Positions 1 through 64,000 of a DNA stretch of 64,000 nucleotides are shown one piece after another. Within the stretch, counting starts at the first letter, position 1, and each line of letters opens with the position of its first letter. The notes under the pieces were generated by a model. It ran no database searches and had not been told where the DNA came from. It was given only the letters and a program-made list of their open reading frames with translations. The translations under genes were made by a program, and so were the position numbers. Source of the stretch: Thermoplasmata archaeon (GTDB lineage: Archaea; Thermoplasmatota; Thermoplasmata; Thermoplasmatales; ARK-15); assembly GCA_023261755.1 (NCBI GenBank), contig JAGDXS010000019.1:653-64652 (forward strand). Direction: 5' to 3'.

Positions 1-1185
1 CGGATCCTTCATTTCTTTTATGAATTCATGCTGTATGATCATCTTCATGACTTCATTTGTACCTGTCCAGATCATGCCTAGCCTTGAATCCCTGAGCAAT
101 CTTTCTATTGGGTATATGGTAGTATATCCGATGCCACCCATGATCTGCATTGCATCATTTACAACTTTCCACATGACCTCTGTGGAATTTAATTTTGACA
201 TGGATACAAGTTTTCTAACATAGGAAAGACTTACCTTTTTTTGTTCTAGAAGATCTGCCGATTTGCTTGCCATATATACAAGTCCCATGGCCTGCTCTAT
301 TGCCGTAACAGATTCAGCAATTTTGAAATTTATTCCCTCATGTTCTATTAGCCTATTCCCAAATGCCTCCCTTTTCATGGCATAATCCGTCGCTATCTCT
401 ACAGCCGCCATGGCAACTCCAAGTGCACCAGCCGCTGTTGTGAGTCTTTCCGGTACCATCATTATGTTGAAAACATCATATCCCTTGTTCAATTCACCTA
501 TGATGTTTTCCTCAGTGATCTCCACATCTTTATACACTATTCTTGCAGTTCCACCTCCTCTTGTGCCCATAAGGCCATAAACAGTTTCAACCTTTAAATT
601 TGGAAGATCCCTATCAACAACAAAGGCTGTAATGCCTCTGGTAATTGGTTTTGCATCTGGATCTGTTATTGCATATGTAACAAAAAAATCTGCACCATTG
701 CCACCGACTACAAACCTTTTCTGGCCGTTCAGAATAAATTTAGATCCTTTTTTAATCGCCCTTGTCCTCATCATCCCGAATAGATCCGATCCACCTGTTG
801 GTTCTGTAATCGCTTCCGCACCGTATTTCTCTCCCGATGTGATCCCTTTCAAATATTTTTCTTTTTGCTCTCTATTTCCAAATTTGTTAATTGGCTCTCC
901 TACAATTGAACCTAAAGAATACATACAACTGAGGGTAAAGCCAAGATACCCCATCTCCTCAACAGCAGACATTTCTGCTATCCAGGAAGCATTTCTGCCA
1001 CCATATAATTCAGGGAATCTCAATCCTGCTATGTGGTTTTCAGTTATTATTTTAATAAAATCCCTTGGAAATTTTATTTCCTCATTTTCAATTTTTCTTA
1101 TAAGGTCATGGGGGATTTCTTTAACAATTTTCCTTACCTCATATTTGATTTCCCTTTCCTTATCATTTAAAAGCATATCTTCCAT
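1..1185 (-). CDS. acyl-CoA dehydrogenase (3' end runs off the window)
   Basis: Absent from the ORF track because its stop lies left of nt 1. Minus-strand translation from ATG 1185..1183 stays open to nt 1: MEDMLLNDKEREIKYEV...AITEPTGGSDLFG...IMGGIGYT...HEFIKEMKDP. About 395 codons, so only the extreme C-terminus is missing. Confidence 0.85.
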   Translation of the reverse strand, partial: MEDMLLNDKEREIKYEVRKIVKEIPHDLIRKIENEEIKFPRDFIKIITENHIAGLRFPELYGGRNASWIAEMSAVEEMGYLGFTLSCMYSLGSIVGEPINKFGNREQKEKYLKGITSGEKYGAEAITEPTGGSDLFGMMRTRAIKKGSKFILNGQKRFVVGGNGADFFVTYAITDPDAKPITRGITAFVVDRDLPNLKVETVYGLMGTRGGGTARIVYKDVEITEENIIGELNKGYDVFNIMMVPERLTTAAGALGVAMAAVEIATDYAMKREAFGNRLIEHEGINFKIAESVTAIEQAMGLVYMASKSADLLEQKKVSLSYVRKLVSMSKLNSTEVMWKVVNDAMQIMGGIGYTTIYPIERLLRDSRLGMIWTGTNEVMKMIIQHEFIKEMKDP

Positions 1186-1227
1186 AAAAGATCACATTAA
1201 ACAATATGGAAAAATTACCAAATAAAT

Positions 1228-2898
1228 TTATCTGATCATGGTTCCGGTATAACCATCTATGTATACAATTTCACCCTCTTCAGGTACTTTATAAAGCTTT
1301 GTATTGTACAGGGCACTTATTTTATTAGTTTCAAGAAAATCCATTATTTGAGGAGAAACATCCTCAATAAATATTATCCCCTTATATTTCAAGAATTTTT
1401 TATCAACATCTATAATTCTTTTATTTACTAACAGTATGTTTCCATTTTTTCCAGATTTGGTTATTTTTCCGCTGAATGATTTTCCCACAGGATAACCCCT
1501 ACCAAGGAATTCGCCTATTGTAATTGCTGAAACACTGTTAGTACCACCCAAGAAGAAGTAAGGTGATCCAGATGCAACAACAAGCCTTGATCCTTTTTTA
1601 ATACTGTAAGATTTTTTTAATGATTCCAATGCATTTTCAAAATTGTTATCATTTAAAATGAAAGCATTTATTCCGCGGTATATGCTTAATTTTCTTGAAA
1701 GGCTTTCATTCTTTACGCCTATGTATATGGGTATTCCCGGCCTTACAGCTGAAAGCATTTTTGCAGTATTTCCATGGTTGGTAAAGCCCAAAATACCATC
1801 AGCATCTATTTCCTTAGCAATTGCTTTAGATGCCTTAGCAATTGAAAATGCAATTCTATTGCCCAAAAATTCGTCAGGTTCAGGAAAATCCATTATCTTA
1901 GATTCAACATAATCAATAATTTTTTTCATGTTTATCACAGCAAGATCTGGATATTTTCCTATTGCAGTTTCTTCTGAAAGCATAACCGCATCAGCATTAT
2001 CAAGTATTGCATTTGTAACATCAGATATCTCTGCCCTTGTGGGACTACTTTCATTTACCATAGACTCAAGCATCTGTGTTGCAACAATTGTAGGGACACC
2101 ATATTTATGTGAAACCTTAATAATATTTTTTTGTACAATTCCTATTTCTTCAAGCGGAAGTTCCACTCCAAGGTCTCCTCTTGCTACCATAATGGCATCG
2201 GATACTTTTACAATGCTTTCAAGATTTTCTAGACCTGTTTTTGTCTCAATCTTAGAAATTATACTCTGGTTACCACCGTGTTCCATTATCTCTTTTCTCA
2301 GGTTTTTAACATTCTCACTACTTTGAACAAAGGAAAGTGCAAAAAAATCCACATCATTTCTTATTCCCTCTTTAAGAAATTCAATGTCCTTTTCTGTAAG
2401 AATTCCCAGATCAACGTATCTTCCCGGTATATTTATTCTAGCATGGTTTCTTAGCATGGCATCATTCAACGCTACCATTTTTAAATGGTCGTTATTTTCT
2501 AGGACTTTAAAAGAAACTTTACCGTCGCTCATAAGGACTATGTCATTCTTTTTTATGAATTTTAAAACCTCTGGCTTATTTATTACTATGGATGAATCAT
2601 TAATTTTTTTATTTGTTAAATAATAAATTACATTTGACTTAACTTGAAAATTTTCAGTATCTATTGTTCTTAGCTCTGGACCTTTAAGATCTAGCATTAT
2701 ACCCACATGGGAATTAAATTCCATGTTAATAGAATAAACAAATTTTTTTATTTTTTGAACATCATCTAGATTAGCATGAGCTGTATTCACTCTCACAACA
2801 GAAAGTCCATTTTTTGACATTTTTTTCAAAACTTTCTCATTCATTGATGAGGGTCCAACAGTAGCGATTATTTTTGTTTCTCCCATATGAATTATCAT
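1228..2898 (-). CDS. pyk: pyruvate kinase with extra C-terminal PEP-utiliser swivel-like domain
   Basis: 556 aa; KIIATVGPSS, MLDLKGPELRT, MVARGDLGVELP. A tail of about 90 aa resembles a PEP-utiliser mobile domain. The start may be the second ATG (2886). Confidence 0.9.
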   Translation of the reverse strand: MIIHMGETKIIATVGPSSMNEKVLKKMSKNGLSVVRVNTAHANLDDVQKIKKFVYSINMEFNSHVGIMLDLKGPELRTIDTENFQVKSNVIYYLTNKKINDSSIVINKPEVLKFIKKNDIVLMSDGKVSFKVLENNDHLKMVALNDAMLRNHARINIPGRYVDLGILTEKDIEFLKEGIRNDVDFFALSFVQSSENVKNLRKEIMEHGGNQSIISKIETKTGLENLESIVKVSDAIMVARGDLGVELPLEEIGIVQKNIIKVSHKYGVPTIVATQMLESMVNESSPTRAEISDVTNAILDNADAVMLSEETAIGKYPDLAVINMKKIIDYVESKIMDFPEPDEFLGNRIAFSIAKASKAIAKEIDADGILGFTNHGNTAKMLSAVRPGIPIYIGVKNESLSRKLSIYRGINAFILNDNNFENALESLKKSYSIKKGSRLVVASGSPYFFLGGTNSVSAITIGEFLGRGYPVGKSFSGKITKSGKNGNILLVNKRIIDVDKKFLKYKGIIFIEDVSPQIMDFLETNKISALYNTKLYKVPEEGEIVYIDGYTGTMIR

Positions 2899-2940
2899 AG
2901 AGGCAAGGTTTATTAAACTTTACTTTTATTATTGAATTGA

Positions 2941-4413
2941 ATGAGAATAGCATTTATTAATGGGAAAATTTACATAAAATTCAAGCCTTTAGAGAAAAGT
3001 GAATCTATTGTTGTTGAATCTGGCAAAATAATATTTTCTGGCCCAACTGAATTATCTTTAAAAAAAGCTGAAAAAATTGTTGATTTAAAAGGCAGAACCT
3101 TAATGCCTGGTTTTATTGATGCGCATATGCATCTTGATGAGCTTGGAATGTATCTGAACATACTTGATTTAAGAAACATTCGTTCAATAGAAGAATTGAG
3201 AAACAAATTAAAAAAATTTGCAGAAAACCATCCTGGGCCAATAATGGGCCATGGATGGGATCAGGAATTATTCCTAGATAAGAGGTGGCCAAATAAACAT
3301 GATATAGATGACATAGTAAATGACAGGCCTGTAATATTAACAAGGGTATGTCTACATGCTGCCCTAGTCAATTCATATTTTCTAAAGATAATGAATTATG
3401 AAAGTGAAGATGGAATAATAAAAGAGAATGATTTTGAAACTTTCAGGAAAAAGTTCAATTCCCTAATCAATAGAGAAAATAAGAAGAAGTTCATATTGGA
3501 TGGAATAAATGAATTAATTAAAAATGGAATAACGTCAATAGGTTTTGTTTCCTGCAGTAAAGAGATTTTTCAAATATTGAAGGATCTGGATAAAGAGAAA
3601 AAGATTCCAATAAGGATAAATGTTTATTTGAATGCTGAAGATTTCTCGCCAGATATAAATTTCAAAAATTCTGAGCACCTGAAACTCAAAGGCATAAAGC
3701 TTTTTGTAGATGGATCATTGGGAGCAAGGACAGCATTATTGAGCGAAAAATACAATGATGCTGATACATTTGGTGAAAAGGTATTCGATGAGAATTATCT
3801 TAAAATATATATTGAAAATGCTACAAAAGAGAATTTTCAAGTGGCAATTCATGCCATAGGAGACAGGGCAATGGACATTGCAATTTCTCTATTAAAGAAT
3901 CATCCTGGGGGCAGGATAGAGCACTGCTCGGTAGTGCGTGACGATCAGCTTGAAAAGCTTAAAAAAATAAATCTTGTTGTACAGCCGCATTTCGTTTTGA
4001 CGGATTTCTGGGTTCTTGATCGCCTTGGTGAAGAAAGGGCAAGGTTTGTTTATAGGTTCAAGGATCTTTCAAGAATATCAAATTTGGCATTTTCAACGGA
4101 TGCGCCTGTTGAACCTATAAACCCATTTCTTACATTATATGCAGCTGTAACTCGTGGTAAGTTCGAGAACATACCTATATCGAAATACCAAGATCAAGCA
4201 ATGGATGTTCAAGAAGCAATATACCATTATACTAAATGCTCAGCAATAGCCTTGAATGAAAGCAGTTATGGAGAATTGGTAGATGGTAATTATGCAGATT
4301 TTATAATTCTAGATAAAGATCCATTGAGCATTGATGAAAAGGATCTTGAAAAAATAAATGTTGATGAGGTATATATTTCAGGGGAAAGAATATCCGAAAA
4401 CATTTTTAAGTAG
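2941..4413 (+). CDS. metal-dependent amidohydrolase (amidohydrolase-3 / YtcJ-like)
   Basis: 490 aa; HxH metal motif GFIDAHMHLDE, HAIGDRA, C-terminal FSTDAPVEP. Confidence 0.75.
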   Translation: MRIAFINGKIYIKFKPLEKSESIVVESGKIIFSGPTELSLKKAEKIVDLKGRTLMPGFIDAHMHLDELGMYLNILDLRNIRSIEELRNKLKKFAENHPGPIMGHGWDQELFLDKRWPNKHDIDDIVNDRPVILTRVCLHAALVNSYFLKIMNYESEDGIIKENDFETFRKKFNSLINRENKKKFILDGINELIKNGITSIGFVSCSKEIFQILKDLDKEKKIPIRINVYLNAEDFSPDINFKNSEHLKLKGIKLFVDGSLGARTALLSEKYNDADTFGEKVFDENYLKIYIENATKENFQVAIHAIGDRAMDIAISLLKNHPGGRIEHCSVVRDDQLEKLKKINLVVQPHFVLTDFWVLDRLGEERARFVYRFKDLSRISNLAFSTDAPVEPINPFLTLYAAVTRGKFENIPISKYQDQAMDVQEAIYHYTKCSAIALNESSYGELVDGNYADFIILDKDPLSIDEKDLEKINVDEVYISGERISENIFK

Positions 4414-4433
4414 CTATTGCATAATATGAAAAT

Positions 4434-5201
4434 ATGAAGCTTGAAAATAAGATATCCCTTGTTACGGGTGGTTCAAGAGGCATAGGGAGAGCAACTGCAA
4501 TAAAATTTGCAAGCGAAGGTTCCCATATAATTCTTAACTATAGGTCAAATGATGAGGAAGCAAACACAACATGCAATGATATTAAAAAATTCAAAGTAAA
4601 CTGCATGAAGGCAAAATATGATATTTCAAGGCAGGATGAAGCAAAAGAGCTGGTAGTGGAATCAATTAAACAATTTGGTGGTGTGGACATTCTATTCAAC
4701 AATGCTGGAATAATGCTCACAAACACATATGACATAAAAGATTTTGAAAAAATGATCAATACAAATCTTTATTCAATGGTTTACCTGATAGAAGGATTAA
4801 AAGAAAATTTCATGAAGAGAGGAGGAAAAATAATAAATGTATCAAGCGTAGCGGGTATTACAACTGCACTTGAAGGTACTACATATTATTCAATAACGAA
4901 GGGTGCCGTTATTACGCTTACAAGAAGATATGCTTATGAGCTTGGAAAATATAAAGTGAATGTGAATGCAATAGCTCCTGGATACATAGAAACAGATTTA
5001 ACAAAGAAGGGAAAGAGTGAGGATGAATGGAAAAAAATTGTTGAAAGCATTTCAAAGAAAACAATACTTGGCCGTATAGGAAGGCCTGAAGACATAGCTA
5101 ATGTTGCATTGTTCCTAGCATCCGATGATTCAGATTTCATTACCGGCCAGATTATAGTTGCAGATGGTGGAAGGATCGATTACATTACCCATTCACTTTG
5201 A
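4434..5201 (+). CDS. short-chain dehydrogenase/reductase (FabG-like 3-oxoacyl reductase)
   Basis: 255 aa; VTGGSRGIGRA (TGxxxGxG), NNAG, catalytic YSITK (YxxxK). Confidence 0.85.
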   Translation: MKLENKISLVTGGSRGIGRATAIKFASEGSHIILNYRSNDEEANTTCNDIKKFKVNCMKAKYDISRQDEAKELVVESIKQFGGVDILFNNAGIMLTNTYDIKDFEKMINTNLYSMVYLIEGLKENFMKRGGKIINVSSVAGITTALEGTTYYSITKGAVITLTRRYAYELGKYKVNVNAIAPGYIETDLTKKGKSEDEWKKIVESISKKTILGRIGRPEDIANVALFLASDDSDFITGQIIVADGGRIDYITHSL

Positions 5202-5247
5202 AAATAAATTTATGCTAGTTTTGCAATTATGAATTAGGTGTTAAAAC

Positions 5248-6381
5248 ATGATAGCATTTTTGCCAAAGGAGCTTGAGGAATTCAGGTTAAAGGTAAGAAA
5301 ATTTTGTGAAACAAGCATTGAAAAAAATGCACAGAGATGGGACGAAAATGAAGAATTTCCATATGATTCTTTAAGGGCATTAGGAGAAGAAGGCATTCTT
5401 GGTTTAGGAATACCAGAGGAATATGGTGGAGCCGGCACGAGTAGAATAAAGCTTGTTATTGCAATTGAGGAAGTAGCAAGAGTTGATCCCAATAGTGCAT
5501 TCATTATGGAGGTTGAAAGCCTTTTTGATCAAACACTTTTACTTTTTGGAAATGAAAAGCAGAAATCAATATTAAGGGATGTGGCAGCAGGAAAGAAAAT
5601 AGGGACATTCGCTTTAACTGAACCAACAGGGGGTACGGATGTAGCAGGAATAAAAAGCACAGCTAAAAAGGAGAATGGAAAATATTATCTTTACGGTTCT
5701 AAATATTTTATAACAAATGCTCTTGTAGCAAGCTATTTCATAGTTTTTGCAAAAACTGCACCTGAACTTAAGAGCAAGGGCATTACAGCATTCCTTGTTG
5801 AGAAGGGAACTGAGAATTTCAATGTAGGGCCTAAAATTCACTTAACAGGTTTTAGGGGATCCGCTATAGCAGGCCTCCAGTACAACGGTGCGCCTGTAAA
5901 TGAAGATGCTATAATAGGAAAAGAGAATGAAGGTATAAAAGTGGCAATGGCAGTACTCGAAAGAGGTAGGGTAAATATATCATCACTTGCTCTTGGCATG
6001 TTGCAGCGTGTTTATGAAGAATCAGTAAAATTTGCAAATTATAGAAAATCTATGGAGAATACACTGGTAAATTTCCAATTTATTCAACAGTACCTCACTG
6101 ACATGCTTTCTGACCTTGAGGCATCAAGGTTAATGGTCTACAATACAGCTATGCTCATTGACCAGGGGCAGCAAGTAGGTCTGAACGCAGCAGCAACAAA
6201 ACTGTTTGTGAGTGAAGCCCTCATGAAGCATGTCAAGAATGGTGTAGAAATTCTTGGTGGCTATGGCTATACAAGGGGAACTGTAATGGAAAGGCTTGCA
6301 AGGGATGCACATAATACAACATTAAGCCTAGGCACATCTGAAGCGATGCGCATGGTACTTTCCAAATATTTGAAATTATAA
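5248..6381 (+). CDS. acyl-CoA dehydrogenase
   Basis: 377 aa; ALTEPTGGTDVAG, ILGGYGYTR, typical ACAD length. Confidence 0.9.
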   Translation: MIAFLPKELEEFRLKVRKFCETSIEKNAQRWDENEEFPYDSLRALGEEGILGLGIPEEYGGAGTSRIKLVIAIEEVARVDPNSAFIMEVESLFDQTLLLFGNEKQKSILRDVAAGKKIGTFALTEPTGGTDVAGIKSTAKKENGKYYLYGSKYFITNALVASYFIVFAKTAPELKSKGITAFLVEKGTENFNVGPKIHLTGFRGSAIAGLQYNGAPVNEDAIIGKENEGIKVAMAVLERGRVNISSLALGMLQRVYEESVKFANYRKSMENTLVNFQFIQQYLTDMLSDLEASRLMVYNTAMLIDQGQQVGLNAAATKLFVSEALMKHVKNGVEILGGYGYTRGTVMERLARDAHNTTLSLGTSEAMRMVLSKYLKL

Positions 6382-8055
6382 TTATTTAAATGCCTTTTCC
6401 TTCATTTTTAGCATTTCTCTGTAAAAATTCACCATGAAACAGTTTAAATTTTTAATTTTTATTTTTTTAGACCATACTAATTCATCCTTATCATAGATTA
6501 TGGGCCCAATATAATTCCTTGGTAAAGGATTTGCACCATCGTGTGAAACATTATTTAAAAACTGTTCTATCAATTCAATATTAATTTCACTGCTTGAAAG
6601 GCCCTTTTCTTTTTTCATTTTCGCTATCATATATCCTGCCTCAAGGCTAAGTGATCCAATATCCTGCTTTGAAAGCCATTGTGTTTCATAATTTAATGAA
6701 TCGGTCCAAGATCTTGATTTATCCAGAAGGTTGTAATGGTCCATAAGCGTTCTAGCAAAAATCCTGTAGCCGTACTTTTCGTTCTGCTCGAATGCAAGGC
6801 TTCCGGGATCGACGAAAGGCGCTATGGGTGAAGTGAAAAGATGTATCCAGTTTCTGTATAAATCGTACATTCTATCCATGTATTTTATATCGTTATAAAC
6901 ATCATCCCTAGTTTGCTTCGTAAGCCCGATTGAAAAGAAAACATCCATTTTCCTGGCACTGTGCTTTTTTGCATACTCTATAGTTTTTTCAAGTGCAAAA
7001 TTATTGTAATATCTTCCCCCACCAGCCCTTACCATTTCATTTGATGATTCAGGAGATATTTCAAATGTGAATTCGGAAACATTTTTCTCTATATTTTCAT
7101 AGAATGATTCAGGTGCAGGGTTAAAAATTTCAAACATTATTGGTATATCTATACCATTTTCCTTTATTTTTCTTAAGAGCTCTTCCTCATATTTTTGTCC
7201 GGCTTCGTGGACATCCCCTATCACGAATGCAGGTGCTCCAAGATTTTCCTGTATTGATATTAAATCATCAATTACATTATCAATAGATCTGTAAGAGACA
7301 ACTTTTCTGAAATAAGAATTTTCATATGCAAATTTGGACCCTCCGCATATTACACAGTTGTGATGGCATCCCTTCTGTATGAATGTCATCCCTGAGGGCG
7401 AGACTATCCAATCAGAATATGGTATAGCAGATTTAACATCCAAGTTCCTGATGCACTGCTTAATCATGTACTTATAATTTAAATGAACTGAATCAATATA
7501 ATTTTCTGGAGGTTCTATTTTGTTTATTTTTATTTTAGAACCATCACGCCAAACAAGGTTGTGCACTGCTGAAAGATCATTTTTATTCTCATGCGCATCT
7601 ATAAGTTCAGGGAAAAAAGGTTCTGTAGTATCACCAATTAAAACATAATCTATAAAATCTAAATTTTTTATAATTTCATTATGGTAATATGATGATGAAA
7701 TGCCTCCCAACAGGACTGCTGTATCAGGGTGGTATTTTTTTACAATTTTTGCCAAATTTAGAGCACCGTGAACATGTGGTAGCCAGTGCAAGTCTATGGC
7801 AACTATTTCACTTTCTAACTTCTTGATTCTCTTTTCAACATCAAAGTTTTCATCCATAAGCATTTCTACGGCGATGTTCTCTATCTTTACCTTATATCCC
7901 TTTGGAATTAATTCATTAAGAATGCTCAAGAAACCTATTGGGTACATTTCAAAAATTGGTGTAGATGGTATTACATCACTTACTGGGCCATAAAACCTGT
8001 TTCTCTTTCTGAAATCGTAAATGGAGGGGGCATGCAATAATATTAGATCATACAT
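6382..8055 (-). CDS. B12-binding-domain radical SAM protein (function unassigned)
   Basis: 557 aa; N-terminal Rossmann-like B12-binding-type domain (AVLLGGISSSYY...VLIGD). One CxxxCxxC motif (CHHNCVIC) followed by GGS. Only 5 Cys in the whole protein. Confidence 0.8.
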   Translation of the reverse strand: MYDLILLHAPSIYDFRKRNRFYGPVSDVIPSTPIFEMYPIGFLSILNELIPKGYKVKIENIAVEMLMDENFDVEKRIKKLESEIVAIDLHWLPHVHGALNLAKIVKKYHPDTAVLLGGISSSYYHNEIIKNLDFIDYVLIGDTTEPFFPELIDAHENKNDLSAVHNLVWRDGSKIKINKIEPPENYIDSVHLNYKYMIKQCIRNLDVKSAIPYSDWIVSPSGMTFIQKGCHHNCVICGGSKFAYENSYFRKVVSYRSIDNVIDDLISIQENLGAPAFVIGDVHEAGQKYEEELLRKIKENGIDIPIMFEIFNPAPESFYENIEKNVSEFTFEISPESSNEMVRAGGGRYYNNFALEKTIEYAKKHSARKMDVFFSIGLTKQTRDDVYNDIKYMDRMYDLYRNWIHLFTSPIAPFVDPGSLAFEQNEKYGYRIFARTLMDHYNLLDKSRSWTDSLNYETQWLSKQDIGSLSLEAGYMIAKMKKEKGLSSSEINIELIEQFLNNVSHDGANPLPRNYIGPIIYDKDELVWSKKIKIKNLNCFMVNFYREMLKMKEKAFK

Positions 8056-8100
8056 TTTTTCAATGCTAAAAAACTTCTTAATTTATTAATTTTAAGTATA

Positions 8101-8874
8101 TCAATCAATAACAAACATGTTTTTTCTATCCCTTGTCCATTTCATAGAGGAATATTTATTATATATCTTTTTTGCAAGGCCTATTTCATCATTTGTGAAA
8201 CTTCCATAATAAAATTCACCATTGAAAGATTTTTTATATCCATTTATGAATGAATCAATGATTTTCATTCTTGGAATTTTTACATCCAAATTTTTCAATG
8301 ATGTTACCCTTTCATAAATATTTTTTATCATCTTATCCTTAATTTTCTCATCAGAAACTTTCAGCACAGAAAACATTTCATAGGGATTAACATCAAGAAG
8401 AATTGTTCCATGTTGTAAAATGCTACCATACCTTCTTGTTTGTGCATTTCCAGAAATCTTTTTATCATTTACTGAAATATCATTTATTCCAGACCATCTT
8501 GCATCTATGCCCAATGATCTAAGGCCCTCAATTATACCTGAAAAAAGTGTTCCGTATGAATCCCTAACATTGACATCCTTAATAACGTCATGTCCAACAA
8601 CTATGCTGTATGTTATTTCCCCATCCTTCCAGTGGTATACAGCTCCACCGCCAGTAATCCTCCTTATGAGGGCAATGCCATGGGATTCTGCATAATTTAC
8701 ATCCACCTCATCGTCAAGGTTCTGGAAATAGCCTATGCTAACTGCAGAAGGATCCCAGCCATAGAATCTTATTGTGTTATAATCTACATTTTTCCTCAAA
8801 TAAAGAACAGATTCATCAAGAGCCATGTTGATTGCAGGTTCCCTGAAAGAATCAACAATTATTCTAAATTTCAT
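8101..8874 (-). CDS. lplA: lipoate-protein ligase, catalytic-domain-only form
   Basis: 257 aa; RRITGGGAVYHW, lysine motif KKISGNAQ. Lacks the roughly 90-aa C-terminal accessory domain. Confidence 0.85.
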   Translation of the reverse strand: MKFRIIVDSFREPAINMALDESVLYLRKNVDYNTIRFYGWDPSAVSIGYFQNLDDEVDVNYAESHGIALIRRITGGGAVYHWKDGEITYSIVVGHDVIKDVNVRDSYGTLFSGIIEGLRSLGIDARWSGINDISVNDKKISGNAQTRRYGSILQHGTILLDVNPYEMFSVLKVSDEKIKDKMIKNIYERVTSLKNLDVKIPRMKIIDSFINGYKKSFNGEFYYGSFTNDEIGLAKKIYNKYSSMKWTRDRKNMFVID

Positions 8875-8882
8875 GAAATCAC

Positions 8883-9599
8883 CTAATGATAAAGCATGAT
8901 CTCAATAAAATGTTTTAAGTGCTCTGCAAGAACAGGGTTATCAGAATATCCGCAGGCATCAAGCTCCGCATCAGCAATTAGGGCTCTTTTCCCATCTGAA
9001 ACTATATCTGTAGCTATAAGGCCATCCTTGTAATGAACCTCAGTGTTCTTCGGTGCCCTCTGTGTTCTTGATGTAATAACAATGATCCTTACATTTCTAG
9101 ATAAAGCCTTTTTAATATTGTCCATTAATGCTTTTCTTATTTCAGCAAGTTTGGGTGAAGACAATAAAATTTCCTGTTCAGAAAGCTCTATCATTTCACC
9201 TATCTTCTGAATTACTTTATTTTTACCATAGATTGTGTAAACAAGCTGCGGTTCACCTTTTTCACCGAACATTTCCTGTGCAAGTTTCAAATGTGAAAAA
9301 AGGTCCTTGACAAGGCGATCAAACCTTTCCTCGAGTATTTTTAGGTCCATAGGCTTGTATATTCTCGGCTTGCCAGATACAACTTTTGCAAAACCTTTAT
9401 TTTCCAATGAATCTAAAACTTTATATGATGATGTTCTTGGAATTTTAGCTATTTTTGCCACATTTTCAGCCTCACCACCCCCGAGATAGATCAATGCAAG
9501 AAATGCTTTAGCTTCATATTCAGTGAGGCCTAACACTTTCAGGCTATCTATCATATTTTGTATACTTTTATTAATATCCGTGTTGGCATAAAGATCCAT
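8883..9599 (-). CDS. TrmB-family transcriptional regulator
   Basis: 238 aa; N-terminal wHTH LGLTEYEAKAFLALIYLGG...IPRTSSYKVLDSLENKGF plus a TrmB-type C-terminal domain length. Confidence 0.8.
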   Translation of the reverse strand: MDLYANTDINKSIQNMIDSLKVLGLTEYEAKAFLALIYLGGGEAENVAKIAKIPRTSSYKVLDSLENKGFAKVVSGKPRIYKPMDLKILEERFDRLVKDLFSHLKLAQEMFGEKGEPQLVYTIYGKNKVIQKIGEMIELSEQEILLSSPKLAEIRKALMDNIKKALSRNVRIIVITSRTQRAPKNTEVHYKDGLIATDIVSDGKRALIADAELDACGYSDNPVLAEHLKHFIEIMLYH

Positions 9600-9650
9600 T
9601 TTTACACCTAGAAAAAAGAGGGAAAAATCATATATAAAAATTGCTATTGT

Positions 9651-10583
9651 ATGAGGAAAATGAAATGCTCAAGGTGTAATAAAGATGCAGTAATTTACGT
9701 TAGATACAATGGAGAGCATTTGTGTAGAGAGCATTTTATAGAATTTCTTGAATCAAGGGTAAAGCATGAATTAAGAAATCAAGTAAATCTTAAACCTGGT
9801 GATAGAATCATTGTTGGTGTATCTGGAGGTAAAGATAGTACCACAACTGCCTATCTTTTAAAAAAAATTCTTTCACATAGGAGGGATATTGAAATAATTG
9901 CTGTAACAATTGATGAAGGGATTGATGGTTACAGGAATATAGCACTTGAAAAACTCATACCATTTATGAAAAAGATTGGAATTGAGCATCATGTATTCAG
10001 TTTCAAGGATTATTTTAATTATACCATGGATGAAATTTCAAGAATTGACAAGGATCTTGTTCCTTGCACATACTGCGGTGTTTTCAGAAGAAATTTATTG
10101 AACATAGCTGCTAAAAAGCTAAATGGTAATTATGTTGCAACGGGCCTTAATCTGGACGATACAGCTCAAAGCATAATAATGAACTTTGTAAGGGGTGACC
10201 TTGATAGACTGGCTAGGCTGGGGCCACATACAATCATCAAGGAGGATCTTGTACCAAGGATTCAACCATTGAGGAAAATACCTGAAAAGGAGGTACTTCT
10301 ATACGCAATTCTTAATAATATTGAATTTTACCATGGTACCTGCCCTTATGCGGATCTTGCTTTAAGAAATCAGTTCAGGGAGGCAGTAGACAACTGGGAG
10401 AACAGGTCACCAGGATCGAGGCACGCCATACTTTCTGTCTATGACCAAATGAAGGACATGTTGATGCAAAAATACAAGGATTTTAAATTAAATAAATGTG
10501 AAATATGCGGTGAACCTACTGTGGGGAAGATATGCAAATCGTGTGAACTTAAGTTGAGGCTTGAAAATATTCAGAAGGTATAA
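9651..10583 (+). CDS. tRNA 2-thiolation PP-loop ATPase (TtuA/NcsA-like)
   Basis: 310 aa; PP-loop GVSGGKDS; N-terminal CSRCNK...CREH and C-terminal CEICGE...CKSC zinc fingers; internal CTYCGVFRR. Confidence 0.85.
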   Translation: MRKMKCSRCNKDAVIYVRYNGEHLCREHFIEFLESRVKHELRNQVNLKPGDRIIVGVSGGKDSTTTAYLLKKILSHRRDIEIIAVTIDEGIDGYRNIALEKLIPFMKKIGIEHHVFSFKDYFNYTMDEISRIDKDLVPCTYCGVFRRNLLNIAAKKLNGNYVATGLNLDDTAQSIIMNFVRGDLDRLARLGPHTIIKEDLVPRIQPLRKIPEKEVLLYAILNNIEFYHGTCPYADLALRNQFREAVDNWENRSPGSRHAILSVYDQMKDMLMQKYKDFKLNKCEICGEPTVGKICKSCELKLRLENIQKV

Positions 10584-11917
10584 TTATTTGGATTAATCTT
10601 TCTTAAAATTAAGTCAGCAGCCATATTTATTACATCATAAAGATCCGACACTTCCGGGCAATATGCAATTTCCAGTGCGCTCAAATCTTCTGCAGAGGCC
10701 TTTTTTCTTATTGCAAGGGAAATGACATTTATTTTTGATGATGCATTTTTTCCTACTGCCTGAGCTCCTAGAATAGTGCCATTATTTTTATCACAAACTA
10801 TTTTTAGCGTTATTTCTTCACCGCCAGCATATTCAGGTCTGTCGAGTGTTTTTGCCCTTGCAGTTACGATCTGAAATTTTTCTTTTGCCTGGTTTTCCGT
10901 TAAGCCAACAGCTGCAACTTCTAAATTGCCGACCATGGAAACAAAGGTGCCAAGCGCTCCTGAATATGTTGCATCATGACCTGCCAAGTTTATACCAGCA
11001 ACTATGCCCTGCTTTGCAGCTGTTGTTGCAAGCTGAACAGGTGCATATGATCCATCAACATAATTCTTGGTAATAATGCAGTCTCCTGCAGCATATATAT
11101 CAGGATTCGATGTTTGCATTTTATCATTTACAACTATGAATGATCTATCCATGTTAACAATGTTTTTCAATATTTCAGTACTTGGCCTTACGCCTGTGGC
11201 AAGAATTATTGCATCTGCATTGAAAATAGAATCACCTGATCTTATGCCAATGATTCTGTTATTTTCAACAACAATTTCATCCACTTTTGAATTAAGGTGA
11301 ATTGAGATGCCAAATTTTTCTAATTCATTTTTAACAATTTCAGCCATTTCAGGATCTAGAACCCTAGGAAAAGGTTGAGGAAACATTTCAAACACATGAA
11401 CATTTAAATTCCATGATTTAAGTGCATATGCCATCTCAAGGCCTATGGCTCCTGCGCCTACAACAGAAACATTTTTTATATTTTTCTTAACAATGAAATC
11501 TTTTATAGAATTTGCATCCTCTAGCGTTTTTACTATGAAAACACCTTTATTTATGAATCCATCTGCATTCTTTATTTTAGGTATTAATGGCTCAGCACCT
11601 GCGGCATATAATAATTTATCATATTTGATTTCTTTAATTTCATTATTCTTTTTATTAAGAACTTTAATCTTTTTTTCTGATGCATTTATTTCTATCGCCT
11701 CATATTCGAGGAGAACATTAATTCTCCTTGTTCTTGGAAAAGGATGCTTCAGTTTAGAAAAATCATCCTTTCTTTCAAGAATCAAGGGTATTCCACAAGG
11801 TGAATAAGATTCATAACTGTGCTTTTCTATAATTGTTATTTCCTCCTCCCTGTTTAATGTGGTAATCCACCTTGTTGCATAAACACCGGCTGTGCCTAGG
11901 CCTATAATAACGATCAT
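10571..11917 (-). CDS. CoA-disulfide reductase / NADH oxidase family flavoprotein
   Basis: 448 aa; IIGLGTAG and VVGAGAIGLE dinucleotide folds, single redox Cys in YSPCGIP, YAAGDC. Confidence 0.85.
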   Translation of the reverse strand: MIVIIGLGTAGVYATRWITTLNREEEITIIEKHSYESYSPCGIPLILERKDDFSKLKHPFPRTRRINVLLEYEAIEINASEKKIKVLNKKNNEIKEIKYDKLLYAAGAEPLIPKIKNADGFINKGVFIVKTLEDANSIKDFIVKKNIKNVSVVGAGAIGLEMAYALKSWNLNVHVFEMFPQPFPRVLDPEMAEIVKNELEKFGISIHLNSKVDEIVVENNRIIGIRSGDSIFNADAIILATGVRPSTEILKNIVNMDRSFIVVNDKMQTSNPDIYAAGDCIITKNYVDGSYAPVQLATTAAKQGIVAGINLAGHDATYSGALGTFVSMVGNLEVAAVGLTENQAKEKFQIVTARAKTLDRPEYAGGEEITLKIVCDKNNGTILGAQAVGKNASSKINVISLAIRKKASAEDLSALEIAYCPEVSDLYDVINMAADLILRKINPNNYTF

Positions 11918-12024
11918 ATATGCACAATATTAAATAAAATAATAAAACTTTCTTATTTTATTTTGACAATTTTTAAAAAAATTTTCAGAAAAATATTAAA
12001 TATTAATTCAAATTTTGGCGCTCT

Positions 12025-13275
12025 ATGAGAGCAAAATCTGAATGGTCACGATTGAATGAAATAATGATACATAGGCCATCCGTTGAAATAGAATATGCTA
12101 TGCTGGCACCTAAACCTTTTCTTTTTGAAAGGGTTTTCAATGTTCAAAAAGCTATTAAAGAACATGAAAAGCTTGAAAATATACTAGTTGAAAATGGTGT
12201 AAAGGTAAGAAGGCTCGAGAATGAAATAATAGAAAAGGCCGATAAATTTGAATCATTCAGGAAAATCATCATAGATTTCCTTCTAGCAAAAGTTCATTTT
12301 TATGGTAAAATAGATGATTCAGAGGATGCGGAGGAAAATTTCAGAAAGAATATTGAATTTTTGGATAACAAGACAATTTTTGATTTAATGGTACTTGAAC
12401 CATCAATTATTTTAAGGAGCGATGGTTCAATTGAATATCCATCAGTTTATTCTAATCTGCCTTTGGCCAACCTCTATTTTATGAGGGATCAGCAGGCTGT
12501 GGCGGATAACGGAATAATAATAGGAAACATGAAAATGGAACAGAGGAAGAGGGAAATTGACATAACAAAATTGGTAATTGAGCATGTTTTCGGATTAAAG
12601 GACGCCTTTGAAATTAACAAGAGGGGGCATTTTGAGGGTGGAGATTTTATGCCTGCGGGATCATTTTCCTTGATAGGAATTGGATCAAGAACTGATTGGG
12701 AAGGGGCATACCAGGCAATATTTTCAGGTAAAATTGAGTCTGAAGAAGTACTCGTGGTTGAAAATCCCGTATATGAATTTGCAAAGGGAAACAAAATGGT
12801 TAACATGCATTTGGATACATATTTCAATATTGCAGGGGATGGGCTAGCTGTAACATCCATATACCTTGCAAAGAATGCGAAAGCTGTCTTATTTAAAAAA
12901 GAAAGCAAAGGCGACTATGTAAAAGAAGGTCATACTACATTATACGATTATCTAAAATCAAAGGATTTCAATTTCATAGATCTTTCTATTCCTGAGCAAT
13001 TGGCATATTCATCTAATTTTCTCACAATAAAGGATAGAAGAATAATCACAGTAAATGTAAAAAGGGTGATTGATAAACTTATCAATGAAAATGCATTTGA
13101 TAAACAAACAGAGGAAATTGTAAAATCTGAAATGAGCAAACTTGGAAATGAAATATTTCCAGAAAGATCAGATGTGAAGAAAGAGGGCATTGAATTTATA
13201 AATGCTGATCTTATAGAACTTACAGGTGGATATGGTGGAGCTCATTGCATGACGGCCACACTAGACAGGGCTTAA
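12025..13275 (+). CDS. arcA: arginine deiminase
   Basis: 416 aa; YFMRDQ, MHLDTYFN, C-terminal catalytic GGAHCMT. Confidence 0.9.
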   Translation: MRAKSEWSRLNEIMIHRPSVEIEYAMLAPKPFLFERVFNVQKAIKEHEKLENILVENGVKVRRLENEIIEKADKFESFRKIIIDFLLAKVHFYGKIDDSEDAEENFRKNIEFLDNKTIFDLMVLEPSIILRSDGSIEYPSVYSNLPLANLYFMRDQQAVADNGIIIGNMKMEQRKREIDITKLVIEHVFGLKDAFEINKRGHFEGGDFMPAGSFSLIGIGSRTDWEGAYQAIFSGKIESEEVLVVENPVYEFAKGNKMVNMHLDTYFNIAGDGLAVTSIYLAKNAKAVLFKKESKGDYVKEGHTTLYDYLKSKDFNFIDLSIPEQLAYSSNFLTIKDRRIITVNVKRVIDKLINENAFDKQTEEIVKSEMSKLGNEIFPERSDVKKEGIEFINADLIELTGGYGGAHCMTATLDRA

Positions 13276-13320
13276 ATATTAATAATTGAAATAATTATAA
13301 GGTCTAAAAAGGTGTTAACC

Positions 13321-14229
13321 ATGAAAAGAGATCTTGTATCTATAATGGACGTTAAGGACGATCTAATGGAAATTATTAATCTTGGCATGGAAGTAAAAAA
13401 GAATCCTAAAAAATACAGTGAAGCGTTGAAAGGAAAGAGTCTAGCCATGATATTTGAAAAGCCATCAACAAGAACAAGGACAAGCTTTGAGGTAGGCATG
13501 ACGCAGTTAGGTGGCCACGCACTGTACATGAGCCCCAGGGATTTGCAAATGGGTAGAGGAGAAACAATTGAAGATACAGCAAAAGTATTGAGCAGGTTTG
13601 TGGATGGTATAATATACAGGGCATTCGATCATAAGATGGTAATAGCACTTGCACAGAATGCAACAGTGCCGGTTATAAATGCCCTAGATGATGTTGAACA
13701 TCCTGCACAGATTATTGCAGATTTAATGACAATTTTAGAGAAGAAAGGTAAATTGAAGGGTCTTAAGGTATCATTTATTGGTGATGGTAATAATGTCGCA
13801 AACTCACTTATGCTCGGTTGCGCCATAGTAGGTGCGGACTTCTACATAGCATCGCCGAAGGGCTATGAAATTAAGGATGAGTATGTAACATTAGCTAGAA
13901 AAGTTGCAAATGGAAAATCAAAAATTGTCGTAACAAACGATCCTATTGAAGCTGCAAAGGATGCGGATGTAATATATACGGATGTTTGGGTATCCATGGG
14001 AGAAGAATCTGAAAAAGAAAAGAAGGAAAAGGCATTCAAAGATTACCAGATAAATGGAAACCTTGTAAAACATGCTAAGAAAGATTTCATTTTCATGCAC
14101 TGCCTGCCAGCCCACAGAGGCCTTGAAGTGACATCAGAAGTAATTGATGGCCCGAATAGTGTTGTTTTTGATGAAGCAGAAAACAGGCTGCATGCACAAA
14201 AAGCATTAATGATAAAATTAATGAGCTAA
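13321..14229 (+). CDS. arcB: ornithine carbamoyltransferase
   Basis: STRTR, HPAQ, HCLPAHRG. ATG 13321 is preceded by AGGTG (13308-13312). The ORF-track start at 13312 is a GTG three codons upstream. Confidence 0.9.
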   Translation: MKRDLVSIMDVKDDLMEIINLGMEVKKNPKKYSEALKGKSLAMIFEKPSTRTRTSFEVGMTQLGGHALYMSPRDLQMGRGETIEDTAKVLSRFVDGIIYRAFDHKMVIALAQNATVPVINALDDVEHPAQIIADLMTILEKKGKLKGLKVSFIGDGNNVANSLMLGCAIVGADFYIASPKGYEIKDEYVTLARKVANGKSKIVVTNDPIEAAKDADVIYTDVWVSMGEESEKEKKEKAFKDYQINGNLVKHAKKDFIFMHCLPAHRGLEVTSEVIDGPNSVVFDEAENRLHAQKALMIKLMS

Positions 14230-15923
14230 AATCTTCTTTTAAACATTTTTTCAATTTCTTTTATTTCTAATTTTATCATTGTTGGTCTTCCGTGAGGACA
14301 AGTATATGGATTTCTGCATTTCATGAGATCAATTATCAATGATTTCATCTCCTTATCTGATAATTTTTCATTTGCCTTTATTGCACCTTTGCATGCCATC
14401 AATGCTGCAATCTGGAATTTTCTTTCTTCATCTATTCCCTTATTTGAACTCTTTATCTGGTCTATGCCCTCAAGAATAGCATCTTTTATGTCTTCATTGC
14501 TGAATATTGAAGGGACAGATTTAACAGAAACAGATCTCTGGTAAACATCTATTGAAAATCCATATTCTTCGAACATTTCTTTGTATGTTCTTAAAATTTC
14601 AGCATCCTGTGATGAAAGATCAACCATCACAGGGGATATCAATTTTTGGAAATTTTTCCTATTCATGTCATCAAGAAATTTTTCTGTCCTTATTCTTTCA
14701 TGAGCAGCATGCTGGTCTATTAGTATTAAGGAATCTGGTGATTCGCAAATAATGTATGTCATTGCAAACTGTCCTATGATTTTTAAACCTCCAAGATCTG
14801 GCACATGTTCCTCAATTTTTTTCTGAACAGTTGCTTGTGAATATTGAAAAAAATCATTTTTTTGAACAGGCTCAAGCATCTCAGGCATTTTTTCAAGAAC
14901 TGGATTAACATTAGGTCTTTCAGAAGGAATAAGATTCAGGTCCTTGAGCGCATTTGAAATTGTTTCCTTAACAAATTTTTTTATCAAGTATTCATCCTGG
15001 AATTTTATTCTTATCTTCGATGGATGTATATTTACATCTATCTCATCTGGTGGAATTTCTATTTTTATTACAACAATAGGATATCTATCGTGGAATAGAA
15101 GGGAACCATAACCTTCAAGGATAGCATCATTTAATTCATTTGCCTGGACATACCTACCATTCACGAATATGAACATATGATCCCTGGTTTTTCTGTTTAA
15201 ATTTTGTTTTGATATTATTCCAGAGATTTTTAAATTACCATTTGATGATGAAACCTGAATCATGTTTAGTGCATCTTCAGGTGAATAAATCTGTGCCAGT
15301 CTATCCTTCAAATCTTTAACCTGAGGCAAATCTAGAACAATTTTTCCATTATGTATAAGCTTAAATCCAATATTCTCATTTTCCAATGTGTATGGTACAA
15401 AAAAGTCTTCAATGTATTTGAATTCCTGATTATCCCCCTTCAGAAATTTTCTTCTAGCAGGTAGATTTTCAAACAGGTCCATGACCTTTATCAAAGTGCC
15501 TTTTCTCGGTTGTTCATCATGAACGTCCACTATTTTACCAAAGTCTATTTTCAAAAAAGTGGATGGTTTATCATATTCCTCTCCAGTGATAATTTCCATT
15601 TTTGAGACTGAAGAAATGCTGTATAAAGCCTCTCCTCTGAAGCCCAATGTTCTTATGTTTTTTAAATCATCCTTACCAGATATTTTGCTAGTTGCATGCT
15701 TGCTTATGCTCATCAAAGCATCATTTCTGCTCATTCCTATTCCATTGTCAGTAACCTGAATTAATTTTTTACCACCAGATTCAATGTTGACAATTATTTC
15801 GCTTGATTTTGCATCAATTGAATTTTCAACTAATTCCTTGACAACACTTGCCGGCCTTTCAATAACCTCACCAGCTGCAATTAAATTAATTGTTTCATTG
15901 TCAAGAATCTTTATTCTATCCAT
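14226..15923 (-). CDS. mutL: DNA mismatch repair protein MutL (endonuclease-type)
   Basis: GHKL motifs ELVENSIDA, DNGIGM, GFRGEAL. C-terminal DQHAAHERIRTE (DQHAx2Ex4E), MACKGAIK and CPHGRP. Start taken at ATG 15923 (MDRIKILD...); the ORF track extends to 15989. Confidence 0.9.
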   Translation of the reverse strand: MDRIKILDNETINLIAAGEVIERPASVVKELVENSIDAKSSEIIVNIESGGKKLIQVTDNGIGMSRNDALMSISKHATSKISGKDDLKNIRTLGFRGEALYSISSVSKMEIITGEEYDKPSTFLKIDFGKIVDVHDEQPRKGTLIKVMDLFENLPARRKFLKGDNQEFKYIEDFFVPYTLENENIGFKLIHNGKIVLDLPQVKDLKDRLAQIYSPEDALNMIQVSSSNGNLKISGIISKQNLNRKTRDHMFIFVNGRYVQANELNDAILEGYGSLLFHDRYPIVVIKIEIPPDEIDVNIHPSKIRIKFQDEYLIKKFVKETISNALKDLNLIPSERPNVNPVLEKMPEMLEPVQKNDFFQYSQATVQKKIEEHVPDLGGLKIIGQFAMTYIICESPDSLILIDQHAAHERIRTEKFLDDMNRKNFQKLISPVMVDLSSQDAEILRTYKEMFEEYGFSIDVYQRSVSVKSVPSIFSNEDIKDAILEGIDQIKSSNKGIDEERKFQIAALMACKGAIKANEKLSDKEMKSLIIDLMKCRNPYTCPHGRPTMIKLEIKEIEKMFKRRF

Positions 15924-16004
15924 GAGTTTAACATAAAAAATACATTTAAAAACATATTGGGGAAAATTAATATATCTGTTATATATCAAGTATATCAGTT
16001 AAAC

Positions 16005-16487
16005 ATGAGAAAAAATATTGTCATAATTGGTGTAATTCTCCTTATTCTTGGAGTAATTATGTTCGGTGCATCTTCATACAAGATATCTCAGAATATAGAA
16101 AAAGGCAGCATCTGGCATCAGTACAAAAATAATGAGTACATATCTGAAGAATTGAATTTTTCCTCAGATTATGCTCTTATTTATTCATATAATCTAACAA
16201 ATTCCGGAGTTATTTATTCGGTCACTTTAAATTTAGTGAATAATACGAATTTAAAAGATTATGTAATAAAGCCAACAGTGGTTGAAAATAACATGCTTAC
16301 CTATGATCTAAAGCCAGGTAATTATTACATAGTGATATTTTCAAGATCAAGTCCTAACGTTACTTATACATTCATAGACCTTGATAAGGTAGTATTAACT
16401 AGTCTCTTGGAATTATCTGGAATCATACTGGCTGTAATAGGAATTATAGTTGCAATAATAGGCTTAATACTTAAGAAGAAAAGATGA
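16005..16487 (+). CDS. bitopic membrane protein (N- and C-terminal TM helices, N-x-S/T-rich ectodomain)
   Basis: MRKNIVIIGVILLILGVIMFG... and ...GIILAVIGIIVAIIGLILKKKR; sequons NFS, NLT, NNT, NVT. Its stop overlaps the next gene's start (ATGA at 16484). Confidence 0.6.
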   Translation: MRKNIVIIGVILLILGVIMFGASSYKISQNIEKGSIWHQYKNNEYISEELNFSSDYALIYSYNLTNSGVIYSVTLNLVNNTNLKDYVIKPTVVENNMLTYDLKPGNYYIVIFSRSSPNVTYTFIDLDKVVLTSLLELSGIILAVIGIIVAIIGLILKKKR

Positions 16488-16870
16488 TAATGTTCATAAA
16501 AATAGAATTAAATAGTGATACACCAATATATATGCAAATTTATGATGAGATAGTTAAAGCCATAGCATCAGGAGATCTTAAGGAAGGAACAGTTCTTCCA
16601 TCAGCAAGAAAGCTCGCTGCAAACCTAGGTATAAATTTCCATACTGTTAACAAGGCTTACAATCTTCTGAGAGAGCATAGATTTCTCCTCCTCAACAGAA
16701 AAAAAGAATTTGTTGTTCAGAGGTCAAGGGATGAAAAGTTCATGGAAAAATTGAAGGACCAGGAATTGAAATTGTTTGAGGAGGCAATTGCAAAGGGATT
16801 CACTGAAAAGGAAATTTTGAACATGCTTCAAAATGTTTTAAAAAGGCAAAAAAAAAGTGAAGAATTATGA
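16484..16870 (+). CDS. GntR-family (YtrA-like short) transcriptional regulator
   Basis: 128 aa; wHTH LPSARKLAANLGINFHTVNKAYNLL. Confidence 0.85.
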   Translation: MIMFIKIELNSDTPIYMQIYDEIVKAIASGDLKEGTVLPSARKLAANLGINFHTVNKAYNLLREHRFLLLNRKKEFVVQRSRDEKFMEKLKDQELKLFEEAIAKGFTEKEILNMLQNVLKRQKKSEEL

Positions 16871-17200
16871 ATTTTTCAATCATAGTGATGGATTTTGCAA
16901 TTCTTATTATGGGAATTTTAACATTTCTTATGCCAGATCTTCTTCCGAAAACCCTGCAATCCGGTGTGAGAATACCTCCTGAATATGCAAATGATTTATT
17001 GATCAAAAAATTAAATTATGCTTTAGAATTTATATATCAATTTTAACCGGAATAACCATTTTCTAACAATATTTTCAGGCTTGTATGTGCAGTTAATTCT
17101 ATTGTTCTTGTTCATTGTTCTTACATACATGGCCTACTATATAGCTCACAGAAGGATACACAAAGAGAAAATAATAAAAAAATGGTATGAGAATATTTAG
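16867..17200 (+). pseudogene. fragmented membrane-protein gene (three short hydrophobic frames)
   Basis: A 59-aa ORF is coupled to the GntR stop (ATGA): MNFSIIVMDFAILIMGILTFLMPDLLPKTLQSGVRIPPEY..., stop at 17046. It is followed in other frames by ...RIYISILTGITIF* and ...LILLFLFIVLTYMAYYIAHRRIHKEKIIKKWYENI* (stop 17198-17200). Confidence 0.4.
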
Positions 17201-17216
17201 TAAAAAGTGATCTCCT

Positions 17217-17236
17217 CCCATCATTGAAATGATGGG
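17217..17236. repeat. perfect 8-bp-stem hairpin at the end of the TnpB-like remnant
   Basis: cccatcat-tgaa-atgatggg; overlaps the stop of the minus-strand remnant ORF. Confidence 0.6.
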
Positions 17237-17460
17237 CATCCCTTCAGAATGCCATTTATTATGGGAGGTTGTGTGTTCAGGAATTTCTTCAATCCCATCA
17301 TCCACACTTCGGGCTGGGTCACTCCAGCCCCCACCATCCTCGTCTTTTCACTCACATGGCCCATGGTTATTCCTTTCAGCATGATGTTTATGCTTCCTAC
17401 CACATCCCTGTCTCCTTCATATACACTTGAATTGCATCTGAATTCTTTATTCCAATAAAA
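17221..17460 (-). mobile_element. IS200/IS605-type TnpB (OrfB) C-terminal remnant
   Basis: The minus-strand ORF contains KEFRCNSSVYEGDRDVVGSINIMLKG. This resembles the TnpB zinc-ribbon/RuvC-III end (R.F.C..CG...DRD.NAA.NI) with decayed Cys. No N-terminal part is present. Confidence 0.5.
17311..17330. repeat. GC-rich 7-bp-stem hairpin inside the TnpB-like remnant
   Basis: gggctgg-gtcact-ccagccc; a local GC-rich island in an AT-rich locus. Confidence 0.6.
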
Positions 17461-17768
17461 GGGATAAGGATAACAATGCAGAAAATGCATTTGAAAAATT
17501 CCTGGAAGGCAATAACATAAAACACATAATATCCAGGATCAACCATCCTCAAACGAATGGAAAGGTGGAGAAATGGTTTCATCTATATGAAAAGTACAGG
17601 AAGGACTTTGAAACATTTGAGGATCTTGTGGAATGGTATAATAAGGTGAGATACCACGAGAGCCTTGATACAGATTATTATATGCAGACACCTGAAGAAG
17701 CATTCTGGAGCAGGTTGCCAGAAGAAAGCAAACTGGGGAATTTCTATAGAATAATGGGGGTAGAATAA
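17442..17768 (+). mobile_element. DDE (rve-type) transposase C-terminal remnant
   Basis: The frame opens after a stop at 17439-17441: ...DKDNNAENAFEKFLEGNNIKHIISRINHPQTNGKVEKWFHLYEK...YNKVRYHESL. This matches the integrase-core C-terminal signature (hPQTNGKVEr). The first two catalytic Asp regions are absent. Confidence 0.7.
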
Positions 17769-17838
17769 ATGATTGAAAATAAAAATAATAGTAAACTTTA
17801 TATGGTCAAATTAAATGGAACTACTCATTGCTTAAATT

Positions 17839-18501
17839 ATGAATGATTTAAAGAATAAAATCATTGCAGTTCTTGTAGGGATTTCATTCATGCTTATAGC
17901 CCTGTTAATTCAAATAATTTTTCAGGAAATGCCTTTTATTATTCTTTTCATTGAGCACGGTTATTTAAATGCTGAAAAAATTTTAGAAAATTTTGAATTC
18001 TCATATGCAATTTTGTATGCTATCTTCATAGGTGGAACAGCAGGCATATTCCAAGAATTAATGAAGTATTTTGGTGTAAAAATTCAGAACATAGAATATG
18101 CTCTTTATGTAGGCATTGGTTTTTCAATTATTGATATTTCAGTTGGAATCATAGAATATTTACCCACCAAATTGGTATACTATGAATATATTATTCTGGC
18201 CGTTAATTTCTTAATATCACTAATGTTCCATCCTGGAACTGCTATGTTATTAAAGCATGGTATAATCATTAATAAAATTGGTCTATATTTACCATTAACT
18301 ATATTATTGCATACATTCATTGACGGTGGTGTTGCGTTCTCAGATATAGTAATAAATAAAAACAATTTTGTTTTTGTTGTAACAACATTTCTTACCATTT
18401 CAGTAATTATATCTCTACTATCATTGATTTTTGGATTGAAATTAAATTATAAAGATCAAAAAGGTTATAAAAATCAATTTGTTAATGACAACCATGATTG
18501 A
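17839..18501 (+). CDS. polytopic membrane protein, possibly YhfC/CPBP-like intramembrane protease
   Basis: 220 aa, about 6 TM; candidate motifs GIFQELMKYF and LLHTFIDGG. The family call is tentative. Confidence 0.4.
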   Translation: MNDLKNKIIAVLVGISFMLIALLIQIIFQEMPFIILFIEHGYLNAEKILENFEFSYAILYAIFIGGTAGIFQELMKYFGVKIQNIEYALYVGIGFSIIDISVGIIEYLPTKLVYYEYIILAVNFLISLMFHPGTAMLLKHGIIINKIGLYLPLTILLHTFIDGGVAFSDIVINKNNFVFVVTTFLTISVIISLLSLIFGLKLNYKDQKGYKNQFVNDNHD

Positions 18502-19228
18502 AATAGAAGAGAAAGGGAATTATGCAACAATAAAAATTTTGAGGGAAGAAAAAGCAAATTCATTGAATATGGAATCCATTGAGGAACTTTTTTCAGCAAT
18601 AAAACCATTAGAAAAAAAGTCCAATATTCTTTCTGTAATAATCACTGGAAGCGGTAAATTTTTTTCAGCAGGTGGTGATCTTTCCCAGATGCTTAAACTC
18701 GATGAGAACGAAGGTATAAGGTTCTCAATGCTAGGCCAGGAGCTTATGGATTATATTGAAAATTCAACAAAGATCTTTATAGCTGCAATGAACGGCCCAG
18801 CGTATGGTGGTGGCATGGAGCTCGCTCTTGCCTGCGATATAAGAATTGCATCAAAGAACGTAAAGATGGGCCAGACTGAAATAAACGTTGGCCTTGTAAC
18901 AGGCTGGGGAGGAGCAGAGCGTCTCATTAGATACGTTGGAAAAAGCTTAGCATCTTATCTTCTTCTTAAAGGCGAAGTAATCGATGCTGAAACTGCCATG
19001 AGATATGGATTGATCCATCAAATATCTGAAGATCCTTTATCAGATGCAATAAAATTTGCTGAGAACTTATCAAAGAAGAATCCCGATGCAGTAAGAGCAT
19101 ACAAATTAATGTTGAAGGAAAATTCGTATCTCTTAGAGAGATCATTATTTGGAAAGATTGTTTCATCAAGGAATGGAAAGGAAGCAATAAATGCATTTTT
19201 TGAAAAAAGGGAGCCTAAGTTTTTATGA
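18494..19228 (+). CDS. enoyl-CoA hydratase/isomerase (crotonase) family
   Basis: GSGKFFSAGGDL, GPAYGGGMELALACD. The ORF track starts at TTG 18479; ATG 18494 gives MIEIEEKG... Confidence 0.85.
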   Translation: MIEIEEKGNYATIKILREEKANSLNMESIEELFSAIKPLEKKSNILSVIITGSGKFFSAGGDLSQMLKLDENEGIRFSMLGQELMDYIENSTKIFIAAMNGPAYGGGMELALACDIRIASKNVKMGQTEINVGLVTGWGGAERLIRYVGKSLASYLLLKGEVIDAETAMRYGLIHQISEDPLSDAIKFAENLSKKNPDAVRAYKLMLKENSYLLERSLFGKIVSSRNGKEAINAFFEKREPKFL

Positions 19229-19785
19229 TCCTGGTGCATGCCTGCTGCGCACCTTGCCTTTCATCAATAATTGATGTACTGGATGAGCCATTCAAGGTCT
19301 TCTGGTACAATCCTAACATACAACCTTACAGGGAATATCTCAGAAGGCTTGATACATTAGAGAAATTTAAAAAAGAAAAAAATTTTGAAATTATTTATGA
19401 TTTTAGCTACGATCTACAGCATTGGATGGAAAATGCATCAAAATTAAATAAAAAGTCTGATGTCCTCAGATGCAGGTTCTGCTATGCTGATCGTCTTGAA
19501 AGAACAGCAAAGTATGCAAAGGAAAATGGTTTTGATAAATTTACATCATCAACGCTATATTCTCCATACCAGAAGCATGAATTGATAAGAGAAATAGGTA
19601 ATGCATTGGGCAAAAAATATGGTATTGAATTTTATTACAGAGATTTCAGGGACCTTTTTCCAAGGGGAGATGAAATAGCCAAAAAGTATGGCCTTTACAG
19701 GCAGGGTTACTGCGGCTGCATTTTCAGTGAATTTGACAAATATTCAATGAAGGTGAAATTGGATGTTCATCAAGGTATCGAATGA
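19225..19785 (+). CDS. queH: DUF208 / QueH-like epoxyqueuosine reductase homolog
   Basis: 186 aa; N-terminal HACCAPC and C-terminal GYCGCIFSE Cys motifs typical of QueH. ATGA overlap with the upstream crotonase gene. Confidence 0.75.
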   Translation: MILVHACCAPCLSSIIDVLDEPFKVFWYNPNIQPYREYLRRLDTLEKFKKEKNFEIIYDFSYDLQHWMENASKLNKKSDVLRCRFCYADRLERTAKYAKENGFDKFTSSTLYSPYQKHELIREIGNALGKKYGIEFYYRDFRDLFPRGDEIAKKYGLYRQGYCGCIFSEFDKYSMKVKLDVHQGIE

Positions 19786-20164
19786 TAGGATAGAAATTGA
19801 AAAATTAATATCCATGATAAATAATGAAAAAAATGGTGCAATTGTCACTTTTATAGGAACTGTAAGGGATTCAAATGAAGGTAAAAATGTTACAAAAATA
19901 ATTTATGATGCTTATTTGCCAATGGCTGAAATTGAGTTAGAAAAATTACTTAAAGAAACAAAATTAAAATTCAATATTCTTGATGCGTGCGTTCACCATA
20001 GGATAGGGGAATTCTATCCTGGTGAAATTGTGGTATTCATAGCAGTATCTTCAGAGCACAGGGAAGAGGCTTTCAATGCCTGCAAATATATCATTGATAG
20101 AATAAAAGAAACAGTCCCAATATGGAAAAAGGAATTTTATGGTGAGGAGAGCAGGTGGCTTTAA
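19763..20164 (+). CDS. moaE: molybdopterin synthase catalytic subunit
   Basis: 133 aa; TFIGTVRD, VPIWKKE. Confidence 0.85.
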   Translation: MFIKVSNDRIEIEKLISMINNEKNGAIVTFIGTVRDSNEGKNVTKIIYDAYLPMAEIELEKLLKETKLKFNILDACVHHRIGEFYPGEIVVFIAVSSEHREEAFNACKYIIDRIKETVPIWKKEFYGEESRWL

Positions 20165-20165
20165 T

Positions 20166-21176
20166 TCATTGAAAGTATGAAAGGTCCTGTGACTGCTTAC
20201 CCTTAACAATTTCATCCAGAAGCTTGTTTGCGCTATCCTGATCCATGCCTACCTTGTTTATAAGGAAATTGAGAAGATCTTCCCTTGTTGCACCTTTTTG
20301 CATTCTTTCCTGAATCATAAGAATAACTCTCTGAGCAAGCTGCTTATTAAATTCCTCCTCAAGTTTAAACTCCTTGATCATGAGATAGAGTGCAGTTATG
20401 AGGCCAGTTAAGGCATCACCGAATTCCTCCTTGCTTATTGAAGCCAGGTCCAATTCAGAGCTAAGGACTATTTCTTCGTTTATTCCTCTTATAACAAATT
20501 TAACAAGGCTGGTTCTGTCGTTCAAAAAAAGTAGTTTTCTTGAAATATCGAGTCTCTGGATTGGGTCAAGAAGAGCAGTTTCAAGACCTGTATGAACATT
20601 TAATTTTACGATCCTATTGGCAATCATTATATTTAAAATGAAAGGCACCTTGGGATGTTCTGCAACTATCATATTCTGATTCAACTTAACATCCCATATT
20701 AAGTTCACAGGGTCCTCTGATTTGTCAGAACCGGATGTGAGCCATTTAATGATCTCCTGTGTCCAATCTGTAACGTTCTGGCCTGCAAGTGAAATAAGGT
20801 CTGGAGCGATCTTTATAATATCATCCTCTGTTATTATGCCAACAAGTTTGCTATTTTCTACCACAGGAAGTTTCCTTATGCCCTTGCTCACCATTAATTT
20901 AGCAGCATTTTCAAGGCTTTCTGTTGGCAAAATTGATATAATGGGGGAGCTCATTATTTTATCAATTGTTTCCTTAGAAATATCAACATGCTTCAATAAA
21001 ACTTTTGTTGTAAAATCCCTTTCCGTAACTATGCCCTTTGGAAGATCATTTTCCTTCACTATTATAGTAAAGACACCCTTTTCAACCATCTTTTTTAGTG
21101 CCTCTGCAATTGTTGTATTTTTATCAATACAAATATAATTTTTTGACATTAATTCATTTACATTTTGTATTTTCAT
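20166..21176 (-). CDS. CBS-pair domain protein with C-terminal domain of unknown function
   Basis: Two CBS repeats (NYICIDKNTTIAEALKKM...; PIISILPTESLENAAKLM...IRKLPVV) followed by about 190 aa with no motif I recognise. Start taken at ATG 21176 (MKIQNVNEL...); the ORF track extends to 21263. Confidence 0.7.
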   Translation of the reverse strand: MKIQNVNELMSKNYICIDKNTTIAEALKKMVEKGVFTIIVKENDLPKGIVTERDFTTKVLLKHVDISKETIDKIMSSPIISILPTESLENAAKLMVSKGIRKLPVVENSKLVGIITEDDIIKIAPDLISLAGQNVTDWTQEIIKWLTSGSDKSEDPVNLIWDVKLNQNMIVAEHPKVPFILNIMIANRIVKLNVHTGLETALLDPIQRLDISRKLLFLNDRTSLVKFVIRGINEEIVLSSELDLASISKEEFGDALTGLITALYLMIKEFKLEEEFNKQLAQRVILMIQERMQKGATREDLLNFLINKVGMDQDSANKLLDEIVKGKQSQDLSYFQ

Positions 21177-21292
21177 ATTCCCACCATTTGAACATAATAA
21201 TAGGATATTAAAAATGTTTCTTTCTACTATTACCATAAAATATAAATAAGGTCTAGTTATCACTAATTCTACCTGTGATTGAGGATATGAAA

Positions 21293-21298
21293 GAGGTG
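21293..21298 (+). promoter_or_regulatory. Shine-Dalgarno-like GAGGTG upstream of rpl7ae
   Basis: GAGGTG lies 8 nt before ATG 21307 and only 2 nt before ATG 21301, which favours 21307 as the start. Confidence 0.5.
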
Positions 21299-21306
21299 TA
21301 ATGTAT

Positions 21307-21678
21307 ATGGCAGATAAAGCAGCATATGTAAAATTCGATGTGCCTAAGGATCTTCAGGATAAGATTCTTTCAGGCGTGGAAATGGCAAAGGAATCTGGAA
21401 AGATAAGAAAGGGTACAAATGAGGTAACAAAAGCAGTTGAAAGAAATGACGCTAAATTCGTTGTAATAGCTATGGATGTTCAGCCCCCTGAAGTGGTGGC
21501 TCATTTACCTCTACTTTGCGATGAAAAAAAGGTACCTTATGCTTTCGTTAACAGTAAAAATGATCTTGGTTCTAGGATAGGTATACAGTCAGCTGCAAGT
21601 GTTGCTGTGATCGAATTTGGAAAGAGTGAAGAGGAATTTAAAAAGATTATTGAAGAAGTAGCAAAATTAAATAAATAA
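21307..21678 (+). CDS. rpl7ae: 50S ribosomal protein L7Ae
   Basis: [46 protein letters not shown]. Confidence 0.95.
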
Positions 21679-21683
21679 GGTGA
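21678..21683 (+). promoter_or_regulatory. Shine-Dalgarno-like AGGTGA upstream of rps28e
   Basis: AGGTGA lies 7 nt before ATG 21691 and overlaps the rpl7ae stop. Confidence 0.5.
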
Positions 21684-21690
21684 AAGATAA

Positions 21691-21900
21691 ATGCCAGATG
21701 AAGCTACCCCTGCAGAAGTTGTCGAGATTATGGGAAGAACAGGCATGACAGGGGAAGTTATACAGGTGAAGGTAAAGGTTCTCGAAGGTAATGACAAGGG
21801 CAGAATTATAACAAGGAATCTCGTAGGGCCCGTCCAGATTGGAGATATTGTAATGCTCAGGGAAACTGCCAGGGAAGCAAGAAAGCTAGTTGCTAGGTGA
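21691..21900 (+). CDS. rps28e: 30S ribosomal protein S28e
   Basis: 69 aa; [27 protein letters not shown]. Confidence 0.95.
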
Positions 21901-21905
21901 TTTTC

Positions 21906-22148
21906 ATGGTAGTAAAAAGATACTGTTCATTCTGCGGAAAAGAAATAGAACCGGGTACAGGAAAAATGTATGTTAAAAGAGATGGATCAATTTTATTCTT
22001 TTGCAGCAGTAAATGCCAGAAAAATATGCTTAAACTAGGCAGGATTCCAAAAAATGTAACTTGGACGAAGGCCTATGCTGAAGAAAAGAAGGTAAGGTTG
22101 CACATGGTGAGGCAAAGTGAGCAGAACGCTGGTAATACTCAAGCCTGA
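21906..22148 (+). CDS. rpl24e: 50S ribosomal protein L24e
   Basis: [43 protein letters not shown] (21895-21900) lies 5 nt upstream of ATG 21906. Confidence 0.9.
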
Positions 22149-22560
22149 TGCAATACAGAGGAACATGGCCGGAAGGATCATTTCCAGGATTGAGGATAAG
22201 GGTCTAAAAATTTCTGCAATGAAAATGGTTTATCTTGATAAAAGAACAGCAGAAAGGCTGTATGAAGTACACAAGGGAAAACCATTTTACCAGTCACTAG
22301 TTGATTATATCACTTCTGGGCCAATAATTGCCATGGTTGTTGAAGGCAGGGACGTTATAAATGTAATAAGGAAACTGATGGGAAAAACAAATGGTGCTGA
22401 AGCGGAGCCCGGCACAATCAGGGGAGATTTTTCAACGGGCATAGAAAAGAATCTTATCCACGCAAGTGATTCGGATGAATCATTAAGGAGAGAACTACCA
22501 ATTTTCTTCTCTGAAGAAGATATAATAAAGTATAACAAGGCAGATGAATCCTGGCTCTGA
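22117..22560 (+). CDS. ndk: nucleoside diphosphate kinase
   Basis: GTG start followed at once by the conserved TLVILKPD; active-site NLIHASDS. An in-frame TGA lies 9 nt upstream, so GTG 22117 is the first possible start. Confidence 0.9.
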
Positions 22561-23218
22561 GTTAATTGTAATCTCCGATGTTCACGCAAATATCATTGCC
22601 TTGAGGGAAATATATAAGCGTTTCAATTCCGGAATTGTAATTCATGCAGGAGATATAATAGGATACAATCCATATCCATATGAAACTATTCAATTTTTCA
22701 TAAAGCAGAAAATAAAGACCATACTTGGGAACCATGACCGTGCATTAATAAATGGTGATACATTTGGCCTGAATGAATATGCATCCATGGCTATAGAATG
22801 GACAATGCAGCATCTTGACAATTATTCAATTGAATATTTAAAATCACTCAAGAAATCAATTAAAATGAACATTTTTGGCAAGAGGGTAGCAGTTTATCAT
22901 GGTTCTCCAAAAAATGATGATGAATATATCTATGAAGAAGATCTTGAAGAAAATATCATACCTAAAGATGTGGATGTTTTAATTCTTGGTCATACACACA
23001 TTCCCTATGTAAAAAGGTTTAATGAAAAGATTGTGATAAATCCCGGGAGTGTTGGACAGCCTAGGGATGGTGACCCAAGAGCATCTTTTGTAAGAATAGA
23101 TGAGAACTGGAACGCAAGGATAGAACGCGTAGAATATGATATTGAAGAAGTTTATAAAAAAATAGAGGAATCGGGCCTTCCGGATTTTCTTGGTACAAGG
23201 CTTTTTAAAGGTATCTAA
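22544..23218 (+). CDS. metallophosphoesterase (YfcE/MJ0936-like)
   Basis: 224 aa; VISDVHAN, HAGD, GNHD, GHTH. Confidence 0.8.
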   Translation: MNPGSELIVISDVHANIIALREIYKRFNSGIVIHAGDIIGYNPYPYETIQFFIKQKIKTILGNHDRALINGDTFGLNEYASMAIEWTMQHLDNYSIEYLKSLKKSIKMNIFGKRVAVYHGSPKNDDEYIYEEDLEENIIPKDVDVLILGHTHIPYVKRFNEKIVINPGSVGQPRDGDPRASFVRIDENWNARIERVEYDIEEVYKKIEESGLPDFLGTRLFKGI

Positions 23219-23222
23219 AAAA

Positions 23223-24377
23223 TTATGAAAATTGTTTTTTGAACAATTTGTAATATAGTATAGGATCAAGGAGATTTATGAAACCTGCAAGTAAGGGTGG
23301 TAATTCTATGCTGTATGCCATAATGCTTCCTGAAACAGGTGGTGAGATTGAAGAGAATCCTGTTCTGGTGAATGAAGTAACACCAGATGAAGTAGCCCTT
23401 TCCGTCTCATCCACAATGCCCATGGAGAAGGACTGCCTTACAGGTATTGCACCCATCTGAAATCCATTTCTAATTATGAAAAGGAAAGCGGTCAAGATCA
23501 TTATGGGGCTCAGTGCTATCAATATTAATGATACTGAGGCTGTTATCCTTGACCATATAATTACCTTTAATTCATCCTCCTTTCTTATTATTAGAGGAAT
23601 TACAAGCATCATCAAAGTTGTGAATATATTAGCAATGCCAAATATTATACCTATCTGCCCTGCTGTTAAATGGAACCTGAGAGAAAACCAGAGTGAAAAT
23701 ATGGGTGAGATCAAACCTGCACCTATGCCAGATGGTATTGTGGGTATTGAAAGTTTTAATATATTCTTCCAAGATAACTTAGGAAGAAAGTGTTTCGATC
23801 TTAGCCCCGTATCCTTTATGAAAATTGTAATTCCAGCACCAAAGAAACCAAATAATGCAGCTATATAGAACAATTGGTAAACGTTAATCTTGAATATTTC
23901 CAGAGCTGGTATGGTAAATGATCCAACGACGCTTGATATCATACCTATTGCCGATGCAATTCCCAACACCTTGGAAAAGTTCTCCCTTTTTGTATATTCA
24001 GTTACCATTGCGCTCTGTATTGATCCAAATGGCCCGCCTGAACCTATGGGGCCACCACCTGTACCCGTAAAACCACCAATGCCTGACAGTAAAGCAAGCA
24101 AGGCTATGTTTTTTGTCTCAAGAAACATAAATGCTGAGATGCCGAATAATACATAAAGTATAAAAAGAACATTCCTCCTTCCATAATGATCTGCAATCAT
24201 TGAAAGTAATAATGCAAGAATTGCGTTTATTATTATTGCAGAACCTATTATTATTCCTATTGAAATTAAAGAAAAGCCTATGGACCTCAGATACAGGCTT
24301 AGGAGAACATTTAAAAAACCGTAACTGTAACTAAGAAGTGCCCTGGCACCAATTATCTTTTTTACGTTGTTATCCAT
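23223..24377 (-). CDS. MFS transporter
   Basis: 384 aa, about 12 TM helices, DHYGRRN loop motif between TM2 and TM3. Confidence 0.8.
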   Translation of the reverse strand: MDNNVKKIIGARALLSYSYGFLNVLLSLYLRSIGFSLISIGIIIGSAIIINAILALLLSMIADHYGRRNVLFILYVLFGISAFMFLETKNIALLALLSGIGGFTGTGGGPIGSGGPFGSIQSAMVTEYTKRENFSKVLGIASAIGMISSVVGSFTIPALEIFKINVYQLFYIAALFGFFGAGITIFIKDTGLRSKHFLPKLSWKNILKLSIPTIPSGIGAGLISPIFSLWFSLRFHLTAGQIGIIFGIANIFTTLMMLVIPLIIRKEDELKVIIWSRITASVSLILIALSPIMILTAFLFIIRNGFQMGAIPVRQSFSMGIVDETERATSSGVTSFTRTGFSSISPPVSGSIMAYSIELPPLLAGFINLLDPILYYKLFKKQFS

Positions 24378-24379
24378 GC

Positions 24380-24910
24380 TTAATCGCCAATTTTTTCAAA
24401 CACCAGCAAATAATGGTATTTCAAGTCTTTTTCTTTATATAATTTAAAACCTTGTGATTCAAGATCCTTTATGACCTCCTCTTTCTTTACCCTCATTGGT
24501 GGGCCGAACATCCTTACTTCATTAAAATCCATGATTGCAAAATATTTTTTAGTTATTTTCCTTATATTTTCCGATAGATTTTCTTTGCACTCCAATCTCA
24601 GACCGTGGTAAACATTAGCCATAAATGTAAGGTCATATTTCCCCTGGTCAAATTTGCATAAATCTGCCTTAATTGTTTTAATTCCAAGAGAATTCATTTC
24701 ATCAAAGTAAGAATTGTCTATATCTATAGCTGTAACAGATTTAGCATATTTAACAAATTCCTTTGAAAAATAACCGTCTCCTGCACCCAAATCCGCTATT
24801 TCCCAGTCATTTTTTATTTCAAGGAAATCTATGATCTCTTTAATGTTATACGCACTATCTCTCATTCTTCCACCATGATGGTGTCTAAAATGCATTCTTT
24901 CATCAAACAT
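24380..24910 (-). CDS. class I SAM-dependent methyltransferase
   Basis: 176 aa; motif I IADLGAGDGYFS. Confidence 0.75.
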   Translation of the reverse strand: MFDERMHFRHHHGGRMRDSAYNIKEIIDFLEIKNDWEIADLGAGDGYFSKEFVKYAKSVTAIDIDNSYFDEMNSLGIKTIKADLCKFDQGKYDLTFMANVYHGLRLECKENLSENIRKITKKYFAIMDFNEVRMFGPPMRVKKEEVIKDLESQGFKLYKEKDLKYHYLLVFEKIGD

Positions 24911-24955
24911 AATTTCACCTCTAACTCATTTATCTATATCTAACATATCTAATTC

Positions 24956-25294
24956 CTATTTAAATTTTTCTTCAATGCTTCCTAAAATGTCATCTATTAA
25001 TTTTTTCATTATTTTCAACTGTTTTTCATGTGATATTAAAAAATCCTTTCCGTGGTCTGTTATATAATAAATTTTAACATTTCTGCTTGTATCTGATAAT
25101 TTTTCCTCCTTTCTCACGCACCCTTTTTTTTCCAATGATTTTAATATTACGTATATCATACCGGGTGGTAATTTTCCCTCTATTTTATCTGAAATTTTTT
25201 TCTCTATTGCATAGCCGTGGAGAGGTCCATCAAGTAGTTCTTTTATTATGAGGATAGAAATAATACCTTTAAGCATTTTTTCCCTTTTTTCCAT
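24956..25294 (-). CDS. PadR-family transcriptional regulator
   Basis: 112 aa; LLDGPLHGYAIEKKI wHTH signature. Confidence 0.8.
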   Translation of the reverse strand: MEKREKMLKGIISILIIKELLDGPLHGYAIEKKISDKIEGKLPPGMIYVILKSLEKKGCVRKEEKLSDTSRNVKIYYITDHGKDFLISHEKQLKIMKKLIDDILGSIEEKFK

Positions 25295-25378
25295 GGTTGG
25301 ATATATATAATGATCCTATAAATAAGTTATCTATTAAAAATTAAAAAATTTTATTTAATTAATGATCATTCTTTATTT

Positions 25379-26197
25379 ATGAGAATTGCCAAATTTGAAA
25401 ATGAATATTATGCTGTCAGGGAAAATAGAATGGTAAAATTGAAATCCTTTTCAGTGAATGATCTTATGGAAAGGGAAAAAATAAAAGAAATTGAAATCTT
25501 TTTTAATGACAATATAGATCTTTCAGTTCCTGTGCCAGAAAAATTGGATCCTCCTGTTTTACCTAAAACATTAATGGGCATAGGAAGAAATTATGCAGAA
25601 CATGCTAAGGAAACTGGTCATAACGCCCCAAAGGAGCCTGTCTTCTTCTCAAAGGCTGTTACTTCAATAATCGGCCATGGCCATGATATAAAATATCCAA
25701 AAATTGTTACTCAGCTAGATTATGAGGTTGAGCTAGCAGTAATAATTGGAAAAAGGGGGAAATATATTCCAAAAGAAGATGCAATGGAATACATTGCAGG
25801 TTATACAATCATGAATGATGTAAGTGCAAGGGATCACCAATTCAGGTATGAAAATCAATGGTTTGTAGGTAAATCATTTGACACTTTCGCACCATTAGGC
25901 CCTTGGATCGTAGACAAGTATGAAATAAATGATCCTCAGAATTTGAAATTGAAGACAATGGTAAATAATGAAATAAGGCAGAATTCAAATACAATGAATA
26001 TGATTTTCAAAATAGATTTTCTTATAAACTTTATTAGCAATGTTCTTACTCTTGAACCAGGGGATATAATTTCAACGGGAACACCAAGCGGTGTTGCCAT
26101 GGGAATGAAGGAGCCTAAATTCCTTCAAATAGGTGATGTGATAGAAATGGAGATAGAGAAAATAGGGATATTAAAAAATAGGGTAATAAAAGAATAA
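25379..26197 (+). CDS. fumarylacetoacetate hydrolase (FAH) family protein
   Basis: 272 aa; IGRNYAEHAKE, DYEVELAVIIGK, STGTPSGV. Confidence 0.85.
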   Translation: MRIAKFENEYYAVRENRMVKLKSFSVNDLMEREKIKEIEIFFNDNIDLSVPVPEKLDPPVLPKTLMGIGRNYAEHAKETGHNAPKEPVFFSKAVTSIIGHGHDIKYPKIVTQLDYEVELAVIIGKRGKYIPKEDAMEYIAGYTIMNDVSARDHQFRYENQWFVGKSFDTFAPLGPWIVDKYEINDPQNLKLKTMVNNEIRQNSNTMNMIFKIDFLINFISNVLTLEPGDIISTGTPSGVAMGMKEPKFLQIGDVIEMEIEKIGILKNRVIKE

Positions 26198-26258
26198 TAT
26201 TATATTATTTTTATTAATTTACGAAATGATTAAATATGCAATTTTCATGATGTTATCT

Positions 26259-27188
26259 ATGATATCTGTTATAGGTTCTGGAAGAGTAGGAGCAACAACA
26301 GCTGCATTTTTGATGATGGGTGAAATGGATAATAATATTACACTTGTTGATATAGTGGAAGGTCTTCCTCAGGGAGAAGCGCTAGATCTTAACCACACCG
26401 CAGCAATTCTTGGAAAGGATGTAAATGTTAAAGGATCAAATAGCTATGAGGATATTAAAGGAAGCGATATTGTAATTATTACCGCTGGTCTTCCAAGGAA
26501 GCCAGGTATGACAAGAGAAGAGCTTGCAGCAAAAAATGCAGACATTGTTTCAACAGCTGCTGAAAATGTGAAAAAATATGCACCAAATGCAATTGTAATA
26601 ATAACAACAAATCCTCTCGATGTGATGGTTGCTGTTCTTTACAATAAGTTAAAATTCCCGAGGAACAGGGTAATCGGCTTTAGCGGAGTTTTGGATTCTA
26701 GGAGAATGGCTTACTATGCATCTAAATATATTGGTGTATCACCCTCTGCAATAACACCTCTAGTTCTTGGACAGCATGGTGAAAATATGTATCCTGTACC
26801 TGAGCTTTCCTTTGTATACGGAAAGAGTTTAAAGTCATTCCTTACAGAAGAACAGTATGCAAGTGTTGTGAAAAATACAATTAATGCAGGAGCAGATATA
26901 ACAAATCTTAGAAAATTTAGCAGTAATTGGGGGCCTGCAGGAGGTCTTCTGGTAATGGTAGATGCCATAAAGAAGGATAGAAAGACAGCACTTGAGGCAA
27001 GTGTTCTCTTGCAGGGAGAGTATGGTGTAAACGGATACTTTGCTGAGGTGCCGGTAATACTTGGAAAGAATGGTGTTGAAAAGATTGTTGAAGTTGACCT
27101 CACACCTGAACAGAAAGAAAAGTTCATGAAAAGCATAGATGCTATTAAAAATAATTTGAAGCAGGTTCCAGAATCATATCTAAAATAA
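26259..27188 (+). CDS. mdh: malate dehydrogenase (LDH-like family)
   Basis: MISVIGSGRVGATTA. AGLPRKPGMTR carries Arg at the substrate-discriminating position, as in malate-specific enzymes. GQHGE. The ORF track offers an 11-codon upstream extension (26226). Confidence 0.9.
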   Translation: MISVIGSGRVGATTAAFLMMGEMDNNITLVDIVEGLPQGEALDLNHTAAILGKDVNVKGSNSYEDIKGSDIVIITAGLPRKPGMTREELAAKNADIVSTAAENVKKYAPNAIVIITTNPLDVMVAVLYNKLKFPRNRVIGFSGVLDSRRMAYYASKYIGVSPSAITPLVLGQHGENMYPVPELSFVYGKSLKSFLTEEQYASVVKNTINAGADITNLRKFSSNWGPAGGLLVMVDAIKKDRKTALEASVLLQGEYGVNGYFAEVPVILGKNGVEKIVEVDLTPEQKEKFMKSIDAIKNNLKQVPESYLK

Positions 27189-27235
27189 ACTTTTTTTGAG
27201 AAACACTTATCTATTATTTTTTTATTTCATATTCA

Positions 27236-27976
27236 ATGTTCAGAGGCGTTGATGTTGGAAGTACCACCACTAAAATTATTTTCATGGAAGATAATATTGT
27301 AGATAAGGAAATACTTCCAACAATAAAGTTCATTTATTCCCCGAGAAAAAATGAATTCATGGATGCAGTTTCAACAGGTTATGGGAGATTTACAATAAAC
27401 TCTAAAAAGGTAATTCCTGAAATAAGAGCGCATGTGCTCGGTGCACTTTACCAGACTGAGTATAGGGATTTTACACTTTTAGATATAGGTGGCCAGGATT
27501 ATAAAATAGTGTATGTGAAAAATGGTGTCATCCAGGATTTTTTAACAAACGACAAGTGTGCAGCAGGGACTGGCAGATTCCTCGAAAAGATGGTCCAGGT
27601 CCTTGATATTTCAATGGATGATCTTTCTAGGCATTTTCAGGATCCCGTAAAGCTAAATTCAACATGCACAGTATTTGCAGAAACGGAATTAATTTCAAAG
27701 ATGATGGAAGGTTATCCCAAAGAAAGGTTAATTTCTGGTGTAAATTACAGTGTTTTTGAAAGACTCAAGCCATTCCTAATGAGATTTAAATCGGAACATA
27801 TTATATTTACCGGAGGTGTGGCAAAAAATTTTGCCATAAGGGAAATTATTCAAAATGAACTCGGCGTTAATTTAATTGTTCCAGAAGAGCCTCAAGCAAA
27901 CGGCGCCATTGGTTGCGCTTATTATGCAAAGAAGTTAAATCTCAGAAATCTTTCAGTTCAAGCCTATAAATCTTGA
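27236..27976 (+). CDS. BcrAD/BadFG/HgdC-type ATPase (2-hydroxyacyl-CoA dehydratase activase-like)
   Basis: 246 aa; GVDVGSTTTK, DIGGQDYK, FTGGVAKN. Two conserved cluster-bridging Cys contexts: NDKCAAGTGRFLE and STCTVFAETE. Confidence 0.8.
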   Translation: MFRGVDVGSTTTKIIFMEDNIVDKEILPTIKFIYSPRKNEFMDAVSTGYGRFTINSKKVIPEIRAHVLGALYQTEYRDFTLLDIGGQDYKIVYVKNGVIQDFLTNDKCAAGTGRFLEKMVQVLDISMDDLSRHFQDPVKLNSTCTVFAETELISKMMEGYPKERLISGVNYSVFERLKPFLMRFKSEHIIFTGGVAKNFAIREIIQNELGVNLIVPEEPQANGAIGCAYYAKKLNLRNLSVQAYKS

Positions 27977-28784
27977 ATAGGTTCTCCTTAAGCTCATAGG
28001 AATATTTTTCAAGCAATTCTTTGTTTTCATTTTCAAGCATTTTGAATCTTTTAGGCACTGTTGTTATGTCCATTACTGCACCTTTTTTCATTGGATCGTC
28101 CAAAAAATCAGTTTCCATAAAAAACCTGAAGCCCTTGTTTATAGCCTCCCTTATGTTATCCCTGCTTGATATAACAGAGGGAAATATACCATGGTTCTCT
28201 TCTTCAAGAATAAGAGGTGGGCTAAAATGCTTTATTACAAAATTTTTGTCAATCCCAGACTTTTCGGCCATGATGGATAATTCGTTGAAAACCTTTTCAT
28301 CAGCTGATTCTGTATGGAGCACAACTGGTATTTTTTCTTTACCTGCTCTTTTTAAAGCATAAGATAAAATTTCATTTGAAACAATCCAAATATTTTCATC
28401 TACCTGAAAATGCGGTCTTCCTATTTCACCAACAGCATTAGCCTTTCCATCTTGAACATATGTAATCGCCAATTCAATTGCATCTAGGAAAAGTTCCTTT
28501 GCATTTTCTAATCCAATAATTTCACTTGATTTTATCAAATCTACAGGATATGGTCCTACAGTAACAAGAACATTCAAGGATGTTTCTTTCCTTACGAGAT
28601 CAGCTATCCTTACAATTCTCTCATATTGGTCCATGAAGTATTTTAAATCTACTGGTTTGTAAATTCCCGGAATGTTACAGAGATTAATGATCCTTCCGCC
28701 TTCCTTTTCAAACCTTTTTGCAGCAAGTACATTTTCACCATTTTCCTGAAGGTGGACATGGTTGTCAAAAACAGGATATGGCAA
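27942..28784 (-). CDS. TatD-related metal-dependent hydrolase
   Basis: 280 aa; N-terminal FDNHVHL and internal VVLHTES motifs. Confidence 0.65.
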   Translation of the reverse strand: MPYPVFDNHVHLQENGENVLAAKRFEKEGGRIINLCNIPGIYKPVDLKYFMDQYERIVRIADLVRKETSLNVLVTVGPYPVDLIKSSEIIGLENAKELFLDAIELAITYVQDGKANAVGEIGRPHFQVDENIWIVSNEILSYALKRAGKEKIPVVLHTESADEKVFNELSIMAEKSGIDKNFVIKHFSPPLILEEENHGIFPSVISSRDNIREAINKGFRFFMETDFLDDPMKKGAVMDITTVPKRFKMLENENKELLEKYSYELKENLFKIYRLELKDF

Positions 28785-28785
28785 T

Positions 28786-29706
28786 TCAATCCCTCCAGTA
28801 AGGTTCCCTCAATTTTACTGCAAGTTCAAATTTTTCTTTCAATTTTTCCTCATTTCCTGATTTTAATTCATCAAGGACAGGAACCAAATTATCATTCCTG
28901 AATATACATGGTTTCAATTTACCATCGTATGTAAAGCGCATTCTAGTGCAATTCTTGCAAAATTCAGTATTATGCATAGGCTTTACAAGCTCAATCTCGT
29001 ATTTAGACCCATTATTTTTTATTAAAAATTTATCCCTATTGTGCAATGGGTTCTTCCTTATTTCAGGATTAAAAGATCTTAAATATTTTTCAACATCGTC
29101 AAGAGGAACATGATATTTGATGTACCAAGGTGTTTTTTCACCCTCCACGGGGACCTCAAGTTCAATTATTTGTAGAACCATCTTTGAATTTTTAACAAAT
29201 TCCATCATTTCATTTATTTGGTTATCATTCAAACCTCTCATTAAAACCATGTTTATTTTTATTGGATTGAGTGGTGTTTTCAAGGATTCTTGAATCCCAT
29301 CCAAAACTCTAGGAAGAAAATCCATACCAGTAATTTTTTTGTATGTTTCTCTATCAAGAGTATGAAGGCTTATGTTGATTCTGTTTAATCCTGCATCATA
29401 AAGAGACCAGACCCTTGATTTTAAATATGTGCCATTAGTCGTTAAGCTGATATCATTAAAATATTTCTTAGATATCTTTATTATATCTTCTAGGTCTCCT
29501 CTTTCCAGTGGTTCTCCACCTGTAAACTTTATTTTTTTTATTCCCAAAGAGCTTACAACTTTAAACAGCGTTTCAAAATCTTCAGGAATTAAAATATCCT
29601 TTTCTCCCTTTATGCCTTCCCTGTGGCAGTAGAAGCAATTTAAGTTACATTCTTTTGTGACCGAAACCCTAATGCTGTTAACGGGCCTGCCGTATGAATC
29701 TATCAC
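28786..29706 (-). CDS. moaA: GTP 3',8-cyclase (molybdenum cofactor biosynthesis protein A)
   Basis: 306 aa; radical SAM CNLNCFYCH; C-terminal second cluster CKNCTRMRFTYDGKLKPC. Confidence 0.9.
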   Translation of the reverse strand: MIDSYGRPVNSIRVSVTKECNLNCFYCHREGIKGEKDILIPEDFETLFKVVSSLGIKKIKFTGGEPLERGDLEDIIKISKKYFNDISLTTNGTYLKSRVWSLYDAGLNRINISLHTLDRETYKKITGMDFLPRVLDGIQESLKTPLNPIKINMVLMRGLNDNQINEMMEFVKNSKMVLQIIELEVPVEGEKTPWYIKYHVPLDDVEKYLRSFNPEIRKNPLHNRDKFLIKNNGSKYEIELVKPMHNTEFCKNCTRMRFTYDGKLKPCIFRNDNLVPVLDELKSGNEEKLKEKFELAVKLREPYWRD

Positions 29707-29741
29707 TGCATATTGATTAAGACATCTTTTATAAATAATTT

Positions 29742-29957
29742 TTGTTGTTAGATATTGTTTTAATTAATTTTAACAAATTTTTTTACTTATTTATTTTAAG
29801 CTATCTATTTTGGATTTTATGTTTAAAAAAATCCATTAAAATCATAGCAAAGATTAATCAAGGAGATGAGAAATACGGGAAAAGATTGAAAGCGATAGAA
29901 GAAATTAATTCATTATTAAAGAAAAAATTTGGTGGCAAAATTACCAAAGATTATTGA
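29742..29957 (+). CDS. hypothetical small membrane protein (doubtful)
   Basis: 71-aa ORF with a TTG start, one hydrophobic helix (FFYLFILSYLFWILCL) and a Lys-rich tail. It is the only ORF in a 469-bp AT-rich spacer. Confidence 0.2.
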   Translation: MLLDIVLINFNKFFYLFILSYLFWILCLKKSIKIIAKINQGDEKYGKRLKAIEEINSLLKKKFGGKITKDY

Positions 29958-30175
29958 TATACGATAAAATAAAATTACGCTTGGTGAATCTATATGGAAT
30001 AACAACAAAGTTTGAAAAAATTCTAAAAATTAAGAAATTATAATTTATTAATAAATATATATCATTGCTCAACATATTCTAATTGGCCATATAGCTTTTA
30101 AAAAAGATGATATATGAGATAGATTATTTTATCAATTTTTTTAAAATAATATAAAATTAATTTAATGGAATGAAT

Positions 30176-30718
30176 TTAAAAATTGTCTAGATTTTTCTGA
30201 TTTCCTGTTTTTTCAGAAAAATCTCCAAAGAATGAAGGATCTAGGACTTCAAAGCCCTGACTTTTAAATGCATCGTCAAACCTGTGATCAGGGGTTACAA
30301 GAAAAACAAACATTGAATAATCATTTTTTAATGTTATCCCAAGCTTTCTCTTCACTTCATGGTAGTTTGAAGATCCAATGCAATCCTTGTATATTTGAAG
30401 CTGCCTTAGAGTTTCACCAAAGCTCTTTATGTGGCTTTTAATCTCAATCGCTATTTTTATCAGTAATTCTCTTTCAAGTTTAGGTATCGCAGTTTCTACA
30501 TTCAAAGTCAAAGATAAAACAGCATCGGGGAAAGCAATTCTGCATATTCTAGGCTCGCCAGTTATTTTCATGCTTTTTATCTCAGCCTTAAGAGATCCAC
30601 TTAAAAAATATTTCAAAAAAAATTTGGATAATTTTTCGTAATTTCCTAGGACAAGAATATTAATTTTATCATGAATTTCGTTAAAATCATCTTCATCGCT
30701 GTATCTTATTCCCTTCAT
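30176..30718 (-). CDS. hypothetical protein with PD-(D/E)xK / RecB-like nuclease motifs
   Basis: 180 aa from ATG 30718. AFPDAVLSL (PD), then IAIEIKS (ExK) about 27 residues later, then LRQLQIY (QxxxY). Starts 5 nt after the ilvE stop. Confidence 0.5.
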   Translation of the reverse strand: MKGIRYSDEDDFNEIHDKINILVLGNYEKLSKFFLKYFLSGSLKAEIKSMKITGEPRICRIAFPDAVLSLTLNVETAIPKLERELLIKIAIEIKSHIKSFGETLRQLQIYKDCIGSSNYHEVKRKLGITLKNDYSMFVFLVTPDHRFDDAFKSQGFEVLDPSFFGDFSEKTGNQKNLDNF

Positions 30719-30723
30719 ATTGA

Positions 30724-31626
30724 TCAAATGTATGTAAGCCAGTTATTGTGGGATTTCTCTTTTCCATGAACAATATCCATATACCTATTTTTAATTGCAA
30801 CTGTAATTTTTCCAGGGTTTCCATCTCCTATTCTTATGCCATCTATATTAACTATTGGCGTTATTTCTGCAGCTGTTCCGGAGAAAAATACTTCATTGCT
30901 CACATAAAGCTCTTCCTTGTGTATGTCCCTTTCAATGACATTATATCCTAGATCCCTTGAAATATTCATTACCGTATCCCTAGTAATACCTTCAAGAATA
31001 TCAGAACTTAGTCCGGGTGAAATTACATTGTTACCTTTAACTATGAATATATTCTCTCCAGGTCCTTCTGCAACAGAACCATTATCTGTTAAAAGTATTG
31101 CTTCATCATATCCTGAATACCTTGCCTCTAGATGTGCAATTATAGAATTCAAATAATTTCCACTTGCCTTTGCGCTAACAGGTAGTATATTAGAATTAAT
31201 CCTTTTCCATGAGGATATTTTGCATTTAACTCCGTTCAACTCTGTTAGATATTCTTTGAATGGAACAGCAGCAATGAATACGCTTATTTTCTTTTTAAAA
31301 GGTGAAAGGCCTATGGTATCATCGTTATAGAATGCAAATGGCCTTATGTAACAGTTACTAAGATTATTCTTTTTTACAACTTCTATTATTGCATTTTTTA
31401 TTTCATCCTTCGTGTATTTCAAATCCATGTAATAAATCTTAGCTGACCTGAAAAATCTGTTTATGTGATCATCCAACCTGAATATGGCAGTTCCCTTATC
31501 CGTTTCGTATGCCCTAATGCCTTCAAAAATTCCTGAGCCATATTGCAAAGAATGTGTAAGAATTGGAACTTTTGCATCGTTGTACTGGATTAATTCACCA
31601 TCAAGCCATACTTTGAGGTCTTTCAT
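30724..31626 (-). CDS. ilvE: branched-chain amino acid aminotransferase
   Basis: Fold-type IV PLP enzyme: EGIRAYE, PLP-Lys context SAKASGNYLNS, GITRD. Start taken at MKDLKVWLDG (31626); the ORF track extends to 31665. Confidence 0.9.
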   Translation of the reverse strand: MKDLKVWLDGELIQYNDAKVPILTHSLQYGSGIFEGIRAYETDKGTAIFRLDDHINRFFRSAKIYYMDLKYTKDEIKNAIIEVVKKNNLSNCYIRPFAFYNDDTIGLSPFKKKISVFIAAVPFKEYLTELNGVKCKISSWKRINSNILPVSAKASGNYLNSIIAHLEARYSGYDEAILLTDNGSVAEGPGENIFIVKGNNVISPGLSSDILEGITRDTVMNISRDLGYNVIERDIHKEELYVSNEVFFSGTAAEITPIVNIDGIRIGDGNPGKITVAIKNRYMDIVHGKEKSHNNWLTYI

Positions 31627-31694
31627 GATTATTAGATAAATGAAATCGTTTAAAATATTTTTCATGCATTAGTTAAAATATTTTTTAATTTGAA

Positions 31695-32576
31695 TTAATC
31701 CATGAATGTCTCAACTATATTCGCTATCTCTTTTATTGCTTTTGATGCTTCTGATTCTGGTGAAAATTCTATTAGTGTTTTCCTTTGTACCATGGATTTC
31801 GCAACATTTTTGTCGTATGGTATTCTTCCTATTATTTCAAGATCATTTTGCCTTGCAAAATCGTCTATTTCATGAAAATTTTCATTTAAATTATATTTGT
31901 TTACAACAATATATGATTTAATTCTGAAATGTTCAGCAAGGTAAAATGCTCTTTTAAGATCGCTTAAGCTCGATTTAGTTGGCTCTGCAATTAATATTGC
32001 ATGTGAGGCCCCACTCATTGAAGCTATCACCTGGCACCCTATACCTGCTGCGGAATCTACTATTATATTTTTAACCAAACCATCTTTTAGCCATGATCTA
32101 GCTATATTTTTTTCCTCAGTTACAAGCTTACCTGAATTTGGTTGACCGACATCGAGTTCAGAGCTTACAAAAGGACCATATTTTGTTTTACCAATCTTTA
32201 TCCATCCAGAAAGATTATTCTTTTTTATGGAAATAACCTGCCTTGGGCATATTACCTTGCATGCTCCGCAACCTTCGCATAAAAATTCTTTGATTTTTGG
32301 GAAATTATTTTCTTTTGATATTGCTTCATATGTGCATACTTCCTGGCATAGGAAACATTGAATGCATCCTGAATAGTCAATTTTAGCTATGCTCTTTTCC
32401 CTGTATTCTATCTCCTTTTCCCAGGAATTAACATTGAATATTAGATGCAGATTGGGAGCTTCTGCATCTGCATCTACAATTGCAATTTTCTTCTCAGACA
32501 GAAGAACTGATAATGATGATGATAAAGTACTTTTACCAACTCCACCCTTTCCGCTTGCTATTACTATTTCTGCCAT
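31695..32576 (-). CDS. MinD/ParA-type P-loop ATPase with inserted 2x[4Fe-4S] ferredoxin domain
   Basis: 293 aa; deviant Walker A SGKGGVGKST; CIQCFLCQEVC and CEGCGACKVICP. Confidence 0.85.
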   Translation of the reverse strand: MAEIVIASGKGGVGKSTLSSSLSVLLSEKKIAIVDADAEAPNLHLIFNVNSWEKEIEYREKSIAKIDYSGCIQCFLCQEVCTYEAISKENNFPKIKEFLCEGCGACKVICPRQVISIKKNNLSGWIKIGKTKYGPFVSSELDVGQPNSGKLVTEEKNIARSWLKDGLVKNIIVDSAAGIGCQVIASMSGASHAILIAEPTKSSLSDLKRAFYLAEHFRIKSYIVVNKYNLNENFHEIDDFARQNDLEIIGRIPYDKNVAKSMVQRKTLIEFSPESEASKAIKEIANIVETFMD

Positions 32577-33415
32577 AGAAGATCCATCACCCTTTCATAA
32601 ACATTATAAAATTCTTTTGCTGCATTGCTTTCAGGATATAAATCTACCACAGGGATGCCCTTTATATAGCTATCTACAACTTCATCGCTAAAAGGTATTT
32701 TTCCGATTATATCATAATCAATGTCAATATTTTCTGAAGTGAGATCAAATCTATTTATTATTACATAGCCTTTAATATTAAGCTTTTTAAGAAGATTCAT
32801 GATCATATTAAGATCGTGAATGCCAAGTGGTGTTGGCTCGGTAACCACAAGGGCAAATTTTGAATTTTCAAGTGCTGCTGCCACATGGTTTCCTGTTCCG
32901 GCAGACGTATCATAAATTTTTAGATCATCATTTAAAGAATCTGCAATACTTCTTGCTTGTATTACAAGAGGATATGATCTTTCCTCGCCTTCCTTTAGCA
33001 TGCCTGTTATCAATGTCAGATTATCATTTATATTTGTTTTATAAATACTTCCTATTATTTTTTTATCATCTTCTATGGCATTTGAAGGGCAAACTAGCTG
33101 GCAAGTTCTACATCCTGAGCATAGTGTAGGCATCAGAAATGGATAACCTTCTTTAAACATGACGATGGCGCTTTCAGAGCAATTTTGCCTGCATAAATCG
33201 CATTTTGTGCATTTTGAATAAACAAATTTTGGCCTGAAAATAAAACTTTTTTTCTCATTTTTTAAATTACTTGAAAGAAGAATATGATCATTTGGGCACT
33301 CAACATCCGCATCCACAAGCGTTACCTTGAATTTTTTTGAAAATAATGTGGCAAGGTTAATTGCAACTGTACTTTTACCTGTACCACCCTTGCCACCTGT
33401 AACTGCAATTTTCAT
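32564..33415 (-). CDS. MinD/ParA-type P-loop ATPase with inserted 2x[4Fe-4S] ferredoxin domain
   Basis: 283 aa; GGKGGTGKST; CTKCDLCRQNC and CSGCRTCQLVCP. Overlaps the downstream paralog by 13 nt. Confidence 0.85.
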   Translation of the reverse strand: MKIAVTGGKGGTGKSTVAINLATLFSKKFKVTLVDADVECPNDHILLSSNLKNEKKSFIFRPKFVYSKCTKCDLCRQNCSESAIVMFKEGYPFLMPTLCSGCRTCQLVCPSNAIEDDKKIIGSIYKTNINDNLTLITGMLKEGEERSYPLVIQARSIADSLNDDLKIYDTSAGTGNHVAAALENSKFALVVTEPTPLGIHDLNMIMNLLKKLNIKGYVIINRFDLTSENIDIDYDIIGKIPFSDEVVDSYIKGIPVVDLYPESNAAKEFYNVYERVMDLLWQK

Positions 33416-33424
33416 AAGATTGAA

Positions 33425-33841
33425 TCACCAGGGACCGCCTCTTCCTCTACCCATACCTCTTCCCCTTCCCATTCCATGACCACCTGGACCACCCATACCT
33501 GTGGAAGGTTGTAATTTACCAGATAAATATGCATTTATTGCCTCCTCCACAATCATGGGTGGGCATTCGCGCATATCGATTCTTCCCATTGAAAGTACCT
33601 GGAATGAGTTAGGACCTATTGCACCTGCAATAAGAACATTGCATCCTGAATTTATAACTGCCTGAGCGGCCTGAATGCCCGCTCCACTTCCTGCCATGTA
33701 CCCAGGATTTTGTATAACCTGGACATTTTTGATGGACCCATTTTCATAATCCACTAAAGTGAAAGTTGGACATCTGCCAAAATTAGCACTAACATAATCC
33801 TTCAAACCACCAGGTCCAGAAGTGGCTAAACATATCTTCAT
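33425..33841 (-). CDS. NifX/NifB-C-terminal-like (dinitrogenase FeMo-cofactor-binding fold) protein with Gly-Arg tail
   Basis: 138 aa; NFGRCPTFTLVDYENG...NVLIAGAIGPN; tail GMGGPGGHGMGRGRGMGRGRGGPW. Confidence 0.8.
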   Translation of the reverse strand: MKICLATSGPGGLKDYVSANFGRCPTFTLVDYENGSIKNVQVIQNPGYMAGSGAGIQAAQAVINSGCNVLIAGAIGPNSFQVLSMGRIDMRECPPMIVEEAINAYLSGKLQPSTGMGGPGGHGMGRGRGMGRGRGGPW

Positions 33842-33975
33842 ATAAAAATCACCATTGACGGAAATACAAAAAGATAAATAAATTTTGTTAAGATTTTAGT
33901 ATAATTAAAACGCTTCTTCGAGCGAAATTTATAATTTTATTAGAAAAATTTTAAATAAAAAAATCAATTACATTC

Positions 33976-33986
33976 AGGTGGAGGAG
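33976..33986 (+). promoter_or_regulatory. strong Shine-Dalgarno AGGTGGAGGAG for the first cassette gene
   Basis: Lies 5 nt upstream of ATG 33992. Confidence 0.55.
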
Positions 33987-33991
33987 ATAAC

Positions 33992-34540
33992 ATGGGTGAT
34001 TGGTCATTAGAAAATTTAGAGAATCTAAAAGAGGAGCCTGAAAGAAAGTATGTAGAAACAAGAACTTTATTAATTTTAGCTGTGACAGGAATATTTCTAG
34101 GGGTATCTTTAATTACACCATTTGCCCATGGAGACAATATTTCGTATGATAATATTTCAGATGCAAAGGTGACAGTATATAATTTATATGGGATAATAGT
34201 TGGAACAATAGATGGAAAATGGACTTTTGCAGTGGATACGTCCAACAATCAGTTTTATTTAAATAATCAGAATACTTTCTTCTATACCCATCATTCGAGT
34301 GCATGGTTATGGAGCTCTGATATTAATAACCTATACGTCTCTACCACAAATAATGAGCTGTATGCTACTTATATTTGGTCGGTTTCCTCTGCGTTGAGTA
34401 GTATTTCAGGTTCCACAATTAATCAGGTCAGTCTAAATCCTGGAAATGTAGTCAATATTTACATAGAGCAGTATGGTCAAGTGCAATATAATAATGATTT
34501 ACTATTACCTGTTGATGTATCTTTAGATCTAGATATTTGA
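33992..34540 (+). CDS. hypothetical N-terminally anchored surface protein
   Basis: 182 aa; charged N-terminus, one TM (TLLILAVTGIFLGVSLI), then an Asn/Ser/Thr/Tyr-rich domain with NIS sequons. No family recognised. Confidence 0.6.
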   Translation: MGDWSLENLENLKEEPERKYVETRTLLILAVTGIFLGVSLITPFAHGDNISYDNISDAKVTVYNLYGIIVGTIDGKWTFAVDTSNNQFYLNNQNTFFYTHHSSAWLWSSDINNLYVSTTNNELYATYIWSVSSALSSISGSTINQVSLNPGNVVNIYIEQYGQVQYNNDLLLPVDVSLDLDI

Positions 34541-34582
34541 AAAATTTTTTGAATTTTTCATTATTTTTTTTTGGTGGTATAA

Positions 34583-35428
34583 ATGAAAAAACAAACATAT
34601 AAAAACAAGAAAAATAGTATGAATAAAATTATAAATAATTTACTCGTTATAATATTAATAGGCTTTGGGGCCGGCATTGGATTTTTGCCTATGATGGAAT
34701 ATTATAGCGGGCCATACCATGCTGAAACTTATTATAATAGTATACGTGCCGGTTCAGGATTCACATTCGTAGGAACGGTAGGTGGTTATAATAATTCTAG
34801 CAGATCTGGATTTACCTATGGCTTTTTAATCAATGTCACATTTTTAAACACCAATGAAGCACAGGTTTACATTACTGTATTTCAACTCCCTGAAAATGCC
34901 GGTTATTTTAATATTTTTCTTTTGCCAAAAAATCCTTTTTATCCAGAACCTATCAAAATAGATCAGTTTAATTACAAAACTAGCATTTCTTCATCTCCTT
35001 TACTTAAACTACTTTTCCTAAGCACTTATAGCAGTGATACATTAATTGGAAACATAACGTTAAATAGGACAAATTTCAATATGCAACCTTATCCTAACTT
35101 TGGAATGCCCAACCTTAATTATATTGTTGTTAATGGCATTAATACGCCTTTTTTTTACATCTTATATGAGAATTTTAGGGTTCTGGGTTATTTAGCTGAA
35201 ATGCCACATTTAATAAATTTCTTACCTTTAATTAAAGATATCTATCCTGGAGCTAATTATTCTAAATTGAACTGTCAGATTTTTACTATTCAATTTGGCT
35301 CAAGCAATACTGCACCACCACAAAATTGGGCTGCATTCTATATGTGGGGATTTGGGATGGCATTTCCATTGGACATTATAATTATAGCAGCTGGAATAAT
35401 TCTATATGTTATGAGATTCAGAAGGTGA
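34583..35428 (+). CDS. hypothetical surface protein with N- and C-terminal TM anchors
   Basis: 281 aa; LLVIILIGFGAGIGFL... and ...DIIIIAAGIILYVMRFRR; sequons NNS, NVT, NIT, NRT, NYS. GGTGG (34573-34577) lies upstream of the ATG. Confidence 0.6.
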   Translation: MKKQTYKNKKNSMNKIINNLLVIILIGFGAGIGFLPMMEYYSGPYHAETYYNSIRAGSGFTFVGTVGGYNNSSRSGFTYGFLINVTFLNTNEAQVYITVFQLPENAGYFNIFLLPKNPFYPEPIKIDQFNYKTSISSSPLLKLLFLSTYSSDTLIGNITLNRTNFNMQPYPNFGMPNLNYIVVNGINTPFFYILYENFRVLGYLAEMPHLINFLPLIKDIYPGANYSKLNCQIFTIQFGSSNTAPPQNWAAFYMWGFGMAFPLDIIIIAAGIILYVMRFRR

Positions 35429-35432
35429 ACTG

Positions 35433-36260
35433 ATGAAACTTATTTTTGAACATTTATTTAAATATTTGAATAATAACCTAATCCTGAAAGACATAGATTT
35501 TTCATTAGAATCAAGAAAGCTAGCAATTATAGGGCACAATGGAAGTGGTAAAACTACACTTTTATCTTTAATTGCGGGTCTATTAAAACCTGATGAAGGA
35601 TATGTAAGTATTGACGGAATAGAACCATTTTTCGAAAGGGAAAAAATTGTAAAACACTTATCTTTTATATTTGAAAAAGGTAATTATTCTTATAATATGA
35701 GTGTAGGTAATTATGTTAAAATTCTTAAAAAAATAAGAGATGAAAAATATGTTAATGATATAGCAGATATTTTAGAATTATCAAAATTTGAGAATGCAAA
35801 TATGAAGGAATTATCAACAGGCCAAGCTCAGCTGGTTTATCTTTTATCAGTCCTTACTTCCAATAAAAAAATCATAATTTTGGATGAACCCTTTAGCCAT
35901 CTTGACCCTGGTAGGTATATAAAAATAACTAAATTTATTCAGAATATGGAAAAAGACTTCATATTAGCTACCCAGAGTTTTAATGAGGCGGAGGAATTAT
36001 GCGATGAATATATAGTACTAAAAGAAGGAGAAATATTATGGAAAGGATCAAAAAAAGATTTATACAAGAATAATTTATTTGAAATTTACTTAAATGAAAA
36101 TAATATTCCAGGCCTAAATGTCATATCAGATATGGGGAAAGTTTTAATTGCAGAGGCTAGAATTGATTATTTAGTAAAATTGTTAGAAGATGGAAAAATA
36201 TTAGGTTTTAAAAGAGCGGGTTTAAGGAGGATATATGGCGAAATTAACTTATTCAACTGA
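35433..36260 (+). CDS. ABC transporter ATP-binding protein (degenerate signature)
   Basis: 275 aa; Walker A GHNGSGKTT, signature LSTGQ (instead of LSGGQ), Walker B IIILDEPFSHLD. AGGTGA (35423-35428) overlaps the upstream stop. Confidence 0.85.
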   Translation: MKLIFEHLFKYLNNNLILKDIDFSLESRKLAIIGHNGSGKTTLLSLIAGLLKPDEGYVSIDGIEPFFEREKIVKHLSFIFEKGNYSYNMSVGNYVKILKKIRDEKYVNDIADILELSKFENANMKELSTGQAQLVYLLSVLTSNKKIIILDEPFSHLDPGRYIKITKFIQNMEKDFILATQSFNEAEELCDEYIVLKEGEILWKGSKKDLYKNNLFEIYLNENNIPGLNVISDMGKVLIAEARIDYLVKLLEDGKILGFKRAGLRRIYGEINLFN

Positions 36261-36924
36261 ATGGTATCTTAAAACAATAATCATCCATCCTGTTTATGAA
36301 ATAATTTTAGTATTTTCTATTTTAATCGAACTATTATTATTAGATTTAAAATATTTTAATGATTTTTTAATATTAATGATTATTTTTCTTCTTCCTTTAT
36401 TTCAAACATTGGTTGGGACGGGTATTTTTAGGGATATGCATTTGAAAGTTTTTGAAATTAGCCTTATGGAAGGATATTTCAATATAACATTTTCAAAGTC
36501 AGTTGCTCTATTAATTTCATATATTCCATTCTTTATTGCAGAATTATTGATAATGGTAATATTTCATATCACCTCTTTTTTTGTTCCTTTGGTTCTCAGT
36601 TCTCTTTTAGCTATTGTAATCTCTTTACTTCTTTCTATTTCATCCAATGCCTCTTTTTCATTTACAGCTCTGGCAATATTTATGTTTATATTTCCAATAG
36701 GTGTTCAAATATATATTCAAAATTTGGCTCAATTAAATCAACAACCTGATTTAATTACATCATCCATTTCCTATATCCTTAGTCCTTTAGTGGCATACCA
36801 ATATTGGAAATTAAGATTTATAGAGCTTAGCCCATTTTATGGATTTTTGTTAGATGTTATTTTTATTATAATCCTTTACGTACTATATTTATTAATTTCT
36901 ATGAGGCATCAAATCAAACCCTAG
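36235..36924 (+). CDS. polytopic membrane protein (presumed transporter partner)
   Basis: 229 aa, 5-6 TM. AAGGAGG (36224-36230) lies 4 nt upstream of the ATG. 26-nt overlap with the ATPase gene. Confidence 0.6.
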   Translation: MAKLTYSTEWYLKTIIIHPVYEIILVFSILIELLLLDLKYFNDFLILMIIFLLPLFQTLVGTGIFRDMHLKVFEISLMEGYFNITFSKSVALLISYIPFFIAELLIMVIFHITSFFVPLVLSSLLAIVISLLLSISSNASFSFTALAIFMFIFPIGVQIYIQNLAQLNQQPDLITSSISYILSPLVAYQYWKLRFIELSPFYGFLLDVIFIIILYVLYLLISMRHQIKP

Positions 36925-37012
36925 TATTTTGTAAATTTACCAATTTTCTTTATTTTTATAATTATAAATTAATTATAAGCTTAATGCATTAAAATATTAG
37001 ATAATCGCACTT

Positions 37013-37029
37013 AAAAAAAAATAAAAAAA
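37013..37029 (-). terminator. oligo-T tract after the DUF5320-like gene
   Basis: The plus strand reads aaaaaaaaataaaaaaa, i.e. T7-A-T9 on the minus strand directly after the stop at 37031. Archaeal termination typically uses oligo-T. Confidence 0.4.
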
Positions 37030-37030
37030 T

Positions 37031-37297
37031 TTATTTTTCTAGGTCTTCTAGTCTTTTTCTTATATAATTCATTCTTTCTTGAAGATATTTTAGTTCATTT
37101 TCAAGTGCGGTTTTTTCATCCACTGGCTGAAATCCATAGTTAGTTCCTGTAGCCATATTTTGATTCCAAGGATATTGAGTGTAATTCTGATATGGATAGT
37201 TCCATCTCCACCCCCTTGGCAGACCTGTCCAAGGGCAATAGCCTAGAGTAGCTCCCCATCCTCTACCTCTTCCACCATACCATCCTGGTCCATACAT
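37031..37297 (-). CDS. DUF5320-like Gly/Arg/Trp-rich protein with C-terminal coiled coil
   Basis: 88 aa; MYGPGWYGGRGRGWGATLGYCPWTGLPRGWRW... then EKTALENELKYLQERMNYIRKRLEDLEK. Confidence 0.7.
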   Translation of the reverse strand: MYGPGWYGGRGRGWGATLGYCPWTGLPRGWRWNYPYQNYTQYPWNQNMATGTNYGFQPVDEKTALENELKYLQERMNYIRKRLEDLEK

Positions 37298-37394
37298 ATT
37301 TTATCACCTAATTACTCAAATGAGTAATTATATTTAAATTTTTCCATAGGGCAGAATGATAAATTAAAATTAAGGGAATCATATTAAACATGCA

Positions 37395-38084
37395 ATGTAT
37401 TTAATTAATATGTTAAAGTTTTTCATCGGAATAGCATTTCTTGCTATTGCATCATATCAGGATATCCGTGAAAGAGAAATTACTGCAATGATCTGGATAT
37501 TCATGGGGATCACATCAGCCATATTACTTTTTATTGCCTATTCTCAAGATATTTTCTATGTAATAACTATATTAGCAATATTCTTCCTATGGTTTTTAGA
37601 TATTGAAAAATATGAAAAATACTTGGATATCCTTTCATTAATAATTTTGATTTCAATACTTTTTTTTACAAAAGAAAATTTAGTATTTTTTGTTGATGGT
37701 ATACTTATAATATTTTATAAATACCTTTATAATTATGGCATTCTAGGTGGAAAAGCAGATGCGAGGGCCATTATGGCAATTACATTGCTCAATCCATTTT
37801 ATCCCGAACTCTTCTTAAACTTTTATGCAAATAGATCAATAGTTTCAATCATTTTTCCATATTCCCTCGAGGTTCTCTTTTATGCAGTTATAATCAATGC
37901 CATTGTATTCATTATTTATTTATTTTTCATTAATATAAAAAATGGTGCAAAATTTTTACCCAAAAAGATTTTCACTCATATATACAGTAATGGTGAATGG
38001 ATCAAATACCAAACACCATTTATACTTTCAATCTTAATAGCATTTATAATATCATACTTCTTTGATCTTTTTTATTTATTCTAG
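37395..38084 (+). CDS. A24-family prepilin/preflagellin peptidase-like membrane protein
   Basis: 229 aa polytopic. First Asp context SYQDIREREI; second Asp in LGGKADARAIM (a variant of GxGDxK). Confidence 0.55.
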   Translation: MYLINMLKFFIGIAFLAIASYQDIREREITAMIWIFMGITSAILLFIAYSQDIFYVITILAIFFLWFLDIEKYEKYLDILSLIILISILFFTKENLVFFVDGILIIFYKYLYNYGILGGKADARAIMAITLLNPFYPELFLNFYANRSIVSIIFPYSLEVLFYAVIINAIVFIIYLFFINIKNGAKFLPKKIFTHIYSNGEWIKYQTPFILSILIAFIISYFFDLFYLF

Positions 38085-39553
38085 CCCTTCATTACACCTA
38101 GAGGCCTCATTTTGACAATTATCCTTGATATATTAGCTCCCTGAACAGCTTCAACGACATCATCAACATTCTTGTATGCACCTGGAGCTTCTTCAGCTGC
38201 AACATCAGAACTTGCCGATTTTACATATATTCCCTTTTGCAACAGATCCTTCTTGACCTGTTCTCCCCTGTACCTTCTCAGTGCTTCATTTCTTGAAAGA
38301 ACCCTTCCAGCTCCATGGCATGTGGAACCAAAAGTTTCATTTATTGCTTGATCCGTTCCAACAAGGAGGTAAGAAGCTCTGCCCATGTCCCCAGGGATCA
38401 ATACTGGCTGGCCTATGTCCATATATATTTTGGGAAGTGCTGGATGCCCAGCAGGGAATGCCCTAGTTGCACCTTTTCTGTGAACAATTACCTTTTTTCT
38501 CCTTCCATCAATTTCATATTCCTCTATCTTAGCTATATTATGAGCAAGTGAATATATAACATGCATGTCAAGGTCTTCCGCCGATGCCTTGAATATTTTT
38601 TCAAATGCTGTCCTTGCCCAGTGGTTGATCATTTGCCTATTTACGAAGCCAAAATTTGCCGCAGCAGCCATAGCGGATATGTAATCTTGCGCTTCCTTTG
38701 AATCTATGGGAGCGCTAGCCAATTGTTTGTCAGGCAATTCGATGTTATATTTTCTCGCAGCGTCCTCCATCACTTCTATGTAATCAGTTGCTACCTGATG
38801 GCCCAAGCCCCTTGAACCTGTATGTATCATTACTGTGATTTGACCCTCTTCCATTATGCCAAATTTTTTCGCAATTTCCGGTAAAAATATTTTATCTACA
38901 ACCTGAACTTCAAGGAAATGGTTACCTGCACCAAGTGAACCGAGCTGCGGAGCTCCCCTTGATTTTGCTTTTTCAGATACCTTCGATGGGTCTGCATTTT
39001 GAATTCTTCCATTTTCCTCAATCCTTTCAAGGTCCTCTTCCCATCCAAATCCATTTGAAACTGCCCATTTTGCGCCTTCTGCAAGAACATTATTCAATTC
39101 ATTTTTATTCAATTTTATTTTCCCCTCAGAACCTACGCCACTTGGAACCTCTTTGAAAATTGCATCAATGAGTTCTTTTATTTTAGGTTGTACATCCTTA
39201 ATGCTTAAATTTGTTCTTAGCATTTTTACACCGCAGTTAATGTCGTAACCTACACCCCCAGGGCTTATGATACCTTCATCATAATCGAAGGCTGCTACGC
39301 CACCTATTGGGAAACCATACCCCCAGTGAATATCCGGCATAGCATAGGATGCCCTTATAATACCTGGAAGAAAAGCGACATTAGCAACCTGTTCTGGTGC
39401 ATTGTCTTTCCTTATTTCATTTATCATGTGCTCAGAGGCAAATATTATTCCATCTACACGCATGCCTTTTTTGTAAGTTTTTGGTATTCTCCATCTGAAA
39501 TTATCAACTCTTTCCAAAGGTCCATTGTACATTTTTTTCACCCTTAAAAACAA
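38081..39553 (-). CDS. rtcB: RNA-splicing ligase RtcB
   Basis: 490 aa; GGVGYDINCG, GAGNHF, HTGSRGLG, CHGAGR. Confidence 0.95.
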   Translation of the reverse strand: MFLRVKKMYNGPLERVDNFRWRIPKTYKKGMRVDGIIFASEHMINEIRKDNAPEQVANVAFLPGIIRASYAMPDIHWGYGFPIGGVAAFDYDEGIISPGGVGYDINCGVKMLRTNLSIKDVQPKIKELIDAIFKEVPSGVGSEGKIKLNKNELNNVLAEGAKWAVSNGFGWEEDLERIEENGRIQNADPSKVSEKAKSRGAPQLGSLGAGNHFLEVQVVDKIFLPEIAKKFGIMEEGQITVMIHTGSRGLGHQVATDYIEVMEDAARKYNIELPDKQLASAPIDSKEAQDYISAMAAAANFGFVNRQMINHWARTAFEKIFKASAEDLDMHVIYSLAHNIAKIEEYEIDGRRKKVIVHRKGATRAFPAGHPALPKIYMDIGQPVLIPGDMGRASYLLVGTDQAINETFGSTCHGAGRVLSRNEALRRYRGEQVKKDLLQKGIYVKSASSDVAAEEAPGAYKNVDDVVEAVQGANISRIIVKMRPLGVMKG

Positions 39554-39556
39554 AAT

Positions 39557-40672
39557 CTATTTTATAACATCCACACCATGCCTTTCTTTAAGTTCCTGCT
39601 CTGTGATCTTGCCCATAATCTGTTTTGATTTAACGCCAGTTGCAACTATCATTACATTAATTTTTCCCTCAAATTCAGGATCTATAGCAGCTCCCCAAAT
39701 AATTCTTGCCTTATCACCTACACGTTTGTGTACTTCTTCAACAATGGTTTGTGCCTCTGAAACAGTCATTTCAGGACCACCTATCACATGAACAAGGACA
39801 CCTGTAGCAGAAGAAATATCCACCTCAAGAAGAGGTGAATTAACTGCATCTTCAAGTGCTTCCTGGGCGCGTTCATCTCCTGCGGATTCGCTTTCGCCAA
39901 CTCCTATCATAGCAACTCCGCCATCTTTCATTATCGTCTTTAGATCGTTGAAGTCCAGATTAACCAATCCTGGTTTGGTGATCATTTCTGTGAGACCTTT
40001 TATAGCACGCATAAGAACAGTATCTGCAACCTTAAATGCATCATTCAATGGCATTCTTGGCACAAGCTCAAGTAATTTATCATTTGGTATTGTTATTACT
40101 GTATCTGCTGCTTCTCTGAGTTTATCAAGACCATAGAGTGCATTTTCCATCCTTGTTCTTCCCTCTGATGTAAACGGGAGCGTGCATACAGCTATTGTAA
40201 GTGCCCCAAGTTCTTTTGCTATTTTTGCAACGTATGGAGCAGAGCCTGTACCTGTTCCACCACCCAATCCACAAGTTATAAAAACAATATCAGATCCTTG
40301 AAGGGTGCTTCTTATTTTATCTTCCGCCTCTCTTGCAGCTTCTTCACCCACCTGGGGTATTGCACCTGCACCAAGGCCTCTTGTAATTCTCTTACCAAGA
40401 AGTATTTTCTTTTGGGCTTTTGTTATAAGCAAATGTTGTGCATCTGTATTTGCCGCAATAAGTTCAGCGCCTATTACCCCCTCTTCCATGATCCTGTTTA
40501 TAGTATTTGATCCTCCACCACCACATCCTATTATTTTTATTACAGTTTTCAAACCCCTTAATATTTCTTCCAGCTCCTTATCCTCTTCAGATTCCGTAAT
40601 GTTTTCATTACTTTTATATTGATTTTCATTTACGTATGATTTTGATAACACATCCTTTAGAAGGGATTTCAT
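39557..40672 (-). CDS. ftsZ: cell division GTPase FtsZ
   Basis: 371 aa; GCGGGGSN, tubulin signature [12 protein letters not shown]. Confidence 0.95.
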
Positions 40673-40848
40673 TCTCTTTCACCAATATGATAATTTCTAA
40701 CCTGATATTTAAAACATTGCTTGATAATTTTTATTTTAGAATAAAGTTTTGAATCCAGGTATAAAGCTTTAAGAGATTCCTCAAGCTTCTTCATATTTTT
40801 TAAGATATGATAATCATTAATAAATTTGTACCCCATATTAATATTCAT
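40669..40848 (-). CDS. hypothetical 59-aa ORF translationally coupled to ftsZ (doubtful)
   Basis: Below the ORF-track size cutoff. [59 protein letters not shown]. Its TGA overlaps the ftsZ ATG (ATGA). Confidence 0.25.
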   Translation of the reverse strand: MNINMGYKFINDYHILKNMKKLEESLKALYLDSKLYSKIKIIKQCFKYQVRNYHIGERE

Positions 40849-41254
40849 TTTGCAATCAGTACATTAGAGAAAGAATTAGTAATAAAAAATCATAATAGGG
40901 AATATATCCTTTAGGAATATTCTGCAAACTATATTCAAAATTAATATAGCTTATGTAAAAAACTGGGATTATGAATATTGGATTATTTGTTTATATTGAT
41001 ACTTTTTGATTTAATAAACCAAAAATATTTTCAAATGATCCAGCAAAATATTATTCATTCGGTATGTAAAATTAATAATCTTATTGTTTTTAATCTCCAT
41101 AGATGTCACGTTAGAAAAATTAATTTTTCTCCAGAGCCATTATTCCCATCCTCAATTTAAATTTTTATTCTGAAAAAATAAAATAAATAATTCTCATTAA
41201 ATATAACTTTGATTAAAGAAAAATTTATGCATATCTTATTAATGATTAATAAAC

Positions 41255-41902
41255 ATGGATGATGAGAAAAGCGAACTCCTATATGCGCTTTTCACGAAGC
41301 TGCTCCAAGAGTTAAATGAAATAAAGGAAAAGGAAAGTATAAAAAATGATGATATTGACAGCATTATAAAATCATATGAGAAAAAATTGAAAATAATTAT
41401 GAACAGGTCCGCAAAAAAGCCATCATTTTCTCTAAAATATGGTCAATCTTACATAATAGATGAAGAAAAGCCTGTTGAATGTTATAATATATTTAAGCAA
41501 GCAATATCTAGAGGATCTTCAGGATTGTGTATAACAAGAACACACCCTGAAAGCATATCTTTCTACGGATCAGCAAAGAATGTTAAATTCATATGGCTTT
41601 CAAAGGCAAATGTTGAAGGAAAGAAGGAATATACTTCACTACAGCCATCAGATCTTAATATAATAGTGAATAACATTACAGATTTTATAAAAAGTAATTT
41701 AAGGGGCGTAATACTTTTAGAAGGTTTGGAAATGCTATACACAAACAGCGGTTTTCAAAATTTAATTAAAGCTATTACAACTATAAAAGATCTTGTTGCA
41801 GAAAATAAAGGAGTTTTCTTGATATCAGTGAATTTAAAATCGTTCAAAGAAGAAGAAAAAAATATTTTGATTAGAGAATTTAATCCTATCACTGTGCCTT
41901 AA
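41255..41902 (+). CDS. DUF835-family protein
   Basis: 215 aa; N-terminal coiled coil, then GQSYIIDEEKP...GSSGLCITRTHPE...FIWLS...ILLEGLEMLY..., as I recall for archaeal DUF835. Confidence 0.65.
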   Translation: MDDEKSELLYALFTKLLQELNEIKEKESIKNDDIDSIIKSYEKKLKIIMNRSAKKPSFSLKYGQSYIIDEEKPVECYNIFKQAISRGSSGLCITRTHPESISFYGSAKNVKFIWLSKANVEGKKEYTSLQPSDLNIIVNNITDFIKSNLRGVILLEGLEMLYTNSGFQNLIKAITTIKDLVAENKGVFLISVNLKSFKEEEKNILIREFNPITVP

Positions 41903-42407
41903 GGGGCAGTATCTCTATCTTGGAAGGTGTAGGAAGCTTCATCATTGCCTTTCTCAAACCTTCCTTTGCCTTTTCTATGTTCTCAGAATCTACTCTTACA
42001 AACATTATTACTTCTCCAGATTTTACCCTTGCAGCTGTACCTACAGGCTTGCCAAACGCCATGCTCATACCACTGGATATCCTATCTGCACCCGCACCTG
42101 TTGCCATCTTATGCTCCCTTAAAACGTGGTGCGGATAGACCCTTATTTTTAAATAATAATTTGTTGCCCCCAGAGCTGTCATAAGATATTTGTTTGCTGA
42201 TACCCTTGCTGCCTCAAGAGCAGTATGCCTTATTTGGCAATCCTCCTCTGCAATTAAATTTAATACGTATCCGAACCTGAACTGGTTCTTTAAATCACCA
42301 TGTTCAAATTCATGGATCCTTGGCTGCGGTATTCCGGCTATGTATTCCTTTCTAGTGTATGCCGGACCCGTAATCTTCCTGTACATTCTTGCAGGTTTCC
42401 TTACCAT
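41889..42407 (-). CDS. rpl10e: 50S ribosomal protein L10e (uL16)
   Basis: 172 aa; MVRKPARMYRKITGPAYTRKEYI... Confidence 0.95.
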   Translation of the reverse strand: MVRKPARMYRKITGPAYTRKEYIAGIPQPRIHEFEHGDLKNQFRFGYVLNLIAEEDCQIRHTALEAARVSANKYLMTALGATNYYLKIRVYPHHVLREHKMATGAGADRISSGMSMAFGKPVGTAARVKSGEVIMFVRVDSENIEKAKEGLRKAMMKLPTPSKIEILPLKAQ

Positions 42408-42466
42408 TTTAAATCACACCTTCCAATTTTAGGATACCTGAAAGCTTTCTCTCTTTTTAAGTTTTT

Positions 42467-43003
42467 TTATTTTTCTGCAGGTACAAAGTAAAGCGTTGAA
42501 GCATCCACTTTTTCTAGGGGTACATCCTTAAATTTAGGTTTAATTTTCATGCCTATTCTTATATCCTTAAGACCTATGTTTATTTCACCAGGTTCATTTA
42601 TAACAAGAGTGCTTGTTAGCTTTGAATATGAATTATCATATCCTTGAACATCTATATTTATCAGTGTGTAAGGTATCCTATCGAGAAATGTTTCCCCTGC
42701 AAAGTATGCAGTTGTAAATGTATATATTCTTATATCAGCATCAGTAAGATCTACCCATTCTGTTACTTCTGCCATGCATTCAGGGCAGTCAGCCCTCGGA
42801 GGCAGAAATAGCAGATCTTTACCATTTTTATGCTTTTCCCTGTTTCTGCATACAGTACCTAGAAGCCTTTTATTTTTCAGACCAACAAAGAACGGAGAAA
42901 CTTCTCCAAATGTGTGCTTGTATAATATGGAATAAGGAAAATCAACTATAAGAGGATCCTTATTTTTTGAAACATATTTTTCTCCTACAGACATTTTTAC
43001 CAT
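42467..43003 (-). CDS. DUF35 OB-fold/zinc-ribbon acyl-CoA-associated protein
   Basis: 178 aa; partial zinc ribbon (CRNREKH...CPEC) plus OB-fold length. Overlaps the thiolase gene by 7 nt. Confidence 0.75.
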   Translation of the reverse strand: MVKMSVGEKYVSKNKDPLIVDFPYSILYKHTFGEVSPFFVGLKNKRLLGTVCRNREKHKNGKDLLFLPPRADCPECMAEVTEWVDLTDADIRIYTFTTAYFAGETFLDRIPYTLINIDVQGYDNSYSKLTSTLVINEPGEINIGLKDIRIGMKIKPKFKDVPLEKVDASTLYFVPAEK

Positions 43004-44355
43004 CCCCTTCCTAAAACAAATACAGTAACATCACTACCAGTTCCAGCATGGCTATGGGCCAGGCCTCTTTTTGCGTTTTTAACCTGCAGCTTATCACTTC
43101 CATAGAATTTTTCAATTTTTCCTTGAATCTGCCACATTACGCTCACTGCCTGCATTATCCCTGTTGCCCCTACGGCATGCATGCATCCAAGCAATCCGCC
43201 TGATGGGTTCACATGCACCCTGTTTGCAAGTTTAGGATTTATTTCTTTGAAAACACCTTTTTCATCATCGAAAGGTGCTGAATCTATTAATTTTCCGCCC
43301 TCACCATATTTAGCAAGTCCAAGGTCTTCGTAAGTTTGCAATTCGCTTGATGTGTATGCATCGTGAAGTTCTACAACATCTATCTGTTCAAGAGGGTTTG
43401 TAATTCCAGCCATCTTGTATGCCATCTTAGCTGCTTTTCTTCCTGCCCTGAAAGAATGAAGGCCCGGATAAACCATATCTTCGTACCATTCTGCCTTTTC
43501 ATGGGGCAATAGAAGATCATCTTTTATAAGACCTCCTACTGTTGTTGGCCTATCCGCCGGCCTCATAGTATCTGTTCCATTCCCCACACCCTCTATAATT
43601 ACAGGCCTATCCGTCAGTTCCTTAGCAATAGATTCCTCCGCCAAAATTGCTACGGCTGCGCCATCGCTCATTAGGCAGCAATCGAGCCTTTTGAGTGGTG
43701 TTGCAATCATTGGGGAATTTAGCACATCATATATTGTAATAAAACCTGATGTACTCTTAGTTGCATATGGATTTTTTGAATTTGTTTGGGCAAAGAAATT
43801 GTACTGCGCATTGTTCCTGTTTTTCACAGCTACCTTGGCCATCTGTTTTTCTGTTATACCAAATTCATACATGTATCTTGTAGCCATAGCAGCATAATAA
43901 GCTGAATAGTAGCCACCCACTGGGAAATCAAAATCTGTGTCTGATGCCAATGCTATGAATTCATTTCCCTTGCTCGTGCTTACTTCTGACATTTTTTCAA
44001 AGCCAATAACCATGACAACGCTTGCATCACCAGATTTTACCATTTCATAACCAGCCTTCAGGCCCAAACCACCAGTAGCTCCTCCACCCTCTATCCTTGC
44101 ACTCTGTATTGGATTAAATCCAAGGTAGTCCCTAATAATTGCACCGAAAAGCAACTGTCTCTCAAAATGGTCTGAAAAATAGCTAACTATTGTTCCATCT
44201 ATCATCTTTTTTACATCAAGAGGGTCTATTTTCAGATCATTTTCGAAAAGTGCCATCCTAGCTGCTTCCATTACAAGCTCTTCCTGCGTTGAATCTTTCC
44301 TTGCTTTGGCAAATTGTGTCATTCCTCCGGCAATCATTGCCACTCTATTTCCCAT
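42997..44355 (-). CDS. thiolase-domain protein (SCP-x / archaeal acetoacetyl-CoA thiolase type)
   Basis: 452 aa; IEGGGATGG, HDAYTSSELQ, GGLLGCMHAVGATG. Confidence 0.85.
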   Translation of the reverse strand: MGNRVAMIAGGMTQFAKARKDSTQEELVMEAARMALFENDLKIDPLDVKKMIDGTIVSYFSDHFERQLLFGAIIRDYLGFNPIQSARIEGGGATGGLGLKAGYEMVKSGDASVVMVIGFEKMSEVSTSKGNEFIALASDTDFDFPVGGYYSAYYAAMATRYMYEFGITEKQMAKVAVKNRNNAQYNFFAQTNSKNPYATKSTSGFITIYDVLNSPMIATPLKRLDCCLMSDGAAVAILAEESIAKELTDRPVIIEGVGNGTDTMRPADRPTTVGGLIKDDLLLPHEKAEWYEDMVYPGLHSFRAGRKAAKMAYKMAGITNPLEQIDVVELHDAYTSSELQTYEDLGLAKYGEGGKLIDSAPFDDEKGVFKEINPKLANRVHVNPSGGLLGCMHAVGATGIMQAVSVMWQIQGKIEKFYGSDKLQVKNAKRGLAHSHAGTGSDVTVFVLGRGW

Positions 44356-44372
44356 TTTTTCACACCTCCATA

Positions 44373-45497
44373 TTATTTTAAAAGCTCCTTAGCTATTATT
44401 ATTTTTTGCACCTCATTAGTGCCCTCACCTATTTCCATTAGCTTTGCATCCCTCAAATATTTGTCTATGCCAAAATCCCTGAAGTATCCATATCCTCCAT
44501 GGATCTGTATTGCTATTCTAGCAGAATCCATAGCTACCTGGCTTGCGAGGTATTTCGCCATTGATGCTTCCTTTCTCACAGGCAAATTTTTATCATAAAG
44601 TTCAGCAGCATGCTCTATCAGGTGCCTTGCTGCTTGAATGTTGGTAGCCATATCTGCAAGATAAAACTGTATGCCTTCATATTGTGAAATTGTATTTCCG
44701 AAAGCAACCCTTTCTTTTGAATATTCTATACTCAGGTTCAAGGATGCTTCAGCGAGTCCAAGTGCAATACCTGCTATCGCTATTCTTCCACCTTCGAGTA
44801 TTTTCATTGCCTGCCTAAAACCTTCACCTGGATTTCCTATCAAATTTTCTTCGGGCACTTCAACATCATTAAATACCAATTCACCTGTATCGCTTCCCCT
44901 CACACCTAATTTGTCCTTAATTTTCGTTCTTTCTAGGCCTGGTGATTCTCCATCCACTAGAAATGCGTTTATGCCATTGTCACCCTTGGCCATTATTACT
45001 ATGTATTTACTGCTCACACCATGTGTAATGAAGATTTTTTCTCCATTGATCTTATAAATATTTCCAATTTTTTTGTAAGAAGTATTCATGTTTTTAGCGT
45101 CCGATCCAGAAGTTGGTTCTGTTAAAGCCCATGCAACTGGAACAGCATTTTCTATTGTATAATCTATTACCATTTTTTTCAAATATTCAGAAGCGAATAG
45201 GAATACATGACCTAAACCAAGACTATTATGTGCCTCCAGGCTAAGCGCCAATCCACCTGAATACTTAGCCACAATTTCCAAAATTTTAGAATATACAAAC
45301 ATTGGGAGACCAAGACCTCCATAGCTTTCTGGTATTGTCATGGTTAGTAGACCGTAATCCTGCATCTTTCTGTAAAGTTCTTTAGGAACATGATCATCAG
45401 CATCGATTGTTTTGGCAATAGGTTCAATATTTTTTTTGGAAAATTCCTCCACCTGTGACAAAATTATTTTTTGTTCTTCAGTTAATTCATAAACCAT
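44373..45497 (-). CDS. acyl-CoA dehydrogenase
   Basis: ALTEPTSGSDA, HGGYGYFRD. Start taken at ATG 45497 (MVYELTEEQ...); the ORF-track start at 45554 is a TTG. Confidence 0.9.
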   Translation of the reverse strand: MVYELTEEQKIILSQVEEFSKKNIEPIAKTIDADDHVPKELYRKMQDYGLLTMTIPESYGGLGLPMFVYSKILEIVAKYSGGLALSLEAHNSLGLGHVFLFASEYLKKMVIDYTIENAVPVAWALTEPTSGSDAKNMNTSYKKIGNIYKINGEKIFITHGVSSKYIVIMAKGDNGINAFLVDGESPGLERTKIKDKLGVRGSDTGELVFNDVEVPEENLIGNPGEGFRQAMKILEGGRIAIAGIALGLAEASLNLSIEYSKERVAFGNTISQYEGIQFYLADMATNIQAARHLIEHAAELYDKNLPVRKEASMAKYLASQVAMDSARIAIQIHGGYGYFRDFGIDKYLRDAKLMEIGEGTNEVQKIIIAKELLK

Positions 45498-45646
45498 TTT
45501 TAACTTGCCCCCTGCAACAAATAAATTTTTTTCTATTATTTTGAAAATTTTCAATCATTATTTTTGATAAAGATAATTCTCTATAAAATTTTTTCATTTT
45601 TTAAATCAGGAATAAAAAAATATATGAAGAATTTATTTGTAAATTT

Positions 45647-46348
45647 ATGAAAATAGGTACGTGTGGCTTTTGTGAAGCAAGATCAAAGTATCTAATTGAT
45701 TTTGATGCAGTTGAAATTCAAAATACGTTTTATGATTTTGTGGATGAAGAATGGTTAAGAAATTTGAGAAATGAATTAAAGGATAATTTTGAAATTATCT
45801 TAAAAGCCATACAGATAATAACACACACGAATAAATCGCCAACATACAGGAGATTCAAGTCAGTGTATGGTAATGAAGAAAATTACGGTCATTTTAAAAA
45901 AACTAAAGAGGTATATGATGCAATGGAAAAAATGATTGAATATGCAAAGATAGTAAAATCTGATAAAATTGTTATTCAGGCTCCGCCCGATTTTCATGGA
46001 ACCAAACAGAATGTGGAAAACATCTCAGAATTTCTTGAATCATTTTCAGGAAAAAATATAAAAATATGTATTGAGTTTAGAGGAGAATGGGATGAAAATA
46101 CCCTACTTGATATTTTTAAAAAATTTAACATAATCCATGTTGTAGATCCGTTCAAGAAAAAGAGCTTATATGGAGAATTCAAATATTACAGGCTTCATGG
46201 AAAAAGTAATTATTCTTATTCATATAATGAAGATGATTTAAATTACTTGAAAAAAATTTTGAATGAAAATGATTATGTCATGTTTAATAATACACATATG
46301 TGCGAAAATGCCAAATCATTCAGGAAAATGGTGAAAAATGATATCTAG
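45647..46348 (+). CDS. DUF72-family protein
   Basis: 233 aa; MKIGTCGF...FDAVEIQNTFYDF...YYRLHG pattern typical of DUF72. Confidence 0.65.
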   Translation: MKIGTCGFCEARSKYLIDFDAVEIQNTFYDFVDEEWLRNLRNELKDNFEIILKAIQIITHTNKSPTYRRFKSVYGNEENYGHFKKTKEVYDAMEKMIEYAKIVKSDKIVIQAPPDFHGTKQNVENISEFLESFSGKNIKICIEFRGEWDENTLLDIFKKFNIIHVVDPFKKKSLYGEFKYYRLHGKSNYSYSYNEDDLNYLKKILNENDYVMFNNTHMCENAKSFRKMVKNDI

Positions 46349-47261
46349 AACACCTGCTAAAGCAATACTATTCGGTGAACATGCTGTGGTATATGGCGAA
46401 CCTGCCATAGCCATGGCTATTGATTTATATTCCCATGTTGAAGTTTCAAAATCAGAAGAATTTTTGGTGGATGGCTCACCCCCAGAACCCAGATACCATT
46501 CCTACATTATTAAAGCATATGAAATGTCAGGTTTAAAGGAAAAGGTAAATATTAAGATAAGAAGCCATCTGTCTGCATCAAGCGGTCTCGGTTCTTCTGC
46601 ATCTGTTACGGTTGGCACCATTTCCACACTCTTTGCCCTGAAGGGAGAATGGTCAAAGACTGAGATAGCAAAAACATCCTTTGATGTTGAATATGCAGTC
46701 CAGGGACGTGCAAGCCCTGTTGATACATCCACAGTAACAGCAGGGGGCTTTGTGATAGTATCAAGGGAATCATACGGAAAGCCTATCTGGGAAATTGAAA
46801 AAAATGGTATTAAATGGTACGTTTCAAGTCTTAAAAATTTAAACCAGGAATTTATAATTGCTAATTCTGGCGTAAGAGGATCTACTGGAAATCTTGTTCA
46901 GAAAGTTTATAATTTCGTATCAAAAAATTCATTTGGTATGGATATCATTAGAGAGATTGGAAAAATATCTATGGAATCTATAAAATATCTAGAGGAAAGA
47001 AATCTTGAAAAAATAGGGGAACTCATGAATAGAAATAATAAGCTACTTACGATTCTTGGAGTTGGGCACGAAAAAACATCAAAAATAATAGATTCAGTCA
47101 AGGACTTTTCATATGGCGCCAAGATAACAGGTGCGGGCGGTGGAGGATCCGTTATAATTCTTCCAAAAAATGAGGAAAAGGTAAAAGAAATATTAGAAAG
47201 ATCAAAAATTAAATATTATTTAGTAAGGCCAGACCTCAATGGTGTGGTATTAATCAATTGA
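46338..47261 (+). CDS. mvk: mevalonate kinase (GHMP kinase)
   Basis: 307 aa; [31 protein letters not shown]. Confidence 0.85.
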
Positions 47262-49652
47262 AATTCTTGTGATAGCTATCACCCTATCATTTTCTTTTAT
47301 ATCCATTAGCTTAACACCGGCTGCATTCCTACCATGTTCAGGTATCTGTTCAACGCTCAGTTGTATAGTCATTCCAAGCATAGTTTGTATCATTATTATA
47401 TCATTCTTTTCCACCCTTATCGCAGAAACGAGCTTTCCGGTCGCATCAGAAATTCTCTGGCCCTTTACCCCATGGGTGCCTCTGTGCGTTTTTCTGTATT
47501 CTGAGCATTTTGTGATCTTTCCCTTGCCAAGTTCTGTTACAGTCAAAATATAATCATCATCTTCCGCAATTGTTAGAGAAAGTACCTCATCCCTTTCCCT
47601 GAGCCTTATGCCTCTTACACCATAACCCTTTCTTCCCATGGCTCTTAAATCCTTTGACTGGAATTTTACAATCTGCCCGTTCTTTGTGGCTATGATCACA
47701 TATTTGTTGTCGTCAGTAAGAGCTACATCGACAATGGAATCATCCCTTAGGGTAATTGCTATAATACCCTTTGACATTGGATTTGAAAAATTCCTAAGTG
47801 GCGTTTTTTTCACAATACCATTTTTAGTGAGGAATAGAACGAATCTATCATCAAAATCTTTCACAGGCAAAATTTTCTGCACTTTTTCATCATCTTCAAG
47901 GTTAATGTAATTCCTTATATTCTTTCCTACTGCTTTCCTTGACGTTTGAATGATCTTGTATGTTTTGAGCCAGTAAACCCTTCCCTTGTTTGTGAAGAAT
48001 AGAAGATAATCCCTGTTATTTGAAACCATGATTTGCTTTGGAAAATCTCCTTCACCATATTCTGTAATAACACCACTACCACCTCTTCCCTGTGATCTGT
48101 ACTCATCTAGAGGTATCCTTTTTATGTAGCCGTTTGTGGTGAACGTAACAAGCATATCTATTGGTGGAATAAGGTCCTCAATGTCTCTTTTTGTCACATC
48201 CTCTTTAATTATTTCCGTTTTTCTTTCATCACCATATTTTTTCTTAATTTCCAACAATTCATCTTCCATTATTTTATAAATTTTATCATCGTGTTCTAAA
48301 ATATCTTTGAGGCGGGATATTTCTTCCCTAAGTTCTTTTTCCTCATTTATTATTGATTCCCTCTCCAATGCTGTCAATCTCTGCAATCTTAGATCTAATA
48401 TTGCCTTTGCCTGGATTTCACTAAGCTTGAAATTTGAAATCAATGAATTTTTTGCTTCATTGTAATCTTTAGAATTTCTTATAAGTGAAATTACAGCATC
48501 TAGGTTGTCAAGGGCTATGAGATATCCCTGTAAGATATGTTCCCTCTCCTCATCCTTTCTCAATATAAAAGAAATCCTTTTTTTAATCACGTTGAACCTG
48601 TGCTTGACAAACTCAGTTATGAGGTCTTTAAGATTGAATGTTTTTGGCACATTATCAACAAGGGCAAGATTTATGATTCCGTATGAAACTTCCAGCTGCG
48701 TATGCTCAAAAAGTTGATTCAATACAATTTCTGGGTTCGTATCCTTCTTCAGCTTTAAAACTATTCTTATACCAGTTTTATCAGATTCATCCTTTATGTT
48801 CTGAATGCCTGTAATTCTTTCATTTTTTACAAGCTCCGATATTTTCTGCAAAAGTTCTGATTTGTTCACCTCATAAGGTATTTCAGTGAAAATAATTTCA
48901 TCGTATTTTTCCCCCTCTTCAATTGTATATTTTCCCCTTATTCTAATTGTACCCCTACCAGTTTTGTATGCTTCAATCAAGCCAGAATAGTTAAGTATCG
49001 ATCCCCCTGTGGGAAAATCTGGACCCTTTATGAATTGCATGAGATCTTCAATGCTGCAATTCATATTTTTTATGTAGTAAACAGTAGCATCTATAACCTC
49101 GTTTAGATTGTGAGGTGGCATATTTGTTGCCATACCAACGGCTATGCCAGAGCTGCCGTTAACAAGCAGATTAGGGAATTTAGCCGGCAGGACCATAGGT
49201 TCCATTAAAGATCCATCGAAATTCTGCATCATTGGAACAGTCTCTTTATCAATATCATCGAGCAATTCCTCAGCAATTTTTTTAAGCCTTGCCTCCGTGT
49301 ACCTCATTGCTGCAGGAGAATCGCCATCTATGCTACCAAAATTCCCCTGCCCATCAACTAAAGTATATCTTAAAGAGAATGGCTGCGCCATCCTAACAAG
49401 AGCATCATATATGGGTGCCTCACCATGTGGATGGTATTTACCCATTACTTCTCCAACAATCCTAGCGCATTTTTTAAATGGTTTATCGTGTGTCAAATTC
49501 ATCTCATACATGGAATATAGGATCCTTCTCTGAACCGGTTTAAGCCCATCCCTAACATCTGGGAGGGATCTGCCTACAATAACACTCATTGCATAATCCA
49601 TGTAGGAATGCTTCATTTCCTCTTCAATTGGTTTAATATCTAACTGTGGCAT
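47250..49652 (-). CDS. gyrA: DNA gyrase subunit A
   Basis: 800 aa; [12 protein letters not shown], active-site Tyr context [11 protein letters not shown]-terminal beta-pinwheel repeats. Confidence 0.95.
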
Positions 49653-49662
49653 TCAATCACCC

Positions 49663-51636
49663 TCAAATATCAAGGTTCATTACTTCCCTAGCATGTTTTA
49701 TTATATATTCTCTTCTGGGCTCTACCTGATCACCCATCAAAAGAGAAAATAGTCTGTCAGCTTCAGATGCTGTTTCAATATCTATCTTTAGAATTCTTCT
49801 TGTATCCGGGTTCATTGTTGTTTCCCAAAGTTGCTGTGGATTCATTTCACCAAGACCCTTGAACCTTTGAACAATTGCATTCTCTCCCATTTCCTTTATA
49901 AGTGCATCTTTTTCTTCATCTGAATATACATATCTAACATCATTTCCCTTCTGAATTCTATACAACGGAGGTTGTGCAATATATATGTGGCCCTGATTAA
50001 CAAGTTCTTTCATGTACCTATAAAAGAAAGTAAGTAAAAGTGTTCTAATATGAGCACCATCAACATCTGCATCCGTCATTATTATAATTTTTCCATACCT
50101 CAATTTGTTTATGTCAAAATCATCATTTATGCCTGTACCAATTGCTGAAATTAAAGCTTTTATTTCATCACTTCTAAAAGCCCTGTCAACGTTTGCTTTT
50201 TCGACATTAAGTATTTTACCCCTCAATGGAAGTATTGCTTGAAATTCTCTATTCCTTGCCTGCTTTGCAGAGCCTCCAGCACTGTCACCCTCCACTATGA
50301 AAATCTCTGTCTTTTCCTTATCTTCAATTGAACAATCTGCAAGCTTTCCAGGCAGATCCAGAATATCAAGGAGATTTTTCCTTCTAACAAGGTCCCTTGC
50401 CTTCCTTGCTGCTTCCCTAGCCATTGCAGTATTCAAGACCTTTGCAATGATTGACTTTGCACTTGCAGGATGTTCCTCAAGGTATTTTTTCATGTGTTTC
50501 AAGGTCATTGAATAAACTATGCCTTTAACTTCACTATTTCCTAATTTAGTTTTAGTCTGGCCTTCAAATTGGGGTTCAGGATGTTTTACAAGAATTACAG
50601 CTGTAAGACCCTCCCTAACGTCCTCACCAGTTATTGTTAAATTTTTCAGTAAATTATTTTCCTTTGCATAATCATTCAATACCTTTGTGATGCCAGTTTT
50701 AAATCCTACAACATGCGTTCCACCATCTTCAGTTTGAATATCATTTACATATCCAAGCACAGTTTCATAGGTTTGATCATTATATTGAAGTGCAATTTCA
50801 ACCTGGATCTGGCTTTCCTCATCAGAAAAATATGCAACATCATTGTGAATTGGTTGAACTCCTTCATTGAGGAATTTTACAAATTCTACTATACCACCAT
50901 CATACTTGAATTCATCCACATTTCCATTTCTTAAATCCTTAAGAACAATTCTTAACCCTTTATTTAAGAAGGCCATGCTTCTCAATTTTCCCTTCACAAT
51001 GTCATAATTGAAATTCTTTGTTTCAAAAATTTCAGGGTCAGGCTTAAAATAAACAAATGTTCCCGTTTGAGATTCCAGCTCAAGTTCAATCTTATCATCA
51101 ATTTTTATTTTACCTTTTTCTATCTGACCAAGTTCCACAATATCAGATTTTTTCTGGCCTCTTTCATATTCCTGGGAATATATTTTTCCATCCCTTTTTA
51201 CAATTATTCTGAAATATTCTGAGAGAAAATTTACCACATGAATTCCTACACCATGAAGCCCTCCGGAAACTTTATAGACCTTTTTATCAAATTTTGCGCC
51301 AGAATGGAGCTCTGTTAAAACTATTTCCAGAGCAGGCTTATTGTAAAGAGGATGTATATCGACAGGTATTCCTCTTCCATCATCCTCAACGCTAGCACTG
51401 CCGTCTGGATAAAGCTTTACAATAATATTTTTGCATACACCTGCAAGTGCCTCATCTATACTGTTATCTACCACCTCAAGAAGAAGGTGGTGAAGACCTT
51501 TTTCGTCCGTACTTCCTATGTACATTCCAGGCCTTTTTCTTACCGCTTCAGTATCATTTAAGACCTGGATATCCTCTGCCTTGTAAGACATATTTCCATT
51601 TTCCATATCTTTTCCTCTCTCAATTCCATATTTCAT
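49663..51636 (-). CDS. gyrB: DNA gyrase subunit B
   Basis: EAVRKRPGMYIG, GGLHGVG, EGDSAGG, PLRGKILNVE, DADVDGAHI. The true start may be an internal Met (MENGNMSYKAEDIQVL, about 51606). Confidence 0.95.
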   Translation of the reverse strand: MKYGIERGKDMENGNMSYKAEDIQVLNDTEAVRKRPGMYIGSTDEKGLHHLLLEVVDNSIDEALAGVCKNIIVKLYPDGSASVEDDGRGIPVDIHPLYNKPALEIVLTELHSGAKFDKKVYKVSGGLHGVGIHVVNFLSEYFRIIVKRDGKIYSQEYERGQKKSDIVELGQIEKGKIKIDDKIELELESQTGTFVYFKPDPEIFETKNFNYDIVKGKLRSMAFLNKGLRIVLKDLRNGNVDEFKYDGGIVEFVKFLNEGVQPIHNDVAYFSDEESQIQVEIALQYNDQTYETVLGYVNDIQTEDGGTHVVGFKTGITKVLNDYAKENNLLKNLTITGEDVREGLTAVILVKHPEPQFEGQTKTKLGNSEVKGIVYSMTLKHMKKYLEEHPASAKSIIAKVLNTAMAREAARKARDLVRRKNLLDILDLPGKLADCSIEDKEKTEIFIVEGDSAGGSAKQARNREFQAILPLRGKILNVEKANVDRAFRSDEIKALISAIGTGINDDFDINKLRYGKIIIMTDADVDGAHIRTLLLTFFYRYMKELVNQGHIYIAQPPLYRIQKGNDVRYVYSDEEKDALIKEMGENAIVQRFKGLGEMNPQQLWETTMNPDTRRILKIDIETASEADRLFSLLMGDQVEPRREYIIKHAREVMNLDI

Positions 51637-51659
51637 ACTGAAATAAAAATCTTTCTACC

Positions 51660-52295
51660 TTATATCTTGATTCCAACTGTGAAAAGGTTTACCATATTAT
51701 ATGATTTTTTTAATATTAATCTTTTAATTAGCCTTTTTTCAAATTTTATTATTTTAAAATTATTAAAAAGATTTAAAAATTCTTCTTCTTCAAAATAGTG
51801 TGTAAATATTCCATTACCCCTTAAAAATGTGTTTTTTTCTATTTCATTGCCCTTTCCATATCTAAAATCTTCTGTTGAAAATGATAATGCAAAAATGTAA
51901 CCTTTTTTCTTTAAAACCCTAAAAAGTTCCTGAATTGCAATTTTTCTTTTATCCATGAGAATATGGTCAAGAATATGAAAAGCTATTACTGCATCAAATG
52001 TATCATCTTTAAAAGGTAATTCAGTTACATCCCCCAATATTTTTTCAGTAGCCAAAGAAGAATTTCTTAGTGAATTCATAGAAAAGTCCAAAAGAATAAT
52101 TTTAAAGTCTTTTTCATAGGATAATGAACTTTTGCCTGTTCCTGAACCTGCATCCAAAATTAATGATCCCTTATTCAATAAATCATAAATATCAGGAATT
52201 TCATTTTTTCCTTTCCACGGATTTTCATGCATTCTATAGAATTTTTCCCATGATTTTCTTTCAAGTTTCATAAGCATAACGCTGTGATCTTGCAT
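51660..52295 (-). CDS. class I SAM-dependent methyltransferase
   Basis: 211 aa; motif I ILDAGSGTGK and post-I ILLDFS. Confidence 0.75.
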   Translation of the reverse strand: MQDHSVMLMKLERKSWEKFYRMHENPWKGKNEIPDIYDLLNKGSLILDAGSGTGKSSLSYEKDFKIILLDFSMNSLRNSSLATEKILGDVTELPFKDDTFDAVIAFHILDHILMDKRKIAIQELFRVLKKKGYIFALSFSTEDFRYGKGNEIEKNTFLRGNGIFTHYFEEEEFLNLFNNFKIIKFEKRLIKRLILKKSYNMVNLFTVGIKI

Positions 52296-53910
52296 ACAAT
52301 TTTCTCCACAATAATCTGTTTAACACTACAACTGTAAGCGCCATGAATATAACATAAATTATATTAAGCATCACATTGCCTTGAACATATGTGGCATAAT
52401 CTATTAGATAGCCTATGCCCAATACTGAGTATGTGACACCGTTTATAAATAGGTATTCCGACACAATCAAAGCATTCCATCCACCGCCCCAACCTGTAAT
52501 GCTTCCTGTAATTATTGGAGGATATATACCTGGGAGTAGAACCTTTTTTATGTATTGCCACTTTGAAAATTTGAATGCTTTTGATACAGCATCATAATCA
52601 GCAGGGAAAGAGCTTATACCTGAAAGTGCATTAAAAAGTATGTACCATTGCATGCCAGTCATGATTAACAATATAGATGCAAGATTTATTCCAAAAGGTG
52701 TTTTAATAAGTATTAACACAAAGAATGGAAATAGAGCTGTGGCTGGTATGGATGCAGCTATTTCAAATATTGGATTGAGTATTTTTTCAGCCCTTCTGTG
52801 AAATTTAATATATATTACCACAGGGATTATCCAAAGCAATGAAAGGGCGTACGCAATAGCTAGCCTGGCTATTGAAAGTAAAATTGCCAATGGTACAGGA
52901 TATATGGCTGAAATTGGAACATTTATGTATATGCCTTTTCTTAATGATACACCAAGGGCATAGCCTATGAATCCGAAAATGAGAATCAAGGCTGCATATC
53001 CTAAATATCTTTTATTTCTCCATAATTTAACAAAAAATCTGAAATGTCTCCCTTTAAGGGATCTGTTCATTCTAAACCTGAAAAATTTGAACATGAAATC
53101 CATGGAAGGCATGTAATCCAGAATCTTTGCAAGATAAAACTTCTTTGTTATCTGTTCCTCGGAAAGAGATTCATACTTGTATTTTTCAGAAGCCTTTGAA
53201 AGAGGTCTCCATATTAAAATATCCATTGCTACTATTATAACAATTAGGGTGGCTAAGGCGAGCAATCCGTATTCCAGCTTTCCACTTTCAACCATTTCCC
53301 ACATAAATGAGCCAAGGCCAGGAATTTTATAACTTGTATTACCAACAGATATAATTTCTGCAGCAAATAGGAAATACCATCCTCCTGCCCAGGACATCAT
53401 GCTGTTATAAACAAGCCTTGGTATCATTGCAGGATAATAAAGAATTCTAAATCTTCTCATTCCTTTCAATTTAAAAACGTTCGCTGCATCTTTTATATCA
53501 TTTGGTATTGTAAGTATACTTTCATATACACCGAATGCCATATTCCATGCCTGGCTTGTGAAAATTAGAATAATGGATGCTAATTCAACTCCAACAGCCG
53601 TTGGCAAATAAATTATAAGAAGATATATTGCAATTGGGAAAAAGCCTAGAATTGGAATACTTTGTAAAATATCAAGAATTGGGATCATTATTCTTTCCGC
53701 TTTTTTGTTTGTTGCAGCATAAAGTCCATAGAGTATTGAAAAAATTAATGAAAGTATATAAGCTGCCAACATCCTCGAGAAAGAAAATGATGCATATACC
53801 CAGACCCTCAACACAAGGGATGGCGGAAACATGGCATAAAATGCTACTACTAGGAGAATCCCTATTTCGATAAGGGCATATTTTCTTATAATTCCAGCCA
53901 TCCCTATCAT
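52261..53910 (-). CDS. duplicated (fused two-domain) ABC transporter permease
   Basis: 549 aa; two EAA-type loops: DIKDAANVFKLKGMRRFRILYYPAMIP and DYDAVSKAFKFSKWQYIKKVLLPGIYP. Confidence 0.8.
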   Translation of the reverse strand: MIGMAGIIRKYALIEIGILLVVAFYAMFPPSLVLRVWVYASFSFSRMLAAYILSLIFSILYGLYAATNKKAERIMIPILDILQSIPILGFFPIAIYLLIIYLPTAVGVELASIILIFTSQAWNMAFGVYESILTIPNDIKDAANVFKLKGMRRFRILYYPAMIPRLVYNSMMSWAGGWYFLFAAEIISVGNTSYKIPGLGSFMWEMVESGKLEYGLLALATLIVIIVAMDILIWRPLSKASEKYKYESLSEEQITKKFYLAKILDYMPSMDFMFKFFRFRMNRSLKGRHFRFFVKLWRNKRYLGYAALILIFGFIGYALGVSLRKGIYINVPISAIYPVPLAILLSIARLAIAYALSLLWIIPVVIYIKFHRRAEKILNPIFEIAASIPATALFPFFVLILIKTPFGINLASILLIMTGMQWYILFNALSGISSFPADYDAVSKAFKFSKWQYIKKVLLPGIYPPIITGSITGWGGGWNALIVSEYLFINGVTYSVLGIGYLIDYATYVQGNVMLNIIYVIFMALTVVVLNRLLWRKLYARSQRYAYET

Positions 53911-53946
53911 TTACCCTCATAGGAGCAATTTAATATAATTTTCCAT

Positions 53947-54684
53947 TTGCATCATAAAAAATTTAAAATCATGGAAGAAAATACCAATTTCATGGTAAAT
54001 GAAATGATCACAAGGGCAGACAAGTTATACGACAAAGAAATGCTTGATCAGGCGCTAGAACTCTACCTAGAAGCATTAAAAAATGCAGATGAAATCGATA
54101 AGCAATACCTTTTAAGAAAGATTGCTGAATGTTATTTTTATAAAGAAAATGCTGATATTGATAAGGCAATAGAATATGAAAATGAGCTTATGAAATTAAA
54201 GGATGGCGAAAGTTTACAAAAAGAGAAGATATTTTATGCAACCATCCTTGCTGAAAAAGATAAGGATCAGGCCAAGAAGATTCTTCTTGATTTATTAAAT
54301 GAGGCAAAATCAAATAAGGAAATTTTACCAGAAATCTACAATACACTGGGGTTGATTGAATGGGGAACAGAAGAATCTGAGAAGTATTTTCAATCTGCAA
54401 TGGAAGAGGCAAAAAAGACAAAGGATCTTGAAAATTATATTCTTGCATTGCAGAACCTAGCATACATGGAAATTGAAAAGGGCAACAGGATGAAGGCATT
54501 TGATTATCTCAAAAATGCCATGGATGCAGTTGATGATGTAATGAAATCATTACCAAAAACAAAAAGGAAGGAGTTCAAAGAATCGTATGCAGATCTTTAT
54601 GACCAGGCAGCTAATCTTGCCCTAGATATGGAAGATTTTGACCTTGCCATGGAGATAGCTCAGAGGGGAAAGAATTTAAATTAA
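53947..54684 (+). CDS. TPR-repeat protein
   Basis: 245 aa; repeated A..Y/L..A helical-hairpin pattern (ALELYLEALK, YNTLGLIEW, LQNLAYMEIEKGN). Confidence 0.6.
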   Translation: MHHKKFKIMEENTNFMVNEMITRADKLYDKEMLDQALELYLEALKNADEIDKQYLLRKIAECYFYKENADIDKAIEYENELMKLKDGESLQKEKIFYATILAEKDKDQAKKILLDLLNEAKSNKEILPEIYNTLGLIEWGTEESEKYFQSAMEEAKKTKDLENYILALQNLAYMEIEKGNRMKAFDYLKNAMDAVDDVMKSLPKTKRKEFKESYADLYDQAANLALDMEDFDLAMEIAQRGKNLN

Positions 54685-55385
54685 AGATTAAAATTTTCTT
54701 TTACCATTTCCCATAGCTTTTCCACTACATACTCATTTATTTTTCTTCCAAGTTCTGGAGATGATCCATTTGGATCGCTTAAAGTTCCTTCTGGATAGAT
54801 AGAGCTGTAATTGGAAATTACCATGAATTTTCCTTTTCCATTGTATGTAAATTTAAAATCTTTTTTTACGAGATCTGGTCTAATTGCCATCATTCTTGAT
54901 GTTTCAATAATTCCTGCATGTGAATCATTTGCTGGTACGAGTTTCGATCTTAGTTCATAGGCAATGTCATAATCTGAAAGAAACATAATTTTCACTGGTT
55001 CCTTTTCAACGATTTCATTGGCTGCATCTCTTATTGCTGCCATATGTATTGAACTAGCATGGCCTGAAATTATAAGTATGTTCTTTACACCATCATCCAC
55101 AACCTTGCTCAAAATGTCAAATACTAGGTTATACAAAGTGCTATACCTTATGGAAATTGTACCCTTATAATCCTTTAACTCTGTGTAACCATAATAAATT
55201 GGAGGCAAAATCAAAGAATTGCATTTTTTCGCAATTTCTTCAGAAACATAAATTGCCTGTGCAGAATCTGAATTCAATGGCAAATGATATCCATGCTCTT
55301 CAACAGAACCTATGGGCAGGATCACAAGCAATTTATCATTTATTTTCTCTTCAATTTCTTTAAATGTAAGATCATGCCAATACAT
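54681..55385 (-). CDS. creatininase-family amidohydrolase (possibly ArfB-type deformylase)
   Basis: 234 aa; PIGSVEEHGYHLPLNSD, ISGHAS, SHAGIIETS. Confidence 0.7.
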   Translation of the reverse strand: MYWHDLTFKEIEEKINDKLLVILPIGSVEEHGYHLPLNSDSAQAIYVSEEIAKKCNSLILPPIYYGYTELKDYKGTISIRYSTLYNLVFDILSKVVDDGVKNILIISGHASSIHMAAIRDAANEIVEKEPVKIMFLSDYDIAYELRSKLVPANDSHAGIIETSRMMAIRPDLVKKDFKFTYNGKGKFMVISNYSSIYPEGTLSDPNGSSPELGRKINEYVVEKLWEMVKENFNL

Positions 55386-55481
55386 AATTTTTTAATAGTA
55401 AAATTACTTTAAATATTTTTTCATGGGCAATAAATAAATAGATTATATTCAATATACTATTAATCAAAGGAAGTGATTAAA

Positions 55482-56771
55482 ATGTCAAATGTTGAAGAAG
55501 CATTAAAAGTAAGGGACCTTGCAATGCAGCATAATAAATTTTTTGAAGAATCTATACCTCTCATAGCTAGTGAAAATGTTCTCTCACCTCTTGCAAAGGA
55601 GATGCTTTTAACCGATTTGTCTTCAAGATATGCAGAGGGGTTGCCAGGAAAGAGGTATTACCAGGGTAATTATTATGTTGATCAAATTGAAATTCTCACA
55701 ACTGAACTAGCAAAAAAGCTATTCAATACTGATTATGTTGATGTGAGGCCCATATCGGGCACAAATGCAAACCAGGCGGTTGTTTTTGCACTTTCTAACC
55801 CTGGAGATGTGATTACAACAATACCGTTGGCAAGTGGTGCGCATATTTCAAGTGCAAAGTTTGGTACAGTAGGATTCAGGGGACTTAATCCAATTTCACT
55901 GCCTTTTGATACTGAAATCATGAATATTGATGTAGATCTTGCAATAAAAGTAATAAAGCTTGTTAAGCCAAAAATTGCCCTGTTCGGTCAGTCTGTATTT
56001 CTATTTCCAACGCCATTGAAAGATCTTAAGGATGCTTTAAATGAAGCTGGATCTTATATATGGTATGATGGAGCCCATGTCCTAGGCCTCATTGCAGGAA
56101 AAAGGTTCCAGGATCCCCTTAGAGAGGGGGCACATGTAGTATCAGGAAGCACACATAAAACTTTACCCGGCCCACAGAGGGGTATCATATTAGGCAATCC
56201 AAAGGAGGAAGACATGTGGGACAAGATCCAGAGGGCAGTTTTTCCAGGAGTAATAAGCAATCACCATCTAAATACAATGGCCGCCTTAGGAATAACACTT
56301 GCTGAGCACCTTGAATTTGGAGAAAGTTATGCAGATCAAGTAATTAGGAATGCGAAAAAATTGGCTCAAACTTTGCATGAATTTGGATTTAAAGTACTGG
56401 GTGAAAAGGCAGGATTTACGCAGAGCCATACAATTCTTGTAGATGTTTGGCAGCAGGGCGGAGGAAGAAGGATAGCTGAAGATTTGGAAAAAGCAAACAT
56501 TGTTTTGAATATGAACTTACTTCCCTATGATGATCAATCTAAACCAAGGCATCCGGGAGGCATAAGAATAGGAACTCAGGAGGTCACAAGAATAGGCATG
56601 AGAGAATCAGAAATGGTCCAGATAGCCCACCTCATCAAAGAAGTTGCAATGGATAAAAAAGATCCATTAAGGGTTAAGGATGAAGTAAAGGAGCTTAAAT
56701 CCCAATTCAAGACAGTAAAATATTGCTTTAACGATAATTTCGAAGCATATAAGTACATAAAGCTGGTTTGA
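55482..56771 (+). CDS. glyA: serine hydroxymethyltransferase
   Basis: LIASENV; PLP-Lys context SGSTHKTLPGPQRG. ATG 55482 is taken as the start; the ORF-track start at 55473 is a GTG. Confidence 0.95.
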   Translation: MSNVEEALKVRDLAMQHNKFFEESIPLIASENVLSPLAKEMLLTDLSSRYAEGLPGKRYYQGNYYVDQIEILTTELAKKLFNTDYVDVRPISGTNANQAVVFALSNPGDVITTIPLASGAHISSAKFGTVGFRGLNPISLPFDTEIMNIDVDLAIKVIKLVKPKIALFGQSVFLFPTPLKDLKDALNEAGSYIWYDGAHVLGLIAGKRFQDPLREGAHVVSGSTHKTLPGPQRGIILGNPKEEDMWDKIQRAVFPGVISNHHLNTMAALGITLAEHLEFGESYADQVIRNAKKLAQTLHEFGFKVLGEKAGFTQSHTILVDVWQQGGGRRIAEDLEKANIVLNMNLLPYDDQSKPRHPGGIRIGTQEVTRIGMRESEMVQIAHLIKEVAMDKKDPLRVKDEVKELKSQFKTVKYCFNDNFEAYKYIKLV

Positions 56772-56811
56772 AGAAAAATTTAAATATTACAATTGCTAAA
56801 TTCACCTGAGT

Positions 56812-57753
56812 ATGGAAATAACAAGGGAAGCGATGATAAGGCAAGTGCGTGCCATTTTGAAAAAGAATGGGTTTAGATTATCTTCTGAGCTTTCAACATC
56901 TAGCTCTTACGATATAATAGGAAGCAGGGGGACTGAAATATTAATTATAAAGATTCTTTACAATGTGGATACCTTGAAACCGGAAATTGCAGCAGAATTG
57001 AAACTACTTTCAAACATTCTAAAGGCAAAGGCATTAATTATTGGAGCAAGATGTGGCATAGGCTCATTGGAAGATTCAATATTATATTCAAGATACGGTA
57101 TTCCTGTGTTTAGTGTTAGAACATTTTCAGATTTTATCAATTATGATCAATATCCTATAGGTTTTGCTGCTCCAGGCGGCTTTTATGTAAAAATAAATTC
57201 AAAGATGCTTAAAGAAACAAGAGAAAAGAAGGGAATATCTTTAGGGGAACTTGCAAAAGTGGCAAATGTATCAAGGAGATCAATTCAGCTTTATGAAGAG
57301 GGTGAAACTGCAGTTTCTATTGACGTTATAATGAAAATAGAGGATTTCCTAAACGTTGATCTTATTGATACAGTTGATCCATTCCAAAACCTACCAGATA
57401 TGGATGAAATAGAAAAATTCTCTTTGCCAAAGGACAGTTTCGACAAGGAAATAGAAGATATATTCAGAAAAATGGGCACGTTCGTCTATTTCACAAGGAA
57501 ATCAAATGTAGATGGCCTCTCCAGCATCGATGATATCATGTTTTTAGGTTTTTCAAAAATGGAAGAAACGCTCATGGAAAAGGTTAGGATAATTGAAGAC
57601 ATTGCTTTCATTACTGAAAAATCTGGTTTGGTATTTACCGAAATTAAGGACGTGAATAGAAATTTGCCAATAATAAATATTAAAGAAATAGAAAAGGATG
57701 ATAAGGATTACTTAAAGAACCTCATACTTGAAAGAAGGTACAGGTATCATTGA
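56812..57753 (+). CDS. archaeal HTH (Xre/Cro-type) transcriptional regulator, ~310-aa family
   Basis: 313 aa; central HTH KKGISLGELAKVANVSRRSIQLYEEGE flanked by N- and C-terminal domains. Confidence 0.7.
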   Translation: MEITREAMIRQVRAILKKNGFRLSSELSTSSSYDIIGSRGTEILIIKILYNVDTLKPEIAAELKLLSNILKAKALIIGARCGIGSLEDSILYSRYGIPVFSVRTFSDFINYDQYPIGFAAPGGFYVKINSKMLKETREKKGISLGELAKVANVSRRSIQLYEEGETAVSIDVIMKIEDFLNVDLIDTVDPFQNLPDMDEIEKFSLPKDSFDKEIEDIFRKMGTFVYFTRKSNVDGLSSIDDIMFLGFSKMEETLMEKVRIIEDIAFITEKSGLVFTEIKDVNRNLPIINIKEIEKDDKDYLKNLILERRYRYH

Positions 57754-59018
57754 TTACCCATTTTCAATTTATCAATTATTTCCTTTGCTTTATCTAGTCT
57801 TACTTTTCCCTCCTTTACCATTTCTTCTGCCACTCTGTCTATCATATCACCTTGTGCGCCCGCCATAATTGCTATGTTTCTAGCATGAAGGCTCATGTGT
57901 CCCTTTTGTATTCCTTCAGTTGCAAGTGCCCTGATTGCAGCAAAGTTCTGGGCCAAGCCAACAGCAGCAAGTACTGATGCAAATTCCTTTGCATCATTAA
58001 CACCTAAAATTTTTCTTGCTATCTTTGCCTTAGGATGTGAAGATGAAGCACCTCCTACAGTTCCAACTGCAAGTGGAAGTTCTATTGTCCCAATGAGATC
58101 GCCATTTTCATCCTTTTCCCACTTGCTCAAGCTTTGGTATCCATTCAATGATGCATATGCATGAGCACCTGCCTCCACTGCCCTCCAATCGTTTGCAGTT
58201 GCAAGTATCACAGCATCTATACCGTTCATTATTCCTTTGTTGTGAGTAGTTGCCCTGTATGGATCTATTCTTGCAAATTCATAAGCATAAATGATACCAT
58301 CGACTGTTGCTTCACTTATTTCACTTTTTGGGAATTTTGCCCATGCCCTTGCAAGCCTCAATGTGGCCAAATTGCTTAATATCCTGAGATAAACCTTCCC
58401 TCCAGTTATGCTTTCAAGGTAAGGAGCTACTGCCTCAGCCATGGTGTTAACTGCATTGGCTCCCATTGCATCACGCACATCAACTATTAGATGAACAATT
58501 ACCATCGGGCCAAGATTGGAATCAAGAACACGTACATCTATGTTTTTGCATCCCCCTCCTAAATTTACAAGAACAGGGTCCTGTTCATTAGCTATCTTCA
58601 TTAAATTTTCTTTATTCTCAAGTATCTTGAATTTTGCAGAAAATGGATCCTTTAATTTAACAACCTGTATCTGGCCAATCATCAAAGGTTCGGACGCCAG
58701 GGCTTTGAATCCACCACCTGCCCTTGCTATTTTAGCTGCATTGCTTGCAGCCGCAACAACACTTGGCTCTTCTATGGCCATAGGTATAATGTAATCCTTC
58801 CCATTTATCAAAAAATTTGTTGCTATTCCCACAGGAAAATCCATTAAATATATCACATTTTCAATCATCCTGTTTGCCAAATCAACTGGAATTGAATTTT
58901 TAAGTGTATTTATTTCCTCCTGGCTAAGATCAGAAAAATCCTTAACCCAGGAAATCCTTTCATCTACCGTTTTATTATAGAATCCGGAAACTCTTGAGTT
59001 TTTCAATTTACCACCCAA
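57747..59018 (-). CDS. hmgA: HMG-CoA reductase, class II (soluble, bacterial type)
   Basis: 423 aa with no membrane domain; EEPSVVAA, DAMGANAVN, GTVGG, IQKGHMSLHARN. TTG start at 59018, with an in-frame stop at 59040-59042. Confidence 0.9.
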   Translation of the reverse strand: MGGKLKNSRVSGFYNKTVDERISWVKDFSDLSQEEINTLKNSIPVDLANRMIENVIYLMDFPVGIATNFLINGKDYIIPMAIEEPSVVAAASNAAKIARAGGGFKALASEPLMIGQIQVVKLKDPFSAKFKILENKENLMKIANEQDPVLVNLGGGCKNIDVRVLDSNLGPMVIVHLIVDVRDAMGANAVNTMAEAVAPYLESITGGKVYLRILSNLATLRLARAWAKFPKSEISEATVDGIIYAYEFARIDPYRATTHNKGIMNGIDAVILATANDWRAVEAGAHAYASLNGYQSLSKWEKDENGDLIGTIELPLAVGTVGGASSSHPKAKIARKILGVNDAKEFASVLAAVGLAQNFAAIRALATEGIQKGHMSLHARNIAIMAGAQGDMIDRVAEEMVKEGKVRLDKAKEIIDKLKMGNQ

Positions 59019-59115
59019 GTAAAGAAATATTCTAATTGCTTATTATTTTTTTGCATTATAAGAGAATTTATGTAATAAATTTGTTTATTTTAAAAGAAAA
59101 ATTTAGATAAGTTAA

Positions 59116-59970
59116 TTGATATGTAATATTATGCATATCAGAAAAGCAAATTTCCATTATAAGGGACCTTTTAAAATAGTAATCTGGATTATTTCAATAA
59201 TCTTCATCATTTTCATATTGGCACCAATAGTTAGGATTCTTACTTTAGTATCACCTTCAACTATTTTCACTCAGGTTATCACTCCTGGAAATTTATCATC
59301 CATAGAAATAACGCTTTACGCGGCAACTATATCAACTTTGATAATTCTTTTATTCGGTTTTCCTCTTGCATACTTACTTTCAAGATTTAAATTTCCAGGC
59401 AAAAATATACTTGATGCCATTGTCGAAATTCCAATTATGATACCACACAGCGTAGTTGGCATCGGTCTTTTATTTGTTTTTGCTGAATCTGAACCAGGTG
59501 GTATCCTATTTAACTATTTTGGAATTTCATTTGGGTACAACCTCATTGCTGTAATATTGGCTTACATTTTTGTCAGTGGAACATATGCAATAAAAACAAT
59601 GGAAGAGGCAATAAAATCCCTTCCACCACGTTTAGAAATAGTTGCAAGGACCCTGGGTGCCTCACAAACACAGGTAATTTTCAGGATTGTTATTCCACAA
59701 GTGGCAAGGAGCATTCTCACTGGTGGAATATTAAGTTGGGCAAGATCTATCAGCGAAGTGGGTGCAATTTTAATAGTTGCTCCTTATATCATTCCAGGAT
59801 ACAACGCCATTGCAGGTGTTCAAGTATACAACCAATTTGAAGTAACTGGCTTAGAAGGTGCAATTGGAATATCTGCCCTTCTGATAGTTATTTCCCTTGT
59901 AATATTTATTATTTTAAAAATAATCCAAGGCCAGAGGAAAATATTCTTCGTTCCAGGTGTAAGAAAATGA
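59116..59970 (+). CDS. molybdate/tungstate-type ABC transporter permease
   Basis: EAA loop MEEAIKSLPPRLEIVARTLGASQTQVIFRIVIPQ. The likely start is ATG 59131 (MHIRKANF...). Confidence 0.8.
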   Translation: MICNIMHIRKANFHYKGPFKIVIWIISIIFIIFILAPIVRILTLVSPSTIFTQVITPGNLSSIEITLYAATISTLIILLFGFPLAYLLSRFKFPGKNILDAIVEIPIMIPHSVVGIGLLFVFAESEPGGILFNYFGISFGYNLIAVILAYIFVSGTYAIKTMEEAIKSLPPRLEIVARTLGASQTQVIFRIVIPQVARSILTGGILSWARSISEVGAILIVAPYIIPGYNAIAGVQVYNQFEVTGLEGAIGISALLIVISLVIFIILKIIQGQRKIFFVPGVRK

Positions 59971-60929
59971 TTGAACTAAAAAATATTACAGTTGAGGTGC
60001 CATCCTTTAAATTGGAAAATATTAATCTTACAATAGATGATGGTGAGTACTTTATTTTACTTGGCCCTACAGGAAGTGGCAAGAGTTTGCTTTTAGATAC
60101 TATTGCAGGATCAATTTACCCTGAAGAGGGCGAAATAATAATAGATGGTAAAAATATTACTGAAATCCAGCCAGAAAAAAGAAATGTTGGATATGTACCT
60201 CAGGATTATTCCCTATTTGATCACATGAAGGTTCTTGATAATATAATATTCGGTCTAAAAGTAAGAGGAAAAACAAAGGAGGAGGCAATTGAAATAGTCC
60301 AACCTATTATTAAAAAATTAAGCATTGAAAATCTTCTTAATAAGTATCCTTATGTATTGAGCGGAGGAGAGAAGCAGAAGGTAGCGATAGCAAGGGCTTT
60401 GGCTATAAAACCAAAAATTCTTCTTTTGGATGAACCATTAACAGGAATGGATCAGAATTTAAGGGCAAGGTTTATGGAGGATTTAAAAAAAATACATGAG
60501 GATATTAATTTAACCACGTTACAGGTAACGCATTCAATGGACGAAGCAAGATATTTGGCAACTAGGGTAGGCATTCTGAATAGTGGAAAAATAGAACAAG
60601 TTGGGTTATTAGATGAAATTATGGTTATGCCAAAATCTGAATTTGTTGCATCTTTTTTGGGTCTTGAAAATATAATTTCTAATCAATTGATTAATAACAT
60701 GTTAAAAATTAATAAAAATTCTAGGATCGCCTTCAGACCTTATGATGTAATTGTTAGTGACGATGGAATAGCATTAGAAATTGAAAATTTTTTTAAAGTA
60801 CCTGAAGGAATTAAAATAACAGGTTTCATAGGAGATGATAAAATTAGCATTATTCTAGATAAAATCCCAGATATTAGAGATAATAAAATAAAAATAAAAA
60901 TTAAAAAATTTTCAATTATTCAAGATTGA
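59967..60929 (+). CDS. molybdate/tungstate-type ABC transporter ATP-binding protein
   Basis: 320 aa; GPTGSGKS, LSGGEKQKVAIARAL, LLLDEPLTGMD, C-terminal TOBE-like extension. ATGA coupling to the permease. Confidence 0.85.
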   Translation: MIELKNITVEVPSFKLENINLTIDDGEYFILLGPTGSGKSLLLDTIAGSIYPEEGEIIIDGKNITEIQPEKRNVGYVPQDYSLFDHMKVLDNIIFGLKVRGKTKEEAIEIVQPIIKKLSIENLLNKYPYVLSGGEKQKVAIARALAIKPKILLLDEPLTGMDQNLRARFMEDLKKIHEDINLTTLQVTHSMDEARYLATRVGILNSGKIEQVGLLDEIMVMPKSEFVASFLGLENIISNQLINNMLKINKNSRIAFRPYDVIVSDDGIALEIENFFKVPEGIKITGFIGDDKISIILDKIPDIRDNKIKIKIKKFSIIQD

Positions 60930-62092
60930 GAGCCCATTATTGCAATATAACCTGGCCCAGATTGTAAATATGAAGGCAGAGGTTCAGTGAATGGTTCAAG
61001 TACAGAAGGTATTGTTGCATTTGAAGTCAAAGGAACAGCATATGGAACAGGTATTGGATCAAAGTAAGTGTTTATTAGTACTTGATGGCCTATTGGTCCT
61101 AAAAGAAGTGTCAAATAATCAAGAGCCAATGTTTTATCTGGTGCAGTGAATGGTATTGTAACAGCATAGAATATCGGTCCAGCTGGGGATGCTGCTTCAG
61201 AAGGTGTTCCGGAAAGGCCAATTGGCGCTCCGCTGCTATTTACCTGGGCATAATAATTTATTGCTGTTATGTTTGTTGACCCAAGATTTACCTGCCATGG
61301 AAGTTTAATATAACCTAGGCCATAAGATTTTGCAAGACTTCTGTAGGATATTCCAAAGTATGGTTTTCCTGTTTTAATCATCGCGTCCATGCTTGCCTCA
61401 ATACCCACAGGCATAAGATGACCTGATTTGTATTTGTGCCACCATATAGCCTGGAATATGGCATTTGTATCATTTACAGGATATCCGAGGTAGCCATGGA
61501 ACCAGGCATTGTATGCAGCATTATCATGCTGAACAAGATATATTCCAGCAAGTTTCATGGCCTGTATTGCCTGGAACCCAGCAGGATCATCACTACCATT
61601 GCTTACACCAACAGTAACATTGTGCGCAGTAACAAACATGAACCAGTTAGTTTCGTTAATCTGGTTCACTTTCATTACAGTTCCATTTAAATTGACTGTT
61701 GCATTAGAGTTTGTAGCGTAAAGTATAGATATTTCATTGGTTGCAAAGACCACCATCCAGTTTGTGTAGTTGGGTGAAAGAACCATGGGTATCACGTCAG
61801 ATGCAGCTGAAGCAAATACATCATATTTCTCATGGAGTACAGATATTTCCTTTGCTGCCTTTACACTGCCCATAAAAGTTCCACCACCCGCAGAAATGGG
61901 TACGTTTGGATATAACTTTGTCCAGTTTTGTGCAATATCGTTGAACGCATACCCAAGAGATCCAGCTGCTATAATTGATACACCTTGAACAGTTGTTGAT
62001 GGTTGTGTAGCAATCATTACACCGTAACCTATAGCAAAACCTATTACTATGCCTACCACAAATAAAACTGCCGCTAATGATTTAGCATTCAT
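60920..62092 (-). CDS. membrane-anchored substrate-binding protein (WtpA/ModA-like)
   Basis: 390 aa; N-terminal TM anchor, AAGSLGYAF, GSVKAAKEI, YDVFASAASD; many N-x-S/T sequons. Confidence 0.65.
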   Translation of the reverse strand: MNAKSLAAVLFVVGIVIGFAIGYGVMIATQPSTTVQGVSIIAAGSLGYAFNDIAQNWTKLYPNVPISAGGGTFMGSVKAAKEISVLHEKYDVFASAASDVIPMVLSPNYTNWMVVFATNEISILYATNSNATVNLNGTVMKVNQINETNWFMFVTAHNVTVGVSNGSDDPAGFQAIQAMKLAGIYLVQHDNAAYNAWFHGYLGYPVNDTNAIFQAIWWHKYKSGHLMPVGIEASMDAMIKTGKPYFGISYRSLAKSYGLGYIKLPWQVNLGSTNITAINYYAQVNSSGAPIGLSGTPSEAASPAGPIFYAVTIPFTAPDKTLALDYLTLLLGPIGHQVLINTYFDPIPVPYAVPLTSNATIPSVLEPFTEPLPSYLQSGPGYIAIMGSQS

Positions 62093-62194
62093 ATATGCCT
62101 ATATGAACATAACATATTTTAAATTTATCAAAAAACTTCTAAAGATTTGTTCACATTAGTTTTCTTTAAATATGAAGAATTATTTTATTAAATT

Positions 62195-62437
62195 ATGACA
62201 TTCAGGAAATTGGGCAACGATGAGAGAAAAAATGAAGGGCCGAGAATAATACTCCTTCACAATTTTTCTGATAAAGAGGTGCTAGAATTTCTCGATTATT
62301 TAAAGAAAAATGAAAATTTAAAAAAATCTATTGTAGCTGTTACAACACCAACATCATTGAATATGCGCGTTGGAGAATTAATGAATGAATTAAGGTTGGA
62401 GGACGAAGAAATAAATAAAAATAAAGAGAAAAAATGA
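62195..62437 (+). CDS. small hypothetical protein (DUF3783-like)
   Basis: 80 aa; PRIILLHNFSDKEVLEFLDYLKKN...VAVTTPTSLNMRVGELMNEL. ATGA overlap with the mre11 start. Confidence 0.5.
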   Translation: MTFRKLGNDERKNEGPRIILLHNFSDKEVLEFLDYLKKNENLKKSIVAVTTPTSLNMRVGELMNELRLEDEEINKNKEKK

Positions 62438-63576
62438 AATTCATTCATATTTCCGATACGCATTTCGGGTCGTTCTCATCATATCAGAAAATTCATTTAA
62501 AAGAGATAGAGGAATTTAAAAAAATATTAAATTCAGACATTGATTTTTTAATTGTTTCTGGTGACATTTTTAATACACCCTTTCAAATTTTTGAAGGCTT
62601 AGATTCATTAATATCCGCCATGAGAAATTTCATTGAGAGCGGCAAAAAAATATACGCTGTTCCAGGATCTCATGACGTATCCAGTGGAGGTTCTTTATTC
62701 TCTATTTTGGATTCTGCAGGTATAATTACAAATGTTTATAGATATAAAGAAGAAAATGGCATAATTCACCTTGAAGGTACATACGACAAAAAAACAGGAA
62801 CAACAATTTATGGCGTTGGGGGAGAAACAAATTCAAGGGAAATAGACCTTTATGATAAAATTGATGTAAAACCTGAAGAAAAGAGCATATTTATATTTCA
62901 TTCGCCCATTAAAGGATCAATTGGTGTTCAAGAAGTGAGAGAACTTGACCTTGAAAAATTGCCAAAGGGATTCTCATATTATGCTGGTGGGCATGTTCAT
63001 AAAAGAATATGGAAAATCTTTAATGGATCTTACATTGTTTATCCAGGGCCATTTTTTGGATCCTCCTTTGATGAGCTTTATAATAATGTTGAAAGGGGCT
63101 ACGCTTTAGTTGAAGATTTTAAACCGAGATTCTTTAATATGGAGCCAATGAATATTTACAGATCAAACATAAATTGTGATGGAAAATCATCAAGGACCGT
63201 AATTGATGAAATAAGCATAGAATTGGAAAATGTCAATGCTGAAATAATTTTTATCAATCTATTTGGCAAGGCAATGTTCAATCCTGATGATGTAAATTTA
63301 GGTAAGTTACCAATGAGATTGAAAAGGAAATCAATAATCATGCTTAGAAAAAAGAATCTGAATTTTGAGAATGAGGCTATGCCAGCCAATTTAAGCATGG
63401 ATGATGAAATTAAAAATATTCAAAGCCCATTTTCATTTGACATAATGGATTTTGTCGAAAAACTGAAATCTGAAAGGGAAGAAGGTGAAAGAATAGATGA
63501 TTTTAAAAAAAGGTTAATCGCATCATTAAAAAATGAATTGGAAATGGTAGAGAAAAATGATAATCAAGTCCATTGA
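62434..63576 (+). CDS. mre11: DNA double-strand break repair nuclease Mre11
   Basis: 380 aa; HISDTHFG, SGDIFN, GSHD, GGHVH phosphoesterase motifs. Confidence 0.9.
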   Translation: MKFIHISDTHFGSFSSYQKIHLKEIEEFKKILNSDIDFLIVSGDIFNTPFQIFEGLDSLISAMRNFIESGKKIYAVPGSHDVSSGGSLFSILDSAGIITNVYRYKEENGIIHLEGTYDKKTGTTIYGVGGETNSREIDLYDKIDVKPEEKSIFIFHSPIKGSIGVQEVRELDLEKLPKGFSYYAGGHVHKRIWKIFNGSYIVYPGPFFGSSFDELYNNVERGYALVEDFKPRFFNMEPMNIYRSNINCDGKSSRTVIDEISIELENVNAEIIFINLFGKAMFNPDDVNLGKLPMRLKRKSIIMLRKKNLNFENEAMPANLSMDDEIKNIQSPFSFDIMDFVEKLKSEREEGERIDDFKKRLIASLKNELEMVEKNDNQVH

Positions 63577-64000
63577 CCTTCAGAATATAAGATCGCATAA
63601 GTTCACGCACATTGATTTTAAAAATGGGATCACAGTCATTACCGGAGATGTAGGAAGTGGAAAAACAACGATCCTTGAATCTATAAAATTTGCACTATTT
63701 GGTGGATCATCCCTTGATTATAAGAATCTACTTAGAATTGGTGAGGATTCTGGTTCTGTTTCATTGGAAATGGAACATGAAAATGAAAATATAAGAATAA
63801 CAAGGAAATTGAAAAAAACAAGGGATGGTTTTTCTGGTAATGATGTAACTGTAACAATAAATGGAAAAAGTAAAGATCTAAATGACAAGGAAATGAAAAA
63901 GCTAATTGCAAAAATATTCAAAGTGAACCAGTATAAGAAGAAGGATCCAATATTTTTTAAAACTGTAATATATGCATCACAGGAAGAGATGAAATCAATA
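63557..64000 (+). CDS. rad50: DNA double-strand break repair ATPase Rad50 (5' part; runs off the window)
   Basis: Not in the ORF track (no stop in the window). ATG 63557: MIIKSIDLQNIRSHKFTHIDFKNGITVITGDVGSGKTTILESIKFALFG... Open to nt 64000; 20-nt overlap with mre11. Confidence 0.9.
   Translation, partial: MIIKSIDLQNIRSHKFTHIDFKNGITVITGDVGSGKTTILESIKFALFGGSSLDYKNLLRIGEDSGSVSLEMEHENENIRITRKLKKTRDGFSGNDVTVTINGKSKDLNDKEMKKLIAKIFKVNQYKKKDPIFFKTVIYASQEEMKSI

Follow-up and report, generated by a model that had tools for sequence, protein, structure and literature searches.

What is the function of a gene cluster that places two ATPases carrying ferredoxin motifs beside a NifX-like protein, in archaeal DNA whose scanned ORFs include no nif-like genes? 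The cluster lies in the window analysed here, a 64-kb stretch from a Thermoplasmata MAG close to Aciduliprofundum. A sequence-only reading had joined it to a more distant DUF5320 gene and proposed either that it carries and inserts metalloclusters or that it works as a redox-gated ATPase system, ideas with which the evidence below is consistent. The features that it reported are present: the ORF list of the window has all four ORFs on the minus strand, and the deviant Walker A and ferredoxin motifs are where they were said to be. Its four family assignments also stand, since profile HMMs for CbiA, ParA/NUBPL, Fer4, Nitro_FeMo-Co and DUF5320 all match. The features of the locus are as follows.

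37031..37297, minus strand: DUF5320-family protein, 88 aa (PF17253, E=1.7e-07)
33425..33841, minus strand: NifX-like, IssA-clade Nitro_FeMo-Co protein, 138 aa (PF02579, E=3.2e-19)
33428..33481, minus strand: core of the cationic GRG tail of the NifX-like protein, GHGMGRGRGMGRGRGGPW (IssA-clade tail chemistry, PMC5524996)
32564..33415, minus strand: ATPase-B, type-B MinD-family, 283 aa (Pfam CbiA, ParA and Fer4 families; type-B HMM)
31695..32576, minus strand: ATPase-A, type-A MinD-family, 293 aa (Pfam, motifs, type-A HMM)
30724..31665, minus strand: class IV aminotransferase, IlvE-like (Pfam Aminotran_4, E=3.2e-52)

Three of these genes form a packed trio (31695-33841, minus strand), in which the NifX-like gene comes first and is followed by ATPase-B and ATPase-A. 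A gap of 9 nt separates the end of the NifX-like gene from the start of ATPase-B, and the reading frames of the two ATPases share a 13-nt overlap. The DUF5320 ORF, also on the minus strand, resides 3189 nt upstream of the trio; as four plus-strand genes intervene, it constitutes a separate transcription unit. The aminotransferase gene starts 29 nt past ATPase-A and thus may be co-transcribed with the trio. Its counterpart follows the trio in the relative L089 (phmmer E=9.5e-134), none does so in the L087, L088 or A. boonei loci, and it is probably outside the module functionally. The window also has a MoaA-like gene 2 kb downstream of the trio and, ~6 kb from it, an ORF (39557-40672) assigned as FtsZ-like from reading its translation.

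The two ATPases, paralogues at 31% identity (E=1e-42), match Pfam CbiA (1.7e-18 and 3.5e-18), ParA/NUBPL (1.4e-17 and 2.1e-15) and several Fer4 families. ATPase-A scores 501 bits with the type-A HMM versus 169 with type B, and ATPase-B scores 543 bits with type B versus 189 with type A. The Walker A sequence is GKGGVGKST in ATPase-A (aa 9-17) and GKGGTGKST in ATPase-B (aa 8-16). Each protein has two ferredoxin motifs: CIQCFLCQEVC (aa 71-81) and CEGCGACKVIC-P (aa 100-110) in ATPase-A, and CTKCDLCRQNC (aa 69-79) and CSGCRTCQLVC-P (aa 99-109) in ATPase-B. ATPase-A also carries DADAEAPN, DSAAGIGCQV and a Cys181 that is invariant among 54 aligned homologues, and ATPase-B carries DADVECPN and DTSAGTG. 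The ferredoxin insert spans ~50 residues (2x[4Fe-4S]) between switch I and switch II, and structure searches found no solved structure that carries it. The AF2 model of ATPase-A (pLDDT 93.9) adopts a MinD-like fold, with archaeal MinD as the best structural match.

Comparison with NCBIfam-type HMMs leaves both ATPases under every curated family cut-off. For MinD proper, the minD_arch model gives 97.8 and 64.2 bits against a cut-off of 201.75, and its match is broken into two stretches because the ferredoxin insert interrupts it. NifH is rejected at 45.8 bits against 394, with no nitrogenase-like partner among the window ORFs scanned, and CfbC at 42 bits against 402. The same holds for a Mrp/NBP35/ApbC carrier (ApbC, 31.8 bits against 348; MrpORP, 65 at most against 450). 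We know of no biochemical function for any ferredoxin-insert MinD ATPase.

Could these proteins nevertheless act as MinD does? In line with a proposal made for the Desulfovibrio ORP complex, the A/B ATPases might regulate cell division or positioning in space, in the manner of MinD, with redox-sensitive clusters as the gate. Archaeal MinD provides the best sequence match as well as the best structural one, D. vulgaris shows morphological defects when orp expression is lost, MrpORP is polar (PMC6345978, PMC8359166), and the FtsZ-like ORF is close by. However, the minD_arch scores are far under the cut-off, no MinE- or MinC-like partners are found nearby, and the AF2 model of ATPase-A has no C-terminal extension past the last core helix. 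The obligatory partner of these ATPases across phyla is a metallocluster-binding protein, and a role as spatial regulators is very improbable.

The strength of this partnership is evident from other genomes. A Nitro_FeMo-Co gene adjoins a ferredoxin-insert ATPase gene in 17/17 independent genome loci, which represent about 12 phyla, compared to 3/63 controls (Fisher p=1e-14). For DUF5320, the family is present in 6/17 of these loci and in 0/63 controls (p=4e-5), and a count of adjacent or fused copies gives 7/17. The association of the three families is far above chance, and the recurrence across archaea and anaerobic bacteria that had been suggested is real. Exactly one type-A and one type-B ATPase are present in 26/26 loci (the window and 25 others). 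The gene order NifX, ATPase-B, ATPase-A is the same in A. boonei, L087, L088 and L089. Because both members of the pair have a signature-lysine Walker A, they would be expected to associate as a MinD/NifH-like sandwich heterodimer that depends on ATP. The placement of a ferredoxin domain between switch I and switch II suggests a coupling of the ATPase cycle (binding and hydrolysis) to either electron transfer or cluster exchange.

The likely client of this heterodimer is the NifX-like protein. Its ORF (33425-33841) contains NFGRCPTFTLVD and encodes a globular domain (aa 1-112) followed by a 26-aa cationic Gly/Arg/Met tail, STGMGGPGGHGMGRGRGMGRGRGGPW. The tail has 13 Gly, 4 Arg, zero acidic residues, a single aromatic residue, no Cys and a pI of 12. 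Of 121 clade members (the window protein and 120 homologues), 103 have tails with at least two GRG-type motifs. The best solved relative is MTH1175 (PDB 1eo1), with E=1.2e-19 and an alignment that covers aa 1-125; D. gigas ORP (2wfb) matches with E=1.3e-11. The carrier belongs to the IssA clade. Its domain is 57% identical to that of the short-tail Thermococcus paralogue versus 40% for the IssA-type paralogue, and on these identities it is the orthologue of the short-tailed Thermococcales protein, not of IssA itself. IssA (PF2025) of Pyrococcus furiosus consists of a Nitro_FeMo-Co domain and a cationic tail. It binds and stores thioferrate, forming nanoparticles, and in a reducing environment it is able to restore the [4Fe-4S] cluster of ferredoxin; IssA-type members with shortened tails are on record (PMC5524996). 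By homology to IssA, the globular domain of the window protein may hold an Fe-S cluster or a thioferrate-like polymer, and its Gly/Arg tail may stabilise the Fe-S material that is held.

Homology to ORP could lead elsewhere. The D. gigas protein is cited as binding [S2MoS2CuS2MoS2]3-, a Mo-Cu-S rather than an Fe-S cluster (cited in PMC6345978). If the NifX-like protein similarly bound thiomolybdate/thiotungstate-(Cu), the module would buffer or detoxify Mo/W/Cu-sulfide in sulfidic habitats, which would suit the MoaA-like gene downstream of the trio and the two MoeA genes upstream of the trio in L089. This explanation is quite improbable, given that ORP is a more distant relative of the NifX-like protein than MTH1175 and the IssA clade are, that recurrent neighbours are related to iron and not to Mo or Cu, and that Mo-cofactor genes are not conserved beside the other loci.

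The iron-related neighbours are varied. L086 has Fur and DUF364 within the same array, the deltaproteobacterial locus L005 has NifU_N/IscU and a MrpORP that, at 510 bits, clears the cut-off of 450, L087 and L088 have a FeS_assembly_P neighbour, and in L019 a CDF (MamB/FieF-like) domain is fused to NifX. In M. voltae grown on FeS2, the tandem Fe-S proteins Mvol_0691 and Mvol_0692, annotated as 'cobyrinic acid a,c-diamide synthase' and putative counterparts of the ATPase pair, are up 5.0x and 2.6x, and the flanking IssA-like Mvol_0689 and Mvol_0693 are up 2.3x and 4.3x (supplement of PMC8516115). Storage or trafficking of Fe-S is the role to which the Fur, IscU, MrpORP, DUF59 and CDF neighbours and this co-induction point. 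The 'oxygen-compatible' setting ascribed to the locus by the sequence-only reading is not supported: Pfam scans of the ORFs found no aerobic-respiration markers in the window, the MAG is close to Aciduliprofundum, and one relative preserves the synteny between the trio and the window's Pyr_redox_2 (CoADR-type) gene.

A more specialised role is also conceivable, in which the module is an analogue of NifH plus NifX/NafY, a metallocluster carrier/insertase that serves one client enzyme instead of a general Fe-S store. The NifX-like protein would then carry a preformed complex cluster, and the A/B ATPase would drive its insertion into an apo-enzyme such as a neighbouring radical SAM protein. The Nitro_FeMo-Co family does include the cofactor carriers NifX, NafY and NifB (PMC5524996, PMC8351635), NifH-type proteins are among the structural neighbours of the ATPase-A model, and a radical SAM gene recurs beside the ATPase pair in Thermococcales, A. 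boonei and L087. However, the window has no homologue of this radical SAM neighbour, and its scanned ORFs include no nitrogenase or nitrogenase-like genes. The neighbours tied most directly to function are the general iron/Fe-S genes, and cationic tails are better suited to binding polyanions than discrete cofactors. Overall, a dedicated insertase is rather unlikely.

The remaining component, the DUF5320 protein, matches PF17253 at 32.8 bits (gathering score 27) over model positions 34-99 only. It represents a divergent subtype that is missing the canonical N-terminal MPxGDGTGP segment. Its N-terminal half is rich in Gly, Arg, Trp and Tyr, with one Cys and zero acidic residues, and carries the motif GWGATLGYCPWTGLPRGWRW, of which the LGYCPWTGLPRGWRW portion spans aa 18-32. 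The C-terminal part (aa 61-88) is a coiled coil. A Cys motif, GWGA[TR]LGYCPWTG, is common to this N-terminus and the Thermococcales IssA-type tail. The GWGARLGYCPWTG sequence of the tails, taken from Thermococcus IssA-type proteins and not from P. furiosus IssA itself, is identical in the DUF5320 members P0242 and P0245 and is retained at 11/13 positions in the window protein. No mention of this common motif was found in the literature.

Does DUF5320 belong to the module? Its gene could be functionally unrelated to the trio in this genome and lie 3.2 kb away by coincidence. It is outside the trio operon, with four opposite-strand genes between, it lacks the canonical start, and no DUF5320 gene is found within 8 kb of the A. 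boonei trio. Against this, the gene is directly downstream of the trio in the close relatives L087 and L088, many homologues fuse NifX, a GRG linker and a DUF5320 coiled coil in a single chain, and the family is absent from all of the control loci counted above. We would put the chance of a rare family falling within about 5 kb at ~1% for a genome of 1.5-2 Mb, a figure that is estimated, not computed. Coincidence is unlikely, and the membership that had been claimed for DUF5320 rests on relatives and fusions and not on the arrangement in the window.

Taken together, the locus is best read as the Thermoplasmata (Aciduliprofundum-related) version of an ancient, anaerobe-associated Fe-S handling module for ATP-gated deposition or mobilisation of Fe-S, whose bacterial form is the ORP core and whose carrier belongs to the IssA clade. 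We assign this reading a probability slightly above one half. It builds on homology, motif conservation, obligate A+B pairing, synteny, NifX-DUF5320 fusions and iron-related neighbours. Within such a module, DUF5320 would act in trans as a co-scaffold whose coiled coil, an oligomerisation stalk, presents a Cys/Trp/Arg/Gly segment like that of the IssA tail. The net effect would be that Fe-S is deposited into a store and/or mobilised from it, reductively and under ATP gating, for low-redox cluster biogenesis. Whether the module loads or unloads, and what part electron transfer plays, is pure conjecture. A bolder proposal, which we offer tentatively and consider doubtful, is that DUF5320 proteins are free-standing IssA tails oligomerised by their coiled coils. 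Together with cationic-tailed NifX-like proteins and the A/B heterodimer, they would form a widespread machine, driven by ATP and electrons, that builds and dissolves protein-coated, thioferrate-like iron-sulfide stores in anaerobic archaea and bacteria. If true, the long-unexplained ORP complex and IssA would acquire one common mechanism.

How does this module compare to known systems? MinD, FleN, Soj, NifH and ApbC are SIMIBI-class deviant Walker A ATPases. The window ATPases resemble them in core fold (TM about 0.7 on target), in the signature lysine and in the logic of an ATP-sandwich dimer, and differ by the additional ferredoxin insert. The earlier view that no member of this family combination has an established function overlooked work on ORP (PMC6345978) and IssA (PMC5524996), although it is right for the ATPase mechanism and for the role of the complex, which are unresolved (PMC8359166).

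The NifX-like protein and IssA both have an IPR003731/PF02579 globular domain and a Gly-rich, cationic, high-pI C-terminal tail. However, the IssA tail is about 70 aa of aromatic/Arg/Gly repeats with a single Cys, whereas the 26-aa tail in the window is without the Cys/aromatic block. The Cys motif and the acid-free W/G/R/Y composition of Thermococcus IssA-type tails are found instead on the window DUF5320 protein, a separate chain that also has a coiled coil. No link between IssA and ferredoxin-insert ATPases was found in the IssA papers. MTH1175 of Methanothermobacter, a structural-genomics protein with no assigned function that is named as IssA-type (PMC5524996), has little tail compared to the GRG-tailed window protein.

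The ORP complex is the closest parallel. In D. vulgaris, the ATPases Orp3 (DVU2103) and Orp4 (DVU2104) are of the MinD type and each carry two 4Fe-4S motifs, and Orp8 (DVU2108) is the Nitro_FeMo-Co 'orange protein'; the three co-purify, and MrpORP is a donor of clusters to them (PMC6345978). Expression of the orp genes is confined to low redox potential (PMC8359166), and the ORP literature leans to a link with cell division (PMC6345978, PMC8359166). Both systems encode a paralogous pair of MinD-type ATPases, each with two [4Fe-4S] ferredoxin motifs, together with a single-domain Nitro_FeMo-Co protein, and both are tied to an anaerobic lifestyle. The likeness to Orp3 and Orp4 is drawn from their published description, with sequence comparison made through L005, whose A/B pair is 37-38% identical to ATPase-A. 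The ORP cluster also has MrpORP (Orp9), in which a Mrp/NBP35 domain is fused to a Di-Nase domain. The window has none: its proteins score 30-65 bits with the MrpORP HMM (cut-off 450), and a P-loop HMM matches only the two ferredoxin-insert ATPases in the 64 kb. Sigma-54 is, to our knowledge, not present in archaea. The archaeal locus has neither the redox-dependent OrpR/sigma-54 control nor the divergent two-operon layout of Desulfovibrio, where Orp5 is also part of the complex (PMC6345978, PMC8359166). Its carrier, with a cationic GRG tail, is closer to MTH1175 than to ORP, and the DUF5320 partner further sets it apart. In its central components, the window module matches the Desulfovibrio ORP core (Orp3/Orp4/Orp8), of which it is the archaeal counterpart, and belongs to a kind that is already known.

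Four minus-strand open reading frames (ORFs) were described in the sequence-only reading as an Fe-S ATPase module. All four are present where that reading placed them, and each family that it named (CbiA/ParA with Fer4, Nitro_FeMo-Co and DUF5320) is matched by profile HMMs in Pfam. The trio, its neighbor and the DUF5320 gene are as follows:

33425-33841, minus strand, NifX-like gene, 138 aa (Pfam Nitro_FeMo-Co, 3.2e-19)
32564-33415, minus strand, ATPase-B (Pfam CbiA, ParA and several Fer4 families)
31695-32576, minus strand, ATPase-A (Pfam CbiA, ParA and several Fer4 families)
Minus strand, starting 29 nt past ATPase-A, class IV aminotransferase
Minus strand, 3189 nt upstream of the trio, DUF5320 protein, 88 aa (Pfam DUF5320, 1.7e-07, exceeding the gathering score)

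The NifX-like gene ends 9 nt before ATPase-B starts, and the two ATPase genes overlap by 13 nt. Their products are paralogues (31% identity, E=1e-42) that share a deviant Walker A motif with its signature lysine (GKGGxGKST), a DxDxxxPN switch-I-like element, two CxxCxxCxxxC motifs and a D[ST][SA]AGxG Walker B/switch II. Four plus-strand genes (33992-36924), which encode an ABC ATPase, a permease-like polytopic membrane protein and two proteins that lack family matches and have apparent signal or transmembrane features (membrane or secreted), separate the trio from the DUF5320 gene, which therefore belongs to a transcription unit of its own. In A. boonei, too, an ABC ATPase homologue (E=4.9e-21) lies just upstream of the trio. 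Past the aminotransferase, in the downstream direction, an ORF of 183 aa (30176-30727, minus strand) has no family match, and a 229-aa polytopic membrane ORF adjoining the DUF5320 gene (37395-38084, plus strand) has only a weak match to the preflagellin peptidase FlaK (23.9 bits versus a cut-off of 330). A promoter/terminator scan, which applies a sigma-70 model to an archaeal host, gives 52 sites versus 47 expected and no terminators. A PADLOC scan for defence systems gives no matches.

A Thermoplasmata metagenome-assembled genome encodes a protein with 99% identity to ATPase-A, whose nearest named relatives are found in Aciduliprofundum and then in Thermococcales. The large window ORFs that were scanned have ordinary functions (pyruvate kinase, acyl-CoA dehydrogenases, thiolase, arginine deiminase, gyrase, MutL, HMG-CoA reductase, a B12-radical SAM enzyme and a CoADR-type Pyr_redox_2 enzyme), and no marker of aerobic respiration was found among them. 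The Pyr_redox_2/Pyr_redox_dim (CoADR/NSR-type) gene (10571-11917, minus strand) lies 20 kb away from the trio. In the homologous locus L089, its orthologue (11839-13185, E=2e-167) directly follows the trio and an Aminotran_4 aminotransferase. This arrangement suggests that the module was once linked to sulfur/CoA-disulfide redox metabolism. Because of this orthologue and the lack of respiratory markers, the contrast once drawn between the module and an oxygen-compatible metabolism is unsupported.

A MoaA-like radical SAM ORF (28786-29706, minus strand) and a TatD-like hydrolase ORF (27942-28784, minus strand), both identified by translation, lie 2-4 kb downstream of the trio, and two MoeA genes lie upstream of the trio in L089. 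The MoaA-like ORF and the MoeA genes may reflect a link to Mo/W cofactors or may be a coincidence. A nitrogenase-related module was also considered and rejected, as no nif genes were found among the window ORFs scanned and every NifH-type score is far below its cut-off.

A ferredoxin-insert MinD ATPase pair, IssA-clade carriers and DUF5320 proteins form one conserved genetic unit, as comparisons across more than ten phyla show. A profile of both paralogues was searched against one genome per species, and all counts of loci refer to the matches listed. True full-length ferredoxin-insert ATPases occur at at least 17 loci, from bacteria (Dehalococcoidia, Desulfobacteraceae, Bacteroidales, Spirochaetes, Clostridia, Phycisphaerales and Thermovirgaceae) and archaea (Nitrososphaerota, Micrarchaeota, Methanomethylicota, Bathyarchaeia and Methanobacterium). 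Most loci in the same scan carry generic MinD/ParA/Mrp ATPases, and 63 of these serve as controls, with ORFs typed by HMMs built for this analysis. Among the matches listed, at least one Nitro_FeMo-Co ORF flanks the ATPases at 17 of 17 true loci versus 3 of 63 controls (Fisher p=1e-14), which bears out the co-occurrence that had been proposed for these two families. The usual gene order is NifX, B, A, NifX.

Each of 26 loci (the window and 25 fetched loci) has a single ATPase of type A and a single one of type B, so the A/B duplication is ancient. The simplest reading of this pairing is an obligate heterodimer, which agrees with Orp3 and Orp4 co-purifying in Desulfovibrio. Across 54 type-A homologues, no variation is seen at any of the eight ferredoxin cysteines or in the nucleotide-binding motifs.

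The AlphaFold2 model of ATPase-A (mean pLDDT 93.9) most closely resembles archaeal MinD in Foldseek searches (1hyq, 1ion and 1g3q; TM ~0.73-0.76 on the target), with FleN/FlhG, Soj, NifH and ApbC ranked below. This fold would fit an unlikely rival explanation in which the ATPases have a MinD-like role in division. None of the solved chains carries a ferredoxin insert, and NCBIfam curated cut-offs for MinD, NifH, CfbC, ApbC and MrpORP are all missed by a wide margin. The ferredoxin-insert ATPases are thus a distinct family in the SIMIBI class, which we take to be the COG1149 type, an assignment supported by the JGI name 'MinD superfamily P-loop ATPase'. Type-A subunits also have an invariant cysteine in the 54 homologues, Cys181 in DSAAGIGCQV (window 32037-32057, aa 174-181), seven residues past the Walker B Asp, where type-B subunits have GTGNHV or GTSCPV. 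In NifH switch II, the cluster ligand Cys132 follows Asp125 at this same spacing, and Cys181 could ligate a cluster or metal between the subunits.

A phmmer search of 1.84 billion representatives with the DUF5320 protein returns only a small subfamily of 18 matches with no named proteins. The location of the DUF5320 gene in the window might indicate that it is unrelated to the trio, but its position elsewhere points to membership. In two Thermoplasmata relatives (L087 and L088; ATPase-A 73% and 67% identical), the order is FeS_assembly_P, NifX, ATPase-B, ATPase-A, DUF5320, with DUF5320 starting ~60 nt past ATPase-A. Standalone or fused DUF5320 ORFs adjoin the module at 7 of 17 scan loci versus 0 of 63 controls among the matches listed. 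The Bipolaricaulota locus L086 carries an array of DUF5320, NifX::DUF5320, a 73-aa W/G/R/Cys peptide, NifX, B, A, Fur and DUF364. Approximately one-quarter of the best 120 NifX-like homologues combine Nitro_FeMo-Co, a Gly/Arg/Met linker and the DUF5320 coiled coil in a single polypeptide. Such fusions are a classic link, and DUF5320 is most probably part of the module although displaced in the window. Zinc-ribbon modules also recur, fused past NifX-GRG tails, fused to the DUF5320 N-terminal segment or as small neighboring ORFs (proteins P0172 and P0194; L004 8873-9103, L005 3951-4157 and L009 3943-4155).

Among solved structures, MTH1175 is the best match to the NifX-like protein (1.2e-19), followed by D. 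gigas ORP (1.3e-11). MTH1175 is considered an IssA-type protein, with IssA itself consisting of a Nitro_FeMo-Co domain and a cationic Gly- and aromatic-rich tail with a sole Cys (PMC5524996). [quoted passage not shown] The window NifX-like protein has a cationic tail (26 aa with 13 Gly, 4 Arg and no acidic residues, pI 12), and such tails occur in 103 of 121 clade members (this protein and its 120 best homologues). Its globular domain is the orthologue of the short-tailed Thermococcales paralogue (57% identity) and not of the adjacent IssA-type protein (40%).

Thermococcus IssA-type tails end in ...GRGWGARLGYCPWTG(T/M)P..., and their 13-mer GWGARLGYCPWTG is identical in the DUF5320-subfamily proteins P0242 and P0245. 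The window DUF5320 protein has GWGATLGYCPWTGLPRGWRW, 11 of 13 positions being identical (BLASTP E=1e-5). Its N-terminal half is also tail-like in composition (G12, R4, W6, Y8, one Cys and no Asp/Glu). The IssA architecture is thus split in the window: the NifX-like domain bears a short GRG tail, and the segment that resembles the IssA tail is carried by the coiled-coil DUF5320 protein. No earlier mention of this DUF5320/IssA-tail link was found in the literature searched. A profile search with the Cys-motif alignment gives 6 matches among low-complexity candidates, and P. furiosus IssA is not among them. The cloning primer for P. furiosus IssA (PF2025) encodes MKIAIPTNGGG, matching the Thermococcus N-terminus, and the tail is highly conserved within Thermococcales (PMC5524996), with the 13-mer itself being read from Thermococcus proteins.

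Free-standing W/G/R/Y-rich peptides of 60-75 aa also exist (P0254, P0259-P0263 and the 73-aa L086 8557-8778), one of them inside the Bipolaricaulota module. They have a single Cys motif, ...GYCPWTGLPRGWRW or ...PYPFC..LPRGWW, with no coiled coil or Pfam match, and look like free IssA-tail peptides.

The ATPases connect the trio to a second system. The D. vulgaris ATPases Orp3 and Orp4 are MinD-like, have two [4Fe-4S] motifs each and co-purify with the Nitro_FeMo-Co orange protein Orp8 (PMC6345978). In Desulfobacteraceae, locus L005 combines a curated MrpORP match (510 bits versus a cut-off of 450) with NifU_N/IscU, additional NifX genes and a NifX::DUF5320 fusion; these genes lie immediately upstream of a B/A pair that is 37-38% identical to window ATPase-A. 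The location of this pair beside MrpORP makes the window trio the archaeal counterpart of the ORP core, a likeness drawn from the published Orp3/Orp4/Orp8 descriptions and the L005 sequences. MrpORP passes clusters to Orp3, Orp4 and Orp8 (PMC6345978). Unlike ORP, the window trio has neither MrpORP nor OrpR.

Less likely readings are that the module is a client-specific cofactor insertase or that it handles Mo/W-Cu-sulfide, as in ORP. The neighbors of the module across phyla are iron-homeostasis and Fe-S-assembly genes: Fur in L086, IscU and MrpORP in L005, DUF59/FeS_assembly_P in L087 and L088, and a MamB/FieF-like CDF transporter fused to a NifX domain in L019. The L019 gene (10164-11450) directly follows its ATPase pair. 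No homologue of FeS_assembly_P, DUF134, CGGC, Fur, DUF364 or the recurrent radical SAM protein was found within the window. DUF134 and this radical SAM gene, both absent from the window, recur beside the module in Thermococcales, Bipolaricaulota and Thermoplasmata (L001 10072-10425, L084 12868-13215, L085 12174-12542, L086 7283-7618 and L087 11368-11562). DUF134 is a putative DNA-binding protein, sometimes with an N-terminal GRGRGR stretch, and may be a module regulator.

Published proteomics add expression evidence. The name 'cobyrinic acid a,c-diamide synthase' is a generic one for CbiA proteins. Two M. voltae proteins so annotated, Mvol_0691 and Mvol_0692, are listed with Fe-S motif proteins (PMC8516115), and we infer that they are a putative A/B pair. 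In FeS2-grown cells they are up 5.0-fold and 2.6-fold, and the flanking IssA-like Mvol_0689 and Mvol_0693 are up 2.3-fold and 4.3-fold (PMC8516115 supplement). The available portions of that report draw no connection between the Mvol_0689-0693 proteins, and its values support co-regulation of the putative pair with IssA-like proteins.

The comparisons show the homology and motifs, the pairing of A with B, the synteny, the fusions and the neighbors related to iron; a storage and mobilisation mechanism is the best estimate proposed for them. The A/B pair would form an ATP-sandwich heterodimer with four [4Fe-4S] clusters, which would link its nucleotide state to the transfer of electrons or clusters in a NifH-type manner. 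The client would be Fe-S material that sits on the NifX-like domain, with the cationic tails of this protein and of DUF5320 wrapped around it and the DUF5320 coiled coil multimerising the scaffold. ATP-gated reduction might then lay down ferric sulfide or, more plausibly, release it from the store for use in cluster assembly.

Iron and sulfide storage and trafficking in strict anaerobes are poorly understood. The DUF5320/IssA-tail motif and the NifX-DUF5320 fusions yield a concrete, biochemically testable hypothesis for COG1149-type ATPases and PF17253. A unified mechanism, if confirmed, would be of high significance, versus moderate significance for the locus now. The ORP complex (described from 2007-2011 on) and IssA (from 2017 on) have been studied separately, and both are still without a mechanism. 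The window locus is an archaeal member of a known, mechanistically unsolved module and is ordinary rather than a new kind of system. What this analysis adds is the motif shared by DUF5320 and IssA tails, the support for co-regulation drawn from published proteomics, and the joining of ORP-type ATPases, IssA-clade carriers and DUF5320 in one unit.

Follow-up and report, generated by a model that had tools for sequence, protein, structure and literature searches.

The 64,000-nucleotide stretch of Thermoplasmata archaeon DNA analysed here (the window) contains four plus-strand genes, g1 to g4, that probably constitute a horizontally acquired accessory operon encoding a non-canonical ABC membrane machine, in which the ATPase g3 would be joined by the polytopic protein g4, the doubly anchored protein g2 and, optionally, the small protein g1. 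Synteny with congeneric genomes strongly supports the insertion of this segment into a conserved Fe-S gene cluster (DUF5320-NifX-MinD-MinD), splitting that module. Three of the four cassette proteins represent uncharacterised families, and for one of them, g2, we obtained a confident predicted structure.

The cassette and its insertion site

In all six congeneric genomes, tblastn synteny puts some 60 bp between DUF5320 and NifX, and the spacer measures 57 bp in G002 and G005 when these are aligned to the flanks of the window. None of the six carries the cassette, and g1 and g2 are absent from them genome-wide. Because the congeners keep DUF5320 and NifX adjacent without the cassette, we read the segment as an insertion separating DUF5320 from its NifX/MinD partners, which the first-pass annotation of this DNA had suggested from gene order and the convergent spacer. 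Within the genus, the presence of 3.1 kb between the two genes is restricted to the window's species (two assemblies). A conspecific metagenome-assembled genome carries the cassette at the identical site with 99.55% identity, and the eight synonymous and five non-synonymous differences between the two copies are too few for an informative dS/dN. The insertion point lies no more than ~6 bp from the DUF5320 stop codon, and on the other side the 52 bp upstream of the NifX-like start are kept and align with the congeners. The operon would have landed just past the DUF5320 stop codon, in the line leading to this single Thermoplasmata species. The locus offers a clear example of a recently gained segment breaking a conserved operon in a 1.2-Mb archaeal genome.

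Table 1. Features of the inserted segment and its flanks (positions in the window)
Feature	Position	Strand	Description
Left flank	33425-33841 (NifX-like)	-	NifX-like gene (PF02579), then two MinD/Fer4 ATPase genes; Pfam
Inserted segment	33894-37030	+	~3.14 kb: own 5' region, four genes and 3' spacer
5' region of cassette	33894-33991	+	AT-rich; TATA-like tttaaata near 33950; SD AGGTGGAGGAG at 33976-33986
g1	33992-34540	+	ORF, 182 aa
g2	34583-35428	+	ORF, 281 aa
g3	35433-36260	+	ORF, 275 aa
g4	36235-36924	+	ORF, 229 aa
Convergent spacer	36925-37030	.	106 bp; plus-strand T-tracts at 36927, 36944 and 36953; minus-strand T-tracts seen as A-runs at 37013-37029
Right flank	37031-37297	-	DUF5320 gene; Pfam and alignment to congeners

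The ends of the segment show no terminal inverted repeats and no convincing target-site duplication; the sole direct repeat there is an AT-rich 17-mer (33868-33884 versus 37015-37031, 88% identical). Between 33894 and 37030 we found no transposase, integrase or other self-mobile element gene. There is no tRNA within the window, the cassette has no phage or plasmid matches, and a PHROG scan of it returned nothing except the ATPase. Lacking such hallmarks, the cassette does not qualify as a self-mobile element of the insertion sequence, integrative element or provirus kind.

ORF calling recovered four intact genes spanning 33992-36924, with coordinates identical to those first annotated. The four SD motifs named in the first-pass annotation (at 33976-33986, GGTGG at 34573-34577, AGGTGA at 35423-35428 and AAGGAGG at 36224-36230) were likewise found where it had placed them. 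A 5-mer Shine-Dalgarno (SD) core lies within -17 to -4 of all four starts; such a core occurs in a random 14-nt window of the genome with p = 0.033 and is present at 27% of the genome's long ORFs. The genes are tightly coupled, as had been noted: the g2 stop falls inside the SD of g3 (gap of 4 nt), and g3 and g4 overlap by 26 nt. The TATA-like element ahead of g1 is a candidate promoter for the cassette, and the 5' region shows no homology to the region upstream of the closest cassette, L030. Oligo-T acts as an archaeal terminator, and the T-tracts in the 3' spacer are likely terminators for g4 and DUF5320. The earlier statement that no other convergent genes in the window have a real spacer between them is nearly, though not strictly, correct: 2 of the 15 convergent pairs have one, the second at 16870/17221. 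Scans for hairpin terminators and sigma-70 promoters, models that are not applicable to archaea, gave no enrichment, and the spacer contains no hairpin terminator. The window's genome is streamlined, at 1.2 Mb. Base composition is a weak mark of foreign origin here, with a GC content of 28.3% in the cassette versus 32.6% in the genome and GC3 of all four genes inside the genome range (7.8th-53rd percentile).

Distribution and mobility of the cassette family

The gene order g2-g3-g4 is shared by no fewer than 14 further loci of Thermoplasmata and Thermococcaceae (carriers L030, L044, L045, L046/G008, L047, G197, G176, G223, Thermococcus profundus, G433, G439, G450 and G459). Start/stop overlaps are preserved across these cassettes, and the genomic context is different for each locus examined. 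The cassette forms a genuine conserved unit whose core is g2, g3 and g4. Five of the 401 Thermoplasmata genomes and 15 of the 97 Thermococcaceae genomes searched carry the family; the module is confined to thermophilic archaea, with a patchy distribution. In Ca. Scheffleriplasma hospitalis B_DKE the cassette occupies approximately positions 1,179,400-1,182,500 of the 1,959,588-bp genome. It is also horizontally mobile. The g3 tree is at odds with taxonomy: g3 of G008, a member of the window's own family, groups with that of G197, which belongs to another family (66% identity, versus 38% to the window). In G223, an IS transposase interrupts g4.

The component families are rare. In an exhaustive HMMER search, g2 formed 48 clusters among 1.84 billion (1.84e9) representatives, and it is found solely inside cassettes, with no stray copies. 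The g4 family comprises 14 clusters in 5.8e9 proteins, all annotated as hypothetical and without Pfam assignment. Homologues of g1 were likewise seen only inside cassettes (L030, L044, G197, G176 and G223), and a g1 profile matched in 4 of 401 class genomes, each time within a cassette. Its range is narrower than that of the core, covering only part of the Thermoplasmata cassettes. The Thermococcaceae cassettes that we examined lack g1, as do L045 and L047; the gene is dispensable.

The ATPase and its putative membrane partners

As an ATPase, g3 is ordinary. It matches PF00005 with E = 1.6e-25 (90.7 bits versus a cut-off of 25), and the family alignment gives a Walker A motif GHNGSGKTT, a signature LSTGQ, a Walker B motif IIILDEP with the catalytic Glu, and a D-loop SHLD. 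A C-terminal extension of ~60 aa is conserved in the family. The ABC assignment, the LSTGQ sequence and the extension had all been recognised in the first-pass annotation, but the signature, then described as degenerated, reads as a mild variant (LSTGQ/LSSGQ). With Walker A, Walker B, the catalytic Glu and the signature intact, g3 appears to be ATPase-competent. The Q-loop Gln is replaced by Glu (FEK) in most family members, and by Glu or Gly across the family; in the window's subclade (window, L030 and L044) the H-loop position is Gln, and the other members have His. The g3 of the window consequently has neither the canonical Q-loop Gln nor the H-loop His. Because of these substitutions, ATP turnover could be slow or regulatory. 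They might also be taken to mean that the ATPase is crippled and that the module is a sensory, regulatory or purely structural membrane complex and not a transporter. We regard this as highly improbable, as the D-loop is intact along with the Walker motifs, catalytic Glu and signature, the H-loop His is retained in most of the family, and the cassette has no linked regulator or kinase.

The best NCBIfam match of g3 is to ECF ATPases (E = 1.4e-30), which scores 106.7 bits where the cut-off is 315. All 25 matches listed to named equivalogs (ECF EcfA, DrrA, GldA, LptB, CcmA and others) fall below the NCBIfam cut-offs. With ~107 bits against cut-offs of 315-330, the resemblance to ECF ATPases is generic. 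Matches of g3 among PDB sequences are generic nucleotide-binding domains, and its PADLOC matches are generic ABC/AAA entries only; g1, g2 and g4 have no PADLOC matches, and the cassette was rejected as a known PADLOC defence system.

g4 lies directly 3' of g3 in every cassette examined and has about six transmembrane (TM) helices by hydropathy. It has no Pfam match at E <= 10 in five members tested and no NCBIfam match, and a profile search of PDB sequences returned none. An FE motif, read as FE(L/I)S, with an invariant Glu74 lies in the cytoplasmic TM2-TM3 loop. This motif, the helix count and the overlap with g3 recall an ABC-2 permease, as a resemblance only. In hhalign comparisons of an 18-sequence g4 profile with four bona fide ABC-2 permeases taken from the same genome, probabilities were at most 0.3%, no better than for non-ABC-2 controls. 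Membership of ABC2_membrane is not supported at the profile level (no Pfam match, hhalign <1%), and a sequence relationship of g4 to any ABC permease family is not detectable. Its context and topology suggest that g4 is the transmembrane domain of an ABC complex.

An importer of the ECF/CbiMNQO kind, with g2 as a CbiN-type bitopic subunit and g4 as an S- or T-like component, would account for the best NCBIfam match of g3 and for the size of g4, which matches that of an S component. CbiN is anchored by two TM helices, as g2 is. Group-I ECF systems (CbiMNQO/NikMNQO) combine this small bitopic protein with a homodimeric ATPase. We consider an importer of this kind extremely unlikely, since the g3 match is generic and the cassette encodes a single polytopic protein, while an ECF system requires a T and an S component. 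In g4 there is no CbiQ/EcfT Pfam match at E <= 10, and reading its sequence disclosed no Ala-Arg-Gly coupling motifs. The cassette has neither a T component nor ECF family matches, the g2 ectodomain is ~200 aa long versus ~40 aa in CbiN, and a separate EcfT-like gene lies elsewhere in the genome (ORF read by eye).

Topology of g2 was assigned from hydropathy and its predicted structure, with one TM helix at each terminus and a sequon-rich beta ectodomain of ~200 aa between them. The protein is N-in/C-in bitopic with Lys/Arg-rich cytoplasmic ends. Hydropathy also gives g1 a single N-terminal TM helix (residues 26-44), a signal-anchor or signal peptide followed by a beta-rich extracellular domain of ~135 aa; the membrane anchors of g1 and g2 and the polytopic nature of g4 agree with those first assigned. 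Asn, Ser, Thr and Tyr make up 35.7% of g1 and 30.2% of g2, against 21.1 +/- 4.3% in the proteome, bearing out the enrichment reported for both. The several sequons attributed to each are found in g2, which has six (95th percentile); g1 has two. Across the g2 family the mean is 6.8 sequons per protein, a density of 2.48 per 100 aa versus 1.05 expected from composition.

The best-conserved residues of g2 cluster beside both TM helices, and a GN(T/S)xPxQ(D/N)W motif is conserved directly before the C-terminal one; a YYFG region is conserved as well. Neither Pfam nor NCBIfam matches g2, a profile search found nothing among PDB sequences, and 40 g2 members share no common Pfam family at E <= 1. An AF2 model built from a 40-sequence alignment reached pLDDT 93.4 and pTM 0.88; an earlier model from six sequences (pLDDT 66) was uninformative. 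The confident model has no significant structural match in PDB or BFVD. Against PDB, Foldseek gave no match at E <= 0.001; the best was LolA3 (9tp6; E = 2.7e-3, probability 0.30, TM score 0.19-0.22), and the weak, non-significant matches are mostly LolA-like half-barrels. As the superposition is not significant, we rejected membership of the LolA-like fold superfamily (LolA, LolB and VioE half-barrels), and treat the idea of g2 as an acceptor trough as a lead from the predicted model, not a result. Neither of the outcomes that the first-pass annotation had named as contradicting it was observed: the congeners do not have the cassette at this site, and the two surface proteins fall in no known family. 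g4 likewise belongs to no described family.

The first-pass annotation had raised the possibility of a system for surface-protein export or maintenance, in which g1 and g2 would be cargo or clients of the transporter. Both are indeed extracytoplasmic proteins with a high Asn, Ser, Thr and Tyr content, and their genes lie upstream of the transporter genes. Surface-protein export is nevertheless not supported, and this view seems quite improbable. A standard N-in bitopic protein such as g2 fits Sec/YidC insertion, for which an ABC exporter is unneeded; its conservation is membrane-proximal, as expected of an interface with g4; g2 is tandemly duplicated in some cassettes, which is subunit-like; and g1 is optional. 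Given this topology, the TM-adjacent conservation and the constant company of an ATPase and a six-TM protein, we read g2 as a subunit rather than cargo.

For g1 we found no Pfam or NCBIfam match and none among PDB sequences in a profile search. By hhalign it is unrelated to g2 and to the N-anchored proteins adjoining cassettes in G008, L047 and G433. One could see in g1 a secreted, archaeocin-like antimicrobial, with g2-g3-g4 as the producer's ABC self-immunity or export system, as in LanFEG(+LanI/H) or bacteriocin ABC immunity. The signal-peptide-like N-terminus of g1, its gene's first place in the operon and its confinement to cassettes would fit, as would the patchy, horizontally mobile distribution. 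So would neighbours identified by reading ORFs by eye: AbiEi/AbiEii-like genes in G197 and an ATPase/DUF4276-like pair near the L047 cassette. We nevertheless consider this unlikely, as g2-g3-g4 occurs without g1 in the examined Thermococcaceae cassettes, L045 and L047, g1 is unlike any known toxin or bacteriocin, and PADLOC gave only the generic ATPase match. Nor is g1 fast-evolving, with 61% identity to L030 compared with 65-67% for g2 and g3.

Proposed action and likeness to known systems

Most likely the machine spends ATP to export, or to extract, a compound that is hydrophobic or associated with the membrane, with g3, presumably dimeric, as the ATPase and g4 as its six-helix transmembrane partner. 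As a dedicated doubly anchored subunit, g2 would hold its N-glycosylated beta ectodomain over g4 at the outer membrane face and receive or shield the extracted compound, with g1 as a small extracellular partner in some Thermoplasmata versions only. Systems of the ABC-2, Lpt, Lol or Bce type would follow the same logic. A niche role, in resistance or immunity or in handling surface lipids or glycoconjugates, is suggested by the patchy and mobile distribution, and the module may serve immunity or maintenance, as first proposed. The neighbours of the cassettes gave no substrate clue.

Several known systems resemble the cassette in part. Like it, GldA-GldF-GldG (ABC-2, type V; ABC_transp_aux; gliding motility) combines a soluble ATPase, a six-TM permease of ~230 aa and a doubly anchored ectodomain protein, and GldA is among the top NCBIfam matches of g3, although far under the cut-off. 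In contrast, g4 has no ABC2_membrane match, g2 has no ABC_transp_aux (PF09822) match and is half the size of GldG, and the cassette is archaeal and found in thermophiles only. With no Pfam family common to its 40 members, g2 was rejected as an ABC_transp_aux/GldG-like protein. LptB2FG-LptC and LolCDE-LolA share the idea of an ABC motor that delivers a hydrophobic cargo to an acceptor, beta-rich and extracytoplasmic, and LptC is similar to g1 in size and topology (N-anchored, ~180 aa, beta-rich). However, the structural matches of g2 are non-significant, there is no sequence similarity, and archaea lack an outer membrane that could receive the cargo; membership of Lpt/Lol is not supported (best E = 2.7e-3, TM score ~0.2).

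The copper-maturation system NosDFY(L) shares the operon logic of an extracytoplasmic beta protein, an ABC ATPase, a six-TM ABC-2 permease and a small anchored partner, whereas gene order and extracytoplasmic sizes differ and there is no similarity to the NosD beta-helix, NosY or NosL. BceAB/MacB (type VII) likewise place a large ectodomain between two TM helices, where it senses or shields a membrane-associated target, and they share with the cassette an accessory, resistance-like distribution. Their ectodomain belongs to an FtsX-type permease with 4 or 10 TM helices, whereas g2 is a separate two-TM protein, and the cassette has no match to FtsX or MacB_PCD in Pfam.

In a bolder version of our proposal, which we consider rather unlikely, g2-g3-g4, with or without g1, would be an undescribed class of archaeal ABC machine with new folds or families in g4 and g2. 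It would extract a lipid-linked or membrane-embedded molecule (for example a tetraether lipoglycan, a glycolipid precursor or a membrane-active antibiotic) from the external surface of the monolayer membrane of thermophilic archaea into a beta trough of g2, as an archaeal counterpart of Lpt/Lol extraction. An ABC machine with a new membrane domain and a detachable ectodomain subunit would, if real, extend the range of architectures known for ABC transporters. It may also show by what means thermophiles without a wall or with an S-layer deal with surface lipids, glycoconjugates or membrane-active toxins. We found no mention in the literature of the locus tags of the Thermococcus homologues. The module is open to experiment because cultured organisms carry it, namely Thermococcus profundus, T. 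waiotapuensis, T. guaymasensis and Ca. Scheffleriplasma hospitalis B_DKE.

Insertion of a four-gene cassette between DUF5320 and NifX

The first-pass annotation had described four plus-strand genes, g1 to g4, each with a strong Shine-Dalgarno (SD) sequence and tight coupling, and had read them as a possible insertion. All four ORFs were recovered at identical coordinates (see table), and each quoted SD string lies where it had been placed. An SD core 5-mer falls within -17 to -4 of all four cassette starts; in this genome such a core precedes 27% of long ORFs and turns up in just 3.3% of random 14-nt windows. The genes are tightly coupled: the SD of g3 contains the g2 stop codon, and the final 26 nt of g3 also form the start of g4. 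By hydropathy, g1 has one N-terminal transmembrane (TM) helix, g2 has one at each end, and g4 has about six. Asn, Ser, Thr and Tyr together make up 35.7% of g1 and 30.2% of g2, an enrichment over the proteome (21.1 ± 4.3%). The several N-x-S/T sequons ascribed to both hold for g2 (six) but not for g1 (only two). The convergent spacer downstream of g4 is real, with T-tracts on both strands, but is not the only one in the window as first thought: 13 of 15 convergent gene pairs abut or overlap, and it is one of two exceptions. In the whole window, the other spacer included, ARAGORN detects no tRNA and Rfam (gathering threshold) no family. That spacer may harbour a small gene or RNA that has escaped annotation.

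We located the NifX-like gene in relatives, retrieved the DNA around it and mapped every gene of the window to that DNA. In each of the six same-genus genomes (G001-G006), NifX-MinD-MinD follows the DUF5320 gene after ~60 bp, with no cassette between them, and no g1 or g2 homologue was found anywhere in these genomes. The two closest, G002 and G005 (RtcB 92-93% identical), are collinear with the window over FtsZ-RtcB-peptidase-DUF5320-NifX-MinD-MinD...BCAT, the cassette excepted. Junction alignments show that 52 bp upstream of NifX were kept, among them a TATA-like element from which NifX could still be transcribed, and that the other break lies at most ~6 bp from the DUF5320 stop codon; these alignments define the inserted segment. 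The cassette is also present at this site in a conspecific MAG (GCA_049967835.1), where it is 99.55% identical, as is the left flank. The insertion is well established, and is ordinary in nature. The inserted segment carries no integrase, transposase, inverted repeat or tRNA, and shows no phage or plasmid similarity; its sole end repeat is an imperfect AT-rich 17-mer, and the cassette's compositional deviation is modest.

Less than 6 kb from the cassette, the window differs from its two closest congeners in the presence of a second membrane-transport gene: between the second MinD gene and BCAT, G002 and G005 carry an opposite-strand, 370-aa polytopic gene that reads as MFS-like, and the window has a spacer only. 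In the flanking genes, GMGRGRGMGRGRGGPW forms the Gly-Arg-rich C-terminal tail of the NifX-like protein, and a similar Gly-Arg/Trp-rich segment lies at the N-terminus of the DUF5320 protein.

Features of the window and of related loci
Feature	Coordinates	Strand	Description
g1	33992-34540	+	182 aa ORF
g2	34583-35428	+	281 aa ORF
g3	35433-36260	+	275 aa ORF
g4	36235-36924	+	229 aa ORF
Inserted segment	~33894-37030
Convergent spacer at cassette	36925-37030		106 bp
Other convergent spacer	16871-17220		350 bp
MinD/BCAT spacer	31666-31694		29 bp
NifX-like tail	33425-33508	-	Gly-Arg-rich
DUF5320 start	37163-37297	-	Gly-Arg/Trp-rich
G002, MFS-like gene	L026 4883-5995
G005, MFS-like gene	L020 ~10366-11573
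L030, JGI metagenome contig			g2-g3-g4 with g1; 61-67% identity to window cassette
L044, Thermoplasmata MAG HSP1.bin27			g2-g3-g4 with g1
L047, Thermoplasmata MAG LSA5.bin89			g2-g3-g4
L047, neighbouring ORFs	3-751		AAA-ATPase fragment, DUF4276-like ORF
G008/L046, Thermoplasmatota TVZ.SD19.217			g2-g3-g4
G197			g2-g3-g4
G197, neighbouring pair	L040 8841-10162		AbiEi/AbiEii-like
G176, Thermoplasmatales archaeon B_DKE / Ca. Scheffleriplasma hospitalis			g2-g3-g4
G223			g2-g3-g4, IS transposase inside g4
G223, insertion in g4	L041 2472-5162		transposase gene and second ORF
L045, Thermococcus MAG			g2-g3-g4
L048, Thermococcus profundus			g2-g3-g4
Further Thermococcaceae			g2-g3-g4

Distribution and mobility of the g2-g3-g4 module

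The order and overlaps of g2-g3-g4, a module restricted to thermophilic archaea, are repeated in other archaeal loci. Of 401 Thermoplasmata genomes sampled, 5 carry it, as do 15 of the 97 Thermococcaceae genomes. Genomic surroundings differ in every cassette examined: the neighbours are genes for the proteasome and aCPSF1 in G008, for methionine salvage and AbiE-like proteins in G197, and for TiaS and deoxyhypusine synthase in T. profundus. The closest branch to the window in a g3 tree is L030, followed by L044, and G008, from the window's own family, pairs with G197, from a different family. This conflict with taxonomy indicates that the module has been horizontally transferred. In G223, a 564-aa IS-type transposase gene and a 106-aa ORF have inserted into g4 and left just the C-terminal 146 codons of it, direct evidence that the module can be dispensed with. 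Such loss to an IS element, together with the patchy distribution and the mobility, suggests a trait that is useful under certain conditions, for example resistance, immunity, or dealing with one particular kind of surface lipid or glycoconjugate. If our readings of the neighbouring ORFs hold, the G197 and L047 cassettes would lie in defence-island-like surroundings.

The g1 gene is confined to cassettes (4 of 401 genomes), has no paralogue in the window's own genome, and is missing from the examined Thermococcaceae cassettes and some Thermoplasmata cassettes. This patchiness identifies g2-g3-g4 as the core and g1 as an add-on. We found no family or PDB match for g1, and no relationship to g2 or to other N-anchored proteins beside some cassettes. 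An alternative reading is a toxin plus immunity system in which g1 is the toxin.

A candidate ABC membrane complex

The gene products are most simply read as an ABC membrane complex of a g3 dimer, a g4 dimer and g2, optionally with g1, which probably acts as an exporter or extractor at the outer membrane face; we infer the physical complex, its transport direction and its substrate. Systems that combine an ABC ATPase, a 6-TM partner and an accessory protein with an ectodomain are already known, as in GldAFG, NosDFY and LptB2FGC. What sets the present one apart is that the three non-ATPase components (g1, g2 and g4) all represent undescribed families, that the predicted g2 fold is without a significant solved relative, and that the module occurs in thermophilic archaea alone.

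g3 is a bona fide ABC ATPase, with intact Walker A, signature, Walker B with catalytic Glu, and D-loop; it scores above cut-off for no named ABC subfamily in NCBIfam. The signature is LSTGQ in g3 and LSSGQ/E in relatives. The Q-loop Gln is replaced by Glu across most of the family, the H-loop His by Gln only in the window/L030/L044 subclade, and the C-terminal 60 residues are conserved.

The g4 family comprises 14 clusters among 5.8 billion proteins, all "hypothetical" and none with a Pfam domain; g4 itself has no Pfam match at E <= 10 and no PDB sequence match. It resembles ABC-2 permeases in size, its six helices, coupling to an ATPase gene, an invariant Glu in the TM2-TM3 loop and a longer TM5-TM6 outer loop. 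The resemblance does not amount to membership: in profile-profile comparison with g4, four genuine ABC-2 permeases from the same genome score no better than unrelated membrane proteins. An ECF-like importer and a non-transporting complex are alternatives to the proposed exporter or extractor.

Searched exhaustively with HMMER, 1.84 billion representatives yielded 48 g2 clusters, all of 250-340 aa, some from Thermoprotei MAGs, and with no consistent Pfam match. AlphaFold2, using a 40-sequence alignment, produced a confident g2 model (pLDDT 93.4, pTM 0.88) with a long N-terminal TM helix, a ~200-residue ectodomain of mainly antiparallel strands, a short helix, and a C-terminal TM helix. The first-pass annotation had recognised no family for g2, and a Foldseek search of this model likewise gave no significant match in the PDB (best E = 2.7e-3, TM ~0.2) or BFVD. 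Most of the weak matches are to curved beta sheets, among them LolA-like half-barrels; this resemblance is only a lead.

Conservation in g2 is highest at residues bordering the membrane (P36 and Y45 after TM1; N242, P245, Q247 and W249 before TM2), which suggests an interface with the membrane partner. Some Thermococcaceae carry g2 paralogues, either in tandem or with a second g2 after g4, which hints that g2 acts as a dimer able to become heteromeric. L062 (G459), L060 (G439) and L061 (G450) each have two paralogues, which either both precede g3-g4 in tandem or enclose it between them. A further alternative casts g1 and g2 as cargo. Surface-protein export, a function initially suggested for the cassette, is the reading least compatible with g2, which behaves as an obligate subunit, duplicates, and keeps its conserved putative interface residues. 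Sequons in the g2 family average 6.8 per protein, 2.4 times the composition-based expectation, an excess that fits an N-glycosylated domain on the outer face.
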